Source: Patescibacteria group bacterium
Lineage (GTDB): Bacteria > Patescibacteriota > WWE3 > JAMCXX01
DNA: 64,000 nt
Direction of reading: 5' to 3'
Assembly: GCA_023474425.1 (NCBI GenBank)
Contig: JAMCXX010000002.1
Coordinates: 132,217 to 196,216 of the forward strand
The translations under genes were made by a program, and so were the position numbers. Below are positions 1 to 64,000 of this stretch, one piece after another. Under the pieces are notes generated by a model. The model searched no databases, was not told the DNA's origin, and saw only the letters and a program-made list of their open reading frames with translations. How positions within the stretch are numbered: the stretch's first letter is position 1; every line of letters starts with the position of its first letter.

Positions 1-417
1 TGATCGACGACCGAGAGAACCGCTTTTGTAAAACAGGGGCTCGGCCGCCTCGCCTTCAAGAAAATCCACCTGACCTCCCGAATGAACGGAAACAAAAACC
101 GGCTGCTTTGAAGTGCCGTAAATAAGCAGGCAGTCTATTTGGGCAAAACGCAGCATCAGTGACAGGGAACCGCTTAAGTAGGATTCGGTTAGACCGCTAC
201 TCGAAACGGATAGAAGACAAACTTTTGAGGCAAACGGAAAAAAACCGGTTAAGGGTCCGATAGACAAAACAGTCGGCTCTAGCTCTCGGTGCTGTATACC
301 AAGCTCCAGCGCAAAACCCAGACCGCCGATGTTTCGCCCCAAATCAGCGTATGAGCCGTACTCCGCCTCGTGAGTATTCAGATTAACCGCCAAAACTTGA
401 CGGGAATAATTGGCCAT
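1..417 (-). CDS. aldehyde:ferredoxin oxidoreductase-like protein, N-terminal part only (runs off the window start)
   Basis: My own minus-strand translation from ATG (417-415) stays open to base 1: MANYSRQVLAVNLNTHEAEYGSYADLGRNIGGLGFALELG..SIGPLTGFFPFASK..IDCLLIYG. The pattern resembles the AOR N-terminal domain. It is absent from the ORF track because it is truncated. Confidence 0.45.
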   Translation of the reverse strand, partial: MANYSRQVLAVNLNTHEAEYGSYADLGRNIGGLGFALELGIQHRELEPTVLSIGPLTGFFPFASKVCLLSVSSSGLTESYLSGSLSLMLRFAQIDCLLIYGTSKQPVFVSVHSGGQVDFLEGEAAEPLFYKSGSLGRRS

Positions 418-427
418 AAAAAGGATT

Positions 428-655
428 CTAAATTTCGGCGGTGGCCAGGCAGTTACGCGGACAGGCCTTCACCACACGCTCCGCCTCGCCGCCTACCGCC
501 GTTTCATCGACTTCGGCCCCAAAACCGGAAGATTTTCTAATGACCCTAATTAACGTGTTGTTCAAACTCACGGATGACTTAACGGTTCCGGCTTCAACCA
601 GACAAAGCAAACAGCCAATACAGCGCTCCATGTGAGGCGCAGTCAGGATTTTCAT
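428..655 (-). CDS. small 4Fe-4S ferredoxin-like protein
   Basis: The ORF has a CIGCLLC cluster motif and a C-terminal ACPRNC. The start is likely the internal MKILTAP at 655. It sits directly upstream of the AOR-like gene on the same strand. Confidence 0.45.
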   Translation of the reverse strand: MKILTAPHMERCIGCLLCLVEAGTVKSSVSLNNTLIRVIRKSSGFGAEVDETAVGGEAERVVKACPRNCLATAEI

Positions 656-761
656 ACTAAAACAGAATACCACCAGCCGTTAATAAACATCCAATTTGGA
701 GGTTTTCTAAAACACCCAGAGATCAGAATTCAAAACCGGATTAAGAATTTAATAGTCTAAA

Positions 762-817
762 AATTCTTAATTCTAAACTTCGGTTCTTAACCTTAAGTTC
801 TAAACACTTAATTTATT
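762..817. repeat. heptanucleotide-period tract, about 8 units (aattctt aattcta aacttcg gttctta accttaa gttctaa acactta atttatt)
   Basis: Read directly from the sequence. Intergenic, between the ferredoxin-like gene and gap. Confidence 0.6.
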
Positions 818-838
818 TTGGAAAATAGGAAAAGAGAC

Positions 839-1933
839 TTAACTCGGGATAGTGCGGCCGACTACCAAAGCCAATTCCACCAAACGATTAGAGTATCCCC
901 ACTCATTATCGTACCAGGCAACAACCTTGACGAGGTCGCCGTCAATAACCCGAGTCAAAGTTAAATCAACAATCGAAGAAAAGGGAGATCCCACGATGTC
1001 CGACGAGACCAAAGGCTCTTCGCAGACGCCGAGAATTCCGCGGTAAAACGGCTGATCCTTTGCACGGATAAACGCGTCGTTAACTTCCGCCGCCGTCACT
1101 TTCTTTTTTAAAAGGAAGGTAAAGTCAGAAAGGGAACCTACCAGCACTGGCACCCTCACTGCCAGACCGTCAAAAAGACCCTTAAGTTCGGGAACAACTT
1201 CTGTGGTGGCAATGGCCGCGCCGGTGGTCGTGGGCACGATGTTGAAAGGGGCCGAGCGGCCGCGCCGCAAATCCTCGTGAAGCTGTGGCGGGAGGCCATC
1301 AACCAGATTCTGTTCGGCCGTCATGGCGTGAATGGTGGTCATCATGGCTTTTAGAACGCCGAACTTTGAAACCATAATCGAGGCCACCGGGGAAATGCAG
1401 TTGGTGGTGCAGGAAGCATTGGAAATAATTTCCTGATTAGAATAATTATTACTGTTGACCCCCAGAAGAAATGTTTCAACATTCCCGCCTTTAGTGGGAG
1501 CCGAAACTACCACCCTCTTTGCCCCGGAGTTTATGTGAACGGCCGCTGCTCCGTCCTTGGTCATGCGTCCCGTGCATTCCAAAACTACATCCACCTTCAA
1601 ATCCTTCCAGGGAAGTAGGCTTGGGTCCTTTTCGCAAACCATGCGGACCCGACGGTCGCCTACAAGGATATAGCTTTCTTTAGCCGATGATTTAACGAAA
1701 TGCTCTGGCTGGCTCATTCCGCCTTCAAGTCCTACTATTTTTCCGTCCTCCTCTATTCGGACTTCTTCCGGATAAGCGCCGTACGCGGAATCGTATTTTA
1801 AAAGATGAGCCAAAACCCGGGCGTTGGTTAAATCGTTAACGGCCACAACCTCAAGCTCCGGCTTTTTGAGGGCAATCTTTAGCGCGTTGCGCCCAATTCG
1901 TCCAAACCCGTTAATGGCGATTCTCGTAGGCAT
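839..1933 (-). CDS. gap: type I glyceraldehyde-3-phosphate dehydrogenase
   Basis: INGFGRIGR NAD-binding N-terminus, SNASCTTNC active-site motif and WYDNEWGYS C-terminal motif. The start is taken at MPTRIAINGFG. Confidence 0.92.
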   Translation of the reverse strand: MPTRIAINGFGRIGRNALKIALKKPELEVVAVNDLTNARVLAHLLKYDSAYGAYPEEVRIEEDGKIVGLEGGMSQPEHFVKSSAKESYILVGDRRVRMVCEKDPSLLPWKDLKVDVVLECTGRMTKDGAAAVHINSGAKRVVVSAPTKGGNVETFLLGVNSNNYSNQEIISNASCTTNCISPVASIMVSKFGVLKAMMTTIHAMTAEQNLVDGLPPQLHEDLRRGRSAPFNIVPTTTGAAIATTEVVPELKGLFDGLAVRVPVLVGSLSDFTFLLKKKVTAAEVNDAFIRAKDQPFYRGILGVCEEPLVSSDIVGSPFSSIVDLTLTRVIDGDLVKVVAWYDNEWGYSNRLVELALVVGRTIPS

Positions 1934-1985
1934 ACTCATATACCTCACCCATTATACCAATAATAAATACTCGCTAATATAGCTA

Positions 1986-2616
1986 CTATAGTGCTTCCAA
2001 CGATTTTTCTGAAAAAAGGAACCGCTTCTCCCCAAAAGGCTTATCATGGTTCCGCACCTGAAATATTAAATAAATTTTGCCGTTCACAAAAGCTCCTCTA
2101 ATATGATCTACCCATCCCGAGAATCTAAATTCCTGATCAAACCAGTCTTGAAAAACACTCTCAGAACCTCCATCCGAAAGCGGGTTAGTCACCAGGAGAG
2201 CTTGACGCGATTCCTTTGAATTAGCATTGACCAAATATAATCCGCGGCATCCGGAACCACAGCCACTCGTAAAAAAACGGCTGTAAATACGATAATTGGA
2301 ACCAAAAGCTTTCTAATCCTTAAGCGTGTAGTCCACGCGTTATGCAGGTTGCTAATAATTAAAGACCGCGTGTAGTGAATGTCCACAATCAATTCGGGCT
2401 CCAGTAAAAGCTTGTGTCGTCCGTTGATCCTGACTTGAGTTGTTTTTCACCTTCTGCTCTAGCCGTAATGGTAACTAAATGCCACGAGGAGAAACTGGAA
2501 AACGCTATTTCTTCTTTCGTGTTAATCGTTCGTTTATTCTTGTCCTCTAGAATCAAATCCATTAAGGTAATATAACATTCTTCGTCCTGCGTAGAAGCCT
2601 CACCTTTTCGGTCCAT
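1986..2616 (-). pseudogene. frameshifted paralog of the N-terminal domain of the SLT-domain protein encoded at 21263..22393
   Basis: Three consecutive minus-strand ORFs lie in three different frames. Frame 1, LILEDKNKRT..HLVTITARAEGEKQLKSGSTDD, matches LIFEDLNKRQ..YLIEIRAGVKGEKQIGGSDDED. Frame 2, LIVDIH, matches LKVEID. Frame 3, SRFFTSGCGSGCRGLYLVN, matches ARYFDSPAGFSGGRLHGLN. Confidence 0.5.
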
Positions 2617-2697
2617 TTTCGGTACATAAAATACCCTAAACCAGACCGTTAGCGGTTGTCAACAGAAAATTTGGGAGAAATGACTGGAGGTTATAAA

Positions 2698-2961
2698 TTA
2701 TAAATGGGATTCGATCCAGGACTTAAAGACTTCTTTGCTGCGGCCGCCTATGAGTCGGTCAACTTCCCTTCCCTCTTTCTCAACTACATAGGTAGGAATA
2801 CTCAAAACCCCATATTTCTGGGCCATAGTCTGATCTTCATCCACATTAACTTTTTGAAACTCAACTTTACCGGAAAGCTCCTTTTCCAATTCTTCCACCA
2901 CCGGAGCCATCATACGGCAGGGACCGCACCAGGACGCCCAAAAATCAATCAGCTTAACCAT
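2698..2961 (-). CDS. trxA: thioredoxin
   Basis: WCGPC active site (FWASWCGPCR), 87 aa. Confidence 0.9.
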   Translation of the reverse strand: MVKLIDFWASWCGPCRMMAPVVEELEKELSGKVEFQKVNVDEDQTMAQKYGVLSIPTYVVEKEGREVDRLIGGRSKEVFKSWIESHL

Positions 2962-3032
2962 ATAAATCTAGTATAACACGTCGCGCAAGAAGGAGGAGAA
3001 AAAGGGAGCAAGGAGTTTGTTATGATGTTAAC

Positions 3033-4904
3033 GTGGAAGATTTATTTACCGGTTTAAATCCGGAACAAATTGAGGCCGTAAAGCATACAAAAGGACCAGC
3101 CCTGGTTGTGGCCGGGCCAGGCTCGGGCAAAACCCGGGTACTCACCCACCACGCCGCTTATCTAATTTCCCAAGGAGTCCGGCCGGAAAATATTTTGTTA
3201 GTCACATTCACCAATAAAGCCGCACAAGAAATGAAGGAGCGTATCTCGCGAATTTTCAATTTTCAATTTTCAATTTTCAATTCCAAACTCCCCTGGTCCG
3301 GCACTTTCCATTCCGTTTGCAGCCGAATTTTGCGCCGGGAGGGACGCTTTCTTGGTCTAAGCCCAAACTTCTCGATTTTCGATGAGGCCGACAGCCGCAG
3401 CCTTATTAAAAAGGCCGTTAAAAAGCTCAAACTTGATGAAAGCCGGGTTAACCCGCAGGCAGCCCTCTCTGCCATAAGCGGCGCCAAAAACGAACTTATT
3501 GGACCGGAGGATTACCAAAATTATGCCCGCGGTTATTTCTACCAGAACGTCTCCTTAATCTTCGGCGAGTATCAAAAGGAGTTAAAACAAAATCAGGCGC
3601 TCGATTTCGACGACCTGCTTTTTTTCGCCGTTAAACTTTTTCGGGAGAACAAGGCGGCTCTTTCCAAATACCAGGGTTTCTTTAAACACGTTTTGGTTGA
3701 CGAATACCAGGACACAAACAAAGCCCAGTATGTTTTAGCCAAGCTTATCTCCCAAAAACACCAAAACATTTATGTCGTTGGCGACATGAGCCAGGCCATT
3801 TACAGCTTTCGGGGCGCCGACTACCGTAATATTCTTAATTTTGAAAGGGACTTTCCAAAAAGCAAAGTTTACCGTCTTTCCCAAAATTACCGCTCTACCT
3901 CCAATATTATTGAGGCGGCGGCAAACCTTATTGCCAACAATAAAACCCATCTTCCCCTAAATCTTTGGACGCAGAAGAGGGGCGGTGGGAAAATAAAATT
4001 GTTCGAGGCGGCCAACGAACTCGACGAAGCCGACTACATAATTAAGACCGTACTCAACGAGCAAGCAACTTTCAACTCTCATCCGCCAGCCGGCGGATCA
4101 ACTCTCAACTCGTATGCCGTCCTCTACCGCACTAATGCCCAATCGCGGGCCATTGAAGAGGCTTTTTTGCGTCGCGGGCTTCCCTACGTTCTCGTTGGCG
4201 GCACACGGTTCTATGAAAGAAAAGAAATTAAAGATATTATTAGTCTCCTTCGCCTCCTTAGAAACCCGCAGGACTCGTTAAGCTCGGAAAGAATTCTTAA
4301 AATCGGCAAAAAATTTGGTCGTCGTTACCTTGATTGGCTGGCGTCATTGAAAACAAAGGAAGGTATTTCCAAAAATAACGCTTTGGAAGTTTTGGATGAA
4401 GTTCTTAAAGAAAGCGGTTACCTGGAAATTTTCGACGAAAAAATCGAGGAAGAGAGAGAAAGGATAGAAAACGTTAAGGAGCTGCGGTCGGTGGCCGCCG
4501 GTTTTATTAATCTTGAAGAATTTTTAGAAAACGTTCAGCTGGTTCAGAACGAGTATCTAGTTTCCGATAAAGGCCGACTGGCCAAAGAAAATCGGCCCAA
4601 CGCCATAAGCCTTATGACTCTTCACAGCGCTAAGGGATTAGAATTCCCCGTTGTTTTTATGGTAGGCCTTGAAGAGGGTCTTTTGCCTCACTCCCGATCC
4701 CTCCTTGACCCAAGCGAACTGGAAGAGGAAAGACGACTTTGTTACGTAGGCATAACCCGCTGTCAGGAAGATTTGCATCTTATCTACACCCGTTCCCGTT
4801 TCTATTTTGGCGTTCGCCAGGCAGGGGTGGTTTCTCGTTTCATTGGCGAAATTCCCCAACATCTATTAGAATTCAAAAAGTCCAATTATTTTACCTATGA
4901 TTAA
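3033..4904 (+). CDS. UvrD/PcrA-type superfamily 1 DNA helicase
   Basis: GTG start. Walker A AGPGSGKT, DEYQDTN (motif II), VGDMSQAIYSFRGA, QNYRST, VLYRTNAQSR, TLHSAKGLEF and YVGITR motifs. Confidence 0.88.
   Translation: MEDLFTGLNPEQIEAVKHTKGPALVVAGPGSGKTRVLTHHAAYLISQGVRPENILLVTFTNKAAQEMKERISRIFNFQFSIFNSKLPWSGTFHSVCSRILRREGRFLGLSPNFSIFDEADSRSLIKKAVKKLKLDESRVNPQAALSAISGAKNELIGPEDYQNYARGYFYQNVSLIFGEYQKELKQNQALDFDDLLFFAVKLFRENKAALSKYQGFFKHVLVDEYQDTNKAQYVLAKLISQKHQNIYVVGDMSQAIYSFRGADYRNILNFERDFPKSKVYRLSQNYRSTSNIIEAAANLIANNKTHLPLNLWTQKRGGGKIKLFEAANELDEADYIIKTVLNEQATFNSHPPAGGSTLNSYAVLYRTNAQSRAIEEAFLRRGLPYVLVGGTRFYERKEIKDIISLLRLLRNPQDSLSSERILKIGKKFGRRYLDWLASLKTKEGISKNNALEVLDEVLKESGYLEIFDEKIEEERERIENVKELRSVAAGFINLEEFLENVQLVQNEYLVSDKGRLAKENRPNAISLMTLHSAKGLEFPVVFMVGLEEGLLPHSRSLLDPSELEEERRLCYVGITRCQEDLHLIYTRSRFYFGVRQAGVVSRFIGEIPQHLLEFKKSNYFTYD
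3251..3285. repeat. (AATTTTC)x4 plus one degenerate unit, in frame inside the helicase gene
   Basis: Read directly from the sequence. It encodes IFNFQFSIFNS in a variable linker before the TFHS motif. Confidence 0.85.
4067..4113. repeat. heptad tract (aactttc aactctc ... aactctc aactcgt) split by an 18-nt hairpin ATCCGCC-AGCC-GGCGGAT
   Basis: Read directly from the sequence. A 10-nt direct repeat tcaactctca flanks the 16-nt palindromic core. It encodes ATFNSHPPAGGSTLNS inside the helicase. Confidence 0.8.
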
Positions 4905-5601
4905 AGTGCTTCTAGCTCTTATTCTGCCAACCCTGGTTTTTGGTCAGGTTGTTTCCGGCCAGGCCGGTCATGCGCAGGTCCTTGGGACTTCGACAACCGC
5001 AGATTACCTCACCGGCCCCCGGTCCCTTGTAACCCAAAGCAGCTTTGAACAAAAAATAATCACACGGACAAGCCGCCTAGAATTCACAACCAAATATACG
5101 GACAATCCCGAAGTTCCCTACGGTAGTGAAAAAATCCTGACACCCGGAGTTAATGGATTAAGAAAAGAAACGTTTGAAACAACCCTTTGGCAGGGAAAAG
5201 AAATTGGCCACAGCCTGATTAAAACGGAAGAGATACCGCCGCAGGATGAACTTGTGGAGCGCGGCACCAAAGTCGTTTGGCAGGAGGCCAACATTAACGG
5301 CGCCAACATTAAATACTGGCGAAAGATTAACGTCTGGGCCACTTCCTACGACGGGCACTGCGCGGGGTGCTTGGGGCGCACCTGGGCGGGCACGGAGGTA
5401 ACTTTGGGCACCTGCGCTGTGGACCCGAAAGTAATTGTCATGGGTTCAAGATTCTATGTGCCCGGTTACGGCATTTGCCGGGCCGAGGATATTGGCGGGG
5501 CCATAAAGGGCAATCATGTGGATTTGGGATTTCCCGATGTTAAAAACGGCTTTTGGTCGGCCCGTCATGTGGATATTTATTTATTGGACGGGGAACCTTA
5601 G
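4897..5601 (+). CDS. secreted G5-domain plus 3D-domain cell-wall protein (RpfB/YabE-like)
   Basis: N-terminal signal-like hydrophobic segment. G5-like region (ILTPGVNGLRKETFETT..). C-terminal 3D-domain pattern (TCAVDPKVI..G..FYVPGYG.C.AEDIGGAIKGNHVDL). Confidence 0.7.
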   Translation: MIKVLLALILPTLVFGQVVSGQAGHAQVLGTSTTADYLTGPRSLVTQSSFEQKIITRTSRLEFTTKYTDNPEVPYGSEKILTPGVNGLRKETFETTLWQGKEIGHSLIKTEEIPPQDELVERGTKVVWQEANINGANIKYWRKINVWATSYDGHCAGCLGRTWAGTEVTLGTCAVDPKVIVMGSRFYVPGYGICRAEDIGGAIKGNHVDLGFPDVKNGFWSARHVDIYLLDGEP

Positions 5602-5606
5602 CTGTT

Positions 5607-6338
5607 CTAACTATGGGCGAACTTTCTTAAAGCTACAGTTAATCTGTCTATTAGAGCAAGCCTCTGAAAGTCCTCTACTGTGGGCAAGCCCGAATTCTTT
5701 TTTTCGATGACGATTCTGTGGGCATTTTCTATTAGTGTTCCATCGTCGCCTGGTACTCGCTCTAGTCTAAACTCGTGACCACGCCGCTGAACCACATTCT
5801 GTACATGAGTCAGAATTGCGGGGTCCTCAAAGCCAGATAAATTGCCAAGGTTATCAACATACATGGGAAACATGCGAATATCTCCACCCACCTTGCAAAC
5901 ACGCATCATCTCAGCCAAGGCCAAAAACATCTCTTCTGGAGTGTCTATCCATGTAGGCACCGCATATGACGAAACGACATGCTCATAAGATTCGCTGGGC
6001 AAGTCCAGGCCCCTGGTTACATCGCCCACTACACGATTATACGACCAATATTCATGACTATGAGATTCTCCCCGGCTGTCATTAAAGTGCACCCTTCCCG
6101 CCAACACCGCCTCGTTATCAAATGTATCCAGGGAGTCAACGGTCACAGTACCATTAGAGCGTTGCCAAACCTCCCGAGCAAAAGTGCCCGCCGCGGCACC
6201 TACGTCGAGCACACGGTCGCCGGGTTGAAGGCCGACTCCCAAATCGTTAACGTAACTTTCATATCCTCGGTCTGCGGTGTGGTCGCCGGCGTAGTTAGAT
6301 CCTAAGGATTCTTGTGGCAACGATGGTGATTCGGACAT
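5607..6338 (-). CDS. class I SAM-dependent methyltransferase
   Basis: Motif I VLDVGAAAGTF. The length and layout are typical of the family. Some lines in the gene are locally GC-rich by hand count. Confidence 0.6.
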   Translation of the reverse strand: MSESPSLPQESLGSNYAGDHTADRGYESYVNDLGVGLQPGDRVLDVGAAAGTFAREVWQRSNGTVTVDSLDTFDNEAVLAGRVHFNDSRGESHSHEYWSYNRVVGDVTRGLDLPSESYEHVVSSYAVPTWIDTPEEMFLALAEMMRVCKVGGDIRMFPMYVDNLGNLSGFEDPAILTHVQNVVQRRGHEFRLERVPGDDGTLIENAHRIVIEKKNSGLPTVEDFQRLALIDRLTVALRKFAHS

Positions 6339-6363
6339 AATTTATTCCTGAAATAAGATTTAC

Positions 6364-6786
6364 TCATTTTGCGAAAGCAACAATTAAGGCGCCTAAGGTC
6401 ATTAGGACACCTCCAAAAATAACCGGCAGGGAAACTTTTTCCGAAAGAATAATGAAGGCGAGAAATATGGTGAAAACCAAACTCAATTTGTCAATTGGCG
6501 CCACCTGGGAAACATTTCCAAGTTGCAGAGCCCGAAAATAGAACAGCCAGGAAAGCCCTGTTGCCAGACCAGAAAGAACTAAAAACAACAAAGAAAATCT
6601 GTCGATGGAAGAAAACTTATTCTGTAATCCTTGAGCAAAGACGATTCCCCAAGCAAAAAATAGGACGACCACAGTGCGTATAGCCGTGGCCAAATTGGAG
6701 TCAACATCTCTAACGCCGATTTTGGCCAGTACCGCCGTTAGCGCCGCGAAAATCGCCGAAAGAAGGGCAAAAACAAGCCAACTCAT
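6364..6786 (-). CDS. small EamA-like (DMT superfamily) membrane transporter
   Basis: 140 aa with 4-5 hydrophobic helices and an EamA-like pattern (LLSAIFAALTAVLAKIG...). Confidence 0.6.
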   Translation of the reverse strand: MSWLVFALLSAIFAALTAVLAKIGVRDVDSNLATAIRTVVVLFFAWGIVFAQGLQNKFSSIDRFSLLFLVLSGLATGLSWLFYFRALQLGNVSQVAPIDKLSLVFTIFLAFIILSEKVSLPVIFGGVLMTLGALIVAFAK

Positions 6787-6802
6787 GCTATTATCATAGC
6801 AA

Positions 6803-7576
6803 ATGAGGCCAAAGAAGGAACTCGGACAGAATTTTTTAACAGATGCAAAAACAGTAGAAAAACTTATTTCCGCCTCTAATCCTCAAAAAACCGACGTTTA
6901 TCTGGAAATTGGGGCGGGGGAAGGAGCCGTCACCAAAGTTCTGGCGCCGCGGGTTAAAAAGGTTATAGCAGTGGAACTCGACCCGGACCTAGTGCCAAAC
7001 CTAAAAAGACTCACCGATACAATTAATAATATCGATGTAATCAACTCGGACGCCCTAAACTTTATTTGTATCGATGTATCGATACATCGATACAAAATAA
7101 ACAAGGTTGTCGGCTCGATTCCTTACCAAATCACGTCTCCCCTACTTCATTGCCTAGCCAAAGTTAGATTAGAAATAGAGTCGGTGACTCTGCTCATTCA
7201 AAAAGAGGTTGCCCAAAAGATTTTGGCCAAGCCACCAAAGGCCTCTTATCTTTCCAACTTCGTGCAAACGTATTTTAACTCCAGGTTTGTTGTCGCCGTT
7301 TCGCGCGAAAGATTCTACCCCGTTCCCAAGGTTGACGGCGCCGTCATAACAATTCAACCCCGGGGGTTGGACGGGAAAACACCCGCCGTTGAGCCGGAAA
7401 TCTGGTCGGCCTTCCTCCACCAATGTTTCAAATTTCCCAGAAAGATGCTTAAAAAGGTTTTTGATGAGAAAATTCTAAAAGAAACAGGTATTGATTCAAG
7501 GCTGAGACCTCAAGAAATTGAACTTCCGCAGTGGCAGAAACTATTTAATCTATATGACTACGGAAAAAAAATATAA
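6803..7576 (+). CDS. rsmA: 16S rRNA (adenine1518/1519-N6)-dimethyltransferase
   Basis: KKELGQNFL N-terminal signature, EIGAGEGAVT SAM motif and VVGSIPYQITSP motif. Confidence 0.9.
   Translation: MRPKKELGQNFLTDAKTVEKLISASNPQKTDVYLEIGAGEGAVTKVLAPRVKKVIAVELDPDLVPNLKRLTDTINNIDVINSDALNFICIDVSIHRYKINKVVGSIPYQITSPLLHCLAKVRLEIESVTLLIQKEVAQKILAKPPKASYLSNFVQTYFNSRFVVAVSRERFYPVPKVDGAVITIQPRGLDGKTPAVEPEIWSAFLHQCFKFPRKMLKKVFDEKILKETGIDSRLRPQEIELPQWQKLFNLYDYGKKI
7065..7096. repeat. perfect 32-nt palindrome TTTGTATCGATGTATCGATACATCGATACAAA inside rsmA
   Basis: I verified base by base that the two 16-nt arms are perfect reverse complements. The stretch also reads as 8-nt tandem units and carries three ATCGAT sites. 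Confidence 0.95.
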
Positions 7577-8201
7577 AAATATTATTTTCGATTGGGACGG
7601 GTGCTTGGCCAAAACTCTGGACATCTGGATGAGCGGCTACAAAGAAACTTTTCTGAAATACGGATTGAAACCGTTAGAAAAGGAGATTGTAGAAAAATGC
7701 TACGGCCGCTGGGACGGACCTAAAAATTTCGGTATTACTGACTTTATCGGATTCTATGACCAAATGATGCCCGCGGTCCGATTTAACCTCGAGACCGTTG
7801 ACCTCTATCCACAGGTCTGGGAAACTCTAAGAACGCTAAAAAGTTCTGGCAAAAGGATGGCGATACTGAGCACATCGGAACGCTATTACGTAGAAAAGGC
7901 CATCAATCATAACGGACTTCAGAATATTTTTGAAGCTTCTCTCTTCGGTGACGAGGTCACTAAACACAAACCGGACCCGGAACCAATTCTAAAAATTGTG
8001 GCTAGTCTTGGCATCGATTTGAGTGACACGGTTATCGTAGGCGATTCAGACAAGGATATTTTGGCAGCTCAAAACGCCGGAATCGACAGCGTCCTTTTTT
8101 ATCCGGAGGAGAACGAGAAATTTTACCTGAAACTGGAGTTTATTAAACTCGGGCCAAATTTTGTAATTCGTCACTTTGGCGAATTGCTTAAGATACTGTG
8201 A
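7554..8201 (+). CDS. HAD-superfamily hydrolase (phosphoglycolate phosphatase-like)
   Basis: DWDG motif I (IIFDWDGCL), S/T motif (ILSTS), K..P and GDSDKD motif IV. The start is taken at MTTEKKYK. Confidence 0.75.
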   Translation: MTTEKKYKNIIFDWDGCLAKTLDIWMSGYKETFLKYGLKPLEKEIVEKCYGRWDGPKNFGITDFIGFYDQMMPAVRFNLETVDLYPQVWETLRTLKSSGKRMAILSTSERYYVEKAINHNGLQNIFEASLFGDEVTKHKPDPEPILKIVASLGIDLSDTVIVGDSDKDILAAQNAGIDSVLFYPEENEKFYLKLEFIKLGPNFVIRHFGELLKIL

Positions 8202-9166
8202 CCAACGAAGAACTACTTAAAATTTATTTTTCGAATAAACACATCCTACAATCCCAACCGTGGGGAGAATTTAAGACTCTCATGGGAACAAAAGCGGTTA
8301 GGGTGGGTATTGCTCAAATGACTTTGCACAAAGTTCCCCTGTCCTCTTTTAAAGTTGGCTACCTGCCAAAGGCGAAACCAGTTGACCTAGACCTGGAAAA
8401 AATTTATGAAGTTGGGAAAAAAGAAAACTGTATTTCTGTAAAACTCGACGTCCCTCACACTAACGAAAATTTCAAATTTCAAAATTCAAATTTCAAATTG
8501 GTGCCAGGTAAACCCGTTTTTGCGCAGAGCACATTCCTTCTTGACCTGACTAAAAACGACGACGAGCTCTTATCCGGCATGCACGAAAAAACGAGGTATA
8601 ATCTGCGATTAGCTCAAAAGAAGGGTGTTGCCGTCAAAATTTATTCCAGCCCCGACGAACCCGGCGCCAAGACGGCGTTGGAAGAATTTATCCGACTGCA
8701 AAGAGAAACGGCCCGGCGCCAAAAATTCTTTGTCCATCCTGACCACTACTACCGAACCTGCTTTGACGTTCTTTCCGAGAAAAAAATGGCTTACCTCATC
8801 GAGGCTAAAATTTCAAATTCTATCGCTGCTTCCTGGATCCTCTTCCGCTACGGCGATGTTCTTTACTACCCCTACGGCGAATCAAACTACGAATACCGCA
8901 GCTTCATGCCCTCAAATCTTTTGATGTGGGAAGCAATTCAACTCGGAAAGAAATTAGATTGTAAGGTGTTTGACCTGTGGGGCGCGGCCGACGATCCGAA
9001 TGACGAATCCGACCCGTGGCATGGCTTCACCCGCTTTAAAATTTCATTCGGTGCTACCCACGTTAAGCTCGCTAAAACCTGCGATTTAGTTATAAACAGC
9101 TACCTCTACAACCTTTTCAACCTTGGGGATAAATTTAGGTGGAAACTGTTAAGGCTGATTAAGTAA
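8198..9166 (+). CDS. FemAB-family peptidoglycan interpeptide-bridge aminoacyltransferase
   Basis: The start overlaps the HAD stop (gtga). Family-like layout: QSQPWGEFK N-terminus and a central coiled region, with a paralog directly downstream. Confidence 0.65.
   Translation: MTNEELLKIYFSNKHILQSQPWGEFKTLMGTKAVRVGIAQMTLHKVPLSSFKVGYLPKAKPVDLDLEKIYEVGKKENCISVKLDVPHTNENFKFQNSNFKLVPGKPVFAQSTFLLDLTKNDDELLSGMHEKTRYNLRLAQKKGVAVKIYSSPDEPGAKTALEEFIRLQRETARRQKFFVHPDHYYRTCFDVLSEKKMAYLIEAKISNSIAASWILFRYGDVLYYPYGESNYEYRSFMPSNLLMWEAIQLGKKLDCKVFDLWGAADDPNDESDPWHGFTRFKISFGATHVKLAKTCDLVINSYLYNLFNLGDKFRWKLLRLIK
8467..8501. repeat. heptad tract aaatttc aaatttc aaaattc aaatttc aaattgg, in frame in the FemAB-1 gene
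   Basis: Read directly from the sequence. It encodes NFKFQNSNFKL. Confidence 0.85.
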
Positions 9167-9226
9167 GCAACATTTTGTAGAGAATAAAACTTGGGAAAGG
9201 TAAGAGCAAAATGGTATCTTTTGAGC

Positions 9227-10141
9227 ATGGAACTTAGACAAAGCCGTGAGTGGGGAAAATATTTGGCAAGTTTGGGGTGGCAGACGAAAGAAATTGATGG
9301 CTGTGCCCTGCGGATTAAAAAGTTGGGTCCGCTGGGTTCGATCATTAAAATTCAGCGACCCAAGAATTTGCCCCTCGAAAAAATCGACGAATTCGCCAAG
9401 CGCCTCCGGGCACTCTTTGTTAAAATTGAACCTTGCGATAATTCTCGATTCTCAATTCTCAATTCTCAATTTTATCGCCCGGATACCTGGCCGCTGACGC
9501 CCTCACGAACCGTCTTTATTGACTTGGCCCAAACCGAAGACGAACTTTTGAATAGCTTTTCCAAAGACACCCGACAAACCATTAAAAAGTCAGAAATTCC
9601 AGGAATCAAATATCAAATAGCCGATCTTGGGAATACCCATAGCTACCACACTACAGTGTATGGTAGCATGGAAAGAAGGGATAAATATTTGAGCGACTTT
9701 TATCAGGTGTGGAAACTTACAGGAACACGCGGCAAGTTCTGGGTTCTTTCTTTTTCCGAATATCTAAATAAGATCGCGGCTTTTGAAGGTAAGGGGTTCT
9801 TTGTGCTTTCATATCTCGAAGAGCGCCTCGTTTCCGGATGCCTCATTTTAATTTGTGACGGGATAGCTTACTATCACCACGCTGCATCCACTTTGGAGGG
9901 CCAAAACCACCACACCCCTTACGGTCAACTCTGGAAAGCCATTCGGGAAGCAAAAAAAAGAGGCTGTACCAAAATGGATTTAGAGGGAATCTTCGACCCG
10001 AGATTTAAAGATATGTTTAAAAGATGGCTTAACTTCTCGACCTTTAAACTCAAATGGGGCGGCGAAGTTTTTGAATACCCGGGCTCTTTTACCAAAGCAT
10101 ACAATCCGCTAATCGGACTCCTCTTTAAAATCAACAGGTAA
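9227..10141 (+). CDS. FemAB-family aminoacyltransferase, second paralog
   Basis: MELRQSREWGKYLASLGW N-terminus parallels the upstream paralog. C-terminal FK.KWGG pattern. The start is chosen at the internal ATG 9227; the track ORF begins at TTG 9191. Confidence 0.6.
   Translation: MELRQSREWGKYLASLGWQTKEIDGCALRIKKLGPLGSIIKIQRPKNLPLEKIDEFAKRLRALFVKIEPCDNSRFSILNSQFYRPDTWPLTPSRTVFIDLAQTEDELLNSFSKDTRQTIKKSEIPGIKYQIADLGNTHSYHTTVYGSMERRDKYLSDFYQVWKLTGTRGKFWVLSFSEYLNKIAAFEGKGFFVLSYLEERLVSGCLILICDGIAYYHHAASTLEGQNHHTPYGQLWKAIREAKKRGCTKMDLEGIFDPRFKDMFKRWLNFSTFKLKWGGEVFEYPGSFTKAYNPLIGLLFKINR
9440..9474. repeat. heptad tract aattctc gattctc aattctc aattctc aatttta, in frame in the FemAB-2 gene
   Basis: Read directly from the sequence. 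It encodes DNSRFSILNSQFY. Confidence 0.85.
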
Positions 10142-13100
10142 TATTAGTTGACCGTCTTTCTGCGGCACGCCGTTAGGCCAGCAGTGGGGCTTAAACTCGC
10201 AGTAAGAACAAAAGTCGTAATTGGTTGTGCGCGGGAACTCGAGCTTTCTAATTTTTCCCATAACTTCCTTAATGAGCGCCTTTAGCGCCTCCGTCTCTTC
10301 ACGGCTAATGACAAAGGAGTGTCTTACGAATTTGCCTTCCCGTCCCTCTACAAAGTCCAACTCTGATTCAACCACATCATAGTTAAAGGACCGGTCCAAA
10401 TCGGCCAAAATTTTATAAAAGATGAGCTGTCTTTTATATGAAGGATCCTTCTCCTTAGTTTGGCCCTCAACTTCGCTGCGGCTTCTGGGTCTACCGGTTT
10501 TGTAGTCTACCACTTTAACCGGTCGCCGGACATTTGGATAAGATTCCACTGGCAGAGGATCGATCCGATCAACCTTGCCGGTTAAGGGTATATCTCCTAA
10601 ATAAACTTTGGAAAACCCATAACCAAAGAATTTTTCGGTAAAAATTGGCCGCACTAAACTGCCGCGGTAAAACTCGTAATAGGCCTTTAGAATTTTTCTC
10701 CCTTTAAGCAAAATGTCTTCGTAATCTTTTTTTGTTAGAATTTCGTTCTGCAAAGCAACCTCGAATTGGTCAATTAAAAACTGCGACTCCGGCAGACGTC
10801 CTTCGTCCCGGAACCTGCGCAGCATGAGCTCTAAAGCCCGGTGAACGGCCGAGCCGAAGGACAGGTATTTGTCTTTAGCCCGCGGCGTGCGCAATAGAGT
10901 ATTAAGTTTAAATTTATAAGGACACTCCAAATAGGTGTTGAGGGCGGTTACTGAAAGTTTAAAATCGCGCAGGACGGTGGTTAAAAAATCTTTCTCGGCA
11001 ATACTTGTCTGAACTCGGGGAACAATGGCCAGCAAATCCTTAAGTAGCTCCTTAACTTTGTTCTCGTATGGGGAAACATCTATCAACCGGAAGTTGTTAT
11101 TCCCAATTTCGGTAATAAACTGCGAGGGGAAAGTTTCGCGCAAAGCCGAATCGCCTGGATAATTGTCGGCATAAGTAATAAAGACTTTATGGCGGGCCCG
11201 GGTTAAGGCTACATAAAAAAGACGGCGCTCGTCCTCATTGACACTATCCGATTCAATGGGCCCTGATCTTTTGGGCCCAAAGGCATTACTGTCGACAGAT
11301 GCCAAAAGATTTGACGGTAGTTTAATAAGCTCGCGCGTCTTATTGTTGCCGAACTTTCCGTCTAAGCACTTAACAATAAACACGTAATCAAACTCCAGTC
11401 CTTTGGCGCCATGGGCAGTGGTCAGAACAACGCTCTCCGTTTTAATTTCCAAGTCTTCTTCGGAAACGGAGATTCCAGCCTCCCGCAAGACCCTTAAGTC
11501 CTCAAAAAATTTTTCCAAATTAAGCGTGTGATCGAAGGAGTTAAGCCTTTTGATTTCAGTAAAAAGCGAATTAAGACGGTTAAGTTTTTCTACGCTGTCC
11601 GGCAGACCCAAAACCCATTCCAAAAAACCGCTCTCATTAACCACTTTTTCAAAAAGCGCCGTGAGGGTCAGGTTGGCGCCGTCTTTCTGCCACTCTAAAA
11701 GTTTGTTGACAAAAGTAATAAAGGACCTCGGGCTCCTCACTATCTTGCCTTTCTCAAAATCGGCGTGGAGCACAGCCTCAATAAAGTTGACCTTAAGGTC
11801 GCTAGAAAATCGCGCCAGTTTTAAGGTATCCAAATAATCCAAACCGAATCTTTGGGCAACAAACTCGTAATTAAAAACGGTAAATAGATCCAAATCTTCT
11901 TCGCGAACCCGGATTTTAAGAATTAACTCCAAAAGCCTTAGAATTTTATCTAAATCGTAATCTTTGAGTACGTTCTCCCCCGCCCGAAGATTATAGTTAA
12001 TCTTAAGCCTAGATAATGTATCGGCTAACCCTTGGGCGTCGGCGTTGTGCCGGTAAATTACGGCAATCTGCGACGGGCGGGCGCCGCCGTCAATAAGCTC
12101 CTTTATTTTTTGGCCCACAAAAAAACTTTCGGTGATGCCTGAACTAAAGTGGGCCACCTCAACACCGATTTCACGTCGGGCCGATTTTAACTTTTTTCCG
12201 CCGTGAACAAATACAAGCTGGCGTTCAATACCTTTAATATAATTGGAAAGCCTTATCCGATTATGGCTAATGAGTGTGTAAGCGGCATCCAAAATTTCTT
12301 GCTGACTACGATAATTTTGTCTTAAGGTAATCACCCGAGCCTTGGGGTAAAGTCGACGAAAAAGAAGAATGTTTTCCAGGGAAGCTCCCTGAAACCGGTA
12401 AACGGACTGTTCATCGTCACCGACGGCAAAGATGTTGGCATCATTGCCCCAGAATTTACCCAAAAAACTAACCACTTTATTTTGCGGCGAATTGGTATCC
12501 TGAAACTCATCCAACAAAATATACTGAAAACGCTCCTGGTAGCGGCGCAAAAAAGTCTCATCTTGCTCAAAAGCCTCAACCACGAGATTAATCATATCCT
12601 CAAAATCGTAGCGAGACTTCTCCGCAATTTTCTCCTGATATCTCTTATAAACCTGCAGGAGTTCGAGATTCTTCTGCAGATCTCTCTTCTCAAACCCGTC
12701 GTCCAACACTATCTTAGATTCAGAATGCTTAGTTATGATTCCGATTTCCGAACTCTGAATTCTGATTCTCTTTAAGACCTCGTCAAAGTCATCCGGGGAA
12801 ATCCCTTCCCGCTTCAAATCCTGAATACTTTTAATAAGCGCTCGGACATAGTAATACCTTGAGCCGAACGGCTTTAAGGATTCAAACCGGCCTTCGTCCA
12901 AAATCTGCCTGAATATTTGTACGCGTTCCAGTTCGGAGAGAGGCTCTAAGTCTTCGCGAACAATAAACTTCTCGGGGTTCTCCTGAATCAGCTCACTGCA
13001 AAAGGAATGGAAGGTATGAACACCAACGTAGTAAGCTTCCGCGCCGATGAGGGAAACGAGACGTTCGCGCATGGCCTTGACTCCGGATTCGGTAAAAGTA

Positions 13101-13312
13101 AGGGCCAAAACAGCCGAGGCCGGCACGTCAGTTTTTAGGAGAATGTTGGCAATTCGGGCGGCCAAAACCTGCGTCTTGCCCGTCCCCGGGCCGGCCACAA
13201 CCAGGACCGGCCCTTCGATAGTATCTACGGCCTCTCTTTGAGCCGGATTAAGGCTTTTATAAACTTTTTCAAAATCTTTTGAGGTTTTTTTCCTTTCCGA
13301 CTCGGAAACCAT
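10109..13312 (-). CDS. UvrD-family helicase fused to a C-terminal PD-(D/E)XK (Cas4/AddB-like, Cys-cluster) nuclease
   Basis: Walker A AGPGTGKT, DEFQDTN, VGDDEQSVYRFQGA, QNYRS, TAHGAKGLEF and YVALTRA motifs. C-terminus has CPYKF .. VDYKTG .. CSYCEFKPHC. The start is taken at MVSESERKK. Confidence 0.8.
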   Translation of the reverse strand: MVSESERKKTSKDFEKVYKSLNPAQREAVDTIEGPVLVVAGPGTGKTQVLAARIANILLKTDVPASAVLALTFTESGVKAMRERLVSLIGAEAYYVGVHTFHSFCSELIQENPEKFIVREDLEPLSELERVQIFRQILDEGRFESLKPFGSRYYYVRALIKSIQDLKREGISPDDFDEVLKRIRIQSSEIGIITKHSESKIVLDDGFEKRDLQKNLELLQVYKRYQEKIAEKSRYDFEDMINLVVEAFEQDETFLRRYQERFQYILLDEFQDTNSPQNKVVSFLGKFWGNDANIFAVGDDEQSVYRFQGASLENILLFRRLYPKARVITLRQNYRSQQEILDAAYTLISHNRIRLSNYIKGIERQLVFVHGGKKLKSARREIGVEVAHFSSGITESFFVGQKIKELIDGGARPSQIAVIYRHNADAQGLADTLSRLKINYNLRAGENVLKDYDLDKILRLLELILKIRVREEDLDLFTVFNYEFVAQRFGLDYLDTLKLARFSSDLKVNFIEAVLHADFEKGKIVRSPRSFITFVNKLLEWQKDGANLTLTALFEKVVNESGFLEWVLGLPDSVEKLNRLNSLFTEIKRLNSFDHTLNLEKFFEDLRVLREAGISVSEEDLEIKTESVVLTTAHGAKGLEFDYVFIVKCLDGKFGNNKTRELIKLPSNLLASVDSNAFGPKRSGPIESDSVNEDERRLFYVALTRARHKVFITYADNYPGDSALRETFPSQFITEIGNNNFRLIDVSPYENKVKELLKDLLAIVPRVQTSIAEKDFLTTVLRDFKLSVTALNTYLECPYKFKLNTLLRTPRAKDKYLSFGSAVHRALELMLRRFRDEGRLPESQFLIDQFEVALQNEILTKKDYEDILLKGRKILKAYYEFYRGSLVRPIFTEKFFGYGFSKVYLGDIPLTGKVDRIDPLPVESYPNVRRPVKVVDYKTGRPRSRSEVEGQTKEKDPSYKRQLIFYKILADLDRSFNYDVVESELDFVEGREGKFVRHSFVISREETEALKALIKEVMGKIRKLEFPRTTNYDFCSYCEFKPHCWPNGVPQKDGQLILPVDFKEESD
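12737..12771. repeat. heptad tract gattccg atttccg aactctg aattctg attctct (plus-strand reading; antisense to the gene)
   Basis: Read directly from the sequence. It lies within the helicase-nuclease CDS and encodes IRIQSSEIGI on the minus strand. Confidence 0.7.
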
Positions 13313-13331
13313 AATTAGTGAATTCTTCGGA

Positions 13332-14399
13332 TTATTCCAAAAGGTCGGTCTGCTTTGGTTCGGCAAGCTGAATTGAGGATATTTTTCCTTCCAGACGGGA
13401 AAAGGAGGAAGCGGATTCGTCGGCGGCGTTCTTAGCGTTGGTAATGTGTTTAACGGTCAGCCTAAGGTCGTCGCTAAATTTTCCGGCTTCAATCCTTATG
13501 GCCTTCAGCGAGCTTAAAATCTGATTAACCTCACGGGCCACCTGCTGCCTCTCAAAACCAAAAAGAATCACTTTAAGATACTGGGTGAACATGCTGGGCG
13601 AGGCAATAACCACGTTCTTTTGATAAGCATAGTCGACCAAGTCGTGGAAATTGTTGACAATTTCATAGACGACCGGCTCGGAGGGCACATACATAATGGC
13701 CCGATCCATGGTCCCTTCCTCCGGCAGTATATATTTGCGGGCAACGGCATCAATATGACCTTTTACGTCTTTTACGAATTCCTTGCCCGACTTTTCACGC
13801 TCAAGAGGTTCCACGCAGGATAAATATCGTTTGAAGGTGTCCATGGGAAACTTGGAATCCACCGGCACGTTGCCGTCGGCAGTCACAATTAAGGCGTCAA
13901 CCTTTTCGCCGCTCCTAAATGTGTGCTGGAGCTTAACCGATTCAACGGGGAAATGCTGCTTTAGCAAATCGTATAAAATCTGTTCTCCAATGTTGCCGCG
14001 CAGTTTCGGCGCCTGCAGAAGCTGGTGCAAATCCTTAAGATAGACGCTGGCCTCCTCCATGGCTCCCAAATTCTTTTGCACACCGCCGATTACTTCAGCC
14101 GCCTTGTCCAGACGCTCATTGAGCTGTTTGGTGTTTTCCTGAAGGGTTTTGGAAACATCGGCCGTGCTCGCCCGCAGACTCTCATTAACAGTCTTGGCCA
14201 AAGCGTCGAGAACCGTTTGGGTGTTGCGGGCCGAGTTCTCCTGGCTCTGCTGTGTGGATTTAAGCCACTCGAGAAGCATTTTCCGGCTCTCTTTTTCCGC
14301 CTCCGACCCGGCTAATTCCCTGAATTTACGGTTGGTAAGGTAAATCAAAAGGGCAAAGCCGGCCACGATAAGAAGAGCTAAAAACAGATTAAAAGACAT
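13332..14399 (-). CDS. rmuC: DNA recombination protein RmuC
   Basis: N-terminal TM helix, a long coiled-coil region, and a C-terminal RmuC-like nuclease region (VDALIVTADGNVPVDSKFPMDTF). Confidence 0.78.
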   Translation of the reverse strand: MSFNLFLALLIVAGFALLIYLTNRKFRELAGSEAEKESRKMLLEWLKSTQQSQENSARNTQTVLDALAKTVNESLRASTADVSKTLQENTKQLNERLDKAAEVIGGVQKNLGAMEEASVYLKDLHQLLQAPKLRGNIGEQILYDLLKQHFPVESVKLQHTFRSGEKVDALIVTADGNVPVDSKFPMDTFKRYLSCVEPLEREKSGKEFVKDVKGHIDAVARKYILPEEGTMDRAIMYVPSEPVVYEIVNNFHDLVDYAYQKNVVIASPSMFTQYLKVILFGFERQQVAREVNQILSSLKAIRIEAGKFSDDLRLTVKHITNAKNAADESASSFSRLEGKISSIQLAEPKQTDLLE

Positions 14400-14437
14400 A
14401 CTCCCATTTTAAAACAAATTAAGGCTAAAATATATGT

Positions 14438-14791
14438 ATGCCACGTTTTCTTTTGACTTTTATATTTCTCTTCGCCGCTTCGGCAACAGGACTTATGTGG
14501 GAAATCCTGACGACCGCTCCGAGCAAAACCAGCCTAATTATTTTCTTTATTCTCCTATTTATCTTAGTTTTAAGCTTACTCTCTCTCGTCTTTTACGCAG
14601 TCGCCGCCCTCCGGGTGCGCGAGCCGCTCAACCGACGGACCCGGTTTCGGGAAGACCTTAAGGCCTCGGTCCTCCTCTCCCTGCTCGTGGTCGTAACCGG
14701 TATTCTTAAAGTTTCCATGGCGCTAAACCCAGTTAACTTTTTACTGCTGACGCTAATTCTCGTTGTTCTTTTCCTCTACCTCAAGCGATAA
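14438..14791 (+). CDS. hypothetical membrane protein
   Basis: 117 aa with 3-4 hydrophobic helices. No motif recognised. Confidence 0.4.
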   Translation: MPRFLLTFIFLFAASATGLMWEILTTAPSKTSLIIFFILLFILVLSLLSLVFYAVAALRVREPLNRRTRFREDLKASVLLSLLVVVTGILKVSMALNPVNFLLLTLILVVLFLYLKR

Positions 14792-14808
14792 TTTGCTAAA
14801 ATCAAGCT

Positions 14809-16221
14809 ATGACCAAAAAGAAATATCTAATTACCACGGCCATCGACTATACCAACGATGTTATTCACTTAGGCCACGCTTATCAAAAGGTGCTAGCCGA
14901 TGCCCTGGCCCGTTTTTTTAGGCTCTCGGGGCACAAAGTTTATTTTGTAACCGGCACCGACGAGCACGGCGGTAATGTGGAAAAAGCCGCCAAGAAAAAC
15001 AACCGGACGCCCAAATCCTGGTGCGATGAGATTTCAAAAAAAGATCGGGAAGAGCTGGATATCTTAAAAATCGGCTACGACCGGTTTATTCGCACCACCG
15101 ACGCCGACCACGAAGAAACCTCGCTTTGGTTTTACCAAAAAGTTTTGGAAAACGGGGACATTTATCAAGGCGAGTACAGCGGTTTTTACTGCGATGCCTG
15201 CGAAGCCTACAAAACCGTGAGCGAACTTAAGGACGGACGCTGTGAATTTCACCCGAACCTGGAGCTAAAAAGAGTTATTGAAAAAAATTATTTTTTCCGC
15301 TGGTCCCGCTATGCCGATTTCCTAAAAGAGTACATCAAAGAAAATCCGCGTTTTATAATTCCCGAAACGCGACGCCGCGAAATGCTTTCGTTTTTGGGAA
15401 GCGGTCTTGAGGATATTCCGGTAACCAGGCAAAACATTGAGTGGGGATTTAAAGCGCCCAACGACCCGCGCCAAACAATCTATGTGTGGTTCGACGCACT
15501 GATTAATTACTATACCGCCGCCAAAAAGACGGGTTTCTGGGATGAAAACACCTTTATTATCCATGTTTTAGGCAAAGATAACACCCGATGGCACACTCTT
15601 TTGTGGCCGGCCATGCTGAAGTCGGCGGGGCTAAGACTGCCGGATACCACCCTTAACCATGGTTTTTTAACACTTGAGGGCAAAAAAATCAGCAAGACTT
15701 TGGGCAACATTATTCGACCGAGCGAGCTTGTGACAAAGTATGGAACCGACGCCGTGCGCTACTACCTCCTTCGCTTTGGCCCACTCTTTGACGACGCAGA
15801 CATTTCCGTAAAAAGATTGGAAGAGGTTTACAATTCCGATTTGGCCAACAACTTAGGCAACCTTACTTCCCGCACGGCCAAGCTTTGCGAAAATTCCGCC
15901 GCCGAGTTTGCTCTTGCCAAAAAGCCGGGGAAATTTCACCCCGCCGTCATAGCACCCTTAAAAAACTTTCGGGTGGACATGGCCCTCGCCGGACTCTTTG
16001 AAACTAAAATTAAAGAAACCAACGAATACATTGACCGGGAAAGACCGTGGACAAAATCGGGTGATGAGCTAAACAAAATTCTAAACCGACTCGTGGAAAA
16101 CATTCGGGAAATTGCCTTCAACCTCGAGCCTTTTCTGCCGGATTCCGCCGCAAAAATCAGAGAACAATTTAAAGGACCGAAAATTAAACCGGACAAACCG
16201 TTGTTTCCGAGAATCAGTTAG
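14809..16221 (+). CDS. metG: methionine--tRNA ligase (short form)
   Basis: HLGH (HIGH-type) motif, KISKTLG (KMSKS-type) motif and a MetRS-like WFDA region. Confidence 0.9.
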   Translation: MTKKKYLITTAIDYTNDVIHLGHAYQKVLADALARFFRLSGHKVYFVTGTDEHGGNVEKAAKKNNRTPKSWCDEISKKDREELDILKIGYDRFIRTTDADHEETSLWFYQKVLENGDIYQGEYSGFYCDACEAYKTVSELKDGRCEFHPNLELKRVIEKNYFFRWSRYADFLKEYIKENPRFIIPETRRREMLSFLGSGLEDIPVTRQNIEWGFKAPNDPRQTIYVWFDALINYYTAAKKTGFWDENTFIIHVLGKDNTRWHTLLWPAMLKSAGLRLPDTTLNHGFLTLEGKKISKTLGNIIRPSELVTKYGTDAVRYYLLRFGPLFDDADISVKRLEEVYNSDLANNLGNLTSRTAKLCENSAAEFALAKKPGKFHPAVIAPLKNFRVDMALAGLFETKIKETNEYIDRERPWTKSGDELNKILNRLVENIREIAFNLEPFLPDSAAKIREQFKGPKIKPDKPLFPRIS

Positions 16222-16417
16222 GTCCGAAGGCATGAGGCCTGAAGTGGAGGTATTGAAGTTAGACTCTCTGGATCTCCTTGAACTTGAAACTCTTGACTAC
16301 TTGAAATCAAGACAGCGAGACGTCAAGTTCCGGATATCTACCTTCCAACTTCAAGTAAATACCCACGCTACACAACTTCTACCCTGCCGACCTATTGCCT
16401 TCTGACCTTACTTAATT

Positions 16418-17269
16418 ATGAGTTGGCAAATTTTAATTGCCGTAAGCGTTGTCACCTACTCCGTGGCTGTCCTTTTTCAGAGAGTTCTTCTACGCGGGGA
16501 AAACAGCCATCCCGTGGCCTTCGCCATTTTTTTCCAAGTAATTGTGGGGCTTATGGTTGGTCTTCTCGGTCTACTGTTTCTGGGAATGAGACTGCCGGCC
16601 AATTACACGATTTGGAAAAACCTGTTGCTTTCGGTGGCCCTCTACACCCCTTACAACATCTTCGTTTACAAAGCTTTAAAGGCCCTCGAGGCCTCAAAAT
16701 TTACCGTCGTTCTTTCCTCCCGGGTTCTCTTTACGGCTCTGGCCTCAACCGTTTTTCTCAATGAATCTTTAAGTTCCAGGCAGATTCTTGGCTCCGCTTT
16801 AATTCTTTCGGCTGTGGTTCTGGTTAATCTTAAACGCGGACTTTTCTCCCTTGGTCGAGGCGAGGGGCTCACCATTCTGGCGGCGATTTTTTTAGGTTTA
16901 GCCAACACCAATGACCGATTTATTCTTAAATCTACTGACCTCTACGCCTACACGGCCTTCGCCTTTCTGGCCCCGGCCCTGGTAATGTCGTTAATTTACC
17001 CACGGGAAATTAAATTCCTACAGCCGTTTTTTAAACCAAAGGAATTTCTGACCATGTTGTTCTTAGGCTTAATTTTTACCATCGCCTCTCTGACCTTCTT
17101 TGGTGCGCTAAAGGTCGGCCACAACTCCTCACAAATAATTGTAGTTAACTTAACTAATGTTATTCTTACGGTTATTCTGGCCTTAATCTTTCTTAAAGAG
17201 ACGGGCCATTGGCTAAGAAAGCTACTTGGCGCCTTTGTTGCCTTTGCCGGACTGATTCTGGTTGGCTAA
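16418..17269 (+). CDS. EamA/DMT-family transporter
   Basis: 283 aa with about 10 hydrophobic helices in a duplicated EamA-like layout. Confidence 0.7.
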   Translation: MSWQILIAVSVVTYSVAVLFQRVLLRGENSHPVAFAIFFQVIVGLMVGLLGLLFLGMRLPANYTIWKNLLLSVALYTPYNIFVYKALKALEASKFTVVLSSRVLFTALASTVFLNESLSSRQILGSALILSAVVLVNLKRGLFSLGRGEGLTILAAIFLGLANTNDRFILKSTDLYAYTAFAFLAPALVMSLIYPREIKFLQPFFKPKEFLTMLFLGLIFTIASLTFFGALKVGHNSSQIIVVNLTNVILTVILALIFLKETGHWLRKLLGAFVAFAGLILVG

Positions 17270-17348
17270 CTTCTGTTACCCTATCGCACCTATCCCGCTC
17301 TGCGGGGCGAAAGTGTGGATATAAGGAATCGCGGCAAGACAGCCGGTA

Positions 17349-17378
17349 TTGACAGACAAACAGCAATCGTTGTAGATT
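17349..17378 (+). promoter_or_regulatory. sigma70-like promoter candidate (TTGACA-18 nt-TAGATT)
   Basis: -35 TTGACA at 17349-17354 and -10 TAGATT at 17373-17378, in the 450-nt gap after the EamA gene. Confidence 0.35.
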
Positions 17379-17506
17379 AATAACCAATGATTAAGAACGC
17401 ATTCGAAGAAAATCTAAACAGCTGGCACTACTATTGCACAAACCCCCTCACGGCGGGAGGTTTTCTTGTTGTCAATTAGTGGCTAGTTGATAAATTTCAA
17501 GGAACA

Positions 17507-17531
17507 AAACCCCGCCAGGCGGGGTTTTTTT
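17507..17531 (+). terminator. rho-independent terminator
   Basis: AAAACCCCGCCAGGCGGGGTTTTTTT: a GC-rich stem followed by a 7-T run. Confidence 0.7.
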
Positions 17532-17640
17532 GTGTTCCCAAAAGCACCAGAAAAAAAAATAGAAAGGGGGCGATTGCAGAGACGGAAAACTTATAAGACA
17601 CTCAGCAATTCGGGTTACTTGAGATCAAACCAAAACGTTG

Positions 17641-17695
17641 GGGGTAGAAAGGATCCGGGTTAAGGATTAACTCTTTCTACCCCTGCCGTAATCCT
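17641..17695 (+). promoter_or_regulatory. 5'-leader hairpin with potential pseudoknot upstream of the 601-aa gene
   Basis: A perfect 11-bp stem pairs GGGGTAGAAAG (17641-51) with CTTTCTACCCC (17673-83). Loop AGGATTA (17663-69) is complementary to TAATCCT (17689-95). The SD AAAGGAGAG follows at 17706-13 and the ATG at 17720. Confidence 0.4.
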
Positions 17696-17719
17696 AACAA
17701 AACGAAAGGAGAGTTAAAA

Positions 17720-19525
17720 ATGGACGCGCTCTATGTGACCACGGCCGGGGACGAGTTTGGCAAGACCGCTCTCAAAGTTCTCAAAAATTTAGGCTGCCGA
17801 ACAAAAGTTTTAGGCAGGAAGGAGTCAGCACCGGAAGGTTCGGTAGCCGTTTTTACGGCCATCAGAAAACCGCACGAGAAGCGACCCCGCTACCTGCGCT
17901 GCTCTTCCGTCCGACTAAATGATCGGGTTCCGGAGTGGGCCAAAACAACACCACTTCAAGTCGGTGTTTTCACCACCACCGACAGAAAATCCCGAAGCGG
18001 AAAAGGCACTTTCGCCAGCGCCTTGGCAACGCTTGACCTTATGTATAAAACCTGGGATTGGACATCGGGTAACCCCATACCCTGGGCAGATGTAAACAGA
18101 GATAAAAACTTCAAGACGGGTTCTATACAACTGGAAAGAGACCTCTCCTGGAGGAACAGTCCAGCATCGGTAAATCTTATTCAACGCTCCAGGCAGGATT
18201 TTACTACCTGCCAAAGAGTTGAGGAGCAGCTGCGAAAAGAGGGAGGCTACTTTGTGGGCGACCCAACCCAAGCCCTGCAAATAAGCCCGGACTTTTTCCT
18301 CGTTTCGACAGCCGAACTGGAAACGGCTCAAAGGAACTTGGAATTAATTCCCGAGTTCTGGAAAGAGGCTTTACATCTATACTACGACGCCATCGCTAGC
18401 AAAGATCGCAACCTTGAATGGCTGGCAAAAAGCGTGGAAGGACCAATAAATGCGGAACAGTTAAAATGGCAACGACTCGTGGCCAGAGCCTTGCCCAAAA
18501 CCCTGCCGCTATTTGCCCGGGCCGATCTTTCCAGCCTCTATCACCTGGTGGAAATTCAGGAAAGAATCGGCGGGCTAGGCCTCGTGGAAAGCTGGCTTAT
18601 GGCCATTCGCCAGGTTGCCGGAACTAAAAACGTAATCGGCGATGCTCAGGGATTTGCTCCGTCTTTCGCTGAGAGCGTCAAAATGGCAGTCGGAAAAGAA
18701 AGTCCTGTCGTCGCTCTTATCTGCCCAGAGGGCTACCAGGAAGAGCAGGGATTCCTTGCGCAGAAGCTTCGAAGCGAAGGTCTTAGCGCTTCGGTTGTCA
18801 GTAAAGAGACCATGGAGCAGGAGCTAGAACGTCGAAAGGGTTTCCTTTACCTAAAACGGACCGGAGTCAGAATTGACTTTTTGTATCGGCGGGAAATTAA
18901 TGCCGCTTCCATGGCGCTGACAGAAATCGGGCGGGGAATTATGAAAGTGGTTCTGGACGGAAACATCACCGTCGAGCCTCCGCTCAATATGATCTTTGAT
19001 TGCAAAACGCCCATGGCCTGGGTCCATGACCACCGCCTTAAAAGCTACTTTTCCGAAAGCATCCGGGCGGCAATTACGCCAACGGCTCTGCTTCCGGAAG
19101 ATATCTTTACCGATTTCAACCTCGCCGGGCGAACCTTAACAGCTAATGACCTAACCGGACACCCGTACGTCGTCAAATACGGCGGCGAAAACATAAAGTA
19201 CGGATTTGGCGGACGAGCCGTTTACAACACTAAAGATAACGCCGACGGCGTTAACGAAGGGCTGGAGCAAGTACGGTTGGGCCACCCCTGGGTGATTCAG
19301 GCAATGGACGAAACGAACTACACTGTTCGCCAATGGGACCGGAATTCAGGCAAAATTGAGTTCAAACACGGCGCGGGAAGACTCATGTTTCACTTGGTAC
19401 TCGAACAGAGCGAAAAAGGAACCCGGATTGTCACAGCCTGCACCCAAATTCGACCCAACCACTGGAAAGCAATTGGTTGCGCCGAGGCGGTTTTTCAGGA
19501 TATGAGACTAAAGGAGAGAGGTTAA
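17720..19525 (+). CDS. 601-aa protein: ~190-aa unknown N-terminal region plus a candidate ATP-grasp amide ligase resembling eukaryotic-type glutathione synthetase (tentative)
   Basis: Strong SD. By-eye resemblance to the GSH_synth_ATP layout: LFARADL..LVEIQERIGGLG (compare RSDYM..VEINTISxSFGGL), RIDFLYRRE (compare VAVVYFRDGY), YVVKYGGENIKYGFGG (compare LKPQREGGGNN Gly-rich loop) and PWVIQAM (compare YILMERI). Confidence 0.4.
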   Translation: MDALYVTTAGDEFGKTALKVLKNLGCRTKVLGRKESAPEGSVAVFTAIRKPHEKRPRYLRCSSVRLNDRVPEWAKTTPLQVGVFTTTDRKSRSGKGTFASALATLDLMYKTWDWTSGNPIPWADVNRDKNFKTGSIQLERDLSWRNSPASVNLIQRSRQDFTTCQRVEEQLRKEGGYFVGDPTQALQISPDFFLVSTAELETAQRNLELIPEFWKEALHLYYDAIASKDRNLEWLAKSVEGPINAEQLKWQRLVARALPKTLPLFARADLSSLYHLVEIQERIGGLGLVESWLMAIRQVAGTKNVIGDAQGFAPSFAESVKMAVGKESPVVALICPEGYQEEQGFLAQKLRSEGLSASVVSKETMEQELERRKGFLYLKRTGVRIDFLYRREINAASMALTEIGRGIMKVVLDGNITVEPPLNMIFDCKTPMAWVHDHRLKSYFSESIRAAITPTALLPEDIFTDFNLAGRTLTANDLTGHPYVVKYGGENIKYGFGGRAVYNTKDNADGVNEGLEQVRLGHPWVIQAMDETNYTVRQWDRNSGKIEFKHGAGRLMFHLVLEQSEKGTRIVTACTQIRPNHWKAIGCAEAVFQDMRLKERG

Positions 19526-19534
19526 CAACACAGC

Positions 19535-19573
19535 GGGGTCTTGGCACCCATAGGCAACCAAGACCCCAATTTT
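19535..19573 (+). terminator. terminator-like or attenuator hairpin between the ligase-like and deacylase genes
   Basis: A perfect 10-bp stem pairs GGGGTCTTGG with CCAAGACCCC around a 13-nt loop, followed by AATTTT. The T-run is short. Confidence 0.4.
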
Positions 19574-19605
19574 CATCCAACCGACTAATAAGATATTGAA
19601 AACCT

Positions 19606-20532
19606 ATGACTAAAAGAATTCTTAGACAGAAAAACTTAACTATCGAAAATAACGGGCTGTCTAGTCTGTCTGTTAACGTATTCATCACTGGGCAAGGCTC
19701 ACCTAAGATTGCCGTTATCAACGGCCTCCACGGTCTGGAAAGAACCGGCGCCTATCTTATGCCAAAACTTCTCGGGGAACTAAAACTTAAAAGTGGCACG
19801 GTTGCTTTTATTCCATTTGCCAATCCAAGCTCAGCGGAAAGAAACACTAGATTGACACCGGAAGACAACCAGGACCTAAACCGTATCTTTCCCGGCAACA
19901 AAAACGGCACGTTGTCTTTTCGTCTGGCTGCGGCTCTTTTTGATTATCTAAAAGATTTCGACGTGGTGATCGACATACACACCTTTCCCAAAATGGATAT
20001 GCCAATTATTGGAGTTTTCTTTGCGAATATAGAAAACGGCTTAAGGCAAAAACTGCTATACGTCCTTAAAGCTTTTAACCCCGATTTTATCTGGAAGCTG
20101 GATATTGAAAAAGGAGAAACGGCCAAAGCCGGCAGCCTTATTGAGGCCCTCCTGAAAATCGGTGTTTTGGCTTTTTCGGTGGAAACACCGGATGTAGAAA
20201 TAATAAATGAAAACCAAGAAAGACGGTTCGTAAAAGGCGTGCAAAACCTGATAGAAGTTCTCTTAAAACCCGAATCTTTCAACACGCAGAGGAAAATTCT
20301 CATTATTGCACGGCAGCCCTCCCTCGCCACTTCAACCGGCTTCTTTGTTCCCAAAAAGACGATTTTTCAAAAAGTCAAAAAAGGAGAAGTGGTCGGAAAA
20401 ATAATTAATCTTAACGGATTCGAGACCGAAACCGTTAGAGCTACCGCTGCCGGGCCGATTGTTTTTATTCTTAAGAAAACCTTCGTCTTTACCGGAGAGC
20501 GCGTGGCCATTGTGGGCAATATTGTAGAATAG
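19606..20532 (+). CDS. succinylglutamate desuccinylase/aspartoacylase (AstE/AspA, M14-fold) family zinc deacylase
   Basis: GLHGLERTG (H..E zinc ligands), DLNRIFPG and VIDIHT motifs. The C-terminal beta-domain length fits the family. Confidence 0.72.
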   Translation: MTKRILRQKNLTIENNGLSSLSVNVFITGQGSPKIAVINGLHGLERTGAYLMPKLLGELKLKSGTVAFIPFANPSSAERNTRLTPEDNQDLNRIFPGNKNGTLSFRLAAALFDYLKDFDVVIDIHTFPKMDMPIIGVFFANIENGLRQKLLYVLKAFNPDFIWKLDIEKGETAKAGSLIEALLKIGVLAFSVETPDVEIINENQERRFVKGVQNLIEVLLKPESFNTQRKILIIARQPSLATSTGFFVPKKTIFQKVKKGEVVGKIINLNGFETETVRATAAGPIVFILKKTFVFTGERVAIVGNIVE

Positions 20533-20539
20533 CCTCACC

Positions 20540-20587
20540 ATGATTATCGACACCCACACTCACCTGGACATGAAGGAATTTGACTAG
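20540..20587 (+). pseudogene. duplicated 5' fragment of tatD (15 codons, then TAG)
   Basis: atgattatcgacacccacactcacctggacatgaaggaatttgac matches the real tatD start at 22478 (atggtcatcgacactcacactcacctggacatgaaggagtttgac) with 4 mismatches over 45 nt. Confidence 0.8.
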
Positions 20588-20594
20588 GACACGA

Positions 20595-21266
20595 TCAGAG
20601 ATAAACTTCCGGCATCTTTTCTTCGTATTCTTTTATCTTTTGGAACACTGACCCCGTAAATTTGTAAACCTCGACTCTTCTTCTTTTCTCGGGTGGAAAG
20701 AATCGGTAGTAAGCCAACATTTCTAATTTTCCATCATCGTCAATATCCTTAAATTCAGGTGACTCACGGCTTGAAATGCCATAAAAACCCCAAGTACCAG
20801 GCACCTCCGTAGAGACGGGGATCCTAGACAAAACACCGCCGACGAATTTATAAACAATCGTACCGACTGTTTTTCCGGTTATCACTTCCACCACCAATTC
20901 TTCCTGACCATCTTTTTCCAAATCAATGGAGTAAGCCGACGACAGCCAACCAGAGAAACTGAACCTTGAATAATTCCTGTCTGCAACTTCCATATCCGTC
21001 TTCCAATCAAGTACATCCAAATCACCCGGCCAAGCCGGGGCCTTATAAGACTGAAGGGTTGCCGCCCTTACTAACCCATGATCGTTCAAAAAGATCTTAA
21101 AGAGTTTTCTAAGATCGGGGCCGGCGATAGCTCCTTCACCAAGTACACGGGTATCAGAGACGCCAATCGCTTCCTTCCGTGTTACAAAATCTATACGTTC
21201 TGAAGCGTCATACGAAATAACGGAAAGAACAAACAGGCCGACGGATAAGAAAAATATTAGCCTCAC
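20595..21266 (-). CDS. secreted protein with FG-GAP/VCBS-like repeats
   Basis: Signal-like N-terminus. DLEKDGQEELVVE and DIDDDGKLEML calcium-binding-loop-like repeats. Confidence 0.45.
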   Translation of the reverse strand: MRLIFFLSVGLFVLSVISYDASERIDFVTRKEAIGVSDTRVLGEGAIAGPDLRKLFKIFLNDHGLVRAATLQSYKAPAWPGDLDVLDWKTDMEVADRNYSRFSFSGWLSSAYSIDLEKDGQEELVVEVITGKTVGTIVYKFVGGVLSRIPVSTEVPGTWGFYGISSRESPEFKDIDDDGKLEMLAYYRFFPPEKRRRVEVYKFTGSVFQKIKEYEEKMPEVYL

Positions 21267-22393
21267 AGCTTGAGTATGAAACGTATAAATACCTTTGTTT
21301 CATTAGGAAGCCCATTAAAGTCCAACGGCACATTTTTAGGTACGTTCCCCATACCGTAATTCCAGGCCGCCAACGTCTTCATTAGCTGCTCTTTGTCACT
21401 TTCATATAAACGATGAATCCGGCGAAAATACATGAATCCGGCAGTAATATTCTGGTCAACGTCAAAAATGTCGTTAACTACATAGCCCTCCTTACGAACA
21501 TTCTCGAGGGCCTCTGACCTCAGCTGGAAAAGTCCTCGAGCTTCCTTGCCCGAAACCGCTCCCGGATTAAACTGGGATTCTTTCTGCACAAGCCTCAACA
21601 TCATTTCCTCGTCAAAGCCGTACTCTCTGGCCTTGAATCTGATCTTATCTTTAATAATTTCAATTGGTTCCTTTGACGGAATGGGGTTTGAAGTTAAATC
21701 GAGGAAAATAATTTCCTCAAGAGTTGGCATTCGATCCGCCCAAAGTTCAACGTAGTGAAGACCGGAAGTAAAGTTCGTTTCAAATTGCCCCCTCTGCTCC
21801 TCCCCGAAAAATGAGGCAACGAAATACCAAAGCTTGTGTAGAATACTTCGGTAATTTTTTTGGACGGAGTTGTCAACTACTAACTTGACATCATCGCTGT
21901 CAAAAAACCTCCGTTTAAGATTTAAACTCAACGAAAACCCTTTTAGGAGAACCTCAAGGAAAACAAAAGTCAACCAGGGCCGGCGGTCTCCGTCCTCGGC
22001 AACCAGGTCAGAAAGGCTAATCTCCTCACCGGGCTCTATTTGCCAAACCTGAGTTTTCTCTAAAGTGGCGGAAATATCTGCCGTTAGGGCAACTCCATGA
22101 AGGCCGTTTTTTAAGGGGAGAAAGAAAAATACCGACTTGTTCAAACCGTGTAGTCTTCCACCGGAAAATCCGGCTGGACTGTCAAAGTATCGGGCCTGAC
22201 CGGAAAGAGATGGAAATTTTTGCTGGTCAATCTCCACCTTTAAATCTTCATCGTCGCTACCACCAATTTGCTTCTCACCTTTAACTCCGGCCCGGATCTC
22301 AATTAAGTAAAGAGAAGGAAAATCTGTATAAAAGCTCACCATTTCCAACCCTCTGATTTGCCTTTTGTTTAAATCTTCAAAAATCAATCTCAC
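21263..22393 (-). CDS. lytic transglycosylase (C-terminal SLT domain) with an unknown ~230-aa N-terminal domain
   Basis: SLT catalytic motif region LVQKESQFNPGAVSGKEARGLFQL .. AAWNYG. The N-terminal domain has a pseudogenised paralog at 1986..2616. Confidence 0.72.
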   Translation of the reverse strand: MRLIFEDLNKRQIRGLEMVSFYTDFPSLYLIEIRAGVKGEKQIGGSDDEDLKVEIDQQKFPSLSGQARYFDSPAGFSGGRLHGLNKSVFFFLPLKNGLHGVALTADISATLEKTQVWQIEPGEEISLSDLVAEDGDRRPWLTFVFLEVLLKGFSLSLNLKRRFFDSDDVKLVVDNSVQKNYRSILHKLWYFVASFFGEEQRGQFETNFTSGLHYVELWADRMPTLEEIIFLDLTSNPIPSKEPIEIIKDKIRFKAREYGFDEEMMLRLVQKESQFNPGAVSGKEARGLFQLRSEALENVRKEGYVVNDIFDVDQNITAGFMYFRRIHRLYESDKEQLMKTLAAWNYGMGNVPKNVPLDFNGLPNETKVFIRFILKL

Positions 22394-22477
22394 AAATCAA
22401 ATTTAACACGGCCGGTTTGCGCTCGCAAGAACATTTTTGGTTTATTTTCGTCTAGGCGCCCCTGCTATAATCAATAC

Positions 22478-23302
22478 ATGGTCATCGACACTCACACTCA
22501 CCTGGACATGAAGGAGTTTGACACAGACCAAGAGGCGGTTATAAAACGGGCCCTTGAAGCTGGGGTGGAAAAAATCATTACTGTGGGAGTAGACCTTGAA
22601 AGCAGCCGTGAAGCCCTTAATCTGGCGGCGGAACACTCTAACATCTACGCCGCCGTCGGCATTCAGCCGGAAGAGATCGACCAGTATTTCGACGGGAGCA
22701 AAATCAGCACGGATATTCGATCTGAATTAGAAAAATTGGTTAAAAATAAAAAGGTGGTCGCCATTGGCGAAATCGGGCTCGATTATAAGTACATAAGAGA
22801 GAAAGTAAAAAGTGATAAGGAAGAATTGATAAATCTGGAAAAAGAAAAACAAAAAGAGATTTTTAGAAGACAACTGGGTTTGGCGGTAACGCTCGCCCTC
22901 CCGGCTATTATTCACAGCCGCGATGCTGACGATGATACGTTGACGGAAATATTAAGATATAGAGAAACCAGAAGACTGCGTGGCGTCATTCACTGTTTTA
23001 CCGGTACTTACCCTTTCGCGCGAAAGGTTCTCGATGCCGGATTCTACGTTTCTCTTTCCGGGATCGTAACATTTCCGAATGCCAAAGAGCTTAGAGAAGT
23101 CGTTAAACAAATTCCGCTCGACAAAATTTTGGTTGAAACGGATTCGCCTCTTATTGCTCCGCGGTCTCACCGCGGAGCGCGCAACGAACCGTCCTTCGTG
23201 GTAGAGGTTATTAAAGAAATTTCGGAAATTAAAAACCTGACACCGGCCGAGGTGGAAACAGTTACGTCAAAGAACGCCGAAAAGTTATTCCGTTTGTGGT
23301 AA
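22478..23302 (+). CDS. tatD: TatD-family metal-dependent hydrolase/DNase
   Basis: IDTHTHLD N-terminal motif, GEIGLDY, HSRDA, HCFTG and ETDSP motifs. Confidence 0.9.
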   Translation: MVIDTHTHLDMKEFDTDQEAVIKRALEAGVEKIITVGVDLESSREALNLAAEHSNIYAAVGIQPEEIDQYFDGSKISTDIRSELEKLVKNKKVVAIGEIGLDYKYIREKVKSDKEELINLEKEKQKEIFRRQLGLAVTLALPAIIHSRDADDDTLTEILRYRETRRLRGVIHCFTGTYPFARKVLDAGFYVSLSGIVTFPNAKELREVVKQIPLDKILVETDSPLIAPRSHRGARNEPSFVVEVIKEISEIKNLTPAEVETVTSKNAEKLFRLW

Positions 23303-23316
23303 AATACGCCAGAGAT

Positions 23317-24807
23317 ATGGATAAAATCAGAACTTTCATTGAGCAGGATAATCGCTTCCACCGCGCTCTGGAACTCCTGCCGGGCCTGGTTTCCTGGAAC
23401 ATGATATTATTCCCCTTTTGGGGTTCCTTATTTTTTCCCCAAGCCGTCGCCTTTATAATTCTGGGCTTCGATATTGTCTGGTTCTACCGTTCGGCGGCCA
23501 TGGGAATTACCTCTGTCTCTTCCTACCTAAAAATTCAGGCGGCCAAGCAGTACGATTTCCTAAATGAGGCCAAAAAGCTGCCAAACTTCCAAAAAGTTTA
23601 CCACATTCACATGATTGTGAATGTTAACGAACCCCTGCACATTCTGGAGAGAAGTCTGGAAGCACTGGCTAAACAGGATTTTCCCCGTGAGAGAATCGTG
23701 GCCGTCCTAGCCATGGAAGAGCGGGAAAAAGACGCCCGGGTTAAGGCCGACTACCTTATTCAGAAATTCAAGGGGAGAATCGGACAAATTTACGCCACCT
23801 TTCATAAACTCACACCCGGGGAAGTCATTGGTAAATCCAGCAATGAATCCTACACCTCAAAATGGATTAAGAAAAAACTGGTTGATGGGCTTGGGCTTGA
23901 CATAAACTTTATAACTATTACCACTTCTGATGCCGACAGCGTTTTGCACCCCAAATACTTTTCCTATCTCACCTTTCTCTTTCTTAAAAGCACAAACCGC
24001 TACCGCCGTTTCTGGCAAGGCGCCGTGGTCTTCTACAATAACATTTGGCAAATTCCCTTAGCCTCAAGGGTCCTAAATTCAATTAACACCGTTTGGCAGA
24101 TGGCCCAGCTTTCCCGGCCAGACCGACTTATAAACTACTCCACCTACTCCTCGAGTCTTAAAATGGTTGATGAGGTTGGCTACTGGGACACCGACGTAAT
24201 TCCTGAAGACTACCGTATGTTCTTTAAATGCTTCTTTAAACTTCGTGGAGAGGTAGAAGTCGAACCAGTGTTTTTGCCCATTAGCGCCGACGCCGCTCAA
24301 TCCACCGATACCTGGAAGACCCTCAAAAACCAGTATCTGCAACAACAGCGCTGGGCCTGGGGAGCTTCGGATGACCCCAACTTCATTAAATGGTGGTTAA
24401 TCTCCCACCAGGTCCCGTTCTTCAAAAAAACACGACGGGTTTTTAAAGTTCTTTCCGACCATCTCTTCTGGCCGGTTAACTGGTTCATGGTCACCATAGG
24501 CGCCAACCTACCAATTATTCTTAATCCCAAATTTTCACAGACGGTTTTAGGTCAGAAGCTGCCGCAAATATCTTCCTCTATTCTGACTCTCTGTTTAATT
24601 TTCCTTCTGGTTACAATTTATATTGACCTTAAAAGCCGGCCGCCGCGACCGGTCAAGGTTTCTTTCTTCCGTCACCTCTATGAACACTTGGCCTGGCCTT
24701 TTTTGCCGATTTTTAGTTTCTTTTTGGGAGCCTTGCCTGGAATTGACGCCCACACCCGACTCTTTTTGGGCAAGTACCTAAGCTACCGCGTCACCGAAAA
24801 AGTCTAA
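23317..24807 (+). CDS. membrane-integrated family 2 glycosyltransferase (processive beta-glycan synthase-like)
   Basis: N- and C-terminal TM helices, a TSDADS (D,D) region and a QQQRWAWG (QxxRW) motif. Confidence 0.65.
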   Translation: MDKIRTFIEQDNRFHRALELLPGLVSWNMILFPFWGSLFFPQAVAFIILGFDIVWFYRSAAMGITSVSSYLKIQAAKQYDFLNEAKKLPNFQKVYHIHMIVNVNEPLHILERSLEALAKQDFPRERIVAVLAMEEREKDARVKADYLIQKFKGRIGQIYATFHKLTPGEVIGKSSNESYTSKWIKKKLVDGLGLDINFITITTSDADSVLHPKYFSYLTFLFLKSTNRYRRFWQGAVVFYNNIWQIPLASRVLNSINTVWQMAQLSRPDRLINYSTYSSSLKMVDEVGYWDTDVIPEDYRMFFKCFFKLRGEVEVEPVFLPISADAAQSTDTWKTLKNQYLQQQRWAWGASDDPNFIKWWLISHQVPFFKKTRRVFKVLSDHLFWPVNWFMVTIGANLPIILNPKFSQTVLGQKLPQISSSILTLCLIFLLVTIYIDLKSRPPRPVKVSFFRHLYEHLAWPFLPIFSFFLGALPGIDAHTRLFLGKYLSYRVTEKV

Positions 24808-24809
24808 AA

Positions 24810-26234
24810 ATGATAAAAGACAGGCTCGCCGCCTCGGCGCTACTTATTAACCTTTATCTGCTCTTTTTGCAAATTTCACTAATTATTTTTAAGTTTCCTT
24901 CTCTGCCAGCCGAAATACCCCTTTGGTACACCCGCCCCTGGGGTTCTCCCGAGCTAACCGTCAAAACCTTTATTTTATTGGTTCCCTTAATTTCTCTTCT
25001 AATTCTCTTAATCAACACAGCTTTAGCCTCTCGTCTTTCTCAAAAAAAGGAATCAATGACCTCATACAGCCTACACATTTTAACCATCTTCCTGATGTTG
25101 ACATCAACCGCCGCCGTTTATCGAATCATTATTCTAGAAAGTCTGCCCTCATTTCCCTGGTTTCTTAACCCCACCGTGGTAACGGCTATCGGCGCCGGTT
25201 TCCTAATCTCTCTGGGACTCACCTTTCCCACCCTAAAATTGGCCCAGAAATTTGGCTTTATGGATAATCCCAAAACACATAAGCATCCGGCGATGCTTCT
25301 CACCCGTTCCGTGGCCCGCGGCGGTGCCCTGCCGATTTTCGCGGCTCTGGCACTAGTCTCATATTTCTCCTTCCCTCTCGATCGGAGGATTGGAGCCATC
25401 TTTCTCGCTGGTTTTTTATCGATTCTCGTGGGACTCTTGGACGACAAATACGATCTTAATCCCTACCTGCGTTTCTCCGCCCAAATCGCGGCGACGTTGA
25501 TTGTAGTAGCCGGCGGGGTAAGAATCGACTACATTAACCACCCGCTGGGCAGCGGCGTTTTGCCACTCACCCGTTGGGTCGTTCCCTTAAGCGGTACTCT
25601 ATCCCTGCAGCCTCTGGCGTTCTTTTCGGCGGTTATATGGATTCTTTGGACGATGAACATGATCTCCTGGAGCAACGGCGTTGACGGACAGTTTCCTCTT
25701 ATTGTAAGTGTGGCCGCCGTGGTCATTGGCCTTTTAGGGCTAGGGGACATTAACCAATACCGGGCTTCCATTATGGCTTTCGCCCTGGCCGGCGCTACTT
25801 TGGGAACTCTGCCGTTTTCCTGGCACCCCTCAAAAATCCTTTATGGATTCGGTTCCACGGCCATTGGCCTTATTCTGGCCTCTATTTCTATCCTTAACGG
25901 CACCAAAGTGGCGACGGCTCTTTTGGTTCTTTTGGTCCCGTCTATTGACGCGGCCTTTGCCATCTTTCGAAGGATTAGAGCCGGTCATTCTCCTTTTTGG
26001 GGAGACCGCGCCCATTTTCACCACAAACTTCTGGACTTAGGTTTTAGTCAGCGTCAAATCTCCCTGCTTTACGCGGGTGCCGGAGCTATCCTGGGTCTCA
26101 TTTCCATTGTTTCTTCCGGGCGGGGCAAACTTTTGGCCATTATTACCGCTTCGGGCCTTTTTATTTTCGTGCTAACCTTAGTTAACTACCGCCAGAGTTC
26201 TGTGACCGGCGGGAAGTCAAACGACGATGTTTAA
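24810..26234 (+). CDS. MraY/WecA-family (GT4) polyprenyl-phosphate sugar-1-phosphate transferase with an extra N-terminal TM region
   Basis: FMDNP..HKHP motif, LLDDKYDL, NMISWSNGVDG and about 11 helices. Confidence 0.72.
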   Translation: MIKDRLAASALLINLYLLFLQISLIIFKFPSLPAEIPLWYTRPWGSPELTVKTFILLVPLISLLILLINTALASRLSQKKESMTSYSLHILTIFLMLTSTAAVYRIIILESLPSFPWFLNPTVVTAIGAGFLISLGLTFPTLKLAQKFGFMDNPKTHKHPAMLLTRSVARGGALPIFAALALVSYFSFPLDRRIGAIFLAGFLSILVGLLDDKYDLNPYLRFSAQIAATLIVVAGGVRIDYINHPLGSGVLPLTRWVVPLSGTLSLQPLAFFSAVIWILWTMNMISWSNGVDGQFPLIVSVAAVVIGLLGLGDINQYRASIMAFALAGATLGTLPFSWHPSKILYGFGSTAIGLILASISILNGTKVATALLVLLVPSIDAAFAIFRRIRAGHSPFWGDRAHFHHKLLDLGFSQRQISLLYAGAGAILGLISIVSSGRGKLLAIITASGLFIFVLTLVNYRQSSVTGGKSNDDV

Positions 26235-27186
26235 AAAAATAGGCCAAACAATCTGGCAGATTCTTAAATCGGCCCGACCCCGCCAGTGGCTCAAAAATCT
26301 GTCTTTATTTGCACCCATTATTTTTAGCGGCCAGTTTTTCGACAAAGGCCCGTTCACTTCGGTTTTCTTAGGCTTTGTTATTTTCTGCCTGGCTTCGTCG
26401 GCCGCTTACATGTTCAATGATTTGGTGGACTTACCCAAAGACCGCTCCCACCCCTTTAAAAGATTGCGGCCTCTGGCCTCGGGCAAACTCTCGCCGGCGG
26501 TTCTGGTTGTCGCGCTTTTAATCCTGACCGGACTCTCCGCCTCATTAGCCGTGGGGCTACTTAACCGGTTCTTCCTGGCCAATCTTTTGGCCTTTCTTCT
26601 TTTGCAGCTTGGCTACAGCTTATTTTTTAGAAGCATTATTATTGCCGATGCTCTGGCCGTAGCTCTGGCTTTTATCTTGCGGGTTTTTGCCGGCTCTTTC
26701 GCCAGCCAAACTTCTATTTCCTCATGGCTTATTCTGGCCACTATTGGCGTTTCCCTGCTTCTGGCTTTTGGCAAAAGGCGCAGCGAGAGAACCCTCATGG
26801 GCTTGCGCCAAACTCTCCTTAAAGATGTTTTTCAACCCACCCGAGCCACACTGCTTCACTACCCCGACGCGCTTCTGGACAGCATGATTTCCATGTCCGC
26901 TTCTTTTGCCATTATTTCCTACTCCCTTTTTTCTTTTCAAATTTCTCCGCGCGGGCCTTCCAAACTTTTAGCAAACCTTTTGCCGCCCACCCTGGCCGCG
27001 CCGAAATGGATGATGCTCACTATCCCTTTTGTTATCTATGGAGTAGCCCGCTATCTCTATGTCATCTATGAAAAAAAGGAAGGCGAGTCGCCCGAGCGGG
27101 TATTACTTTCCGACTTTCCCCTGCTCTCAACCGTCATCGGCTGGGTTGTGACCACCGTTTTAATTATTTACTTTTTGGGGACGTAA
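26227..27186 (+). CDS. UbiA-family prenyl/phosphoribosyl transferase (decaprenyl-phosphate phosphoribosyltransferase-like)
   Basis: RPRQWLKN N-terminus, NDLVDLPKDRSHPFKRLRPLASG motif and multiple TM helices. Confidence 0.72.
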   Translation: MFKKIGQTIWQILKSARPRQWLKNLSLFAPIIFSGQFFDKGPFTSVFLGFVIFCLASSAAYMFNDLVDLPKDRSHPFKRLRPLASGKLSPAVLVVALLILTGLSASLAVGLLNRFFLANLLAFLLLQLGYSLFFRSIIIADALAVALAFILRVFAGSFASQTSISSWLILATIGVSLLLAFGKRRSERTLMGLRQTLLKDVFQPTRATLLHYPDALLDSMISMSASFAIISYSLFSFQISPRGPSKLLANLLPPTLAAPKWMMLTIPFVIYGVARYLYVIYEKKEGESPERVLLSDFPLLSTVIGWVVTTVLIIYFLGT

Positions 27187-27188
27187 AC

Positions 27189-27641
27189 TCAATTTGTGGG
27201 AAATATCGCTACCGTTGCCTCAAGATCTTTTGAAACAGGTGTAGCAGAAGATGTGGACAGACTCTTAAAAAGAAGGCTTAAACCGGCTGACTGGCCATCC
27301 TTCAAAACCGTTTCCGCCAGTTTAAAATCCGGGCCAAAAAAAGCCTCGGCCGAAAATGAAGCCTGCTTCGGACGTAATTCCAAAACAGCGGTTCTAAATG
27401 TCTGCTTCCGGCCAGTATTGTTGGTGAAATCGGCCAAGTCGGCGTAATAGGTATTCTGCCCCAAAGCTGCCGGCAAGGTAAAGCGAAAAATCCGGGCCGA
27501 ATTAACCGCCCGGGTTTTGGCTCCCAAAACGTCAGGGGTGGGCGAAGATACCCGAAAGAGAAAATTTGGCAAAAAGGCGGCCGAAGAAACAAGCAACATA
27601 AAAAGGAGAATTAAATAGGAATTAACAATCAGATTTTTCAT
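27189..27641 (-). CDS. hypothetical secreted protein
   Basis: 150 aa with an N-terminal signal-like helix. No motif recognised. Confidence 0.4.
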   Translation of the reverse strand: MKNLIVNSYLILLFMLLVSSAAFLPNFLFRVSSPTPDVLGAKTRAVNSARIFRFTLPAALGQNTYYADLADFTNNTGRKQTFRTAVLELRPKQASFSAEAFFGPDFKLAETVLKDGQSAGLSLLFKSLSTSSATPVSKDLEATVAIFPTN

Positions 27642-28177
27642 ATTTCAACCGTAAACAGCGCTTTGGTTTCTTCTTTTTCGATTCTAACTTCGCGTTCAAA
27701 ATCCAAAATCACCAAAACGGTTAGAGCCGTCAAAGAAAGAATTGCCGTCACGGCAATAAAGACAGAAGTCAGACCAAAAATTGCCTGAACAATAAAGGCC
27801 AAAGTTACCACAAAAGCCAAGGCGAGCCAGACGGCCGCCTGGTGAAAAAGGTCAAAGGAGGTAGAAACGATAAAATCTAGATTTGATTCCAAAAGCTTTA
27901 CCTGAATGGCAGGGCGCAGATGGCTCGAGTGGAAAAAATAGAGGCGAACCAGGACAATTGCGGCTCCGGACAAAACAACCAAACCTAAAAAAATGTTGGA
28001 AAAGTTGTTGGCCAAAACTAACCCGTAAAGGTTGCCAAAAACTAGGGCGCCGCGGTTAATTGTTAGGGAAACACCTAAAAATCTGGCGGCCAGAATTAGT
28101 GATGTAACTTTCGCGCAGAAAACCAGAACGGCCGGTAAAACAGTCTCGTCCAGAAGTTTTACAACAAAGGCAGACAT
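27638..28177 (-). CDS. hypothetical membrane protein
   Basis: Four to five hydrophobic helices. I chose the MSAFVVKLL start, which leaves the heptad tract at 28187-28221 outside the CDS. Confidence 0.4.
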   Translation of the reverse strand: MSAFVVKLLDETVLPAVLVFCAKVTSLILAARFLGVSLTINRGALVFGNLYGLVLANNFSNIFLGLVVLSGAAIVLVRLYFFHSSHLRPAIQVKLLESNLDFIVSTSFDLFHQAAVWLALAFVVTLAFIVQAIFGLTSVFIAVTAILSLTALTVLVILDFEREVRIEKEETKALFTVEI

Positions 28178-28186
28178 ACACTCGTT

Positions 28187-28221
28187 AAATCTCAAATTCG
28201 AATATCGGAATTCGAAATCCC
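28187..28221. repeat. heptad tract aaatctc aaattcg aatatcg gaattcg aaatccc
   Basis: Read directly from the sequence. It lies in the divergent intergenic region (or in the extended N-terminus of the track ORF 27638..28228). Confidence 0.7.
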
Positions 28222-28269
28222 GTCTCATTATTAGTATACTTTAATTCGTCTGCTAACATCAAATATTTT

Positions 28270-30219
28270 ATGGTTAAAATTACTCCGCAAAAGATTGACT
28301 CGGCTTTAGAGATAACTTCCTATATTACTTTTTTTGCTACCCCGCTGACTTTTGTTTTTATAACCCACGAGCTATTTGAATTTCCCAAAATGATTTTAAT
28401 CTATTTTTTTTCGGTGCTTCTTTTGTATTTCTACTTTCTAAAACCGGGTCGAGGCATTGGCCAAAAAGTCCCATATGGTCTACCTTTCCTCGGACTCCTT
28501 TTGGCAACTTTCATTTCCTATGTTTTCTCTCAAAACCGTTATACCTCTCTTTTTGGCTATTACTCCCGTTTTAATGGCGGGCTTTTGTCTCTCTTAGCCT
28601 TCGCCGCCGTCTATTTAGTTCTTTCCCAAAAACTAACCTACCGGCGGGCCAAGAACATAATTGGCGCCGTCTTCTTCTCGGGGTTTGTTGTCTCTATTTA
28701 TGCAATTTTACAAAACTTCGGTATCGACAAGAATTTCTGGGTTCAGGACAGCCAAGCCCGGGCTTTTTCCACCCTGGGTCAGCCCAATTGGCTGGCCGCC
28801 TACCTTCTGGCCATTCTCCCTATTCCTGTCTATTTCTACCTGACTACGCCGTCAAAGCAGCTTTTTAGGAAAATATTTTTTTTAGTTTCAACCTCCGTTT
28901 ATTACTTTGGCTTTTGGTCAACTTTCTCGCTTTCCGGATTTTTGGGACTCTTGACTTTTATTTTTCTCTTCCTTTTCAAAAAGCGCCGACTGGCCGCCGA
29001 AAAAAGCCGTGATTTGGCAATTCTATCGGTTCTCTGCCTCTTAATCTCCGTTGCCCGTCCGGGAATTTTCGGCGCTAAAGTTAAAAGCTTAATGCAAATT
29101 ATGGAGCCGCATTTAACTTTTAACTATCCTGTTTTTGCTGCCGCTCAAAACACGTCCACTGGCCCGAGCGCCCCCACTACCTCATCCATTGATACCGGCG
29201 ACATCCGCTTAGACGTCTGGCGAGGGGCTCTAAACCTTTGGGAAAGTAACCCCAAAGTTTTTATCCTCGGCACCGGCCCGGAAACGTTTGCCTACGCCTT
29301 TTTGCCCTTCCGCCCGGCTTCCCTTAACTTCACCACCGAGTGGGATTTTCTCTACAACAAAGCCCACAACTATTATTTAGATATTTTAAGCGGTACCGGA
29401 CTCTTGGGTTTTTTTGCCTATTGCTGGTTCTCCTTCTCCGTTATTAAAAGGCAGTGGTCAACCGATACCAAAACATTAAACCTTGCCGACCTGCTTTTCT
29501 ATGGTTGGTTTACCATCCTGGTCACCAATTTTTTTGGTTGGCCAACCGTTTCTCTTTCCCTAATTTTCTTTAGCTTCCCGCTTTTTATGATTCATCTAAA
29601 ACAACACGGGGAGGAAAAGTGGCAGGATGAAAATAATACGGCTTCCCCGAAGGCAGTTAAAACTCTGGTTCTCACGGCGGTCCTAATTTTTGTCTTTTTT
29701 AAAATCGCCAACTTATTTTTGGCCGACGTTTCCTACAGTCGCGGGCTGTCCCTTTCCCAAGCCGGTGACTACACAGGCGCCGCGAATTCTCTTATTTCGG
29801 CTGTTAATCTTAACTATTTTGAACCGGCTTACCACCGAGATTTTTCTCTGACTCTGGCCCAAAAATCACTGCTTGAGACGGGGCAAACGCAAATTGACGA
29901 CCTAAACGCCGCTGTCGGGGAAGCGGAAACCGCCTATAATCTAAACCCGCAGAATTCTCTGACTTTAAAAACTCTTGTCCGAACCTACTTCATTATTTCC
30001 CAACTCGCCCCGCAATACACCGAAAAAGTTTATGAACTTCTCCAAGCGGTTATTAAGCTCTCACCCACGCAACCCCAATCCTATTACGACGCCGCCCTGA
30101 TTGATTTTTACTTAAACAAAAAGACAGAAGCTCTAAATCTTACTCAAAAAGCCCTAAGCCTTAAACCAAACTACACGGAGGCAAAGGACTTACTGAATAA
30201 GTTAGAAAAGAAAGACTAG
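28270..30219 (+). CDS. O-antigen ligase (Wzy_C)-like polytopic membrane protein with C-terminal TPR repeats
   Basis: More than 10 TM helices, a NKAHNYYLDIL motif region and a TPR-like C-terminus (AYNLNPQN.., ALSLKPNYTEA). Confidence 0.68.
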   Translation: MVKITPQKIDSALEITSYITFFATPLTFVFITHELFEFPKMILIYFFSVLLLYFYFLKPGRGIGQKVPYGLPFLGLLLATFISYVFSQNRYTSLFGYYSRFNGGLLSLLAFAAVYLVLSQKLTYRRAKNIIGAVFFSGFVVSIYAILQNFGIDKNFWVQDSQARAFSTLGQPNWLAAYLLAILPIPVYFYLTTPSKQLFRKIFFLVSTSVYYFGFWSTFSLSGFLGLLTFIFLFLFKKRRLAAEKSRDLAILSVLCLLISVARPGIFGAKVKSLMQIMEPHLTFNYPVFAAAQNTSTGPSAPTTSSIDTGDIRLDVWRGALNLWESNPKVFILGTGPETFAYAFLPFRPASLNFTTEWDFLYNKAHNYYLDILSGTGLLGFFAYCWFSFSVIKRQWSTDTKTLNLADLLFYGWFTILVTNFFGWPTVSLSLIFFSFPLFMIHLKQHGEEKWQDENNTASPKAVKTLVLTAVLIFVFFKIANLFLADVSYSRGLSLSQAGDYTGAANSLISAVNLNYFEPAYHRDFSLTLAQKSLLETGQTQIDDLNAAVGEAETAYNLNPQNSLTLKTLVRTYFIISQLAPQYTEKVYELLQAVIKLSPTQPQSYYDAALIDFYLNKKTEALNLTQKALSLKPNYTEAKDLLNKLEKKD

Positions 30220-30689
30220 AGGTACAATTTTAATCCCACCAAAAAAAGTATCGTGGAGAGAATTACCGGGGTAATAACCGGCCCAAACCACGGCGCCGGC
30301 AGCAAAAAATAAACATCGGTATTCCAAAGACTTTGCGGCCAGCCGGAAAAAATCCTCAAAAAAACATAGTAAAAAAGGTCCCAGAGCGAAAAAACAATCA
30401 AAAAGGCGCCAATCCTACGGACCAAACTCCTGGCGGCCAAAAGAGAAACAGACAAGATCATCAAAAGGGTGGCCGCTTCACGGGCAAGCTCAATAGAATT
30501 GACCGCGGGCGGCTGAAGAACGGAAGTTTTAGCGGAGCCGAAGGCAATAAAACCCAAATTAAGAACAATCGGGTAAGTCTTTTGGGGAAAATTAGGGCCG
30601 ACCAAAATTCTTAAATAAGAAACGGTGGCCGCTTCTATAACAGCAAAAGTCAGACCAAAAACAAACAGGAACAAAATTTTTGTTTTCAT
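30216..30689 (-). CDS. hypothetical membrane protein
   Basis: 157 aa with about 5 hydrophobic helices. Confidence 0.4.
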   Translation of the reverse strand: MKTKILFLFVFGLTFAVIEAATVSYLRILVGPNFPQKTYPIVLNLGFIAFGSAKTSVLQPPAVNSIELAREAATLLMILSVSLLAARSLVRRIGAFLIVFSLWDLFYYVFLRIFSGWPQSLWNTDVYFLLPAPWFGPVITPVILSTILFLVGLKLYL

Positions 30690-30730
30690 TGCAAGTGCAT
30701 TTAAAAATATGGAACTTAAAAAACGCTGAA

Positions 30731-31855
30731 TTACAGCTTTTTGGCGTATGTCGAAGAAATATAACCCACCGTTCCGTCAGGCAACTGAATCTTGTAGAAA
30801 CTTCCATCTTCGCTAAGGAGAGTTGGGGTATCGCCTACATTTACCCGGCCAATTTCGGCCGTGGTAATGGACGGCCCCTGCCGGACTTTAAGATAACCGA
30901 GACCGGTGGGCAAGACCTGTACCTTGGCGACTTGGGGCAATAACTTTTGGGCCAAACTTGACAGGGCCTGGCTGGCCGCTGCCGTCAACCCCTGGTCGGA
31001 AACGCGCCCTAAGTATCCGATCTTAACCGAATTTTGGTCGCTGACCGTGGGCAGGCTGACTTTAGTGCCGGCCTTGTCGAAGGTAAAACCCTGGTCGTCA
31101 ATAAAAAAATCGTATGGAGAGGCTGAGGGACTTGAATCTTTGTCCATGGAAGCGGCGTAAAAAACAACGCCTTTAGCCCAAGCCGAAGTGTCGGCGTAGA
31201 GAGCCGGATTATCAGTAGAGAGGTCATAAATATTAAAACGAGCCTCTGAAGGAAAGCTGATTTTTCCGCCGCCGGAGACGTAAGGCAGAATAAAGAGGTT
31301 AACTTTGATGTTTAATTTGTAGCTGGGCTGCACATGAAATTTGACTGTGTGAGAACGATAGCCGTCTTTGCTTAAGGTTAGAGTATGGTTTCCCACGGCG
31401 ACACCTTTATAGGAGAGCGGCGTTTGACCGATGCGGGTATTGTCTAACTGCACATCTACACCATCGGGGCTGGAAATAACTAGCAAAGACCCGGTATCGG
31501 ATGAGGGAGTAAGCCAAATAAATTCGCCCTCGGAAAAAGCTTCGCTGGGACCCAACGAATAGTTAACTACGGTTAAGGCCCCACCGGTAAGTGTAATACG
31601 CGCTTTGTAGCTGTTATCGGCCTGAGAAAGGGTAAGGTCGGCATCCCCAGGCTTAAGCGAATCCGAAAAATAAGAGGTCTTCCCCAAAATCTCGCCGTTT
31701 AATGCAACGTTTAGGCTGCCAATTGCGGAATTAACCGAAAGAGCCGCCTTACCTCCGGGGCGAAAAAGAAAACGGCTGAAGAGAAAGTAGGAAACAAGAG
31801 AAACCGCGAATGAGGCCAGGATAATAATAAAGACCCTCCTAAAAGTCATATTCAA
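30731..31855 (-). CDS. PEGA-domain plus C-terminal SH3b-like domain envelope protein
   Basis: N-terminal TM anchor. PEGA-like segments (VISSPDGVDVQLDNTRIGQTPL..LSKDGY). C-terminal SH3-like segment (YLKVRQGPS..G.V..G..). Confidence 0.55.
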   Translation of the reverse strand: MNMTFRRVFIIILASFAVSLVSYFLFSRFLFRPGGKAALSVNSAIGSLNVALNGEILGKTSYFSDSLKPGDADLTLSQADNSYKARITLTGGALTVVNYSLGPSEAFSEGEFIWLTPSSDTGSLLVISSPDGVDVQLDNTRIGQTPLSYKGVAVGNHTLTLSKDGYRSHTVKFHVQPSYKLNIKVNLFILPYVSGGGKISFPSEARFNIYDLSTDNPALYADTSAWAKGVVFYAASMDKDSSPSASPYDFFIDDQGFTFDKAGTKVSLPTVSDQNSVKIGYLGRVSDQGLTAAASQALSSLAQKLLPQVAKVQVLPTGLGYLKVRQGPSITTAEIGRVNVGDTPTLLSEDGSFYKIQLPDGTVGYISSTYAKKL

Positions 31856-31926
31856 ATGTTACAAAAAAAGACCCCGTATGACAAGAAATTACGGCGCTAA
31901 GTCAAATGTGGGATAATTAACCCGTA

Positions 31927-33306
31927 ATGAAAAAAATATTTTTTTCGGTCGGTCGGCTTACAGAAAAGCTAAGCGAGCAGGTTTTATTTCGACTCCATCT
32001 GCTTAAAGAGTTTCCCATTTTACCGCGACAACGGCAAATTCAGGTGGTGGGAATATTTTTTGCCGCTCTCTCTTTGGTAATAACCGCAGCCGGATTGACA
32101 ATCAAATCACTGTCCGGACCAAATTTAAAATCACCCCTGGCCGAAGGGCAAAATCAGGAAATCGCCGTCACCCGCATGGCTCCAAGCGACCCTTCGCCTT
32201 TTTTTAGGATGAGCGGGAAAATCTTGGGTTTTTCTGATCTCAAAATTCCTAAACACAAAAACCTGCAATACGAAGTTTTCGGCTATCTGCCTTGGTGGAG
32301 TTTCGACAAAATACAGTACCTGCATCTCGATCTCCTTTCCACCATTGCTTACTTTGGTTTGGAAATTGACCCGCAGAAGGGAGGTTTTTTGCAAAACTGG
32401 GCCTACTGGGATTTTTGGAACAGTCCGGAACTTAAGGACCTTATTGACCGTTCGAGAAAATCCGGCACCAACGTGGTCTTAACCATTAAACTTTTCGATA
32501 ACGACCCCATTGAAACCTTTCTTAGGTGCAGCGCCTGCCGGCAAAAAACCGTGAGCGAAACGGTTGCGCAAATTAGGGAAAAAGGCGTCCAGGGAGTCAA
32601 CGTGGATTTTGAATATTACGGCAGCCCGGACAACGAAACGACTATCCGCTTTGCCCAGTTTATGCGGGACCTGGCCGATGCCGTCCACAAGGAAATCAAG
32701 GGCTCAACCGTGTCTATGGCCGTTTACGCCACTTCGGCCCGCGAGGAGCGCATTCATGACATAGCCGTGGTGGGACAATTTATTGATTATGTGGTCATTA
32801 TGGGCTACGACTTTTTCCGCCCCGCCTCCACCAACGCCGGGCCCATCTCTCCCTTAACGGGAGTGGAAAAATACGGCTTTGATTTGGAAACCTCGGTCAA
32901 GGATTTCTTAGCCAAAATTCCGGCGGAAAAAATTGTTTTGGGCGTTCCCTACTACGGCTATGATTGGCCGGTGGAAAGCAACAGCCCCAACGCTAAAGTC
33001 CTGCCCTACGACGACCAAAACGGAACGGTGGGCCTGGCCTACTATGCCAACGTGGCCGAAAATCCCAAAATCGGTATTAACAACTCCGGTTGGGATTCGA
33101 TTGCCCAAGTTCCATTTTATTCCTACTTCAATAATGACACTAAAGTCTGGCACGAGGTTTACTACGAAAATGCCGCCTCTCTTTCGCTTAAGTATGATTT
33201 TATAAAAAGCATGAAAATTAGGGGTGTGGGCATTTGGGCTTTGGGATTTGACGGCGACCGAAACGAGCTTTGGGATCTGCTCGAAAAAAAATTTACAAGG
33301 CTTTAA
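31927..33306 (+). CDS. glycoside hydrolase family 18 (chitinase/YaaH-like) protein
   Basis: GVNVDFEY catalytic DxxDxDxE-type motif, MGYDF and GVGIWALG motifs, plus an N-terminal TM anchor. Confidence 0.7.
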   Translation: MKKIFFSVGRLTEKLSEQVLFRLHLLKEFPILPRQRQIQVVGIFFAALSLVITAAGLTIKSLSGPNLKSPLAEGQNQEIAVTRMAPSDPSPFFRMSGKILGFSDLKIPKHKNLQYEVFGYLPWWSFDKIQYLHLDLLSTIAYFGLEIDPQKGGFLQNWAYWDFWNSPELKDLIDRSRKSGTNVVLTIKLFDNDPIETFLRCSACRQKTVSETVAQIREKGVQGVNVDFEYYGSPDNETTIRFAQFMRDLADAVHKEIKGSTVSMAVYATSAREERIHDIAVVGQFIDYVVIMGYDFFRPASTNAGPISPLTGVEKYGFDLETSVKDFLAKIPAEKIVLGVPYYGYDWPVESNSPNAKVLPYDDQNGTVGLAYYANVAENPKIGINNSGWDSIAQVPFYSYFNNDTKVWHEVYYENAASLSLKYDFIKSMKIRGVGIWALGFDGDRNELWDLLEKKFTRL

Positions 33307-33406
33307 CTCTTTGTCATTATCATCTGACAGCTTGACGGAGAAACAATCCGCTTCGCCACTTGGGTGAATCGATTTAGGCCGGACTCTCCACGATGACAGA
33401 CTTATT

Positions 33407-33768
33407 GTCATTGCGAACGAAGTGAAGCAATCTCGTTCACCAGGAAATCTCTATGAACAGGCGGTATTATGTGTATATTCTAACCAACATTAACCATACA
33501 GTTCTATATACAGGTGTAACTGGGAATATCGAAAAAAGAGTTTATGAGCACAAAAATAAAATCGCTTCGAGCTTTACCTCAAAGTACAACGTGAGTAAAC
33601 TTGTCTACTTGGAAACTTACAATCGTCCGCAGGAGGCAATTGGAAGAGAAAAACAGATTAAAGCCGGATCTAGGAGAAAGAAAATCGAATTAATTATCAC
33701 GCTGAATCCTTCATGGAAAGATTTGTCGTCTGGGAACTAGATCGCTTCGGCCGAACACTCGCGATGAC
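33407..33768. mobile_element. GIY-YIG gene cassette bounded by imperfect terminal inverted repeats
   Basis: Left end GTCATTGCGAACGAAGTGAAGCAATC (33407-32). The reverse complement of the right end (33740-68) is GTCATCGCGAGTGTTCGGCCGAAGCGATC. The outer 10 nt and inner 9 nt each match with 1 mismatch. Confidence 0.4.
33453..33740 (+). CDS. GIY-YIG nuclease family protein (UPF0213-like)
   Basis: YYVYILTN .. LYTGVTGNIEKRVYEHK .. E.Y .. REKQIK motifs, 95 aa. Confidence 0.85.
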   Translation: MNRRYYVYILTNINHTVLYTGVTGNIEKRVYEHKNKIASSFTSKYNVSKLVYLETYNRPQEAIGREKQIKAGSRRKKIELIITLNPSWKDLSSGN

Positions 33769-33786
33769 GTAGGAAAAATGGCTAAA

Positions 33787-35415
33787 TCAATAGTCCATAC
33801 CGCCGCCCATCCCACCGGGAGGCATCGCCGGCATATTTTCTTTCTTCTCCGGTAAATCGGCCACTAGAGCTTCCGTGGTGAGTAACATGGCTGCAACAGA
33901 AACGGCGTTTTGCAAAGCGGAGCGGGTAACCTTGGCCGGGTCCACAATGCCCGACTTAACCATATCCTCAAATTTAAGCGTCAGCACATCAAAACCGACT
34001 TCGTCATTCTTGCCTTCAATCTCCCGCACCACCCAACCGGAGTCCACCCCGGCGTTCTCGGCAATAACCCTTACCGGCTGTTCCAAAGCTTTGTATAGAA
34101 TTTCCACCCCAACCTTCTCATCACCTTCAAGAGTTAACTTGGTCAAAGCCTTGCGGGCTTTAAGCAGTGCGACCCCGCCGCCGGGAACAATGCCTTCTTC
34201 GATGGCCGCTTTGGTGGCATGCACGGCATCATCCACTCTTGCTTTTTTCTCCTTTAGTTCGGTCTCGGTGGCCGCCCCCACGTTAATTACGGCTACTCCG
34301 CCCGAGAGTTTAGCCAGCCTTTCCTCAAGTTTTTCCTTATCGTAATCGCTGTCGGTCTCCTCAATCTGCTTTTTAATAATAGCAATTCGGTCGTTTATGG
34401 CTTCGCGCGAACCCTGACCGCCCACGATTTCCGTTTCCTCTTTGCGCGCCGTCACCCGATCGGACCGGCCCAAATCCTCAACTTTCACGCTGTCAAGCTT
34501 GCGGCCGATTTCTTCGGAAATCACCTGACCTCCGGTAAGAATGGCCAAATCCTGAAGCATTTCCTTGCGGCGGTCGCCAAATCCCGGCGCCTTTACCGCC
34601 AAAACATTAAGAACACCCTTGAGCTTGTTGACCACGAGGACCGCCAAGGCTTCGCCATCCACATCGTCGGCAATAATTACCAAATTTTTGGTCACCTTTA
34701 CCAGCTCTTCGAGCATCTTAAGAATATCGTTAATGGCCGAGATTTTTTGGTCGGTAATTAAAATATAGGGGGACTCTATAACCGCCTCCATGCGGTCGGC
34801 GTTGGTCACAAAATAAGCCGAGGCGTAGCCCTTATCTAAAAGCATACCCTCCTTGTGCTCAAGCTCCATCTTTAGGCCTTTGCCTTCCTCAACCGTAATC
34901 ACCCCGGCGTCGCCCACCTTTTCCAAAGCGTTAGCGATCATCGCTCCAATTTCCTTGTCGGCGGCGGAAATAGAAGCCACCTGTTCCTTTTCTTCTTTGG
35001 ACTTAATCGGTTTGGCAATTTTCCTAATTTCTTCAACCACAGCCTCCAAACCCTTCTCCAAGCCTCTCTTTAAAATCATGGGATTAGCACCGCTGGTAAT
35101 GTTTTTAATGCCTTCCTCAATCACCGATTTAGCCAAAAGAGTGGCCGTGGTCGTGCCGTCGCCGGCCACATCGGCCGTCTTACTGGCGGCTTCCTTGACC
35201 ATCTGAGCTCCCATGTTTTCAAAAGGATCGGGCAATTCAATCTCCTTAGCCACTGTAACCCCGTCATGAATCACACTCGGCGCTCCCCACTTTTTTTCCA
35301 ATCCCACATTGCGACCCTTAGGGCCTAAAGTTGTGACTACCGCTTTTGCCAGTGCGTCAACACCGGTTTTTAATTTTTTGCGGGCTTCATCGCCGTATAA
35401 AAGCTGCTTAGCCAT
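33787..35415 (-). CDS. groL: chaperonin GroEL
   Basis: [14 protein letters not shown]-terminus, [10 protein letters not shown] motif and a C-terminal GGMGGGM tail. Confidence 0.97.
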
Positions 35416-35437
35416 ACTTCGCTGCGCTCAGTATAAA

Positions 35438-35734
35438 TTATTCAATAACCGCTAAAATATCGTCGCTTTTGACAATCAAGTATTCTTTACCCTCAACCTT
35501 AATTTCGCTGCCGCCCCATTTTTTGTAAAGAATTGTTTGCCCCACCTTAACATCCAAGGGAATTACTTTTCCCTCGTCGTCCCGCTTGCCCGCGCCCACA
35601 GCCAAAACCTTGCCCTGTTGAGGCTTTTCTTTGGCCGTGTCGGGAATCACAATACCGGAAGCGGTGGTCGTTTCTTTTTCTAAAGGCTCGACTAAAATGT
35701 TGTCTTCTAAAGGTTTAATCTGGTTCAGCTCCAT
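35438..35734 (-). CDS. groS: co-chaperonin GroES
   Basis: 98 aa with [11 protein letters not shown] and the mobile-loop TASGIVIPD, directly upstream of groL. Confidence 0.95.
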
Positions 35735-35810
35735 AAGTAGTAGAAAACAGCCACAAAATTAGATTCCCAAAGACTCCCATGTGGCAGCCATAATATTCTA
35801 TAACAACCTG

Positions 35811-36625
35811 TCAAGCCCGGTCAAGGTTGGCTATCTTCCTTTGGTATTCGGAAAGAATTTCTTGACGAAGGGAACCGGGGTGCTGCCAAAGCCGCCCCTC
35901 CTCAAATGTTATTCCGGTTAAATCGTAATAGTTGCCTTTTATTTTTTTAACCTGCCAGGCACGGCTTAAGGCTTCCAGTTGGGCAAAAAGTTGTTCAACC
36001 ATAAATTTGCTTCTAAAAACCGCTCATAAGTTTTTCCGCGATTATATAAAACTCTGACTTGGGCAACTTCGTGTGCTAAAACCAAATCATGCTCCTCTTT
36101 GGGCACAGCCAAATTATTTTCATCACACCAGACGTTAATACAAATTGACCGAGAGCTTGGCCTCTTTTTATCGTTACGCTTGCGCCCGACAAACTCTAAA
36201 AAAAGAAAAATAATCATACGGCTTAACCAGAGACGATTCCGGGCGGTAACAATCAGGACATCAACATCACCTGATTCTTCGCTGTTAAACATGGCTACGG
36301 CTCCGGTTAGCGCGACCATTTTAATCCAAGGCAGTCGGAAAATAATATTTAAATAGGCGGCAACACTTCTAACTTTCTTTTCGGAAATTAAACGCCGGCG
36401 CTGACGCTTGTCCACCAGATCCCGCCGCCCCTTAATAAAGTAATAACCCCCAAACCCTTCCAGCTCGTCACGGTTTACTAAGTTGCGTAAAGAGACTTCT
36501 ACTTCGACAAAAGGCACGGGGATTTTGGCATGTAAGAAACGGGCTATCTCGGCTAGGCTTAGCGGATAGTCAAAAATATCGAAGTAGAGAACGGTTTTTA
36601 GAATTTCAGTTTCGGGTCCAAGCAT
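35811..36625 (-). CDS. hypothetical protein(s): a 219-aa ORF (35966..36625) plus an overlapping 63-aa ORF (35811..36002). Either one frameshifted gene or two genes.
   Basis: The two minus-strand ORFs overlap by 37 nt around a T5 run. No motif recognised. Confidence 0.35.
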
Positions 36626-36632
36626 CAGTTTT

Positions 36633-37040
36633 CTAGAGACGGGTATCCAAGGCGCGATTGACCAAAAAATCTGCCCGTTGATTTTTCTCGCGGGGTATAT
36701 GACTGAAAGTCACACTCTTAAATTTTTGGCGCAAAACTAAAATACGGGCCGAATAAATTTTGATTCTAGCATCCTTAATTTTGTAAACACCGTTTAACTG
36801 ACGCACCGCCAGTTCGCTGTCCAAAAAACAGTCAACCGAAGCGGCACCAAGATTTAGAGACTTCTCTAAAGCGGCGATAATCGCTTCGTATTCGGCCATA
36901 TTGTTGGTCGCCGCCCCGATTGACTTTCCGGTTTCAAAAACCGTTTGTCCTGTTTTATTCTTAATCACAAATCCGATGGCCGCCGGTCCGGGATTGCCGC
37001 GGGATCCGCCATCGCTGTATACCAACAAACGATTCTCCAT
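36633..37040 (-). CDS. rnhA: ribonuclease HI family protein
   Basis: YSDGGSRGNPGPAA motif, AEYEA and ADFLVN motifs, 135 aa. Confidence 0.85.
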   Translation of the reverse strand: MENRLLVYSDGGSRGNPGPAAIGFVIKNKTGQTVFETGKSIGAATNNMAEYEAIIAALEKSLNLGAASVDCFLDSELAVRQLNGVYKIKDARIKIYSARILVLRQKFKSVTFSHIPREKNQRADFLVNRALDTRL

Positions 37041-37046
37041 GACAAA

Positions 37047-37658
37047 TTAACTTTCCTTAAAATAAAAAATAACGGCCGAGGCAAGGAACGACAAAAATAG
37101 GCCGAGCAGAGCTCCAACTAGTGTATTTATAATAAAACTTGGCGAATGGGTAATAATAAGAGGACTGGAACTAATAAAGGAAACCGTCACGCCGGTATCA
37201 CCACCTTGGCTTAATTCTCCCGTCAGCTTGGAGACGAAAGCTGACAGAGCGGCCACGACATCCGTAGCCTCCTTTAAATTTTGACTTTTGTAAGCAAAAT
37301 TAACCAGCTGCGGCGAAAGGCGGCGTATTTTAACGCCGTTTATTTCCGCGCTTAACTGACGGGGGGCCATCGCACGGTTTTCGCTTAGGGCCAAACGCAA
37401 AACATCACGGCTGGATAAAGCGCCAAAAAGGCTGTCGGCAAATCTTTCGGCGGCCTGCGAAGAATAATAACCGTCATAGGTATAAAACTGCCGATTTTCC
37501 ACAGTCGTTTGACGCTTAACAAAAAATGTCTGACTGGCTTCGAAACTTGGTTTTTCGGCCAAAGTTAAAAGAAATCCGGCCAAACCGAAAACCAGAAACA
37601 TGAACAAAACAAAACGCCAATAGATTTTTAGGAACTTAGACAGACGCGCGCCGGTCAT
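37047..37658 (-). CDS. Wzz/chain-length-determinant-like bitopic membrane protein
   Basis: TM helices at both the N- and C-terminus with a periplasmic-type middle. The envelope-gene context supports the call. Confidence 0.4.
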   Translation of the reverse strand: MTGARLSKFLKIYWRFVLFMFLVFGLAGFLLTLAEKPSFEASQTFFVKRQTTVENRQFYTYDGYYSSQAAERFADSLFGALSSRDVLRLALSENRAMAPRQLSAEINGVKIRRLSPQLVNFAYKSQNLKEATDVVAALSAFVSKLTGELSQGGDTGVTVSFISSSPLIITHSPSFIINTLVGALLGLFLSFLASAVIFYFKES

Positions 37659-37790
37659 GAACTAAAGGATAATTTTGCTTCCTTTTATTGTCAAATATAG
37701 GCATTGTTGACAAGACCCAGCCGAGAATCGAGAATTGGGATAGTTACCTGCCCTATGTACAATCCGCCAAAAATTATACGCAATCCGCAA

Positions 37791-40727
37791 ATGCCTGTGG
37801 TCCTCATTGCCGGCGGCGCCGGGTTTTTAGGCTCCCACCTGGCCGAGGCCTTGTTGTCCAAAAACTACCGCGTCGTTGTCGTGGATAATTTGGAAACCGG
37901 TAACAAAAACTTTATCGCCCACTTAATCTCCCACCCCCGCTTTTCGTTTCTCGAGCACAACCTTAATTTGGGCCGTCCGGAAAAATTGGAGTCGGTAGAC
38001 TATGTTGTTCACCTGGCCGGGGAAGAAATTCACCTTAACGAATCGGAAAATGTAAACCTTGATTCCCTGCTTACCAATTCCCTATCCACCTACCATCTGC
38101 TCGAACTGGCCAAAGGAAGTAGCGCCAAATTTCTACTCTCCTCATCGCTTAATATATACAAAGGAATTATTTCCTCCGTCGACCTTAAAAATTATTTCGG
38201 CGACGACAGTTTAGAGGAACGCCTTTTCTCCTACAATGAGGCCAAGCGCTACGCCGAAAGCCTGGCTTGGGAATACTACAAAAAATACGCCGTCGACGTT
38301 CGGGTGGTAAGACTGCCCGAGGTTTACGGACCGCGCATGGACTTCCGCTCAACCTCTAATTTAGGCCGTCTTCTACATGATTTAATATTGGGAAACCATC
38401 TGACTGTTTTTGGCGACGGGCTGGACAAAGATTACTATCTCTACGTCAGCGACGCCGTGGAAGGAATACAAAGCGCGCTCATAAAACCCAAGGCCGCCGG
38501 AAAGATTTTCACCTTGGCGGAAGCCCACGGTGTAACTCAACTGGAAACCGCTTATATCGTTAAAGCCTTTGGTGCCCCGTCGGCCCAAATCGAGTTTAAG
38601 CCATCCGGCAATTCAAGCTTTAATCCAGAGTTGCGGGCCGGAGACCTTAAAAACCTCAAGGAAATCGGATTTAAGCCTAAAGTTAAACTGCGCGAAGGAG
38701 TTAAGCTAACCCTTGAATCTTTGGGATTTTCGCCCAAAAATGGGGCGGTCAAGGAAGTTTCGAGTCAAAGCCCCAAACTTCCCAAAATTCCCGAAGGTTT
38801 CTTTAACCAGAAAATTAAAAAAGCAAAAGTTATAGTTTCCCCAGACAACCAAACCGGCCTGTGGCACTACATTAAAAACCACAAAAAGATGTCGGCTTTC
38901 TACCTTCTGGCGGCGACGGTTGTTTTTTTTCTGCCTTTTGTGGTCGTACCGACTTTAACCTCGGTCTTCAACCTAACCCAAGCCTATTTCAACTTTTTAA
39001 AGATCGGTCGTGATCTTAAGAACCTTAATTTCGACGCGGCCGACACAGCCAGTCAAAGCTTATCTCAAAACTTTGCCACGGCCGCCAACTCACTTAGCTC
39101 TCTGCCCATTGGTCTAAAAAAACCCTATGTTCACCTTCTCAATGCTTTGGCAGAAACATCTCAGGCGGCTAACAATGTGATTGTGGCCATAAAACCGGAA
39201 GTCGGTCTCATTAGCAACCTGAATTCTGTAGCACAGGAAAGCAGCGGCAATACCTACCCTTATTTACAGTCGGAGAATTCCTCTTTTCTTCTGTCGAACG
39301 CCTTGGACAATATTTCCCTGGCCGAGGCCGAGCTTAAGGACCCTAGCCTCAACAACCTGCCGGAGGCAGTTAAGAATAAAACCTCATCTTTGAAGGACAA
39401 CTTGGAGTTGGGCAAGAGCTTAGTGCTGCTTCTTCGAGCCGGGGTTACAGCCTGGCCGGATTTGGCCGGTTATTCTAAGCCGCGTCACTATTTGGTGCTT
39501 TTGCAAAACTCCAACGAACTTCGGCCAACCGGAGGTTTCATTGGCGCCATGATTAAACTAACCGTCAACGGCGGCCGGATTTTGCCTCCGGAAGTCGAGG
39601 ATGTTTACAACCTGGACGGCCTAATTGACTCCCAAAACTTAAATATACCCGCCCCCAAAGTTATTAAGGACAACCTTAGCACTCCTAACCTGCACCTGCG
39701 CGATGCCAATTACGATATCTCCTTTCCGAAGAGCGCCGGAACAATCCGGGACCTTTATCAAAAAGTTACCGGTGAGAGCATTGACGGGGTAATTGGCGTG
39801 GATCTGGACTTTGTTAAATCTATCATCGGCGTTTTGGGACCAATCTACATTGCCACCTACAACGAAACGGTTGATGCCGGAAATCTTTTTGAGCGGATTC
39901 AATTCCACGCCGAGGCCGGCTACTCCCCGGGTTCAAGCTCTAAAAAAACTTTCCTTTCCCTACTTTCGCAAAAAGTTTTTGAGGGGCTTTTAAATCTTAA
40001 GAGAGACCAGTATCTAGCCTTGGGTAAAAATCTCTTGACCAATATCGACGAACGCCACCTTTTGGCGGATTTCTTTGTTACGAGCGCCGCCGGCCTTTCC
40101 GACTTCAACCTCTCTGGCGAAATTAGAAACAGCGACGGTGACTACCTTATGATCGTGGACACCAATGTGGGCGCCAACAAGGCCAACTACTATATAAATC
40201 GATCCATAAATTATGAGGTGGAGCGCGGCAACCGCCAGGGAGAAGTTAACTCCACTCTAAGTATTGCTTACAAACACAACGGTACCTCTCAAGCCTGGCC
40301 CGGGGGCACCTACAAAAACTATCTTAGGGTTTTGGTGCCGGCCGGCGCCTCTTTCCTTAAGGCAGAAAAAGTGGACCCAAACGGCAATCAGGAAGATATA
40401 ACCAGCCGGGTAGTTATTGATGAAGAAGGTAATAAGGAAAGTTTCGGTTTCCTTTTTGAATTACCGCCCGGAAACCAAACGACCGTCGTTTTTCACTATG
40501 TCCTGCCGCCGAGCGTCTTTGTTCTCAACGCTTCCAGTTACAACCTTCTTGTCCAGAAACAGCCTGGGACGCAAGCTGACCCAGTAAGAATTAAATTTAT
40601 ACTGCCCTTCTCTGCTAATGTGGAAAGCAGCCTCTCCCAAGGATTTACGAGACAGGGAACCTCCGTAATCTATGAGGGAAATCTAAAGAGGGATTTGGAA
40701 CTGTCAATACCGTTGAGTGAGAAATAA
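37791..40727 (+). CDS. fusion protein: NAD-dependent sugar epimerase/dehydratase (UDP-glucuronate decarboxylase-like) plus DUF4012-like extracytoplasmic domain
   Basis: VLIAGGAGFLGSHL Rossmann motif and YNEAKRYAE (YxxxK). A TM helix near residue 400 is followed by a long C-terminal region with LRPTGGFIG (DUF4012-like). The start is taken at MPVVLIAGG. Confidence 0.68.
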   Translation: MPVVLIAGGAGFLGSHLAEALLSKNYRVVVVDNLETGNKNFIAHLISHPRFSFLEHNLNLGRPEKLESVDYVVHLAGEEIHLNESENVNLDSLLTNSLSTYHLLELAKGSSAKFLLSSSLNIYKGIISSVDLKNYFGDDSLEERLFSYNEAKRYAESLAWEYYKKYAVDVRVVRLPEVYGPRMDFRSTSNLGRLLHDLILGNHLTVFGDGLDKDYYLYVSDAVEGIQSALIKPKAAGKIFTLAEAHGVTQLETAYIVKAFGAPSAQIEFKPSGNSSFNPELRAGDLKNLKEIGFKPKVKLREGVKLTLESLGFSPKNGAVKEVSSQSPKLPKIPEGFFNQKIKKAKVIVSPDNQTGLWHYIKNHKKMSAFYLLAATVVFFLPFVVVPTLTSVFNLTQAYFNFLKIGRDLKNLNFDAADTASQSLSQNFATAANSLSSLPIGLKKPYVHLLNALAETSQAANNVIVAIKPEVGLISNLNSVAQESSGNTYPYLQSENSSFLLSNALDNISLAEAELKDPSLNNLPEAVKNKTSSLKDNLELGKSLVLLLRAGVTAWPDLAGYSKPRHYLVLLQNSNELRPTGGFIGAMIKLTVNGGRILPPEVEDVYNLDGLIDSQNLNIPAPKVIKDNLSTPNLHLRDANYDISFPKSAGTIRDLYQKVTGESIDGVIGVDLDFVKSIIGVLGPIYIATYNETVDAGNLFERIQFHAEAGYSPGSSSKKTFLSLLSQKVFEGLLNLKRDQYLALGKNLLTNIDERHLLADFFVTSAAGLSDFNLSGEIRNSDGDYLMIVDTNVGANKANYYINRSINYEVERGNRQGEVNSTLSIAYKHNGTSQAWPGGTYKNYLRVLVPAGASFLKAEKVDPNGNQEDITSRVVIDEEGNKESFGFLFELPPGNQTTVVFHYVLPPSVFVLNASSYNLLVQKQPGTQADPVRIKFILPFSANVESSLSQGFTRQGTSVIYEGNLKRDLELSIPLSEK

Positions 40728-40736
40728 TCAATTAAT

Positions 40737-41720
40737 TTATGACGCAGTTCCCTGTGTAAAAAGCCGGCGGATAATGTCTTCTATAGGCTCTTCCTCAATA
40801 TTTAAATCCGTCACCTGAAAGTTAGTCAAAAGCTTCACGGCTCTTTCCGAAACCTGCCCCCGGGGAACGTTAACGACCACCCGAGGCGGCTCAAAACTCT
40901 CAATCTGCCCCACCTCGCTTAGGGACTGCCTCGATGGAGTCCCGGAGAGATCGGCCACCAGCCTTTTGTGATCGGCAAATTTTTCTATGATTTCCTGAAG
41001 CTTTCCGTCAAACATGAGTCTGCCCTTGTCAATGACCACTACCCGCTCGCAAAGCTCCTTAACGTCGTCCATGTAGTGGGAAGTAAGAATTATTGTTGAT
41101 TTGTAACGCCGGTTGTATTCCCTAATAAAATCCCGCATCTTTTTTTGCATAACTACATCCAAACCAATAGTTGGCTCGTCAAGAAACAAAATTTTGGGAC
41201 GGTGGATGAGGGCGGCAATTAATTCGCACTTCATACGCTGACCCAAAGAAAGCTTGCGAACCTGAATTTTGAGCACATCGGCCACCTCCAGCATTTCCAC
41301 GAGTTCCTCGAGAGTATTTTTGTACTGGTCGTCAGGGACCTCGTAAATTTCTTTGTTAAGAATAAAAGTTTCCAGGGGCGGTAAGTCCCACCAGAGCTGA
41401 TTCTTCTGTCCCATGACCAAGCTAAACTGTTTCTGAAATTCCGGATCGCGCCGGTAAGGGTTGTGTGAAAGAACGGAAACCGAACCGCCAGTTGGGTATA
41501 AAAGTCCTGAAAGAACTTTGAGGGTTGTGGTTTTGCCGGCGCCGTTAGGGCCAATAAAACCGACGAGCTCTCCTTCGTCAATTTTAAAAGAAATATCGTC
41601 CACCGCTTTGACATCGTAGTACTTGCGATTAACCAAAGATTTAATGGAGCCCCAAAGCCCCGGTTCCTTCTCATGGACCTGGTAATATTTTTTAAGATTG
41701 GCAACTTCTATAACGGACAT
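40737..41720 (-). CDS. ABC transporter ATP-binding protein
   Basis: Walker A GPNGAGKTT, signature LSLGQRM and Walker B ILFLDEPT. Confidence 0.9.
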   Translation of the reverse strand: MSVIEVANLKKYYQVHEKEPGLWGSIKSLVNRKYYDVKAVDDISFKIDEGELVGFIGPNGAGKTTTLKVLSGLLYPTGGSVSVLSHNPYRRDPEFQKQFSLVMGQKNQLWWDLPPLETFILNKEIYEVPDDQYKNTLEELVEMLEVADVLKIQVRKLSLGQRMKCELIAALIHRPKILFLDEPTIGLDVVMQKKMRDFIREYNRRYKSTIILTSHYMDDVKELCERVVVIDKGRLMFDGKLQEIIEKFADHKRLVADLSGTPSRQSLSEVGQIESFEPPRVVVNVPRGQVSERAVKLLTNFQVTDLNIEEEPIEDIIRRLFTQGTAS

Positions 41721-41734
41721 AATCGAAGTATACC

Positions 41735-42529
41735 CTATCCGCTGGCACTCGAGTAATAACGCAGACTAAAATTCCAGAATTTTACGGCCAAATACAAATT
41801 AAGCAGAGCAAAAATCGGCGCCGTAACTAACAAAATTGGGTTAAGCTTTCCCAGTAAAGTTTTGGCAGGCAGGGTTACAAAAAAAGCCAGCGGCACAATA
41901 TAGGTAAAAATAAACTGGACTTTGGGAGAATAAATATCCAAGGGAATCCGAGTCATCTGCAAAAAGTTTTTGTAGATATCTTCATGATGAATGTTAGTCA
42001 GGTAGAAAGTGCTTGTCATAATCATTAGGTAATTGGCCAAAAGGATGACCGCGGCCGCGGCGATCATAAGTAGAAAAGCCGAAAGGTAAACGGGGTTAAA
42101 CGCCCAGTTAAGGTGTTTAAGGGAATAAGCGATCAGAATTACGGCCAGAAGTATCTGCGAAAGGTCATCAAAATCAAGTTTACTGGCGATTACCTGAAAG
42201 AGGCTTCCCACCGGCCGCAAAAGAACTCCGTCAAACGTTCCACGCCGCACATAGCGCGGCAGGCGGTCCAAGCCCTTGCGCACGGTAAACTCAAAAAAAC
42301 CTTTAATTAAAAGATAAACTCCGAGCAAAGTTAAAAGCTCGTACTGGCTCCAACCGCCAATTTCCCTGGCCCGCAAATAAATAATGTTAAAAAAGATTAG
42401 GGTGCTGATAAACGAAAACAGTGTGTTTAAAAGCGACGCCGCAAAATTAAACCGGTATTCCAAATCGGTCATGTATGCCCGGCTTATGGAAAGCCAATAA
42501 ATTTTTAAATATCTTTTTAAGCTCTTCAT
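41735..42529 (-). CDS. ABC-2-type transporter permease
   Basis: 264 aa with about 6 TM helices, in an operon with the ATPase. Confidence 0.6.
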   Translation of the reverse strand: MKSLKRYLKIYWLSISRAYMTDLEYRFNFAASLLNTLFSFISTLIFFNIIYLRAREIGGWSQYELLTLLGVYLLIKGFFEFTVRKGLDRLPRYVRRGTFDGVLLRPVGSLFQVIASKLDFDDLSQILLAVILIAYSLKHLNWAFNPVYLSAFLLMIAAAAVILLANYLMIMTSTFYLTNIHHEDIYKNFLQMTRIPLDIYSPKVQFIFTYIVPLAFFVTLPAKTLLGKLNPILLVTAPIFALLNLYLAVKFWNFSLRYYSSASG

Positions 42530-42580
42530 GCTCTTAATTCCTATTCGATAAGATTCGCTACCACCAACGGGTTCGTTAAT

Positions 42581-43384
42581 CTAAACGCCGACGGCCTCAT
42601 ATTTCTTAATTCCCCGTCTAAAAAAAGGTTTAAAAACAATGGCGAAAAACAAAATCCAGGCAAAACCTGCAACAAATCCGTAAAAAAGACTTATACCTTC
42701 CACCTGGCCAAGTGCGATTTCCAGAGGAAAAGAAACAAAGAACCTGAAGGGCAAAACCCTGGCCAGAGCCAAAAGTTGCGGCGGCAGAACCGAGAACGGA
42801 ATAATAGAACCGGAAAAAATACCGGAAAGGGCGCCAAACAAACCGCTGACGCCGTAGACATCCAAAAGCCAAAAAGTGGTAACGCCCAAAACGTTTTCGT
42901 ACCAAAAACGGGTAATGAGCCCCAAAAGCACGGCCAGGAAAAAAAGGAACCAAACGGCTGGATTTTCAGTCAGGCGAATTTCGCTCCTAAAAAATAAAAA
43001 GACAACTACCATAACCGGCAGAAGGGTTAGAAGCCGGATTGACTGGCGGGCAAAATTTTCGGCTAAATCAAAATTGAGGTAGGCAAAAGGCTTAAGCAGA
43101 AAGTTGGTGAACTCTCCGCCGCGCACCTTCTCCTCCATGTTGTCCCACGACCACACCTGAGTCAGCCTCGAAACGGGTACGGAGAGCAGAAAATAGGTTA
43201 CAATCTGCGGAGCACTCATGGGAAACCCTGTACTGTTTTTGGCCGTGACCAGCCACAAAACCATAATGAAAAGTGTACCAACAAGCCCGTTAACCACCCA
43301 GGTTATGGAGGCAACCCGATACTCCAGCTCCTCCTGCCACCAGGCTTTATAGACGGCAATAAATTTTCTAAAGAACCTCGGCAT
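42581..43384 (-). CDS. ABC-2-type transporter permease
   Basis: About 6 TM helices, in the same operon. The start is taken at MPRFFRKF. Confidence 0.58.
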   Translation of the reverse strand: MPRFFRKFIAVYKAWWQEELEYRVASITWVVNGLVGTLFIMVLWLVTAKNSTGFPMSAPQIVTYFLLSVPVSRLTQVWSWDNMEEKVRGGEFTNFLLKPFAYLNFDLAENFARQSIRLLTLLPVMVVVFLFFRSEIRLTENPAVWFLFFLAVLLGLITRFWYENVLGVTTFWLLDVYGVSGLFGALSGIFSGSIIPFSVLPPQLLALARVLPFRFFVSFPLEIALGQVEGISLFYGFVAGFAWILFFAIVFKPFFRRGIKKYEAVGV

Positions 43385-43413
43385 CCAATCATTATCCGCT
43401 TTTAAGGCCGTGG

Positions 43414-43442
43414 TTGACAATAAAGGCTTGGGTTTATAGACT
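43414..43442 (+). promoter_or_regulatory. sigma70-like promoter candidate for rplY (TTGACA-17 nt-TAGACT)
   Basis: -35 at 43414-19 and -10 at 43437-42. Confidence 0.4.
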
Positions 43443-43549
43443 ATATGAGGCAACGTAGCAGATCTCCCAAGCAGATTTGGAACGCAGATATTGTCTTCCT
43501 CTCGATCAGCGTTCGAGATTGGCGTGAGAAATCTGCTGTATTTTTACCT

Positions 43550-44263
43550 ATGTTATTGAAGGCGGCTAAAAGAGAAAAAGTCGGGCACGGCCTTAAATCC
43601 CAAAGAGATTCGGGAATAATTCCGGCGGTGGTCTACGGAAAGAGTTTTGACAATCTTCACATCAACTTGGAGCTTGGGACGTTTAAAAAAATTTTTTCCG
43701 AGGCCGGCCATTCTTCGGTGATTGACCTTAAGATTGACAACGACCAAGAACCGCTTAAGGTTTTAGTAGCCGATGTTCAGCGGGAACCTTTAAGCAACGA
43801 GATTATTCACGCCGATTTTCACAAAGTCGACCTAGGCCAGAAAGTTTCTACGGAAGTACCGGTTAAAATCACCGGTGAGTCTCCGGCCGTTAAAAGCGGC
43901 GAGGCTATTCTTTTAACTCTTCTGCCGGAGATTGAAGTGGAAGCTCTGCCCCTCGACCTGCCGCACGAAATTACCCTGGACATTACAGGTCTTGAAAAAA
44001 TCGGCGAGGGTGTTGCCGTTAAAGATCTGCCCATTGATCACACCAAGGTTAGAGTTAAAGAGCATCAGCCAGACGACCTGGTGGTTAAACTCGACTACGC
44101 CGTGCAGATTGAAAAGGAAGAAGAAACCAAAGGTGTGGAAGAGGTGGAGGTCTTGACCGAAAAGAAAGAGGACGAAGAAGGTGCCGGTGCGGAAACCGAG
44201 ACCGGCCAGAATGAGCCGCCGGCGAAGAAAGAAGAAGAGCCTAAGGCCAAGGAAAAAAAGTAG
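43550..44263 (+). CDS. rplY: 50S ribosomal protein L25/general stress protein Ctc with an acidic/Lys-rich tail
   Basis: LKAAKREKVGHG..R..G.IPAVVYG N-terminal motif and a Ctc-type second domain. The start is taken at MLLKAAK. Confidence 0.85.
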   Translation: MLLKAAKREKVGHGLKSQRDSGIIPAVVYGKSFDNLHINLELGTFKKIFSEAGHSSVIDLKIDNDQEPLKVLVADVQREPLSNEIIHADFHKVDLGQKVSTEVPVKITGESPAVKSGEAILLTLLPEIEVEALPLDLPHEITLDITGLEKIGEGVAVKDLPIDHTKVRVKEHQPDDLVVKLDYAVQIEKEEETKGVEEVEVLTEKKEDEEGAGAETETGQNEPPAKKEEEPKAKEKK

Positions 44264-44413
44264 GTTGAACTCAAAAGATAATTTAGGTTAAAATTAATAC
44301 ATGCCCGGTGTGTTTCCCCAAAGGAATACCCGAAATTGTTTTAAATCCCCCGTTTTTACTTCTCTAAATTTATTTCCAACAACGATTAAATTCCACAAAG
44401 GGGGTGAGAAAAA

Positions 44414-44629
44414 ATGAGCAAACTTTTACACATGGTCGCTTTTGTTTTGGTGATTGTGGGCGCTCTGAATTGGGGCTTGGTGGGGCTTTTTAATTTCAAC
44501 CTGGTCATGGCCCTTCTTGGCACCTGGCCTACGGTTGAAGCCCTAGTCTACATTTTGGTTGGCCTCTCGGCGCTTTATCTTGTGGCTACCCACATGAACG
44601 ACTGCAAAACCTGCGGCAAGCCGGCATAA
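44414..44629 (+). CDS. DUF378-family small membrane protein
   Basis: 71 aa with GALNWGLVG and two TM helices. SD GGGGTGAG lies upstream. Confidence 0.7.
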   Translation: MSKLLHMVAFVLVIVGALNWGLVGLFNFNLVMALLGTWPTVEALVYILVGLSALYLVATHMNDCKTCGKPA

Positions 44630-44798
44630 AAAAATAAAATTTGAGTTGTTGCAGTATTTTATACTTACGGTTTCACAATAACCGTCTACAGGCGGTGTGT
44701 TTTAGGTCAAAAAATTGATTGGAACGAAACCGGCGAAGGACTAAAAATCCATCAGCTCCCCAATGTCTTCGACGACCTTTACCCGAATAATTAACCGA

Positions 44799-47099
44799 CT
44801 ATTTCTCAACTTCCGGCCATTTGGAAATAATCAGCGGCTCGTTGTGCTTCCTTGACATCTGCTGCCAGATGGCTTCGGTGACAAACGGCATAAAGGGATG
44901 AAGCAGCTTCAAGCAGGTCAGGATGGTATGTCGTAAGAGTGACAAACATACAGCTTTTTCCTCGTCCGTCTGGGACTGTTCGAGTCTCGATTTACAATTC
45001 TCAATATATTTGTCCGCAACCTCGTGCCAGACAAACTGGTAAATCTCCTCCCCCGCCCGGGCAAATTTAAAGTTCTCCAAAGATCGGTCAACTTTCCTCA
45101 CTAGAAGATTTAAACTTTTAATAATTTTACGGTCCTCGGTCGTCAAACTCTTTGTCGTCTCTTTAGAATAGAATGGAATATCTTTACCTAATTTTTCACA
45201 CTCACTCAAAAAAAAGCGGGCGATATTCCAGACTTTGTTGCCGAAATTTCTAAAGGCAATAACTTTGTCGCGGGGGAAATTAAAATCCCTGCCGTTGGCC
45301 GTGCCCGAAATAAGCCCCATTCTTAAAGCATCGGCGCCAAACTCCTTTAAATAATCGTCGGGCTCAATTACATTGCCCAAGCTCTTGCTCATCTTGCGCC
45401 CATCAAGGGCCCTTACTATTCCGTGCAGGTAAACGTATTCAAAAGGAGGCTTTCCGGTCAAATAGAGGCCGAACATGATCATCCGCGAAACCCACTTGGG
45501 CAAAATTTCCCACCCCGTTTCCAAAACGGAAGTCGGATAAAAATATTTAAAGTCAGCCGAATTAGGATAGCCCAGAGTTGTGAGCGGCCACTGCCCCGAA
45601 GAAAACCAAGTGTCAAAAGTCTCGGTTGTCTGCAAAAATTTCTCTCCGGGTTTGTTATCGGAAATAACGTAACAACAGTCCTTGGGAGCCGTAAGGGTTT
45701 GCAATCCGGACTCAATTTCGGCAAAGGAATAATTTTTCATAATCTCCCCGACCCGACCGGAGACAGGAACTTTTTCTTGGCTAAGAAACGAGATCTCAAT
45801 TTGGGGATTTTTTGAAACATCGTACCAGGCCGGAATCCGAATGCCCCACACATTCTGGCGGCTAATAGCCCAGTCGTGCATAACCTCCATCCAACGGGTA
45901 TAGGTAATCTTTCGCCACTTTGGATAAATTTTGACTTTATCACTGTCAACAGCCTTAGCCGCCGATTTTTTTAACGTCTCAACCTTTATGAACCAGTTGG
46001 GAAGAATTGTAGGCTCTATGTCGTGGCCGGCTTTGCAAACCGGAACCAGATGTTCATAATTTTCGTCCGTCTTAACCAAAAGCCACTCACCTTTCAAATC
46101 TTCGACCATAAGTCTTCTGGCCTCAATCACTTTCTTGCCGTGATACTTTTGGGCTCTTTCCCTGTATTTTTCCGAAACATCCTTCCGACTCAAGTACCAG
46201 GAAAGGTCCATACGCCCGGAAAGGTCAATAACAGGTGTAACGGGCAGGTTGAATTTTTTGCCCAGCTCAAAATCGTGGGGGTCGTGGGCCGGAGTGACCT
46301 TCATAATTCCGGTACCAAACTTCGGGTCAACCTTAGGGTCAGGGATTACCGTCATACTCACACTTCCCAGAAGCCCCGGAATCTCCAAAGTCTGCCCAAT
46401 ATACTTTTTGTACCTTGCGTCTTTGGGATTTACGGCCAAGGCCGTGTCCCTAAATTTCGTTTCCGGCCGCACTGTGGCAATGGTAAAAGGACCGTATTTC
46501 ATAAAATAAAGCGGGTCCCGCCGCGCCTTGTGCTCAACCTCTATATCCGCATAGGTTGTGCCGCAGGAAGGACAGTAGTTAACAATGTAGTCGTCTCGGT
46601 ACACCAAATTACTCGCGGCCAGTTTGGAAAAAGTGCTCCTGACAACGGCCACGGCGTCAGGATCGAGGGTAAACTTGTACCGGCTCCAGTCGACGCTGGC
46701 ACCCATTTGCTTGATTTGGCCCTCAATTAACCCTTTATTTTTTTGCACAAAGTCCCAGATCAGCTGATACAGGCTTGCGCGGTCGAACTGGAAACGCGAT
46801 TTACCTTCTTTTTTTAATTCTCTTTCGAAAGTGATTTGCGTCTCCGTACCGGCGTGGTCGGTGCCGGGAAGCCACAGGGCAGGCTCCCCTCTCATTCGGT
46901 GCCAGCGGATTAGTAGATCTTCGATGGCAATCATTAAAACGTTGCCGGTGTGCATCTTGCCGCTGGCGTTGGGCGGGGGCAAAAGTACGGTAAAGGGCTT
47001 TTTACCTTCCTCTATTTTGGGGGTAAAATAACCCCCTTCCTCCCACATCCTGTAGATCTTTTCCTCAACTTCAGCTGGTTTAAAAATTTTGTCCATCAT
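44799..47099 (-). CDS. valS: valine--tRNA ligase (short form)
   Basis: PPPNASGKMHTGNV (HIGH-type), WLPGTDHAGTETQ and KMSKSLGN motifs. Confidence 0.88.
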   Translation of the reverse strand: MMDKIFKPAEVEEKIYRMWEEGGYFTPKIEEGKKPFTVLLPPPNASGKMHTGNVLMIAIEDLLIRWHRMRGEPALWLPGTDHAGTETQITFERELKKEGKSRFQFDRASLYQLIWDFVQKNKGLIEGQIKQMGASVDWSRYKFTLDPDAVAVVRSTFSKLAASNLVYRDDYIVNYCPSCGTTYADIEVEHKARRDPLYFMKYGPFTIATVRPETKFRDTALAVNPKDARYKKYIGQTLEIPGLLGSVSMTVIPDPKVDPKFGTGIMKVTPAHDPHDFELGKKFNLPVTPVIDLSGRMDLSWYLSRKDVSEKYRERAQKYHGKKVIEARRLMVEDLKGEWLLVKTDENYEHLVPVCKAGHDIEPTILPNWFIKVETLKKSAAKAVDSDKVKIYPKWRKITYTRWMEVMHDWAISRQNVWGIRIPAWYDVSKNPQIEISFLSQEKVPVSGRVGEIMKNYSFAEIESGLQTLTAPKDCCYVISDNKPGEKFLQTTETFDTWFSSGQWPLTTLGYPNSADFKYFYPTSVLETGWEILPKWVSRMIMFGLYLTGKPPFEYVYLHGIVRALDGRKMSKSLGNVIEPDDYLKEFGADALRMGLISGTANGRDFNFPRDKVIAFRNFGNKVWNIARFFLSECEKLGKDIPFYSKETTKSLTTEDRKIIKSLNLLVRKVDRSLENFKFARAGEEIYQFVWHEVADKYIENCKSRLEQSQTDEEKAVCLSLLRHTILTCLKLLHPFMPFVTEAIWQQMSRKHNEPLIISKWPEVEK

Positions 47100-47224
47100 A
47101 GAAACACCACAAATTTGCCTGTGAAGGTTGGGCTTCAACACAAATCTGCAAAAACCATCAAGACCTAAGTAACCCTAATTATAGGTATAAAGTTGGAATA
47201 TCGCGAATTTCCTTATACATGTAT

Positions 47225-47374
47225 TTCCCGCAAATATTTATTCGTATTCCCCGCAATGAATTGCTTGTAATTACGGCCCTAATAATCCTTTGGTATTTAT
47301 TTTCCGCAAATAAGCTGGGGACTGTTTACCGATGTGTCATTAATTCCCGCATATTTCCCGATTTATTCCCGCAA
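47225..47374. repeat. array of six TTCCCGCA(A)-type motifs upstream of valS
   Basis: Copies lie at about 47225, 47247, 47302, 47344, 47354 (variant) and 47366. Spacings between CG anchors are 23, 53, 43, 11 and 11 nt. Confidence 0.7.
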
Positions 47375-47411
47375 GGATTTATCGCATCAAACCAACAAAA
47401 ATAGGCTATTT

Positions 47412-48440
47412 TTACCACTTTGCCAAGGGGCTTTTACGAAAATAGGGAAGCTCAAATATATTGCTGCCTCCCCTCCTTTGGTACTGAAAATAACCTAAAA
47501 CGGCTGTACCCACGGCATTATCGGTACATAGATTTTTGGGCGGATAATAAACCTTTACCCCTTTTCTCTTGCCCCGGCTTTCGGCTTCGCTTCGAATCAA
47601 GTTGTTGGCCGCCACACCTCCCCCCAAAACAAAAATATTGACATTATATTCTCTGATGGCGCTAAATGCCTTTGTTAAAAGCGAATCAACCACCGCTTCG
47701 CGAAATCCGGCGGCCACATCGGCCGTCTGACTTTGGCTTAAATTTCCCCCGCCATCTTCTTTTAACTCCTTAACCTTCAAATAAACCGCTGTCTTTAAAC
47801 CCGAATACGAGAAATCATAACCGCGGTGATGACTCATCGGCCGGGGAAATTTATAAGCACCGGGCTGTCCTTCTTTGGCTGCCTCGTCAATGGACGGGCC
47901 ACCGGGGTAAGAAAGTCCCAAAATTCGGGCCGCTTTGTCAAAAGCTTCTCCGGCCGCGTCATCGAGAGTAGACCCAAGAATTTCATAATCGCCGTAGCCT
48001 CTAACCAGGGTCAAAAGAGTGTGTCCGCCGGCGGCCGTTAAGGAAATAAAGGGAGGTTTAAGTTCCCTAAAAACGGCGAAATTGGCAAAAAGGTGGGCCT
48101 CCATATGGTCCACACCAACCAAAGGAAGGTTTAGAACATAAGCCAAAAATTTAGCCGTGGTTATTCCAATGTGGTAATAGGAAAGGGCTGGGTCCGGTGA
48201 CTGTCCGACCGAAATGAGATGGATATCTTTAAAGCTTAGACCGGACTCATTAAGGGCTTGGTCGATTGAGGGAATTATATTTTTCAGATGTTCACGGGAA
48301 GCAATTTGGGGAACAATGCCGCCGAAAGGACGGTGCAGGGAAATCTGGGAAGCCACAATATTGGAAAGAATTTTATACCCATCAAAAACTATAGCGGCAC
48401 AGGTATCATCGGCCGTCGTATCAATACCCAAAACATTCAT
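47412..48440 (-). CDS. tsaD: tRNA N6-adenosine threonylcarbamoyltransferase
   Basis: VLGIDTTADDTCAAIV N-terminus with HMEAH and GGVAAN motifs. Confidence 0.9.
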   Translation of the reverse strand: MNVLGIDTTADDTCAAIVFDGYKILSNIVASQISLHRPFGGIVPQIASREHLKNIIPSIDQALNESGLSFKDIHLISVGQSPDPALSYYHIGITTAKFLAYVLNLPLVGVDHMEAHLFANFAVFRELKPPFISLTAAGGHTLLTLVRGYGDYEILGSTLDDAAGEAFDKAARILGLSYPGGPSIDEAAKEGQPGAYKFPRPMSHHRGYDFSYSGLKTAVYLKVKELKEDGGGNLSQSQTADVAAGFREAVVDSLLTKAFSAIREYNVNIFVLGGGVAANNLIRSEAESRGKRKGVKVYYPPKNLCTDNAVGTAVLGYFQYQRRGGSNIFELPYFRKSPLAKW

Positions 48441-48450
48441 AGAAAACTGT

Positions 48451-49743
48451 TTATTGGCCGGAGTAAGCGGCGGGAGCAGCGCCAGAAATAATATCCTGAA
48501 GGTTTTTCTTAGCGTTGGTTAAGGCGGTCTTGCTGTCCACGTTGCCGGAAACGTCAGTGATAGCGCGGTTGATTACGTCCGTCAGCCGATCGTTGCCGGA
48601 ATTGTCCACGGTTATGGCCAGTTTCCCCTGCGGCGCCGAAAGGAGCAGAGGTCCCAAATAAGGGTCGGCGGAAAGACTCGAAGCTAAATCTTTGCGAGAG
48701 TAGGCCTCACCAAAAAGTCTCCCGGCCGACTCCAGGGCATACATCTTGGTTTCCGAATCGGCGCTGCTCAAAAACTTTAGAAAGTCAAAAGCTTCATTTT
48801 TAAACTGGGAATTTTTGGCCACCACTTCCACCCAAAAAGAGGCTAGGTTTACCGGATTGTTAATGTTGCCCTGAAGGTCTGGAACCTGTGGCGGCGGGCC
48901 GGCCACAATGCTTAAACCCGGATTGGCAGCCTTAATACCAATAATTTCCCACGAGGGAGCAAAAATAAAAGCCACCTGACCACGGGCAAAAGCCAGAGTT
49001 GAGGGCGGCAGACTGCTGTCCCAAACTTTATCCACCTTGTAAAAATTGCTATAAAAAGTTAAGGCATCGGCGGCAAATTGGCTGTCAATATCGTTGGGAA
49101 TTTTTAAGCCGGCCTGCAAAAACATAAGGGAGAGAATATCCGAGGCGTAGGGAATATTGGAGGAAAGACCAATAGCTGCTCCGGCCTGGTTAAGCTTTTG
49201 GGAAGCAGTATCGGTCTTGGTCAGCTTGGCGGCGGCGTCGCGAAATTCGTCCCAGGTTTTGGGGAAAGGAATATTAGCGCTGTCCAAAAGAGTTTTATTG
49301 GCTAAAAGAAGCAAGCCGTCATACTCCAGAGGCACACCATAAATCTGCCCGTTAACCACTAGGGCTTCCCGGGCCGCTGGGTAAAAAGTATTGCTAAATT
49401 CGTTAAGGCTCATGGTTTTTGAAGGCATTGTTGCCAGATAAGGGACCAGATCTTTTACCCAAGTTGCCTGAACTCGCAGAATGTCTCCGGCTTTACCTTC
49501 TTTAAGACGCGTCAAAACCGTTTCTTTATATTGAGCCAAAGTGGAGAACGATTTTTGAGAGTAATCAATTGTGACGTTCGGATGAGACGAGTGGTAATCA
49601 TTAATCAAAGCGCTAAAAACATCGGGCCCTTCAAAAAGTCCCCAATAGGTAAGATTGGCCTTTGTTGGCCCGATGCCCGGAAGACTACAGGCGGTCAAAA
49701 GCAAAGCGGCTAATCCTAGAACCAATAGATGACGCAACTTCAT
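48451..49743 (-). CDS. ABC transporter substrate-binding lipoprotein (family 1, sugar-type)
   Basis: Lipobox LLLTAC after the MKLRHLL start, with a family-1 SBP-like layout. Confidence 0.7.
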   Translation of the reverse strand: MKLRHLLVLGLAALLLTACSLPGIGPTKANLTYWGLFEGPDVFSALINDYHSSHPNVTIDYSQKSFSTLAQYKETVLTRLKEGKAGDILRVQATWVKDLVPYLATMPSKTMSLNEFSNTFYPAAREALVVNGQIYGVPLEYDGLLLLANKTLLDSANIPFPKTWDEFRDAAAKLTKTDTASQKLNQAGAAIGLSSNIPYASDILSLMFLQAGLKIPNDIDSQFAADALTFYSNFYKVDKVWDSSLPPSTLAFARGQVAFIFAPSWEIIGIKAANPGLSIVAGPPPQVPDLQGNINNPVNLASFWVEVVAKNSQFKNEAFDFLKFLSSADSETKMYALESAGRLFGEAYSRKDLASSLSADPYLGPLLLSAPQGKLAITVDNSGNDRLTDVINRAITDVSGNVDSKTALTNAKKNLQDIISGAAPAAYSGQ

Positions 49744-49779
49744 TTCTATTTTTAAGAATAACATCTCTTGCTACTTCGG

Positions 49780-50979
49780 TCACTTCGACGCGGCCAATCC
49801 TAGGATCAGCCAAAAAAATAGGCTTCCCTGCTGATAGGTTAAGAGGTAGTGGTCGAAAGTACCTAGGAAAATTAATTGAATAAGTGATATTAAAAGCAGC
49901 CGGTGCCATGGCGTTCTTCTAATAAAGATATTAATTCCTACTAATATTAAAAGAAGAGAAAAAGCAATCAAACCAACCACACCAGTTTCGCTCAAAATCA
50001 ATAAAAAAATATTGTGAACTGGCTCCCTAATTAAATAGCCGGAAAAGTAGGTAAAAGACCCTAGGCCAAAGCCAAAGATGGGACGCTTTTGCCAAAGTAT
50101 TAAAGACTCCTTAATCAGATCCGAGCGGATATGATTAACCGGTTCAATGGGTAACTTGGTTATAGTGAAGAAAGAAATGATTAACGAAAACATAAAAATA
50201 CCCCCAATAGTTAAGAATCGTTTTGACCTTTGAAAAAAGTTCAGAATATAAAAAACAAAAAGACCCAGTAAAAAAGCGCCCCAGGCTCCTTCGGAAAAAC
50301 TTAACATAAGCCCTAAAAAGCCAAATAGCATGCAGATAAAAAGAAATAATCTAATTTTCCTTGATTGTTCTCTTCGCCAAAGCCAAATGAGCCAAATAAG
50401 AAACACAGCCATAAAACCGCCTAAGACATTAGGATGGGGAAATGAGCCGAAAGACCTCACCTTAACGTTTCCAAATAAAGAAACGAGCGGCGTTTGACTA
50501 TATGAGGGGTAGAACGAGGGTTCACCGAAAATTAAGAAAGGAAAAATAGGCCCCTGCTTAATCCACTGCACAAAGGCTAATATTCCCTCAACAAGGGTAC
50601 TCAACCCGGTAATTAGGAGCAGTCGGTAGACTTTTTCATTTGACCAAGACTGTCTACTTAAGTAGAGAAATAGTGAAACGTAAAGAAAATAGCGAAACCA
50701 GAAATAGACGGCTAAGGTTAAAGGCGATAATAAGCAGGAGATTAAAAATACCGTCAGAACTAACACTGCCGGTAACCAAAGCAAACTCTGGGATTTTCTT
50801 TTTAATATTAGATTTAGCCAGAAAAGAATAACCAGGATAGCGAGGACGGTATCGGTCAGGTAAGTTTTTGGTACCAAATAGGAATCAAGAACACCTTTAA
50901 CGTAAGAAGTAGGCAAAAGAAATTTTTTATAAAGACCTAGCGGTGTTAAGAAAACTAACAAAATAAATATTTTTTCCAT
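49780..50979 (-). CDS. O-antigen ligase-like polytopic membrane protein
   Basis: About 11 TM helices and a Wzy_C-like central loop (SFSEGAWGAFLLG). Confidence 0.5.
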   Translation of the reverse strand: MEKIFILLVFLTPLGLYKKFLLPTSYVKGVLDSYLVPKTYLTDTVLAILVILFWLNLILKRKSQSLLWLPAVLVLTVFLISCLLSPLTLAVYFWFRYFLYVSLFLYLSRQSWSNEKVYRLLLITGLSTLVEGILAFVQWIKQGPIFPFLIFGEPSFYPSYSQTPLVSLFGNVKVRSFGSFPHPNVLGGFMAVFLIWLIWLWRREQSRKIRLFLFICMLFGFLGLMLSFSEGAWGAFLLGLFVFYILNFFQRSKRFLTIGGIFMFSLIISFFTITKLPIEPVNHIRSDLIKESLILWQKRPIFGFGLGSFTYFSGYLIREPVHNIFLLILSETGVVGLIAFSLLLILVGINIFIRRTPWHRLLLISLIQLIFLGTFDHYLLTYQQGSLFFWLILGLAASK

Positions 50980-51192
50980 GTTTATTCCCAAAGTCGTTTA
51001 AGCGTTTCTTTACTCGTCTAAAAATAAGACGTTGTAGATGTAGTTAATGTTAGTTTGTGACTTTCTTAAATAATCCCACAGGCTGTCTGTTAAATTTGCC
51101 AGAGTAATCTCTGGAAAAGTAAAACGCTTTTGACCAGAAGGTTTTCCGGTTCGGATACCAATTTTGTGGCTTGGTTGTGGTACAAATACCCT

Positions 51193-51281
51193 TGTGTATA
51201 AAATCATTATATCTGTGGATAACTATGAATATAAATTAACGAGTTATCCACAAGTATTACAAGGAAAACTATTTATCCACA
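51193..51281. promoter_or_regulatory. oriC candidate: DnaA-box cluster in AT-rich DNA
   Basis: Perfect boxes TGTGGATAA (51214-22), TTATCCACA (51244-52) and TTATCCACA (51273-81), plus near-box TGTGTATAA (51193-201). A further TGTGGATAA lies at 52729-37, upstream of dnaA. Confidence 0.6.
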
Positions 51282-52691
51282 TATTTTAAGATTAAGATAA
51301 CTTATCTTTTGAAAGATCTCTCCTTCGTCTTTTACCTCATTTTCAATCTTGTTTACGGCGTGAATAACCGTGGTATGGTCGCGACCACCCAAAATCTGCC
51401 CGGTCTGCACCAGTGAGAGACGACCTAGTGTTCTTAAAAGGTACATGCAAACTTGACGGGGAATAACCAGCTCTTTTTTGCGTCGCGGGCCTATTAAATC
51501 TTTATGGCTTAGATTAAATAGCTCACAAACTTCCTCCATAATTTTTTTAGGCGTCGGTTTTTGCTTTTTGACCAGAAGTTCGTTGTGGAGAAGAACTTCC
51601 ACGGCCAGTTCTAAATTGACCTCCTGGTTCTTAGTTTTGGCGCTGGAAACGATTTGCAAAAAAACCCCTTCCATTTCTCGGATGTTGGTTTTGACTTCCC
51701 GGGCAATAAAATCGATTACCTCATTGGTTACGTTAAATCCGCTTTTGTCTCTCTTGTTTCGAAGTATCGCCGCCCGCACCGTCTCGTCGGGAGCCTGAAT
51801 GTCGGCAATCATGCCGCCGGCAAAACGGGAGCGCAGGCGTTCTTCGAGCAAAGCAATATCCCGCGGCGGGCGGTCCGAGCTTAAAACCACCTGTTTTCGG
51901 GCTAAATAAAGTTGATTGAAGGCGTGAAAAAGTTCCTCCTGAGTGGTTTCTTTGCCGGCCACAAAGTGGACATCATCAATAAGCAAAACATCGGTGTTGC
52001 GGAATTTGTCGCGGAAGCGATGTTGGCTTCGGTGCTGAATGGCTTCTAAAAGCTCGTTGGTGAAAGATTCACCGCTTGAGTAAACCACTTTGGTTTGCGG
52101 CAACCTTTTAATAATTTCGTTGCCAATAGCCTGCATAAGGTGTGTCTTGCCGAGGCCTGTTGAAGAATAAATGAAGAATGGGTTATAGGCAGTACCGGGA
52201 TTTTGGGCAATACTTTGCGCGACCGTAAAAGCCAGCTGGTTTCCTGGTCCTACAACAAATTCGTCAAAGGTATAAAAGGGAGAAAGTCCAAAGGAGACGG
52301 ACTTTAGGTTGGCTGTAACGGGCGGCGTTATAATTTTTGGCGTTTCTAGAGTCGGTGCTAAAGAATCAGTTTGATTGGAGTTTTCTTTTACAAAGCTGTC
52401 TTCAACCTTTTCACCAAAAATCGGTCCCAGTGGTTTTTCTTCCGCTTGGCGCAGGCGAAGTCCCAAATTAAAATCAGTCCCGCCTCGAAATTCGCGAAGA
52501 ACCTTTTTAAGAGATTCTAAATAATGCCGATTAACTCTTTCCAGAGCGAAAACATTGGGAAATAATATTTCAAAATTACCGGCCTCGTCGCCAAGCAACT
52601 CCGTTTTATAAAACCAGGTTTTCACGGTGGGGGGAAGAATTTCCTTTTCCAAAGAGCTTAAAATAATTGGCCACTGTTTAACGGGATTCAT
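51273..52691 (-). CDS. dnaA: chromosomal replication initiator protein DnaA
   Basis: Walker A SSTGLGKTHL, LLIDDVHF, sensor and box VII regions, and a C-terminal DNA-binding domain (DHTTVIHA). Confidence 0.96.
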   Translation of the reverse strand: MNPVKQWPIILSSLEKEILPPTVKTWFYKTELLGDEAGNFEILFPNVFALERVNRHYLESLKKVLREFRGGTDFNLGLRLRQAEEKPLGPIFGEKVEDSFVKENSNQTDSLAPTLETPKIITPPVTANLKSVSFGLSPFYTFDEFVVGPGNQLAFTVAQSIAQNPGTAYNPFFIYSSTGLGKTHLMQAIGNEIIKRLPQTKVVYSSGESFTNELLEAIQHRSQHRFRDKFRNTDVLLIDDVHFVAGKETTQEELFHAFNQLYLARKQVVLSSDRPPRDIALLEERLRSRFAGGMIADIQAPDETVRAAILRNKRDKSGFNVTNEVIDFIAREVKTNIREMEGVFLQIVSSAKTKNQEVNLELAVEVLLHNELLVKKQKPTPKKIMEEVCELFNLSHKDLIGPRRKKELVIPRQVCMYLLRTLGRLSLVQTGQILGGRDHTTVIHAVNKIENEVKDEGEIFQKISYLNLKICG

Positions 52692-52888
52692 GAAGGTGAA
52701 GAGCTAATAAAATCAATATAGTTAAGCCTGTGGATAAGCGTCAATAACTCATAATTATAAATTTCCGCAAACACGTATCCCCTATAGTTCTAACAAATTA
52801 ACATATAAACATCAGCCTTAGGCCGTATCCGATTTCCGGTGACGAAAGAGCTTGACGGAGGCTGTTAATTCTTGGATAGTATAAAGGT

Positions 52889-53026
52889 ATGCCCAAAAGG
52901 ACTTATCAGCCAAACAAAAGGAAAAGGGTCAAAACTCACGGATTCAGAGCCCGCATGCGCCGGCCCGGCGGACGAAGGGTCTTAAAGAGCCGCCGTTTGA
53001 AGGGTCGCCAGCGGCTAACGGTCTAA
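52889..53026 (+). CDS. rpmH: 50S ribosomal protein L34
   Basis: My own translation gives [23 protein letters not shown].. (45 aa). The ORF is below the track size cut-off, and its stop overlaps the rnpA ATG (taatg). Confidence 0.9.
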
Positions 53027-53388
53027 TGCTTCCCAAAGATTTGAGGCTTAGCCAAAGAAAAGATTTTCTTTTAGTTAAAAGACGAGGCCAGATTTTAAAT
53101 ACTCCCTTATTTACGCTCTCTTATTTAAAACGAAATCAGGCCCTTTCTTTTGGCATAAGATTTGGCTTTATTATTTCCAAGGGAATTTCTAAGCGTGCGG
53201 TTAAGCGCAATCGTGTCCGCCGCCGGGTCTGTGAGGCTGTTCGCCTTTGGTTAAAATCACAGCCGGAGCCTTTAAGTAAATCTTCCGTTGACGTTGTATT
53301 TATAATGAGAGGCAGGTCCTTGAACGCCGGTTATGAAGAGTTTAGTACTCTGGTTAATTCGGTTTTACCAAAGGTACTTGAATCCTAA
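53026..53388 (+). CDS. rnpA: ribonuclease P protein component
   Basis: 120 aa and basic, with an RNR-type motif (AVKRNRVRRR). It directly follows rpmH. Confidence 0.85.
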   Translation: MLPKDLRLSQRKDFLLVKRRGQILNTPLFTLSYLKRNQALSFGIRFGFIISKGISKRAVKRNRVRRRVCEAVRLWLKSQPEPLSKSSVDVVFIMRGRSLNAGYEEFSTLVNSVLPKVLES

Positions 53389-53569
53389 AGGATTCTTTTT
53401 GCGGTTTCTTTTTTTAACCGACCGATCCTGCCGGTTTGTCCCTACCTGCTCGCAGTATACTTTGGAGGCGGTGGAAAAATACGGGGTAGCGGGCGGTCTT
53501 GTTTTGGGTTTAAAAAGGATTCTTTCCTGCCACCCGTTTTCAAAGGGAGGTGCGGATCCGCTAAAATAG
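53333..53569 (+). CDS. yidD: membrane protein insertion efficiency factor YidD
   Basis: CRF.PTCS.Y motif (CRFVPTCSQYTLEA) and HPFSKGG, 78 aa. Confidence 0.85.
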   Translation: MKSLVLWLIRFYQRYLNPKGFFLRFLFLTDRSCRFVPTCSQYTLEAVEKYGVAGGLVLGLKRILSCHPFSKGGADPLK

Positions 53570-53577
53570 ATTAGCTT

Positions 53578-54309
53578 ATGAATATTTTTTCGGCCTTCGA
53601 CTCATTTTTGGTGACCCCCCTTTTGTGGTCCCTTATTTTCTTTACCCACCTTTTTTTTAATAACTTGGGCTTGGGAATACTGGCCCTCACTCTAATTATC
53701 CGTTTGGTTCTCACGCCTCTCACGCTACCTTCGCTCAAAGCTTCCAAAAAACAGAGGGAGATTTCCGGAGAACTCAACGAGCTTAAAAAGAAATACAGCG
53801 GTGATAAAAAAAAGCTGGCCGAAGAACAGATGGTTCTTTTTCGGAAGCACGGCATTAATCCGGCGGCGGGGTGTTTGCCGCAGGTGGCGCAGATTATTGT
53901 TCTTCTGGCTCTCTACCAGGTTTTTATACGCGTTTTGGGTTTTAACGGCCATGGCTCGAATCTGCCGGCTGAATATTCGTTTATTAATACCCGATTTTTG
54001 TATCTGGACTTACTAAAGAAGGACCCGTTTATTCTTTTGCCGGGGTTGGCCGGAGCTTCTCAGTTCTTAATGAGCAAGATGCTTTTGCCGGTGGTCAAGA
54101 AGGAGGAGAAAATAGTGGAGAAAGCGGAGGACAAACCGGACGATTTAATGTACAATATGCAGGAGCAGATGCTCTACCTAGGCCCAGCCTTTACGATTCT
54201 TATTTCCTGGGGCCTGCCTTCCGGGTTGGTGCTCTACTGGTTGGCCACGACCGTTTTTTCGATTGTACAGCAGTGGTGGGTTTTTCGCGACCGCCAGTTG
54301 GCGGCCTGA
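53578..54309 (+). CDS. yidC: membrane protein insertase YidC (short form)
   Basis: ILALTLIIRLVLTPL and a GCLP motif. Gene context (rnpA-yidD-yidC-jag) supports the call. Confidence 0.85.
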   Translation: MNIFSAFDSFLVTPLLWSLIFFTHLFFNNLGLGILALTLIIRLVLTPLTLPSLKASKKQREISGELNELKKKYSGDKKKLAEEQMVLFRKHGINPAAGCLPQVAQIIVLLALYQVFIRVLGFNGHGSNLPAEYSFINTRFLYLDLLKKDPFILLPGLAGASQFLMSKMLLPVVKKEEKIVEKAEDKPDDLMYNMQEQMLYLGPAFTILISWGLPSGLVLYWLATTVFSIVQQWWVFRDRQLAA

Positions 54310-54313
54310 AGCT

Positions 54314-54778
54314 ATGGACATAAATTTGGTTAAGGAAGTTACGGAGGAAATATTGTCCGCAGCGGGTCTTTCGGCCCGGGTTGAGGTTTCGGAAAAAGAA
54401 GGCCAGATAGAATCTATTATTGACTGCGGCGCGGACAATGCTCTGCTGATTGGTTTTCACGGCGAGACGCTCAATTCCTTGCAAACGATTGTAAACCTGA
54501 TTATTTTTCGCCGGACGGGGCAGCCCTCGCCGGTTACTCTGGACGTGGCCGGCTACCGGCAGGAGCGGGCCGAGCGCATAAAGCAGATGACCGTAAACGC
54601 CGCCGATCGAGCCCGATTTTTGGCTAAACCCATTGAGCTTTCTCCTATGCCCGCCGCCGAAAGGCGCCTAGTCCATCTTTTTGTTGGCGAACTGCCGGGA
54701 GTTAAATCGGAGTCGGTGGGGGAAGGTCGTGACCGACGCGTGGTCGTCCGCCCCTCAGAAGGTAGTCAAAACGGGTAA
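54314..54778 (+). CDS. Jag/KhpB-like RNA-binding protein (KH plus R3H domains)
   Basis: C-terminal R3H-like region (ERRLVHLFV) downstream of yidC. The start is taken at MDINLVKE. Confidence 0.7.
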   Translation: MDINLVKEVTEEILSAAGLSARVEVSEKEGQIESIIDCGADNALLIGFHGETLNSLQTIVNLIIFRRTGQPSPVTLDVAGYRQERAERIKQMTVNAADRARFLAKPIELSPMPAAERRLVHLFVGELPGVKSESVGEGRDRRVVVRPSEGSQNG

Positions 54779-54792
54779 ATATAAACGTCTTG

Positions 54793-54911
54793 AGGAATTC
54801 TCGGTACGGTTTTTTCGCGGCCGCTGTCGGCTCGGGTAAATAGACCCTCGCCGCGCTATGCCTCGCTCACGCTGCGGAATGCCGCGAGAAAAACCTACCC
54901 TGCGAATTCCT
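54793..54911. repeat. ~120-nt imperfect long inverted repeat (candidate structured RNA or REP/MITE-like element)
   Basis: Outer 8-bp perfect pairing AGGAATTC/GAATTCCT, middle GGTA/TACC, then T5/A5 and CGCGGC/GCCGCG. A GC-rich 59-nt apical region lies between them. The element is intergenic, between jag and dnaN. Confidence 0.55.
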
Positions 54912-54964
54912 TTCGATCTGCGCATATCTGTATAAAAGATCTGTGGTATTCTTACCTTATAAGT

Positions 54965-56068
54965 ATGAAGTTTAAGTGTCTTTCCGAGAATTTATCCCAG
55001 GGCCTTTCCGCTGTTTCCCACGCCGTTTCTACTAAAGCCTCTTTACCGGTTCTTTCGCATATACTTCTCGAAGCCAGGGACGGTTCCATTTTTCTTTCGG
55101 CCACCAATCTGGAAATCTCCATCCGCACGAGTCTGCCGGCCGAACTCGAGGAAGAAGGGGCGGCCTGTTTGCCCGGCCGTGTTTTTACCGAGCTTATTTC
55201 CAGTCTGCCCAAAGGAGAAATCAGTTTGGCGGAGAAAAATAATTTAGTCACCGTTAAGAGCCAGAAGACAAGTTCTAAAATTAACGGTCTTAATCCTTCG
55301 GAATTTCCCAAAATTTCCGTTTCTGGAAAGCCTTTGTTCTCGCTAAATCCGTCGGTCTTAGTTCAGGAGTTGCCTAAAGTTTCCTTTAGCGCCGCCACCG
55401 ATGAGGGTCGCCCGGTCTTGACCGGAATTCTTATGGAAGCTTTGGATGGGACGCTGACTCTTGTGGGAGTTGACGGCTTTCGTCTTTCCGAAAAAAAGAT
55501 CTCTGTGGATAAAGGCATAACCTTTAAGCAGGTAGTTCCAGCCAAGGCTTTGTTGGAGGTTTCCCGGCTTCTCTCCAGCGAGGATAGTATGGAAGTTTTA
55601 CTCTCCGACGAAGAGAATCAAATTGTTTTTAAATCTCCTAGTTTTGAAATCTGCAGCCGGCTTTTGGAGGGCAGTTTTCCCGATTACAAAAAAATTATTC
55701 CACAGAACGTTCTGACCACGGCCGAGTTTAGCGTTGAGGAAATGAGGGCCACCCTGCGCACCGTTTCCGTTTTTGCCAAGGACGAAGGCAGTGTGGTTAA
55801 AATGATTCTGAATCCGGAAAAGTCGGAGATTTTGCTTTCGGCCAGTGCTTCGGAGGTCGGCGAAAACGAGGCTTCCCTCTTTGCCAAAATTACCGGCGAG
55901 GCCGCCGAGGTTTCCTTTAACATCCACTACCTAAACGATTGCCTGGCAAACATCGGCGAGGAAGACGTGGCTTTCCGTTTTACCGGTCCCTTAACCCCCG
56001 GCATTTTTGTGCCCGTTGCTAAAACCGATTACCTCCACCTCATTATGCCCATCCGCGTTCAGGCATAG
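54965..56068 (+). CDS. dnaN: DNA polymerase III subunit beta
   Basis: 367 aa with a three-domain clamp layout and a C-terminal IMPIRV motif. Confidence 0.95.
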   Translation: MKFKCLSENLSQGLSAVSHAVSTKASLPVLSHILLEARDGSIFLSATNLEISIRTSLPAELEEEGAACLPGRVFTELISSLPKGEISLAEKNNLVTVKSQKTSSKINGLNPSEFPKISVSGKPLFSLNPSVLVQELPKVSFSAATDEGRPVLTGILMEALDGTLTLVGVDGFRLSEKKISVDKGITFKQVVPAKALLEVSRLLSSEDSMEVLLSDEENQIVFKSPSFEICSRLLEGSFPDYKKIIPQNVLTTAEFSVEEMRATLRTVSVFAKDEGSVVKMILNPEKSEILLSASASEVGENEASLFAKITGEAAEVSFNIHYLNDCLANIGEEDVAFRFTGPLTPGIFVPVAKTDYLHLIMPIRVQA

Positions 56069-56102
56069 AAAGTTGAAAGTTCAAAGGGCAAAGTTGAAAG
56101 TT
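56068..56102. repeat. heptad tract gaaagtt gaaagtt caaaggg caaagtt gaaagtt (reverse orientation of AACTTTC)
   Basis: Read directly from the sequence, immediately after the dnaN stop. Confidence 0.8.
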
Positions 56103-56107
56103 AAGGT

Positions 56108-56128
56108 ATCCGGCTAGCCGGATTTTTT
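56108..56128 (+). terminator. rho-independent terminator of dnaN
   Basis: Palindrome ATCCGGCTAGCCGGAT followed by a T6 run. Confidence 0.7.
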
Positions 56129-56138
56129 ATCTTTGATT

Positions 56139-58082
56139 TTAATTCGTGTGGGGCTCGGGCGGCGGAGAGCCGCCGGAAGCTTCCACCGGAAAAGGCGGCT
56201 GTGTGGGGTTAATGTTCGGGACTGGGTTAGCCGGCACTTGAGTTGCGGGGTTGGGCCGCGCGCCATCTTTATTGAGCGAAGCCAGAATTTCTTTGGGAGA
56301 AGTGGTAATGAGCTTGTGTTCGGAAGGGGATGCCACCACCTGCATGGCCACGTGATTGGTGCCGGCAAAAAATAAACCTTCGCCAACATTGCAGGAAAGC
56401 AGAAATTTCTTTTCCCCGTCGGAGAGGTAAAAAACCTCCCCCAGTTTATCAATGGCCGCCGGGCTCTGTTTAAAAAGAACCTGCAGAGAAGAGTTGGTCA
56501 CGATCGCCTTGCCGTAGTCCGAGCTTAAAAAATCCTCCACATCTTGGGTGATTGTAGAAAGACCCAAGTAGTATTTGCGTGCCCTTTTGGCAATGGAGTA
56601 AATAAAGGTGGCCGATTCCGGGTACTGCATTAAGTACCATGCCTCATCAACCACAAGAATTCTTCTTTTAATTTCGCGGCGTATTTTTGTCCAAATATAG
56701 TCAAGAATAATGTACATGGCAATGGGGCGAAGCTGGTCTTCCAAGTCGCGGATGGAAAAAACGGTAAAGGTATTGCGGATGTTAATGTTTGAACGCTGGT
56801 CAAAAATGCCGACGAGAGAGCCTTTAATATAGCGCTCGAGCATGTCCGCCAGAGTTTTGGCGTCGGTATCTTCCATGGCCAGAAGAACTTTGTAAAGATC
56901 TTCCATAATCGGCGGTTCATTTTTTTGCGTTCCCGGGTCGGCGGTAATGCCTTTAAGTTTATAGGTGGCCACAAGCGCGCGGTCCAAGACAGCTTCCTGG
57001 GTGGCGCTAATGTTTTTAAAAATTATTTTAAGAAGGGTATGGAGCGATAGGATTTTTAGACCCAACTCGTTTTCGCCCTCTTCGTAGACGCCAGAGAGGT
57101 CGAAGGGATTAATCTTGGAGGGGCTATTGGGTGAGAAAGTTATATACTCGCCGCCGATAGCCTGGGTGAGTTTCTGGTATTCGGACTCGGGGTCAATGAC
57201 AATGATTTCCGCGCCGAACATAAGGGAACGGAGAGCCTCAAGTTTGACCATGTACGATTTACCGGCGCCGGACTTGGCAAAAATAACCATATTGGCGTTC
57301 TCCAGCGAAAAGCGGTCAAAAATAATCAAAGAACCGTTGTGCTCGTTAATGCCGTAAAGGGTGCCCTCATTGGCCGTCAGCTCCGAGGAAGTAAAGGGAA
57401 AAGTCGTGGCCAGCGAAGTTGTGTCCATGTTGCGGATAATGTAGAGCTTGTCGAGGCATAGTGGAATGGTTGAGGCGAAGGCGTCTTCCATTTGCAAGGT
57501 GGCGTGCTTGGAAAAAAGCAGAAGACTGCCCAAAACCGCTTCCACTCTTTTGGTTACGGTGTTGAGCTCCTCAAGCGATGAGGCGGGAATGGTGATGTAG
57601 AATGAGAACTGAAAAAATCTCTCAACGCCTTTGACCAGCTGTTCCTGAAGAGCTAAAGCGTCTTCCAGGGCGGCTTTAACCACCGGGTCGGTGACTTTGC
57701 CCTGCTCGCGGTCGGCGTTCATGGTTGCTTCCATTTCGGCAATCTTGCGCTTTAAATTGTCCAGAATTCCGTGGGAGGCCACCGGGTAGTAGAACATGGA
57801 AATGTCGAGCGTGTGGTCAAAGTTGATTAAGGGGGAGAGCCAGTTGGCCCCCACAAAACGCGGGTAGCCGGAAACAAAAATGGTGCGGAAGTAGCCATTG
57901 CCGATTTTCACATAGTCAAAGTCAACCTCCAAGGCGGATGGTGAAATAAGGTCGAGAATTTCGGTAATACCTTCGGCCACCTGGTTGGTCTTGAGGTTCA
58001 GCTCCTCGTCCCTGATTTTTGCGCTTTTCGCTGTATTTTGGTCAGCCGGACTTTTTTTATCTTTCCTGCCAAATAGTGCCAT
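56139..58082 (-). CDS. VirB4/TraC-like type IV secretion ATPase
   Basis: Walker A AKSGAGKSYMVK and Walker B ILVVDEAW. The N-terminal region (GYFRTIFVSGYPRFV..W) is typical of Gram-positive-type VirB4. Confidence 0.8.
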   Translation of the reverse strand: MALFGRKDKKSPADQNTAKSAKIRDEELNLKTNQVAEGITEILDLISPSALEVDFDYVKIGNGYFRTIFVSGYPRFVGANWLSPLINFDHTLDISMFYYPVASHGILDNLKRKIAEMEATMNADREQGKVTDPVVKAALEDALALQEQLVKGVERFFQFSFYITIPASSLEELNTVTKRVEAVLGSLLLFSKHATLQMEDAFASTIPLCLDKLYIIRNMDTTSLATTFPFTSSELTANEGTLYGINEHNGSLIIFDRFSLENANMVIFAKSGAGKSYMVKLEALRSLMFGAEIIVIDPESEYQKLTQAIGGEYITFSPNSPSKINPFDLSGVYEEGENELGLKILSLHTLLKIIFKNISATQEAVLDRALVATYKLKGITADPGTQKNEPPIMEDLYKVLLAMEDTDAKTLADMLERYIKGSLVGIFDQRSNINIRNTFTVFSIRDLEDQLRPIAMYIILDYIWTKIRREIKRRILVVDEAWYLMQYPESATFIYSIAKRARKYYLGLSTITQDVEDFLSSDYGKAIVTNSSLQVLFKQSPAAIDKLGEVFYLSDGEKKFLLSCNVGEGLFFAGTNHVAMQVVASPSEHKLITTSPKEILASLNKDGARPNPATQVPANPVPNINPTQPPFPVEASGGSPPPEPHTN

Positions 58083-58098
58083 ATGATTTAGGTCTTAC

Positions 58099-58791
58099 TC
58101 ATTGCCCTTCCACCGCCGCCTGAACTAAAGGCGCCGTGTATTCGGCTGCCTGGCCGCGCAGTCTTTCCTCGGCCGAAGTGTAAGGGTTGTAAATATCGTA
58201 AAAAAGCTCTACCAGCTCCTGCGTGTCGAGTTTTTTGGCTTTAATTCCCACCCGTGAGAGCTGTTTAATAATCAAATCTACCTTCGGCTCAAGTTGAATT
58301 TTCCCTTTGTCCAAAAGAGCCCGCCGATTAACCCGCGGCGCTTTTTTTTGCGGCAGCCCGAGGAAATTTAGAAAGGCGCTAAAAATAGAGGCCTCCGGTT
58401 TTAGGGAGACGTCCTGGTAGGGAACGACCACATAAAAACGTTTGTCCAGGACCTCGTTTTTGGAAATGAGCTCGGAAACATAGCCGCGGTAATTTTTAAT
58501 CTGCTCGCGAAGATAAGGGTTGGTCTGGCTCTGTTCAACCGATTCCAGACTCTCCACATAGCTGCTAATATCCATTTTTTTGGAGCGGATGACGATTTGA
58601 ATAGGGAAGGTTAGAGAGTTTAAAAATTGCGAATAGCCGGCAATCATGGCATCCTGCTCTATCTCTGATAGCAGGTCAAAATTGACGGCCGTGGTCTGAA
58701 TAACCGCCGCCGCCCCGTTGTTTTTGAGAAGAACATACCCTTCCCTTATGTCCTCAATATCAAGTCCTTCCTGGGTTGAAGCTAGTGCCAT
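58099..58791 (-). CDS. hypothetical protein, T4SS-module associated
   Basis: 230 aa, translationally close-packed between the PrgI-like and VirB4-like genes. No catalytic motif recognised. Confidence 0.4.
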   Translation of the reverse strand: MALASTQEGLDIEDIREGYVLLKNNGAAAVIQTTAVNFDLLSEIEQDAMIAGYSQFLNSLTFPIQIVIRSKKMDISSYVESLESVEQSQTNPYLREQIKNYRGYVSELISKNEVLDKRFYVVVPYQDVSLKPEASIFSAFLNFLGLPQKKAPRVNRRALLDKGKIQLEPKVDLIIKQLSRVGIKAKKLDTQELVELFYDIYNPYTSAEERLRGQAAEYTAPLVQAAVEGQ

Positions 58792-58794
58792 AAA

Positions 58795-60588
58795 TTAGAT
58801 TCCCACAAAATCCAACGGTTCCAGGACCTCGCCGAAGGCGTCAACATTCATTATAGCAAAGGTTTCTCCCGGCGCCGACGCCTCCACCGTGTAGTGCCCG
58901 TTGGGAACTACAGTGGTAATGGCAAACTGGCCCAAGGCGTTGGTCTTCAAGGCTCTCACCGGCGAGCCGTCGGCATCTTTAACAATAATGACGGCGTTTT
59001 TAATTAAGTCGCCGTTTTTGGCGCGCACATAGCCGCTAATCACGTTGGCCCGATCTTTAACAAACGGCGGCAAGCGGCCAATGCTTTTGGCGGCCGGTGA
59101 GGGAGCCGGTCCGCCGGCCGGCGGAGGCGGCGGGGTAAACCTCTGCTTAAGGCGCAGTTCGCGCATTTCTTTTTGTAGGTTAATTAAAGAGTCGGTGGCC
59201 TGGGTTTTTTCACGGGCCAGCTCCTCAACTCTATGTTCATTGTCTCTAATTTGTTTAATTAAATTCTCCCTATCCGATTGCGTATTGGTTGTAACCTCTT
59301 TAAGCTTAGAAAGTTCCGCTTGGGCCTGTCTAATTTCGTTGCTAAGTCTTGTGTTCTGTGCAGACATTTCGCTTGCCCGACGCTGGTACTCCTCGGCCAT
59401 GGCCGCCAGAGTTTCGGCTTCTTCTCTGGCTTTCTTTTGCTCCAGAAGTTCTTTGGCCAGATTTTCACGGTCGCGCCGCATTTTTTCCAACTCATCCTTA
59501 AGATAGCCTATTCTGGCGGCCTCCTCGCGCTGGGAAATGGTTTCCGGCGATTCGGAAGGCTCTACCGGCTTTGACTGAGTACCCGCCTCTGCCGGAGCCC
59601 CCGTTATATTGCTCTGCTTTGATAGAGTTGAATCATCATGTTTTGACTCTATAACGGTAGATCTGGGAGTAGTTTTTTGGGCTTCGGAAATTTTTTGGTC
59701 CACATCCACAATTCTTTGGGTCAGGTTTTCGGCCAGCTCCGAAGTTTTGGCAGGAGGAGCATCTTCCGGGCGGGAGAGGGAACGCTCGCCTTTAATAGCT
59801 ATGCCCACTTCACCTGGTTTAACCAGCCGCAGTCGGCGCCCGGAACGTACGTTTTGAATGGGGGTTACGAATTTTGGCGCTCCTCCGCTAAGGCTTGGCA
59901 GGCTAATCACCTTTTCCTGCGAAAAATTTATTTCCGAAGCAAGATTTTTGCCAAGCTTAACCTCGGCGCGGGGTTTAAAAGATTCGCGGTCGGAAACTGC
60001 TTCTCCCTCCGCCGGTTTAACGGTAGTGGTAGGCGCAGCCGAAGTTTTGGGGGCCAGAGAGGAAGGCACGGAAACTTCTGACTGCAGGAAAGAAACGCTT
60101 TTTAAGAATTCCTTTTCGGCCAGGTCTTCCGGTGTCAGATTGGCATCCGCCGTTTGGCGTAAGTATTCATTAAGCTGGGATTTGTCGCGCGGCAGGTAGT
60201 TTTGCTTTTCCTGCCTAATGGCGGTGTGTGCTTCCCGCAGTTCAAAAAAAACGTCCAGGTTGGCCGCCCCTTTTCGCCAGACCCGCTCGGTGGGGGAGGA
60301 GACAGCCATTAAAAAGTTCTTGAGCCAGACGTCGGCCGAACGGTCCTGAATGGGGACCAGAGACAAAAAAGCGCCGAAAATGGCCACAACGGCCGCCACG
60401 GGAGTTTTAATAAACGAGGGCATTCCGGAAGAGTAAATAATCCAGGCCAAAATTATAAATACAGCCAAAAGACCGAACTGACGCAGGGTCAGGCCGCCCA
60501 CGAGTTTAAACTCTACCCCCATTACGTTTTGGGGAATGGGGTGCTGCTGGTGTGTTTTTTGGGCCTCAAAAGAATCGTCGTTGGCCAT
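58795..60588 (-). CDS. PrgI/VirB3-like membrane protein fused to a long coiled coil, a Pro-rich linker and a C-terminal carboxypeptidase-regulatory-like beta-sandwich
   Basis: N-terminal GVEFKLVGGLTLRQFGLLAVFII plus a second TM helix (PrgI-like). A Glu/Lys/Arg/Ala-rich heptad region, then PPPPPAGGPAPSP, then ISGYVRAKNGDLIKNAVIIVKD..GQF..PNGHYTVEA. Confidence 0.55.
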   Translation of the reverse strand: MANDDSFEAQKTHQQHPIPQNVMGVEFKLVGGLTLRQFGLLAVFIILAWIIYSSGMPSFIKTPVAAVVAIFGAFLSLVPIQDRSADVWLKNFLMAVSSPTERVWRKGAANLDVFFELREAHTAIRQEKQNYLPRDKSQLNEYLRQTADANLTPEDLAEKEFLKSVSFLQSEVSVPSSLAPKTSAAPTTTVKPAEGEAVSDRESFKPRAEVKLGKNLASEINFSQEKVISLPSLSGGAPKFVTPIQNVRSGRRLRLVKPGEVGIAIKGERSLSRPEDAPPAKTSELAENLTQRIVDVDQKISEAQKTTPRSTVIESKHDDSTLSKQSNITGAPAEAGTQSKPVEPSESPETISQREEAARIGYLKDELEKMRRDRENLAKELLEQKKAREEAETLAAMAEEYQRRASEMSAQNTRLSNEIRQAQAELSKLKEVTTNTQSDRENLIKQIRDNEHRVEELAREKTQATDSLINLQKEMRELRLKQRFTPPPPPAGGPAPSPAAKSIGRLPPFVKDRANVISGYVRAKNGDLIKNAVIIVKDADGSPVRALKTNALGQFAITTVVPNGHYTVEASAPGETFAIMNVDAFGEVLEPLDFVGI

Positions 60589-60638
60589 AGCCTTATTTTA
60601 ACACCATTAAGCTTTAGCCCGCCTATAAACCTATAGCC

Positions 60639-60667
60639 TTGACTTTTGGGAATTTTGGTGCTATAAT
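60639..60667 (+). promoter_or_regulatory. near-consensus sigma70 promoter with extended -10 (TTGACT-17 nt-TGCTATAAT)
   Basis: -35 TTGACT at 60639-44, a 17-nt spacer and -10 TATAAT at 60662-67 preceded by TGC. It points toward the 893-aa gene, about 440 nt upstream of its ATG. Confidence 0.55.
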
Positions 60668-61106
60668 AATAAGGTATAGAAAGGTATTTTAAGAAAGCCT
60701 TTATAAAGGCTAAAAAAGCACTCTAATTCATTTAAGCCTTCGCACCCGTTTTGGGTTTTTGGAGAGACGAGATAAATTTGACCCGTTCGACAGGCTCAGG
60801 GCAAGCATCCGACAACCGATATTTAGAAGAAGCTAATAGGCAAAAAGTTCGTCCTCCAATACCAAAAGGGCGGTTTTTGGTTTGTCCGATTTGACTAATT
60901 TGCCTAATTGGTCAGATTGGACTAATCAGGGTCCGGCTCTTTGACAATTGAATAGTAAGGTTTAACCAGAACCTTTACCCGTCGCGAAGGGAGTAGAGAA
61001 AGATTGTTTCGCGTCAGGGTTTAATCTGGAATAAACGAGACGAAAGTCTCGAGAAAAATAAATCGAAGAAATAAAAATATCAATCAATGTCCAAAAGGAG
61101 GACAAG

Positions 61107-63788
61107 ATGTACGATTACGACGATCTCGACCAAATGGAGGTTGAGGCGATGGATGTAGACGAAGGAGCTCCGGCCGACGAAAAAGAAGCCGAGCGCCGAC
61201 GCCGCATCGCCGCCGTCCGGTCGCAGTACTTTAGCAACCTGGTCTTTGCCGGATTGCTCGAGGAGTACCGCGAAACGGGCGAGCCTATTGGCATTACCCC
61301 GCAGGAGTTGAAGGTTTTGCTAAAAAGCGAGCTTTCCTATTTCCTGCGCGATGACAAGCCGGAACGCATGGTCTGGTACGACCTAGCCGGTAAAAGTCAT
61401 CGGTTCCGTGTGGACGGCGATGAGACAGCTTTCTTTTTTGGTCCCTACGGACCTCTGGAGAAAGCGTCTAAGGATCCGAAGCATGAATACTTTGCCGTCT
61501 ATCGCAAGTACGAAGAGACGTATCCCCACCTCAAAAACAAGTGGGTGGAGAGAGTCGTTGAGTGGTCCAATCCCGACGACCCGGTTGACCCCAACGGTCA
61601 ATGGAAGGAAACGGGGTTGAAGGAATGGAAGACCACGTGGGTAGACAGAAACAACCACTACGCCGCAATGGGAATGCGTCGGAGCAACAAGCGTTTCGGA
61701 GTTGAGAAGATCGAGAATCCGGCTACCAAGGTGGAAGAAACGGTTCCGGAGGGGAAACGAACACGCGTCGGGGTCACCGAATTCTTTATGGAAGAGTGGC
61801 TGCGCCTCAAGAAGTTTTTGAGGGACGCTAATGCCACCAAAGATCCGGTTACAATCAAGCAGGCGCGGGCGGCGGTTTACGCTTACTGCCGGACCTACGC
61901 CGACTCCGACTGGAAAGGGTTTGTTGAGTGGGGCGGCAATGAAGTAGTGATGAAGTTCTTTAGGATGTCCCGCGAGCACGAAGATAAAACTTCGGTCGCC
62001 CGCGAGCTTAGCCGCTACGAACAAGCCCAGGACATAATCTCCGGTTCCATGCTTTACCAGTTTCTTGACCTCATTAAGATGACCAAGAAATTGCGCGAGA
62101 CCAGGCTAATCCGCGACCCGGCCACAGGCTTTACTGTCTACGACTGGAAGGACGCAGTAACCAAGACGGTTATCACCGGTTTTGTCTGCAGTGACAAAGC
62201 TACGGCCGTCCGCATCTTCTATCTCCTACAGCAAATCGCCGGTGGGGTTTCACCGAATGTGGATGAGCCGGTAACCCGCACACCGCGGGACGAAGCTGCT
62301 TTACTTCCAGACGCTCAAACCGGACCGGACTGGGAAGTTTTTGGCGACTTTTACCTGACCATCGAACCTTCGGTTATACCGGAGCGTAAACGGCCGACGA
62401 ACGTGCCGAGGACAGGGAGTGAGGAGTATTTCCGGTTCGAGGACGGCATGCGCCAACGGGTTCTTTGGTATTGGCTCGACCGAGCCGATGCCGAAACCAT
62501 TCGTGCTCTGAATCGACTTGAGGCGGACAATCTTCTTACCGTGAAGATTGTGGAGGATGCCTTCCGCTGGGACGGCAACGTTCGTTGCTATGCCCATTGG
62601 TCGGCGACTCCTGCTGGGGAAGCGCGCCGTCAGGCCTTGAGGCTTGATTATCACGAGCGTGCCTCCATCCAAGAAGAAACCAAGATGTTAGTTAACGGAG
62701 AGCGGGAGACCATGAAGTGGAGCGACGCCAACAAAGCGTTTGACTCCCGAGACGGTTTGTACTGGAGGCTCCCGCCCTTGCAGGCCGAGCGCCGGGACTA
62801 CTGGCTCGATTACATCGACCAGTTGCACTTCCGGTGGTTCACGCATCCCGAGTTGGGATTGGCGGCTTACGAAGGGACAGACAGATCCGCGGCGGAGAAA
62901 GCCTTCGTGGAGGGCTTTGGTAAGCATCACAAAGAGCTCTCCATCTTTGGCAATCGCGCCTACCCGCTCCTGCAGAATCTGTTCCGGTTTGCCGACGGGC
63001 GGACGGCTCTGGGTAACTTTCTCGAGTCGCGCGGCGCCAATGCCCGCGTGATGCAGCCTCCAAGAGATCCAAAATATGGGACCGGCTACGATCCCGACGC
63101 GCGTTGTGTTGGTCAGATCGTGAATGGTGCCTATGCCCGGCAACGTTTCGACGGTCACACTCATGGCGAAGATGTCATGATGTGTGAGGCCAAACATCCG
63201 GGCGAGAGTCCGCGGCAGCACTACATGCGTGTGCGCTACATGCGCAATATAGCGCGCATCATTCTCGGTTGGCTTAACCGCATGGTTGACAACGAGAACT
63301 GGCTCAACGACTACTACTCCCACCTACCTACTAAGATCCAGAATGCCCGGGAACTTCTCGATCTGAAACTCGAAATGATTAAGGGCGGTAACGCTAGAGC
63401 CGTCCTTATCATGACTTTCAGCGAATGGATTTTAGGTCAGGGAGGAAAGGACGAGGAGCGGGTGCGTTCCCTGGTCGAGAAGAAATTCGCAGCTATGGCC
63501 GACGTCCTTTTGCCCGGCGTTTCGGAAAAAGAGATCGAGGTGGTGGAAAGGGCTTCGGAGGACATGTGGCTCGATATGATGCTGCATGTTACCAAGTTCG
63601 TCTTACAGAGTATACGCTCGAAAGAGATTCGAGCCTCCCACATCGGAGAGACAGAAAAGGATCTTGTCCGGACGCTCGACTACGAGGTCTACGGGTATCT
63701 GCAAAAGAATCCCTGGGCCCGTGAAGGTTTGAGCCTCCAGTTCAAGGAGATTACTGGGCAAGATCTACGATGGGAGGGTTGGGATTGA
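61107..63788 (+). CDS. 893-aa orphan protein (no recognisable domain); acidic N-terminus, rich in Trp, Arg, Glu and Asp
   Basis: A 2.7-kb uninterrupted ORF with SD AAAGGAGGA 5 nt before the ATG. It looks GC-richer than its surroundings. I found no Walker, RuvC/HNH, DDE, HUH-with-Tyr or CxxC motifs. Confidence 0.8.
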   Translation: MYDYDDLDQMEVEAMDVDEGAPADEKEAERRRRIAAVRSQYFSNLVFAGLLEEYRETGEPIGITPQELKVLLKSELSYFLRDDKPERMVWYDLAGKSHRFRVDGDETAFFFGPYGPLEKASKDPKHEYFAVYRKYEETYPHLKNKWVERVVEWSNPDDPVDPNGQWKETGLKEWKTTWVDRNNHYAAMGMRRSNKRFGVEKIENPATKVEETVPEGKRTRVGVTEFFMEEWLRLKKFLRDANATKDPVTIKQARAAVYAYCRTYADSDWKGFVEWGGNEVVMKFFRMSREHEDKTSVARELSRYEQAQDIISGSMLYQFLDLIKMTKKLRETRLIRDPATGFTVYDWKDAVTKTVITGFVCSDKATAVRIFYLLQQIAGGVSPNVDEPVTRTPRDEAALLPDAQTGPDWEVFGDFYLTIEPSVIPERKRPTNVPRTGSEEYFRFEDGMRQRVLWYWLDRADAETIRALNRLEADNLLTVKIVEDAFRWDGNVRCYAHWSATPAGEARRQALRLDYHERASIQEETKMLVNGERETMKWSDANKAFDSRDGLYWRLPPLQAERRDYWLDYIDQLHFRWFTHPELGLAAYEGTDRSAAEKAFVEGFGKHHKELSIFGNRAYPLLQNLFRFADGRTALGNFLESRGANARVMQPPRDPKYGTGYDPDARCVGQIVNGAYARQRFDGHTHGEDVMMCEAKHPGESPRQHYMRVRYMRNIARIILGWLNRMVDNENWLNDYYSHLPTKIQNARELLDLKLEMIKGGNARAVLIMTFSEWILGQGGKDEERVRSLVEKKFAAMADVLLPGVSEKEIEVVERASEDMWLDMMLHVTKFVLQSIRSKEIRASHIGETEKDLVRTLDYEVYGYLQKNPWAREGLSLQFKEITGQDLRWEGWD

Positions 63789-63846
63789 TGGTAGAACTCA
63801 CAAAGTAGTTCCTCTTGGGGAGGATTATTCGAAAGGAGAGTGAAAG

Positions 63847-64000
63847 ATGGCATACTCATGGCCAAAAATGAGTCCAGGGCGGGCTGCCAAATATTGGCTG
63901 AAGAAGTACTCGCAGAACCCAGCTTGGCCAGCGGAGGCACTGACTCTAGAGTTCGGGGCCCTAAAGATCCCCGGCGCCATTAGTCTGATTCCGTTTGCCC
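63847..64000 (+). CDS. hypothetical protein, 5' part only (runs off the window end)
   Basis: My own translation: SD AAAGGAGAG, then ATG at 63847, MAYSWPKMSPGRAAKYWLKKYSQNPAWPAEALTLEFGALKIPGAISLIPFA.., open to base 64000. Confidence 0.5.
   Translation, partial: MAYSWPKMSPGRAAKYWLKKYSQNPAWPAEALTLEFGALKIPGAISLIPFA

Follow-up and report, generated by a model that had tools for sequence, protein, structure and literature searches.

How a gene for a conserved helicase comes to carry head-to-tail copies of a heptanucleotide, in frame, and whether such copies slip, spread or switch their hosts, is the question raised by a UvrD/PcrA helicase gene in the 64-kb stretch of DNA analysed here (the window). 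An earlier note had described a dispersed family of at least eight tracts of tandem 7-nt units, with the consensus AAYTYYN, lying between genes and in frame within them. It considered that changes in copy number might make them contingency switches, and that a spreading element might account for them better than local slippage alone.

Period-7 arrays in the window

Period 7 was the sole enriched tandem period when periods 4–12 were scanned: the window holds four such arrays where dinucleotide shuffles predict 0.1, while each other period gave 0–1. The dispersed family is therefore real, with a frequency well above that expected from composition. As in heptanucleotide SSR arrays, the units stand in tandem in three or more copies, and period 7 is over-represented relative both to composition and to other periods. 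TRF and a separate scan gave 4.6–5 head-to-tail copies at 3251, 8467, 9440 and 56068, TRF returning (AATTTTC)x4.6 at 3251–3282 (100% match), (AAATTTC)x4.7 at 8467–8499, (AATTCTC)x4.6 at 9440–9471 and (GAAAGTT)x5 at 56068–56102 (78% match). The consensus AAYTYYN is acceptable, but AAWTYTC describes the strong arrays better.

Six of the eight tracts listed stand, and five of these six are intragenic (Table 1). The first UvrD array has a period-7 score of 26; the degenerate AddA-like tract contains one indel and scores 12, a value reached by 0.02% of control windows. The second UvrD tract is weak alone (score 8), and was accepted because its orthologs in relatives L081 (AACTCAT AACTTAC AACTTAC) and L209 (AACTCGC AACTCAC) are uninterrupted. 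The remaining two tracts, 762–817 and 28187–28221, are at noise level: each has a period-7 score of 7, equalled by 0.8% of control windows, and a unit-profile match of 10–15 bits, for which background sites are just as good. Nor does the L208 spacer that follows GAPDH contain an array.

Table 1. Coordinates of the supported arrays, their host genes and an associated palindrome in the window
Feature	Position	Strand	Composition or assignment
UvrD/PcrA helicase, host gene	3033..4904	+	Pfam PF00580, PF13361
UvrD/PcrA loop 1 array, between helicase motifs Ia and Ib	3251..3285	+	(AATTTTC)x4 + AATTCCA; translates to IFNFQFSIFNS
UvrD/PcrA loop 2 array	4067..4113	+	AACTTTC AACTCTC, 18-nt palindrome, C AACTCTC AACTCGT
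Palindrome in place of the central unit of the loop 2 array	4081..4098	.	ATCCGCCAGCCGGCGGAT; translates to PPAGG
Tandem FemAB-family paralogs, host genes	8198-9166, 9191-10141	+	Pfam PF02388, PF13480
FemAB-1 array	8467..8501	+	(AAATTTC)x4.7; translates to ENFKFQNSNFKL
FemAB-2 array, homologous in position to that of FemAB-1	9440..9474	+	(AATTCTC)x4.6; translates to NSRFSILNSQF
AddA-like UvrD helicase with PD-(D/E)XK nuclease, host gene	10109..13366	-	Pfam
AddA-like degenerate array	12737..12771	-	AGAATC AGAATTC AGAGTTC GGAAATC GGAATC on the coding strand; stop-free
dnaN 3' non-coding array	56068..56102	-	(GAAAGTT)x5 on +, = AACTTTC on -

Several other accounts were set aside. Single heptamer copies outside the arrays are not over-represented, occurring at expectation on both strands, which rules out a motif scattered as single copies in the manner of KOPS, Chi or uptake sequences. 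Assembly artefact was rejected because the arrays are in frame, turn up again at orthologous sites in assemblies made independently, and are much shorter than the assembly k-mers expected from contig names (e.g. k141, NODE). The AAATTTC unit of FemAB-1 fits the X XXY YYZ pattern of programmed −1 frameshifting by eye, but it is alone among the units in this, and the reading frames are unbroken.

Within genes, the arrays are translated in all three frames, and the in-frame peptides given in the earlier note (NFQFSIFNS, NFKFQNSNFKL and SRFSILNSQF) are correct. As it had proposed, the host enzymes are conserved and the arrays fall in those of their loops that vary in length. The FemAB-1 array encodes a coil at about residues 90–100 of a confident structure model (pLDDT 95.8), and UvrD loop 1 is 5 aa longer than in PcrA. 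The tracts are not all simple insertions, since the FemAB array replaces native sequence, its length equalling that of the corresponding segment of S. aureus FemX.

Orientation tells us little about replication. No intragenic array could be read the other way round: each lies in the one orientation free of stops, since reverse-complementing any family unit puts a stop in all three frames. The only reversed array, which is the non-coding one 3' of dnaN, lies to the right of oriC (placed near 52.7 kb from GC skew, the dnaA assignment and the dnaA/rpmH spacer). Stop-codon avoidance predicts all the intragenic orientations, so the polarity about the origin that the note had raised carries no independent information; inside genes, strand follows stop-codon avoidance, not the replication origin.

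Orthologous arrays with different units in relatives

Relatives at 63–68% protein identity have period-7 arrays at matching positions, and their units differ between genomes yet are uniform inside each array. At UvrD loop 1, orthologous arrays in identical codon register occur in L081, L208, L209 and L210, with AAY at matching codon positions in these four genomes and in the window. The unit, uniform in each array, is AATTTTC in the window, AAATTTC in L210, AACTTCY/AACTAAT in L081, YAACTCA in L209 and TAAYCGC in L208, and the loop measures 18–26 aa in five relatives. L198 has an array at the position equal to UvrD loop 2, and L210 lacks the loop 2 array.

FemAB-1, FemAB-2, UvrD loop 2 and AddA likewise have orthologous arrays with differing units in the window and L081. 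The FemAB orthologs in L081 are periodic without an indel, with CAACTAT at the FemAB-1 position and ATCACTA/ATTACTA at that of FemAB-2; the AddA ortholog reads GGAATTG GGAATAA GGAATCA AGAATCG at the equal place and is 9 aa shorter. More generally, FemAB homologs show 7-aa periodic peptides at the FemAB-1 position, in a segment that is always 36 or 38 aa and constant in length across whole FemAB clades.

The first base of the non-coding array is also the last one of the stop codon of dnaN, and the array is followed by a terminator-like hairpin and T-run at about 56110–56128. Its position and orientation are kept in L084/L085, where the unit is AAATTTG and the array measures 31 nt in L084 compared with 35 nt in the window; it is absent from L083 and L086. 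A flank-anchored scan of metagenome contigs for this array found no copy of the window's organism.

The search of other CPR genomes that the note had suggested brought out period-7 arrays in the same loops of UvrD, FemAB, KsgA and LepA across CPR lineages. Further hosts are LeuRS, TsaD and an ORF that by eye resembles an ATP-dependent DNA ligase. There are 21 period-7 arrays, compared with 1–6 for other periods, in 1.24 Mb around UvrD orthologs, and 281 compared with 3–28 in all fetched DNA, a sample partly ascertained for period 7. A cyanobacterial source for the metagenome hits was rejected, as only 3 of 120 contigs are rich in the HIP1 octamer. Read from the sequences, such arrays, fixed in site and drifting in unit, appear to be undergoing concerted evolution.

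Some arrays also contain small conserved GC-rich palindromes, found in different genes and genomes, with the forms (AT)CCGCCAGCYGGCGG(AT) and CCTGCCGGCG(C)AGGCAGG. The 2.2 Mb of DNA fetched contain nine copies of the core CCGCCAGCYGGCGG, against an expectation of 0.016, and one of them lies mid-array in UvrD loop 1 of L213. Repeated insertion and excision of palindromes leaving target-site duplications was considered and rejected, for the palindromes replace 7–10 nt and have no clean flanking 7-nt duplications.

How the arrays may have arisen and persisted

On balance, we favour the view that the arrays are heptanucleotide microsatellite-like tracts of about 4.5 units, ~32 nt in all, and neither switches nor ordinary mobile elements. 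They would occupy sites that tolerate extra or altered sequence, such as the surface loops of housekeeping enzymes, where translation in three frames would give low-complexity loop peptides, or the spacer just past a stop codon. An array that had gained a foothold would persist there for a very long time, because misaligned pairing of units, through replication slippage, unequal sister exchange or short-patch gene conversion, could copy units onto one another and so keep the periodicity while the unit sequence drifts, as in concerted evolution. Within genes, only units that are stop-free in every frame and only lengths that keep the frame would be viable, which would fix the orientation and freeze the length. 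The arrays themselves, their enrichment and orthologous placement, the likeness of units inside each array, the stop-free orientation and the siting in loops are observed; how units are homogenised at the molecular level, and that the arrays are nearly neutral, is what we infer. The unit orders AABB, ABAB and ABBA seen inside arrays (L003, L025, L027, L001) we read as stepwise duplication. In L182, six arrays have unrelated units, several of them in one ORF, which favours a local process over a single master copy.

Slippage alone is nevertheless insufficient, as the note had supposed. Array length peaks at 29–32 nt in coding and non-coding sequence alike, with a steep drop above 33 nt and fewer shorter arrays, whereas simple birth-and-death slippage predicts more short ones; no 2-copy AAWTYTC array was found outside the tracts in the window. 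Intragenic length is constant clade-wide, and single-unit slippage would break the frame; near-identical contigs, in few comparisons, show no length variation. Local slippage also does not predict that the loci of one genome resemble each other in unit more than those of different genomes do (Fisher p = 6e-5), five to six of the window loci sharing AAYTYTC.

This likeness is what one would expect if a pre-formed array of ~32 nt spread between loci as selfish DNA surviving only in permissive loops, whether by microhomology-primed template switching, short-patch gene conversion or some transposition-like activity, any of which could serve. The discrete size of the arrays would suit such copying, as would the presence of AT-rich arrays in contigs of 60–66% G+C, the recurrence of conserved palindromes, and the finding that contigs reached through one AAWTYTC array often hold several of the family (L092, L099, L126, L133). 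Presence and absence among relatives, as expected of MITE- or RPE-like elements, is seen for the arrays 3' of dnaN and in UvrD loop 2, but decay of old arrays explains this pattern equally well. Other hallmarks of mobility are absent, which tells against the earlier suggestion of a spreading element: the flanks have no terminal inverted repeats or target-site duplications in common, and the copies are not near-identical but differ in unit. Moreover, uniformity of units is greater inside single arrays than from one array to the next, orthologous arrays hold their site and register while the unit drifts in place, the FemAB array substitutes for native sequence instead of adding to it, and L182 carries unrelated units. 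We therefore regard spread of a copied array as unlikely.

Somewhat less likely still, in our estimate, is that some factor binds the arrays, recognising 7-bp or 7-nt units in a cooperative manner, with ~4.5 units making up its footprint and the unit co-evolving with it. Its model would be the omega repressor of plasmid pSM19035, which recognises 7-bp heptads set end to end. A footprint would account for a length that is the same at coding and non-coding sites and stable among close relatives, for genome-specific units, and for position and periodicity held across deep divergence; the window arrays are also no more than about 50 kb away from the replication origin (dnaA/rpmH spacer). Selection for a common motif does not, however, predict that likeness within arrays exceeds that between them, nor several unrelated units in one L182 ORF, and single heptamers are not enriched. 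The arrays lie in coding loops of unrelated genes and not in promoters, and lineages whose units differ greatly carry them in the same loops, as tolerance of insertions predicts. The small ORFs of the 64-kb window yielded no candidate binding protein, ribbon-helix-helix or other, and no ribbon-helix-helix family appeared in the 18 window ORFs scanned beyond a first nine. We give a similarly low probability to a broader proposal, that CPR and some other bacteria have a maintained system in which a heptad-reading factor or templated rewriting keeps arrays of ~32 nt periodic at the same housekeeping codons over genus-to-class divergence, the arrays being also preferred landing sites for palindromes.

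Least probable of all is reversible frameshifting of UvrD, the FemAB paralogs and AddA by gain or loss of 1–2 units. In Haemophilus influenzae, hmw1A does phase-vary through heptanucleotide repeats, and as 7 is not a multiple of 3 a unit change shifts the frame, but the arrays have only about 4.5 units, the need to hold frame limits their length changes to multiples of 3 nt, and the length across FemAB clades is invariant. Arrays are identical in the near-identical contig pairs from different samples L081/L082 (1 mismatch in 10.6 kb) and L084/L085 and in L124/L164 (98.9% identical), and loops are identical among members of 90% protein clusters, so that no copy-number polymorphism or out-of-frame allele was seen in these few comparisons; gene fragments, including the split UvrD ORFs of relatives, do not break at arrays. 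The hosts are housekeeping genes (UvrD/PcrA, FemAB, AddA-like and the dnaN 3' end here; KsgA, LepA and LeuRS elsewhere), with no surface, restriction-modification or virulence genes of the adaptive on/off kind among them, and the same loops bear arrays in many lineages. We conclude that the contingency switch raised by the earlier note is very improbable.

Comparison with known repeat systems

Phase-variable SSR loci (tetranucleotide, or heptanucleotide as at hmw1A of H. influenzae) resemble the present arrays in having a unit that is not a multiple of three, placed in or near genes. Those loci have many units, visible copy-number polymorphism and surface or restriction genes as hosts, in contrast to the ~4.5 units, the lack of polymorphism in few comparisons and the housekeeping hosts described here. 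The omega ribbon-helix-helix arrays of inc18 plasmids are likewise short and built of contiguous 7-bp units, which their protein reads cooperatively. Those arrays, however, are sited in promoters, their heptads are partly direct and partly inverted, and the protein that binds them is known. The present arrays have neither promoter siting nor a mixture of direct and inverted units, and no cognate protein was found in the 64-kb window.

Rickettsia palindromic elements are a precedent for in-frame insertion of repeats within genes, and like the present arrays they occur in unrelated housekeeping genes and encode a structure-compatible peptide (PMC10969869). They are, however, mobile, palindromic and about 100–150 bp long with a conserved sequence, whereas the present arrays are 32-nt tandem heptamers that are not palindromic and have no conserved full-length sequence.

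The closest resemblance is to heptameric SSRs, which are over-represented in many bacterial genomes, a fact noted since 2007 and never explained, although polymerase slippage has been hypothesised for the 7-nt preference (PMC4692102). The described families include STRR in Calothrix/Nostoc, GGGAATC in Xanthomonas, GGGGAYT in Nostoc and TAACTGA in Beggiatoaceae, Cyanobacteria and Bacteroidetes (PMC4692102, PMC4679880); such families are genome-specific, and close strains differ by indels in 7-nt increments (PMC4679880). Like the arrays reported here, they are short tandem 7-nt arrays (2–6 copies per set for TAACTGA) with a genome-specific unit, dispersed, some of them overlapping stop codons or lying stop-free in ORFs. 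They are mostly intergenic, often just 5' of start codons, whereas ours are mostly intragenic and in frame in conserved housekeeping enzymes; and where the Beggiatoa copy-number distribution falls monotonically, ours peaks at about 4.5 units.

Arrays inside essential genes, at fixed codon positions over deep divergence, offer a natural system in which to measure concerted evolution under a reading-frame constraint. The sharp preferred length of about 32 nt, independent of unit and coding status, helps to make the heptamer problem testable, and the interruption of some arrays by conserved GC-rich palindromes is a third new element for such tests. For annotation of CPR genomes, odd low-complexity inserts in conserved proteins, such as NFQFSIF, NFKFQIS and NYQLPTT, are now explained, and should be treated as nucleotide-level features and not as protein motifs. 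Over-representation of heptamers was already known; what distinguishes the present case from the known families, and what it adds to them, is in-frame persistence at orthologous codon positions of housekeeping enzymes across genera, with a drifting unit, in CPR.

Heptamer arrays in the window

When the window was scanned for periods 4–12, four arrays were found at period 7 and 0 or 1 at each other period, against about 0.1 arrays per period in dinucleotide shuffles, an excess over composition. The degenerate tract of the AddA-like helicase-nuclease gene is also significant, as 0.02% of control windows attain its score. Six of the eight tracts listed in the earlier note are retained (see table); the other two, 762-817 and 28187-28221, lie at background level by periodicity and by unit-profile match. 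Elsewhere in the window, heptamer frequency equals expectation, and not even 2-copy arrays of AAWTYTC, the consensus that fits the strong arrays, exist. The period-7 arrays are a real and statistically solid feature. Their hosts are UvrD/PcrA (twice), two tandem FemAB paralogs at homologous positions, the AddA-like protein and the spacer directly 3' of the dnaN stop codon.

Arrays, palindromes and origin markers in the window and in loci of relatives or metagenomes (L handles)
Feature	Locus	Position	Description
UvrD/PcrA array (loop 1)	window	3251-3282	AATTTTC, 4.6 copies, 100% match (Tandem Repeats Finder)
UvrD/PcrA second array (loop 2)	window	4067-4113	two units, 18-nt palindrome, two units
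FemAB-1 array	window	8467-8499	AAATTTC, 4.7 copies (Tandem Repeats Finder)
FemAB-2 array	window	9440-9471	AATTCTC, 4.6 copies (Tandem Repeats Finder)
AddA-like helicase-nuclease tract	window	12737-12771	degenerate; period-7 score 12
dnaN 3' array	window	56068-56102	GAAAGTT, 5.0 copies, 78% (Tandem Repeats Finder)
Palindrome ATCCGCCAGCCGGCGGAT	window	4081-4098	interrupts UvrD loop-2 array
CCGCCAGCYGGCGG palindrome	L213	5236-5253	mid UvrD loop-1 array
CCGCCAGCYGGCGG palindrome	L090	2688-2701	loop of TsaD-like ORF (named by eye)
CCGCCAGCYGGCGG palindrome	L083	7625-7638	dnaA-rnpA spacer
CCGCCAGCYGGCGG palindrome	L084	11684-11697	
CCGCCAGCYGGCGG palindrome	L148	525-538	10 nt upstream of start codon
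CCGCCAGCYGGCGG palindrome	L149	690-703	
CCTGCCGGCG(C)AGGCAGG palindrome	L212	313-330	mid array, FemAB
CCTGCCGGCG(C)AGGCAGG palindrome	L143	1893-1909	mid array
dnaA	window	51273-52691	- strand
DnaA box TGTGGATAA	window	52729	
rpmH-rnpA	window		+ strand

A possible decayed array lies at 44975-45010 (+ strand; GAGTCTC, GATTTAC, AATTCTC, AATATAT) within a class I aminoacyl-tRNA synthetase gene (44799-47141, - strand). It shares 76% identity with the array of FemAB-2, but by period-7 score it does not rise above noise. A 46-nt direct repeat (20539-20584 and 22477-22522, 91% identity) forms the 5' end of ORF 22478-23302 (MVIDTHTHLDMKEFD) in its second copy; the first, in a spacer, looks like the leftover of a paralog's start.

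The UvrD of the window finds its best matches in Patescibacteria (CPR) of Microgenomates type, the nearest species-level genome being just 53% identical. GC skew turns at ~48-53 kb, and we place the origin near 52.7 kb because of the positions of dnaA, the DnaA box and rpmH-rnpA. A conjugation/type IV secretion-like cluster at 56139-60588 (TraG/VirB4-like ATPase, a TraC-like ORF named by synteny, a PrgI-domain protein) directly adjoins dnaN and the origin, and is kept there in relatives L083-L086. Period-10, partly palindromic repeats (CGAATCTTAA / GATTCGCTAA) sit just upstream of dnaN and near a TraG-like gene in L084 (8378-8438, 11619-11643) and L086 (7841-7890); a search of the window revealed none.

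Arrays at the same sites in other genomes

Array-coded segments are loops, judging from the PcrA alignment for UvrD and a predicted structure for FemAB-1 (AlphaFold, mean pLDDT 95.8), in which residues about 90-100 are modelled as coil. The expectation that arrays are insertions relative to orthologs agrees with UvrD, which is longer by 5 aa than PcrA at this place, and fails for FemAB, where the array takes the place of QNLKALGFKHKGFKEG of S. aureus FemX without adding length.

The JGI contig L081, with a UvrD 67% identical to that of the window and synteny from UvrD through RmuC, bears period-7 tracts at the orthologous sites in both UvrD loops, both FemAB genes and AddA, with units different from those of the window (AACTTCY/AACTAAT, AACTTAC, CAACTAT, ATCACTA, GGAATYN); neither FemAB gene shows an indel. 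The UvrD loop-1 arrays of L208 (TAAYCGC), L209 (YAACTCA) and L210 (AAATTTC) share the codon register, with AAY at matching positions, and their variable unit positions are uniform inside each array and different between genomes. (L209 also encodes, at 146-1852, a 568-aa thioredoxin-domain protein with a Pfam intein splicing domain.) The non-coding dnaN 3' array keeps its place and orientation in L084/L085 (unit AAATTTG) and is missing from L083 and L086. At such divergence synonymous sites are expected to be saturated, and base-by-base evolution would have erased the periodicity; units must therefore be continually copied onto one another. Orthologous arrays thus undergo concerted evolution, a pattern observed directly whose process we infer.

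Arrays also occur in other CPR lineages. Eighty loci around UvrD orthologs (1.24 Mb) contain 21 period-7 arrays, against 1-6 for other periods, and 7 is the sole enriched period, as in the window. These arrays sit in variable loops of conserved proteins, and the same loops are hit repeatedly: the UvrD Ia-Ib loop (L003, L004, L024), KsgA before NYK..GNIPYY (L016, L025, L027), LepA (L010, L011) and FemAB (L009); another array lies in a putative ATP-dependent DNA ligase ORF, named by eye (L001). Of 120 UvrD homologs, many have a loop of 13-15 aa and others one of 19-21, 25-27 or 40 aa; these longer loops resemble three-frame heptamer translations (e.g. LLVTNHQLLITNL, FANGKWQMANGKS). In a set of 120 FemAB homologs, a segment whose length is constant at 36 or 38 aa is present in two clades, and most of their members carry 7-aa periodic peptides in it, such as NFKFQIS, (AAATTTC)x3, and NYQLPTT, (AACTACC)x3; peptides of this kind are absent from two further clades. 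Metagenomes scanned for (AAWTYTC)x4 gave at least 120 contigs; among the matches listed, G+C spans 24-66%, many contigs bear several dispersed arrays, and hosts named by eye include LeuRS, another class I tRNA synthetase, UvrD and large membrane proteins.

Two relatives have UvrD called as two ORFs (P0122/P0123, on one 64,921-nt ENA contig, and P0126/P0125). In each, the calls stop after KYVL(I/V)D and pick up again at MSQAIYSF, leaving out the DEYQDTN...VVGD stretch. An intervening element might account for this, as might a frameshift at helicase motif II; no array coincides with the break.

Palindromes and hairpins

The palindrome at 4081-4098 belongs to a separate family, dispersed in several CPR-like genomes as (AT)CCGCCAGCYGGCGG(AT), each strand of which reads GCTGGCGG. 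The 2.2 Mb of DNA retrieved contain 9 copies of the core (0.016 expected). Three protein loops carry it in frame, read as PPAGG; two copies interrupt heptamer arrays; elsewhere it lies between genes. A second GC-rich palindrome interrupts arrays at two unrelated loci, and at its FemAB array-segment site six homologs (P0286, P0289, P0296, P0301, P0304, P0307) have inserts of 5-11 aa (e.g. PAGAGRP, CLAGRQA, SAGPRSGGG). Small GC-rich hairpins thus seem to be drawn to arrays, or to arise jointly with them.

In the Atribacterota contig L068, inverted arrays of one common unit (2356-2387, 2570-2605) stand on either side of a bidirectional terminator hairpin that separates convergent genes; arrays also adjoin terminator-like hairpins in the window, L014 and L070.

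Length, orientation and origin of the arrays

Array length is sharply peaked at 29-32 nt: among arrays not selected by search pattern, 27/55 coding and 27/96 non-coding ones fall in this range, and just 6 and 11, respectively, measure 33-39 nt. Units resemble one another more within a locus than between loci (at least 6/7 identities in 8/27 and 23/501 pairs; p = 6e-5). On the coding strand every family unit can be read in all three frames without a stop, and its complement has a stop in every frame; the array of AddA, a - strand gene, is accordingly stop-free on that strand. Orientation inside genes is thus forced by stop codons, and the strand polarity about the origin, raised earlier as something that might be chance, needs no separate explanation, the sole reversed array being the non-coding one 3' of dnaN.

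According to the summary of Rehm et al. (PMC4692102), many bacterial genomes have an excess of heptameric SSRs; they cite the hypothesis that the preference for 7 nt stems from the stretch of DNA that the active site of the polymerase holds. The arrays belong to this known class, itself unexplained, and we therefore favour slipped mispairing or gene conversion as the likeliest process: units would be copied onto one another inside an array, and the tolerance of loops would filter where arrays survive. This leaves unexplained the length peak, the likeness of units within a genome and the homogenisation of intragenic arrays at constant length. One might speculate that slippage favours growth until the misaligned overlap (L-7, ~25 nt) suffices for efficient contraction, and that in genes 32 nt (11 + 21) is the shortest length from which slippage by three units remains possible. 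That the arrays are a copied cassette seems unlikely, and a heptad-binding function somewhat less probable still. The contingency switch of the earlier note is very improbable, for array lengths are unchanged in the few near-identical comparisons (L081/L082, 1 mismatch in 10.6 kb; the nearly identical L084/L085; L124/L164, 98.9% identical) and loops are identical within 90% clusters.

Several properties of the arrays are not accounted for by the standard microsatellite picture. The TAACTGA family (MacGregor, PMC4679880) is genome-specific and comes in sets of 2-6 copies; certain copies lie in stop-free orientation in ORFs or overlap stop codons, and indels in 7-nt steps are seen between close strains. 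Like known bacterial heptanucleotide repeats, the arrays of the window are over-represented and, like some copies of the TAACTGA family, five of the six lie in ORFs in stop-free orientation, with the dnaN 3' array at a stop codon.

Follow-up and report, generated by a model that had tools for sequence, protein, structure and literature searches.

The region upstream of an 893-aa orphan gene in the 64,000-nt stretch of DNA analysed here (the window) is best explained as a promoter followed by a long, structured 5' UTR leader of that T4SS-linked gene, a reading to which we assign a probability of about 0.6 on the basis of sequence comparison and predicted folding. The original prediction had offered three possibilities for this region, namely a long regulatory leader, a separate ncRNA working with the orphan protein, or an operator or iteron region. 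The first of these is favoured by a conserved promoter, mid block and ribosome-binding-site hairpin, by compensatory base changes, by a hairpin specific to the plus strand, and by the lack of a terminator in the window and in the two relatives L004 and L012. The leader is an uncatalogued promoter-plus-leader, with no sign of an unusual mechanism or a new principle. Its non-coding control region is far better conserved than the big protein encoded behind it (about 25% identity, and unalignable in the distant lineage L005), so that promoter, mid block and SD hairpin offer concrete handles on the control of a fast-evolving gene.

Locus, orphan protein and related lineages

The leader lies in a 518-nt gap without a notable ORF (60589-61106) between two divergent genes, which encode a PrgI/VirB3-like T4SS protein with a CarboxypepD_reg domain, identified by profile search (58795-60588, minus strand), and the 893-aa orphan protein (61107-63788, plus strand). 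The long distance to the next start codon was borne out, as the first credible start is the ATG at 61107 and the intervening sequence holds only unconserved ORFs of at most 47 aa. The window belongs to the MAG of an ultra-small Patescibacteria bacterium, and the identical Logan contig L001 was used to extend the locus. One flank of the locus contains a TrsD-like gene, a VirB4-like ATPase gene, dnaN, yidC and dnaA, and an M23 peptidase and T4SS pilins are encoded further downstream. The locus is chromosomal and adjoins dnaN in all relatives examined. An origin-proximal chromosomal layout of the T4SS is already known for Patescibacteria, in which this system is kin to the monoderm (pCF10-type) machinery, and the T4SS cluster was essential to the epibiotic lifestyle in the single strain tested (PMC12102498).

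Profile searches with the 893-aa protein returned zero matches in Pfam, NCBIfam and PDB, and from 1.84 billion representatives an exhaustive HMMER search retrieved only four related clusters, with identities of about 25%. Judged from these sequences, the protein family is extremely rare and fast-evolving. A word-index homologue search returned nothing, either from the single sequence or from an 8-sequence alignment; this null result is uninformative because the tool missed even an exact sequence known to be in the collection. The AlphaFold2 model of the protein had a pLDDT of 38.7 and was unusable.

Loci of relatives were recovered through the PrgI-like neighbour and the proteins of the four HMMER clusters. 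Full or largely complete leaders were obtained for five lineages, comprising the window, L004 (the same as L010, L011, L034 and L035), L006 (the same as L013 and L014), L012 and L016. Partial leaders came from L031, L033 (325 nt upstream) and L036 (62 nt), and two distant lineages, L005 and L002, were also included. Among the closer lineages, identity stands at 48-54% for the PrgI-like proteins and at about 25% for the big downstream proteins; towards L005 and L002, that of the PrgI-like proteins drops to 35-36%. In relatives where SNase and toxin-antitoxin-like genes intervene, the leader element stays with the big gene and not with the PrgI gene. In L005, a large protein without detectable homology to the 893-aa protein is encoded behind the same promoter type and mid block. 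Additionally, regulator genes stand immediately beside the PrgI-like gene in two relatives, one of the Trp-repressor family (L031, 917-1363) and one PaaX-like (L030, 598-1311), and both are candidates for putative regulators of the locus.

Promoter P1, its tandem copy and the 5' module

The near-consensus promoter of the original prediction proved to be real as a sequence match. Promoter P1 (60639-60667, plus strand) consists of a -35 element TTGACT, a 17-nt spacer and an extended -10 element TGcTATAAT, agrees with consensus at 11 of 12 positions in addition to the TG, and was the top match of a promoter scan over 58-64 kb. This predicted promoter has every feature of the sigma-70 extended -10 class (-35, spacing of 17±1, TGn and TATAAT), and nothing else in the 64 kb fitted a regular expression for P1-type promoters. 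The P1 layout recurs in eight related lineages, and the distant L002 and L005 retain TTGACT-17-TGGTATAAT. Judged from promoter spacing, transcription from P1 would start at about 60673-60675.

The -10 element and the first ~6 transcribed nt form a near-invariant 18-mer, TATAATAATAAGGTATAG (60662-60679, plus strand), with CTATA-N9-TATAG symmetry, which was recognised by lineage comparison. It is single-copy in the 64-kb window. Of six distinct lineages, five share it letter for letter and L012 departs at one position; protein identity across these lineages is 48-54% for the PrgI-like and about 25% for the big proteins. A search of viral contigs gave 11 matches to TATAATAATAAGGTATAG, all attributable to chance and none with a -35 context. 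Directly 5' of the -35 element, CCYATAGCC (60630-60638, plus strand) is present in the window, L004, L006, L012, L016 and L031, and is possibly an UP-like element or a regulator site. TATAG/CTATA pentamers cluster strongly at P1, where the 57 nt from 60623 to 60679 hold 5 of the 59 copies in the window; these TATAG-type elements are putative, and likely, protein-binding sites controlling initiation. The PrgI-like gene has a ribosome-binding region (TAAAATAAGGCTATGGCC, 60570-60600 in the window and 5975-6005 in L004) that is also kept between lineages and is similar to the invariant AATAAGGTATAG at the leader start.

The relatives carry a diverged tandem promoter, P2, about 175 nt after P1, composed of CCTATAG and TGGACA-17-GATAAT/TAAAAT (10 of 12 positions). 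P2 lies at 5673-5701 in L004 and at 3257-3285 in L012, with equivalents in L006, L016 and L031, and within each lineage the copy varies in step with P1. From the window P2 has been lost; a degenerate remnant, CCGACAA...TAATAG (60809-60839, plus strand), aligns with the P2 of relatives and fails the promoter scan.

The four hairpins named in the original prediction are all present where they had been placed, with z-scores that are singly modest (-1.4, -2.4, -2.9 and -3.9). The 5'-proximal one is the palindrome AGCCTTTATAAAGGCT (60696-60711, plus strand; AGCCTT-TATA-AAGGCT, modest z), and a competing fold (60706-60740, plus strand) pairs AAGGCTAAAA (60706-60715) with TTTAAGCCTT (60731-60740). 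Within this hairpin region, TTTAAGCC is common to the window and its relatives. In all relatives, a stem-loop begins within ~10 nt of the predicted 5' end, with similarly modest z-scores. The 5' domain has almost no consensus structure across relatives, and the central stretch of the window leader (60739-60860) is no more structured than shuffles (z -0.5). A pairing between the 5' end and the distant P2 region was set aside as too short and palindromic to judge, and a 6S, SRP or RNase P identity of the 5' module was rejected on the lack of an Rfam match and the wrong shape.

The E. coli ompA 5' UTR and the Bacillus thuringiensis cry3A STAB-SD are known 5'-stabiliser leaders. As in these systems, a long leader stands behind a strong promoter with no terminator within it, and the first ~10-20 predicted nt contain a stem-loop or a purine-rich, SD-like AAGG, AGGAG or GAGG in every lineage. 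By this analogy, the 5'-proximal stem-loop and the purine-rich 5' end would protect the transcript from P1. Unlike the ompA and cry3A stabilisers, with which it has no sequence kinship, the present leader has extra conserved internal blocks, plus the tandem promoter in relatives.

Overall fold, mid block and translation initiation region

Relative to shuffles, the whole leader folds better on the plus strand (-126.4, z = -4.4) than on the minus strand (-104.5, z = -2.6). No intrinsic terminator, consisting of a GC hairpin with a U-tract, was detected before the ORF on the leader strand in the window, L004 or L012, which argues against a terminator platform of the attenuation or riboswitch kind. 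The Rfam search called for by the original prediction yielded no family, with zero matches at the gathering threshold of release 15 across the entire 64 kb. The best sub-threshold matches were to miRNA-precursor models (28 bits, where gathering requires 100; spanning 60864-60943), and these signal a long hairpin and nothing more. The window scored 22 bits against the covariance model R1, for which E-values are rough, and most of this score came from the primary sequence of the mid block. A leader peptide was also considered and rejected, as no small ORF is conserved and the central region is not alignable.

The mid block, GGCTCTTTGACAATTGAATAG (60935-60955, plus strand; consensus GCwCyTTrACAA-N3-AATAG), is shared with L004, L006, L012, L016 and the distant L005, and is thus retained out to a lineage whose downstream protein is unalignable. 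It occurs once in the window (0.04 expected). Two functions for the mid block were tried and rejected. Duplexes of the mid block with the translation initiation region (TIR) had energies no better than shuffles in six lineages (z -1.3 to +1.3), which disfavours an anti-SD role, and no -10 element lies at a usable spacing on either strand, which disfavours a promoter.

In four relatives, a helix A enclosing a hairpin B lies directly 3' of the AAUAG of the mid block, with 95.8% of positions paired compared to 21-63% in slid controls. RNAalifold independently predicted both helices, and four compensatory pairs were found in the four sequences, a number of independent lineages too small for significance. 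The corresponding module of the window fold (60957-61036, plus strand) forms either the local hairpin AAGGTT/AACCTT (60957-60975) or, alternatively, a helix of CCAGA (60966-60970) with TCTGG (61025-61029), which encloses CCCG-CGCGAA...TTCGCG-CAGGG (60978-61019). We infer from these modelled folds that the helices of the window are homologous to helix A and hairpin B of the relatives.

The module is followed by a GNRA-capped hairpin, CGAGAC-GAAA-GTCTCG (61036-61051, plus strand; z = -3.9), and L004 carries CGAGAC-ACAAA-GTCTC at a similar place. This hairpin is not a leader terminator, since no U-tract follows on the plus strand. Further downstream, an A-rich block with ATAAATCGAAGAAATAAAAATATCAAT (61054-61087, plus strand) shows 82% identity over 50 nt to L004, with nearly the same sequence in L036, and is likely an unstructured translation-initiation enhancer. 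The last element before the gene is an SD-presenting hairpin, TGTCC-AAAAGGA-GGACA (61088-61109, plus strand), in which the SD sequence AAGGAGG (61095-61101) is held in the loop of a covarying 4-5-bp stem. The stem exists in four versions (UGUCC/GGACA, UGCUC/GAGCA, GCUC/GAGC and UCCC/GGGA), with compensatory change at three of five pairs, again in too few independent lineages for significance. The covariation statistics are weak because the comparison covers only about 6-8 related lineages, several of them close kin. The SD hairpin and the A-rich tract would together set translation initiation.

The spacer hairpin and the proposed mode of action of the leader

Between the P2 remnant and the mid block, the window is predicted to form an imperfect RNA hairpin of ~80 nt with 34 bp and a 5-nt loop (60865-60942, plus strand). 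The stem comprises 26 Watson-Crick and 8 G·U pairs with no A·C, its interruptions are only 1 nt long, and at its base AAAGGGCGG pairs with GGCTCTTT of the mid block. The hairpin is far more stable on the plus strand (-39.7 kcal/mol, z = -7.8) than on the minus strand (-15.7 kcal/mol, z = -2.5). This asymmetry was kept under DNA folding parameters (-16.3 on the plus strand and -6.1 on the minus strand), which points to a single-stranded plus form, either RNA or ssDNA, and not to recognition of duplex DNA.

The two 16-nt direct repeats of the original prediction do exist (60884-60899 and 60911-60926, identical at 14 of 16 positions), but they are primarily the arms of the 34-bp hairpin, and resemble direct repeats because each 16-mer contains the near-palindrome GTC-N6-GAC. 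A scan for 16-mer repeats found three matches against 0.6 expected. The expected conservation of the repeats in relatives failed, as the GTC-N6-GAC motif is missing from every related leader and has two copies only in the window. These findings bear on a DNA-level function, in which the palindromes would serve as operators or iterons, or the inverted repeat as an oriT-like or ssDNA hairpin of the T4SS locus. The two near-palindromic 12-mers, with starts 27 bp apart, lie between divergent T4SS genes, the plus strand folds better under DNA parameters too, and the TATAG cluster suggests protein-binding sites at the promoter. However, besides the restriction of the motif to the window, the complementarity reaches 34 bp, well past the repeats, with its eight G·U pairs and not one A·C; neither a relaxase gene nor a replication gene lies nearby, relaxases being absent from most Patescibacteria T4SS clusters (PMC12102498); and the region has no plasmid or phage similarity. 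We therefore consider a DNA-level element very improbable, and the operator or iteron reading of the repeats was not upheld.

The more specific DNA-level candidates were also rejected. An iteron array or a set of operator repeats needs at least three regularly spaced, conserved copies, and only two are present, with inverted matches as well. An oriT or plasmid origin is disfavoured by the lack of a relaxase domain in the neighbours, the chromosomal position by dnaN and the lack of plasmid similarity. For oriC, no DnaA boxes were found in 60589-61106; they cluster instead at 51193-51281, where three perfect TTATCCACA boxes and one with a single mismatch lie just downstream of dnaA (51273-52691, minus strand), with a further perfect box upstream of dnaA at 52729. 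The cumulative GC skew has its minimum near 48 kb in a coarse profile with 1-kb steps. The cluster at 51.2 kb, ~9 kb from the leader, is likely the replication origin.

The spacer separating P2 from the mid block differs among lineages, measuring ~60-200 nt in most and more than 1200 nt at its longest, and holds differing hairpins. In L004 it contains two 13-bp stems with G·U pairs (-41.4 kcal/mol on the leader strand against -29.3 kcal/mol), and in L005 a perfect 11-12-bp palindrome. In L006 and L016, it carries insertions of 0.4-1.2 kb bearing antisense ORFs, with both flanking modules intact, and these inserted genes mark the spacer as an insertion hot spot. The inserted antisense genes (480-1640 in L006 and 2170-2560 in L016, loci in which the leader is oriented along the minus strand) encode a coiled-coil protein of 82-126 aa, together with a toxin-antitoxin-like pair in L006. 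L016 also contains a ~125-nt palindromic element (~2095-2235) with one copy of the 15-mer ATGTTGCACCTTGAC, a segment of the mid block, on either side; from its sequence, this duplication resembles that of a target site hit by a small mobile or hairpin element. The mid-block segment GGCUCUUU pairs with a run of purines further 5' in the window, L004 and L006, and in the window this closing helix is merely lengthened by the 34-bp hairpin.

The 34-bp hairpin itself is lineage-specific, being conserved in neither sequence nor form. The conservation of helices in relatives, on which the original prediction had placed weight, would hold in part: helix A and hairpin B, like the SD hairpin, show compensatory changes, in too few independent lineages for significance, whereas the 34-bp hairpin is not conserved, and the 5' domain shows nearly no covariation. 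The hairpin could accordingly be a palindrome without function that was inserted or expanded in this lineage, within the spacer of a real leader, a reading that its lack of conservation, the wide range of spacer length at an insertion hot spot and the palindromic element between the ATGTTGCACCTTGAC copies of L016 would suit. We regard this as rather unlikely, given that all eight non-Watson-Crick pairs are G·U on the plus strand, an enrichment possibly owed in part to C-to-T mutation bias on the non-template strand; that the base of the hairpin pairs with the conserved GGCUCUUU, as a short upstream purine run does in L004 and L006; and that no second copy of the hairpin occurs within the 64-kb window, although multiple copies would be expected of a MITE- or REP-like element.

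The insertions in L006 and L016 count against a continuous leader, as a transcript from P1 would there read antisense through other genes. They raise the question whether the region consists of two separable units, with the P1/P2 module forming an independent small RNA of ~170 nt or a stand-alone regulatory module and the gene having a shorter leader from near the mid block. The intactness of both modules around insertions of 0.4-1.2 kb fits such a division, as does the separate conservation of the 5' module and the mid/TIR module but not of the spacer. No terminator, however, follows the 5' module on the leader strand in the window, L004 or L012, no sigma-70-like promoter lies at or 3' of the mid block, the 5' domain has little consensus structure, and no Rfam family matches, so that we consider the division doubtful. 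The idea of an ncRNA acting on its own as partner of the orphan protein is thus not supported, though the promoter-proximal ~170 nt are separable in the insertion-bearing relatives.

According to the favoured reading of a long structured leader, transcription would run from P1 through the leader into the 893-aa gene, with initiation controlled at the TATAG-flanked promoter or promoters, and the leader would act in cis on mRNA fate through stability, processing or translation. We infer these steps by analogy with known leader systems. Hairpins in the 5' UTR are processed by RNase III in the S. aureus cspA leader and in the E. coli pnp and rnc leaders. The window resembles these in having a predicted, strand-specific duplex of more than 20 bp in the 5' UTR upstream of the TIR, and its 34 predicted pairs exceed the at least ~20 bp of near-continuous dsRNA typical of an RNase III substrate. 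The 34-bp duplex, the base of which would sequester part of the mid block, may thus be a helix of the RNase III-cleaved kind, and cleavage there may, by analogy, detach the 5' module from the mRNA. Unlike the hairpins of the cspA, pnp and rnc leaders, the present one is not conserved, and the relatives have shorter, different hairpins.

Leader or antisense control of conjugation and T4SS operons is known from the pCF10 prgQ leader with Anti-Q and from the F traJ leader with FinP. Similarly, the present structured leader heads genes in a T4SS cluster. Unlike the prgQ and traJ leaders, its leader strand has neither an IRS1-like terminator nor a peptide ORF, the region holds no convincing antisense promoter-terminator unit (9 of 12 matches only), and the leader has no sequence similarity to plasmids.

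A more far-reaching version of the leader reading is that the region is an undescribed, clade-specific cis-regulatory RNA, in which the 5' end, the mid block (UUGACAA-N3-AAUAG), helix A and hairpin B form a sensor or protein platform gating the T4SS-associated protein, with the promoter-proximal ~170 nt possibly also acting as a small RNA. We judge this to be a long shot; if true, the platform would gate a rapidly evolving T4SS-associated protein, for example upon host contact. The leaders collected here could seed the alignment of a new leader family, which is of moderate practical value, and TATAATAATAAGGTATAG and TTGACAANNNAATAG can serve as query strings for gathering further leaders. Across the 64-kb window, which contains no tRNA genes, other gaps of 0.3-1.1 kb with short ORFs only are located at 1949-3032, 35416-35965 and 44264-44798.

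Follow-up and report, generated by a model that had tools for sequence, protein, structure and literature searches.

The analysed window is a stretch of 64,000 nt of chromosomal DNA from a WWE3/Microgenomatia Patescibacterium and adjoins oriC. DnaA and DnaN are encoded at 51273-52691 and 54965-56068, and a T4SS cluster lies directly beside them. Within the window, three of its genes are on the minus strand: a VirB4-type ATPase (56139..58082, 647 aa; PF19044 1.5e-30, PF12846 4e-14, PF01935), a TraC/TrsD-like protein (58099..58791, 230 aa; precomputed PF26593 TraC-like match, PF11130 weak) and a PrgI/VirB3-like protein (58795..60588, 597 aa; PF12666 PrgI 2.8e-08, PF13620). The last one heads this divergent T4SS operon; its middle is a coiled coil and its C-terminus a CarboxypepD_reg domain. 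The VirB4 of the window shares 57-78% identity with VirB4 of WWE3/Microgenomatia MAGs. On the plus strand lie X893 (61107..63788, 893 aa; called X below) and Y269 (called Y), the first 51 codons of which (63847..64000) are in the window and which continues past its end.

On the longer contig L001, the genes are ordered as dnaN, virB4, traC-like and prgI (the last three minus), X and Y (plus), a 473-aa protein of the 7-10-TM type (minus), an M23 hydrolase (PF01551; plus), a 347-aa protein (plus) and two T4SS pilins (PF18895; minus). Pfam and NCBIfam gave no match for the 473-aa protein (L001 9883-11304), a VirB6-like candidate. Homologues of this protein in relatives are predicted to have 5-10 TM helices (7-10 when full-length) and keep a conserved position in the cluster. 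VirB6 is described as difficult to detect in Microgenomatia (PMC12102498). The locus contains VirB4, with PrgI/VirB3 and TrsD/TraC-like genes beside virB4, and a pilin array and a cell-wall hydrolase near dnaA/dnaN. Neither the cluster nor the scanned ORFs of the window yielded a coupling protein or a relaxase. X and Y are real genes, embedded in an oriC-proximal, monoderm-type (MPF-FATA-like) T4SS cluster.

The preliminary description, made from the window, had X start where the PrgI/VirB4 operon ends and offered X-Y as the possible first genes of an integrated element. Both points have to be revised. The border is the 5' end of the prgI-traC-virB4 operon, and the two units diverge from a common control region of 518 bp. 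Past X-Y, T4SS genes (VirB6-like, M23, pilins) resume, so the pair occupies a slot inside the T4SS cluster and not the edge of an integrated element. Viewed within the window, the shift in GC and k-mers does set in where the T4SS operon ends, as expected if an island, ICE or prophage abutted it. However, the shift stops after Y (about 3.6 kb), and the T4SS genes come directly next. Extending the contig past 64000 did bring further genes, which were T4SS components, but the 8 kb beyond the window contained no integrase, tRNA, att-like direct repeats or mobile-element genes. Searches by tblastn in phage and plasmid collections returned no match, relatives from phages, plasmids or viruses were not found, and the X-Y arrangement is syntenic across independent metagenomes. 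The start of an integrated mobile element is contradicted by the extended contig and is very improbable.

The reading frames agree with the preliminary description, which had reported a 2682-nt ORF with a strong SD and a second SD-led ORF in the same orientation. X starts with ATG, 5 nt behind the SD AAAGGAGG at 61094-61101. Y has the SD AAAGGAG at 63832-63838 and its ATG at 63847; complete on L001, it is 269 aa long and identical to the NCBI entry 'hypothetical protein M1352_01385, Patescibacteria group bacterium'. X is followed by a Y-like gene in L001, L082, L083 and L086, with a gap of 1-71 nt or, in L083, a 4-nt overlap. The two antisense ORFs of more than 200 aa that had been listed inside X also exist (61383..62024, 213 aa, and 62688..63323, 211 aa, both minus strand). 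Long antisense stop-free stretches are present in all five X-family members, at different positions. We read the antisense ORFs as by-products of the GC3-rich sense frame and not as genes.

The divergent control region (60589..61106, 518 bp) lies between prgI and X and serves both units. Facing X is a near-consensus sigma-70-type promoter, TTGACT-17-TATAAT with an upstream TG (60639..60667, plus strand; 11/12 consensus match), which is overlapped by a weaker promoter-like site on the minus strand (60692-60663). The block ATAGCC-TTGAC..TATAATAATAAGGTATAGA.AGG is kept in the orthologous locus L083, and the remaining spacer is not alignable. If the plus-strand promoter is used, the control region doubles as a long leader of X. 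This putative 440-nt leader contains a long imperfect hairpin (60864..60943, plus strand), which dominates its predicted fold (z -4.7, with 0/100 shuffles as stable). Rfam returned only sub-threshold, miRNA-precursor-like matches for the leaders, far under the gathering score, and these were taken only as a sign of a hairpin. A small stem-loop, CGAGAC-GAAA-GTCTCG (61036..61051, plus strand), is located about 55 nt 5' of the start codon. It occurs in 4/4 leaders with three stem pairs altered on both sides, which is weak evidence from four sequences.

X893 is a soluble, acidic protein (pI 5.8) rich in W, R, D and E. With a 19-aa Kyte-Doolittle hydropathy that peaks at 1.12, it is predicted to have no TM helix, as had been described before. 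It had also been described as an orphan without a P-loop, and the searches agree. X had no significant match, P-loop matches included, in Pfam, PHROGs, PADLOC and NCBIfam, and no match in the PDB by sequence and profile searches. Nothing significant was obtained when X, Y and all homologues were scanned with the same four collections; for Y, PADLOC gave a marginal match only (E 0.003). A word-indexed homology search with X alone or with the five-sequence alignment as query found no match. Only an exhaustive HMMER run recovered relatives, namely four homologues (P0001 to P0004) among 1.84 billion (1.84e9) representative proteins, which form with X893 a five-member orphan family. The earlier statement that X lacks Cys clusters needs a slight qualification. 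X has five Cys, and a possible C-x16-HxH-x6-C motif (C667, H684, H686, C693) recurs in P0003 and, loosely, in P0004; P0001 and P0002 have no HxH corresponding to X 684-686.

Neither P-loop nor T4SS-DNA_transf/TrwB profiles matched X or its four homologues at E<=10, and the same tool readily detected a genuine T4CP in the related locus L058. No relaxase domain (HUH/Tyr, Rep_trans or PD-(D/E)XK-type) was matched in X by Pfam or NCBIfam, and searches of Pfam, PHROGs, PADLOC, NCBIfam and PDB revealed no domain of a toxin, effector or enzyme. No known secretion signal was found in X, and we know of no translocation signal defined for monoderm or CPR T4SSs. AlphaFold2 models of full-length X with the five-sequence MSA (pLDDT 38.7) and of its C-terminal module (pLDDT 39.4) were unusable. 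Y269 consists of a K/R-rich N-terminus, about five predicted TM helices and a Pro-rich C-terminal tail, the final residues of which are CPxxxVWTGxRCxGTK.

In every homologous locus with sufficient flanks, X-Y is placed between prgI and the VirB6-like gene, which makes the previously suggested link to the secretion system plausible. The P0002 locus (L083-L085) has the same gene order as L001, including the upstream dnaA-rpmH-rnpA-yidC-jag-dnaN, and the P0003 locus (L086) has it for the part present. Synteny is kept in a small clade, but no function is assigned to the pair anywhere. The four homologues lie in the same slot where flanks suffice, and none was detected by tblastn, hmmsearch or hhalign in 80 loci whose VirB4 is 57-78% identical. 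Pattern scans of JGI metagenome contigs and IMG/VR also found no X relatives. Among WWE3 genomes, the closest outgroups have the VirB6-like gene directly next to prgI or separated from it by a single small TM ORF on the opposite strand; kinship of Y with these small ORFs was rejected (hhalign probability 2%). In other Microgenomatia, eight large Pfam-less ORFs, mostly without predicted TM helices, lie beside the VirB6-like gene on the opposite strand. They were rejected as diverged X homologues, since hhalign of the X family against 12 large unannotated ORFs of related T4SS loci, these eight among them, gave probabilities <1%.

X-Y is restricted to a small clade and diverges much faster than every neighbouring gene, Y as quickly as X. 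Between L001 and L083, VirB4 is 84% identical, whereas X is about 27% identical over part of its length and Y is undetectable by BLAST. L083 and L086 share 64% identity in M23 and 83-85% in the leader DNA, whereas their X proteins are unalignable. The similarity is modular: the N-terminal part of X893 resembles P0001/P0002 and its C-terminal part P0003/P0004. This pattern could reflect recombination, or else uneven divergence.

A modest compositional shift had been suggested from hand counts. The shift is real, and it is stronger than the hand counts implied. The GC content of X is 0.551, against 0.467 ± 0.032 in the 45 other window genes, and its GC3 is 0.658 (z +3.0); both are the highest of the 46 genes. 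The correlation of its tetranucleotide usage with the region is 0.59, while the other 3-kb windows all reach 0.85-0.94 (z -5.9); this signature is partly due to the unusual amino-acid composition of X. The anomaly is limited to X-Y, at about 61.1-64.7 kb in extended coordinates. The codon bias of highly expressed native genes was rejected as its cause, because GroEL prefers ATT/TTT and X prefers ATC/TTC (ATC/TTC usage 0.14/0.00 versus 0.56/0.50). The cassette-specific GC3 and codon signature is present in all five lineages: the same shift is seen for X in L082, L083, L086 and L087 and, less consistently, for Y in L082, L083 and L086. Its persistence across alleles that are about 27% identical is an unexplained evolutionary observation. 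The other slot ORFs also have a lowered signature correlation, but their GC3 is not shifted.

The non-native composition and synonymous codon choice, the distribution limited to a small clade, and the slot that is empty or otherwise filled in several outgroups would all fit a horizontally acquired pair unlinked to secretion, for example a defence, addiction or selfish module, that landed in a permissive T4SS spacer and has been inherited since. Several observations speak against it. Synonymous sites must be saturated, yet the atypical codon usage has persisted, which a single old transfer followed by amelioration would not predict. The slot position is kept across lineages diverged to about 27% identity, and the strong promoter of the common control region is conserved. 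Moreover, phage, plasmid and viral relatives were not found, no donor lineage is detectable among the 1.84e9 representatives, and among PADLOC defence models X has no match and Y only the marginal one. We regard such an origin as decidedly unlikely. If X-Y were unrelated to secretion, it would be merely another CPR orphan family, and orphan genes are abundant in CPR genomes. The neighbourhood of X-Y does not by itself prove a function, and unrelated genes could settle in a permissive intergenic slot.

The pair could also be a non-secreted accessory of the machine, with X acting in the cytoplasm as an adaptor or platform, anchored through Y to the membrane complex and replacing the coupling-protein or VirB8-like functions missing from the cluster. 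X-Y is flanked by core T4SS genes and shares its control region with prgI-virB4, and the close coupling of the two genes (such as the overlap in L083) points to a complex between a soluble subunit and a membrane-bound one. The cluster and the scanned window ORFs have no detected coupling protein or relaxase, and surveys of Patescibacteria report T4CP and VirB8 seldom near virB4 (PMC12102498). In contrast, relatives with VirB4 65-78% identical and otherwise complete-looking clusters have no X-Y, so the pair cannot be a core part. X also has no P-loop or ATPase signature and is the fastest-diverging soluble protein of the cluster, whereas cytoplasmic structural subunits normally evolve slowly. 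An accessory role therefore appears rather doubtful.

Our preferred reading, held tentatively and at somewhat less than even confidence, is that X893 and Y269 form a lineage-specific, co-transcribed cassette in a variable slot of the T4SS between prgI/virB3 and the VirB6-like gene, with X as a soluble T4SS client and Y as its membrane partner. X would be expressed from the strong promoter in the control region common with the prgI-traC-virB4 operon. As a client, it would most likely be a translocated substrate or effector, or an adaptor that recruits substrates. A cargo or effector role, which had been raised before, is a reasonable inference, circumstantially supported by the location, rapid divergence, solubility and clade-specific distribution of X. 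Y may act as the membrane partner of X, its variable Pro/Cys-rich tail probably exposed on the surface, and a docking, immunity or exclusion role could apply. The pair may diversify through selection at the epibiont-host interface together with allelic replacement or recombination between conserved flanks. Such selection and recombination would account for both the modular divergence and the persistent non-native composition.

A bolder version of the cassette reading, which we consider unlikely and offer as a speculation, is that the essential T4SS of Patescibacteria carries X-Y as an exchangeable 'cargo/identity' cassette. The first candidate for a translocated substrate of the system would be X, and Y would be the cognate membrane partner for immunity, exclusion or docking. 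Recombination between the two conserved flanks, the promoter/leader and virB6, would swap alleles drawn from a gene pool that has GC-rich codon usage of its own, and the unrelated slot ORFs of other lineages would be equivalent cargo. X, which is hypervariable, soluble, strongly promoted and encoded within the cluster, is together with its coupled membrane partner Y a concrete, testable candidate for a T4SS cargo or host-specificity determinant. The variable slot beside virB6, with unrelated large orphans in different Microgenomatia, could help to search systematically for substrates of CPR T4SSs.

The Patescibacteria T4SS is reported to be required for epibiotic growth; its cluster has no relaxase or cluster-encoded coupling protein, and its substrates are given as unknown (PMC10633639, PMC12102498, PMC12857230). 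It is described as the only T4SS essential for the growth of its owner (PMC10633639, PMC12857230). The present cluster resembles the MPF-FATA-like cluster of Wang et al. 2023 (PMC10633639) and Quinonero-Coronel et al. 2025 (PMC12102498) in VirB4, TrsD/TraC-like protein, PrgI/VirB3, a candidate for the polytopic VirB6-like protein, M23 hydrolase and VirB2-type pilin array, and also in being chromosomal, beside dnaA/dnaN and without a relaxase. No X- or Y-like protein appears in the excerpts of these descriptions available to us (PMC10633639, PMC12102498). Unlike the closest outgroup genomes, in which the virB6-prgI junction is contiguous, the junction here is interrupted by a 3.6-kb hypervariable cassette of distinct composition on the opposite strand. 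X is like type IV coupling proteins (VirD4/TcpA) and relaxases, which handle substrates cytoplasmically, in being large and encoded in a T4SS cluster. It differs from them in having no Walker motifs, TM anchor, HUH/Rep_trans or other relaxase signature, or Pfam match.

Effector-immunity modules occur in variable regions of conserved secretion loci, for example in Bacteroidales T6SS and as Xanthomonadales X-T4SS pairs. X-Y resembles them in its conserved machine cluster with an internal slot, its lineage-specific, fast-evolving genes and its atypical composition. It also shares a large soluble protein followed by a smaller co-transcribed partner, and slot genes that are non-homologous between lineages. 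Of the features that mark effector-immunity or polymorphic toxin systems, the co-varying downstream partner is present and the toxin domain in the large protein is not found. X differs from the effectors of such modules in that neither a toxin nor a catalytic domain is recognisable in it and that it lacks XVIPCD-like and other known recognition domains; unlike a typical small immunity protein, Y is predicted to have five TM helices and a long extracellular tail.

Replaceable polymorphic cassettes with conserved flanks are also known, such as O-antigen/capsule loci and the pilin or entry-exclusion TraG/TraS-Eex pairs of conjugative systems. Exclusion proteins differ from X-Y in being small and without a soluble partner of 800-900 aa. 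The likeness of X-Y to these cassettes rests on five alleles, with allelic exchange only proposed here. It lies in the conserved flanks (promoter/leader before X, VirB6-like gene past Y) with nearly unalignable alleles between them, in the deviation of every allele from its genome in GC and codons, and in a variable polytopic membrane protein with a region predicted to be exposed.

The 893-aa orphan gene X (61107-63788, plus strand) and the downstream 269-aa membrane-protein gene Y form a genuine cassette that is embedded in a T4SS cluster, restricted to a small clade, hypervariable and compositionally distinct. X is a 2682-nt ORF with the strong SD that the preliminary description had given it (AAAGGAGG at 61094-61101, canonical, with the ATG 5 nt further on). 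The second SD-led ORF proposed there also exists as Y, which starts at 63847 behind AAAGGAG, continues beyond the window end and is entered at NCBI as a hypothetical protein with nothing further. The two antisense ORFs, each above 200 aa, are present too.

An exact-match look-up gave a 17-kb contig (L001), which overlaps the window from 54859 and reaches 8 kb past its end. The gene order is dnaA ... yidC-jag-dnaN, followed by virB4(-), traC/trsD-like(-), prgI(-), X893(+), Y269(+), a 473-aa polytopic, putatively VirB6-like protein(-), an M23 hydrolase of 1139 aa(+), a 347-aa protein(+) and two T4SS_pilin genes(-). Because T4SS genes stand on both sides, X-Y lies inside the T4SS cluster; X and prgI are divergent, with a 518-bp spacer between them. 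It had been proposed that these might be the first genes of an integrated element, but this is contradicted by L001, where the T4SS genes continue, and a search for integrase, att repeats, tRNA and mobile-element relatives found none of them. The window is ordinary chromosome encoding GAPDH, GroEL, aminoacyl-tRNA synthetases, DnaA and DnaN, and its VirB4 shares 57–78% identity with VirB4s from WWE3, Curtissbacteria and other Microgenomatia MAGs, the organism being a Patescibacterium. The cluster is the oriC-proximal, monoderm-type T4SS reported for Patescibacteria (PMC12102498). This system is essential in Southlakia epibionticum, its cluster encodes neither a relaxase nor a coupling protein, and its substrates are unknown (PMC10633639, PMC12857230). 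The PrgI/VirB3-like protein (58795-60588, minus strand) is unusually long (597 aa). Its PrgI membrane domain is N-terminal; a long coiled-coil-like stretch rich in Ala, Glu and Lys and then a Pro-rich linker lead to a C-terminal CarboxypepD_reg (prealbumin-like) domain, a layout that suggests an extracellular extension of VirB3.

X was rightly called an orphan, with no match in Pfam, PHROGs, PADLOC, NCBIfam or PDB. A word-indexed search of 5.8 billion proteins detected no relative, and exhaustive HMMER against 1.84 billion cluster representatives detected four (P0001 to P0004, E 8e-41 to 6e-10). The P0002 locus (L083-L085) has the same order as the window and L001 from dnaA through the pilin array; in that array a gene with a 23S_rRNA_IVP (PF05635) match is interleaved (L083 21545-21952, minus strand). 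In the P0003 locus (L086), a Y-like gene, a polytopic gene and an M23 gene follow downstream. On its short contig, P0001 has a Y-like membrane-protein gene next downstream; on that of P0004, also short, an ORF fragment of 48 codons comes next. None of the 80 loci of GTDB species representatives with a related VirB4 contained an X relative (tblastn E<=10; hmmsearch with the family profile). In L004 and L010, which are among the closest WWE3 outgroups, the VirB6-like gene and prgI are immediate neighbours with the same orientation; in L009, L022, L024 and L027 one small opposite-strand membrane ORF, with no detectable relation to Y, lies between them. Given this absence, either the ancestor of a small clade acquired X-Y or the pair was lost in other lineages; no donor lineage was found. 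A second large orphan, a 601-aa ORF of relatively high GC (0.516), is located at 17720-19525 (plus strand) and has no Pfam match at E<=0.001.

Between L001 and L083, identity is 84% for VirB4, 76% for TraC-like, 64% for DnaN, 56% for VirB6-like, 53% for PrgI, 45% for M23 and 38–69% for pilins; X reaches 27% over about 560 aa, and Y is not detectable by BLAST. Y nevertheless keeps its architecture and the C-terminal motif CPxGxVWTGxRCxGTK despite the sequence divergence. Between L083 and L086, M23 is 64%, VirB6-like 52% and Y 23% identical, and the two X proteins cannot be aligned (31 aa in the best segment). X893 matches P0001/P0002 over residues 4-509 and P0003/P0004 over residues 433-873, and neither pair detects the other. 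The split comes either from an exchange of modules or from highly uneven divergence.

X is acidic (pI 5.8), W-rich (2.9%) and has no hydrophobic segment (hydropathy maximum 1.12); its acidic N-terminus is common to P0001/P0002. The most conserved blocks are MSRExxDK (about 285-292), RWFTHPxLGL (576-585), EGFGxHxKExSxxGNR (602-617), YDPxxxCxG (661-669), DGHxH...CEA (682-695) and WxNxxxD (722-728). The arrangement C667-x16-H684-x-H686-x6-C693 (residues 667-695; window 63105-63191), which could bind metal, is kept in P0003 and loosely in P0004 and deleted in P0001/P0002. With AlphaFold2, pLDDT was 38.7 when the whole of X was modelled and 39.4 when only its C-terminal module was. Y has a K/R-rich N-terminus, about 5 TM helices and a Pro-rich tail between two Cys, which would be extracellular by the positive-inside rule. 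We infer, tentatively, that X is a T4SS client (substrate/effector or adaptor) and Y its membrane partner. The main rival, in which X-Y serves as a non-secreted accessory subunit, appears unlikely.

The suspected compositional shift is real, as confirmed by 2-kb GC windows, gene-wise GC/GC3 and tetranucleotide usage. GC is 0.54–0.55 at 61-64 kb, 0.43–0.49 in most of the window and about 0.49–0.50 in the adjacent T4SS genes. X893 is top among 46 genes in both GC (0.551) and GC3 (0.658, z +3.0), and its tetranucleotide correlation with the region is 0.59 (z -5.9), whereas all other 3-kb windows give 0.85–0.94. In coordinates extended past the window end, the anomaly is limited to X and Y. Amino-acid content explains part of it for X (R, E, D, W, M up; L, S, I down). 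ATC makes up 56% of Ile codons in X versus 3–24% in six native genes, and TTC 50% of Phe codons versus 0–29%. A native translational-selection pattern was rejected because GroEL, the expected highly expressed reference, prefers ATT and TTT. The ATC and GC3 shift recurs in the X genes of L082, L083, L086 and L087 and in the majority of Y genes, the flanking genes keeping native usage, and the tetranucleotide signatures of the five X genes correlate at 0.48–0.70 among themselves versus 0.19–0.53 with their own genomes. Since synonymous sites are saturated at about 27% protein identity, the signature must be actively maintained. The cause might be recurrent exchange that draws on a separate gene pool, a recombination hot spot with GC-biased gene conversion, or some constraint acting on the mRNA. 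The lowest-GC stretch of the window, 49000-53000 (0.40–0.41, z about -2.2), holds a Wzy_C/O-antigen-ligase-like gene (49780-50991, GC 0.375), dnaA and the presumed oriC region.

A near-consensus promoter (TTGACT-17-TATAAT with upstream TG, 60639-60667) faces X about 440 nt before it, within a block of about 55 nt conserved with L083; the remaining spacer is unalignable. The minus strand carries a weaker promoter-like site that overlaps this promoter, so that X and the prgI operon are possibly controlled together. The implied 440-nt leader (window 60639-61106; L083 9240-10000) folds far better than shuffles (z -4.7), contains a long hairpin (60864-60943) and matches no Rfam family. All four leaders have a small GNRA-type stem-loop (61036-61051 in the window), and some of its changes are compensatory, which is weak evidence from only four sequences. 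Upstream of X in L083 (9299-9967) and L086 (126-1011), about 400 nt of non-coding DNA are 83–85% identical, more conserved than any flanking coding sequence (M23 72% at the DNA level), and may be a regulatory RNA or leader. Apart from the motif TTGACAA..AATAG and the terminal hairpin, the corresponding stretch of the window cannot be aligned.

In many Microgenomatia T4SS clusters, a different large ORF, mostly without predicted TM, adjoins the VirB6-like gene on the opposite strand. With VirB4 on the plus strand, these minus-strand ORFs include L007 5521-7755 (744 aa), L013 5484-7406 (640 aa), L069 5721-7910 (729 aa), L051 1845-4649 (934 aa), a family in L012/L014/L021/L026 (924–1385 aa; L012 1702-5139, L021 2382-5156) and those of L033/L042 (884–1080 aa; L033 1174-3828, L042 1418-4660). 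Overall they span 640–1385 aa and are mutually unrelated or in tiny families; hhalign related none to the X family. A Pfam domain was absent in 8 of 10 candidate ORFs scanned; the other two were an AddA-like helicase-nuclease and a genuine coupling protein, and therefore the scan does detect such families. The tetranucleotide correlation of these large ORFs with their own loci is below typical, and GC3 is not raised. The place beside the VirB6-like gene may serve in general as a slot for cargo or accessory genes. X-Y could also be an unrelated hitch-hiking gene pair, which we rank after the accessory-subunit role as still more improbable. Orphan genes abound in CPR genomes.

As a putative client with its membrane partner, X-Y is a concrete candidate for what the essential CPR T4SS handles. 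The system as such is already known, and in the examined sections of the Patescibacteria T4SS surveys nothing resembles the X-Y family or a variable slot next to virB6.
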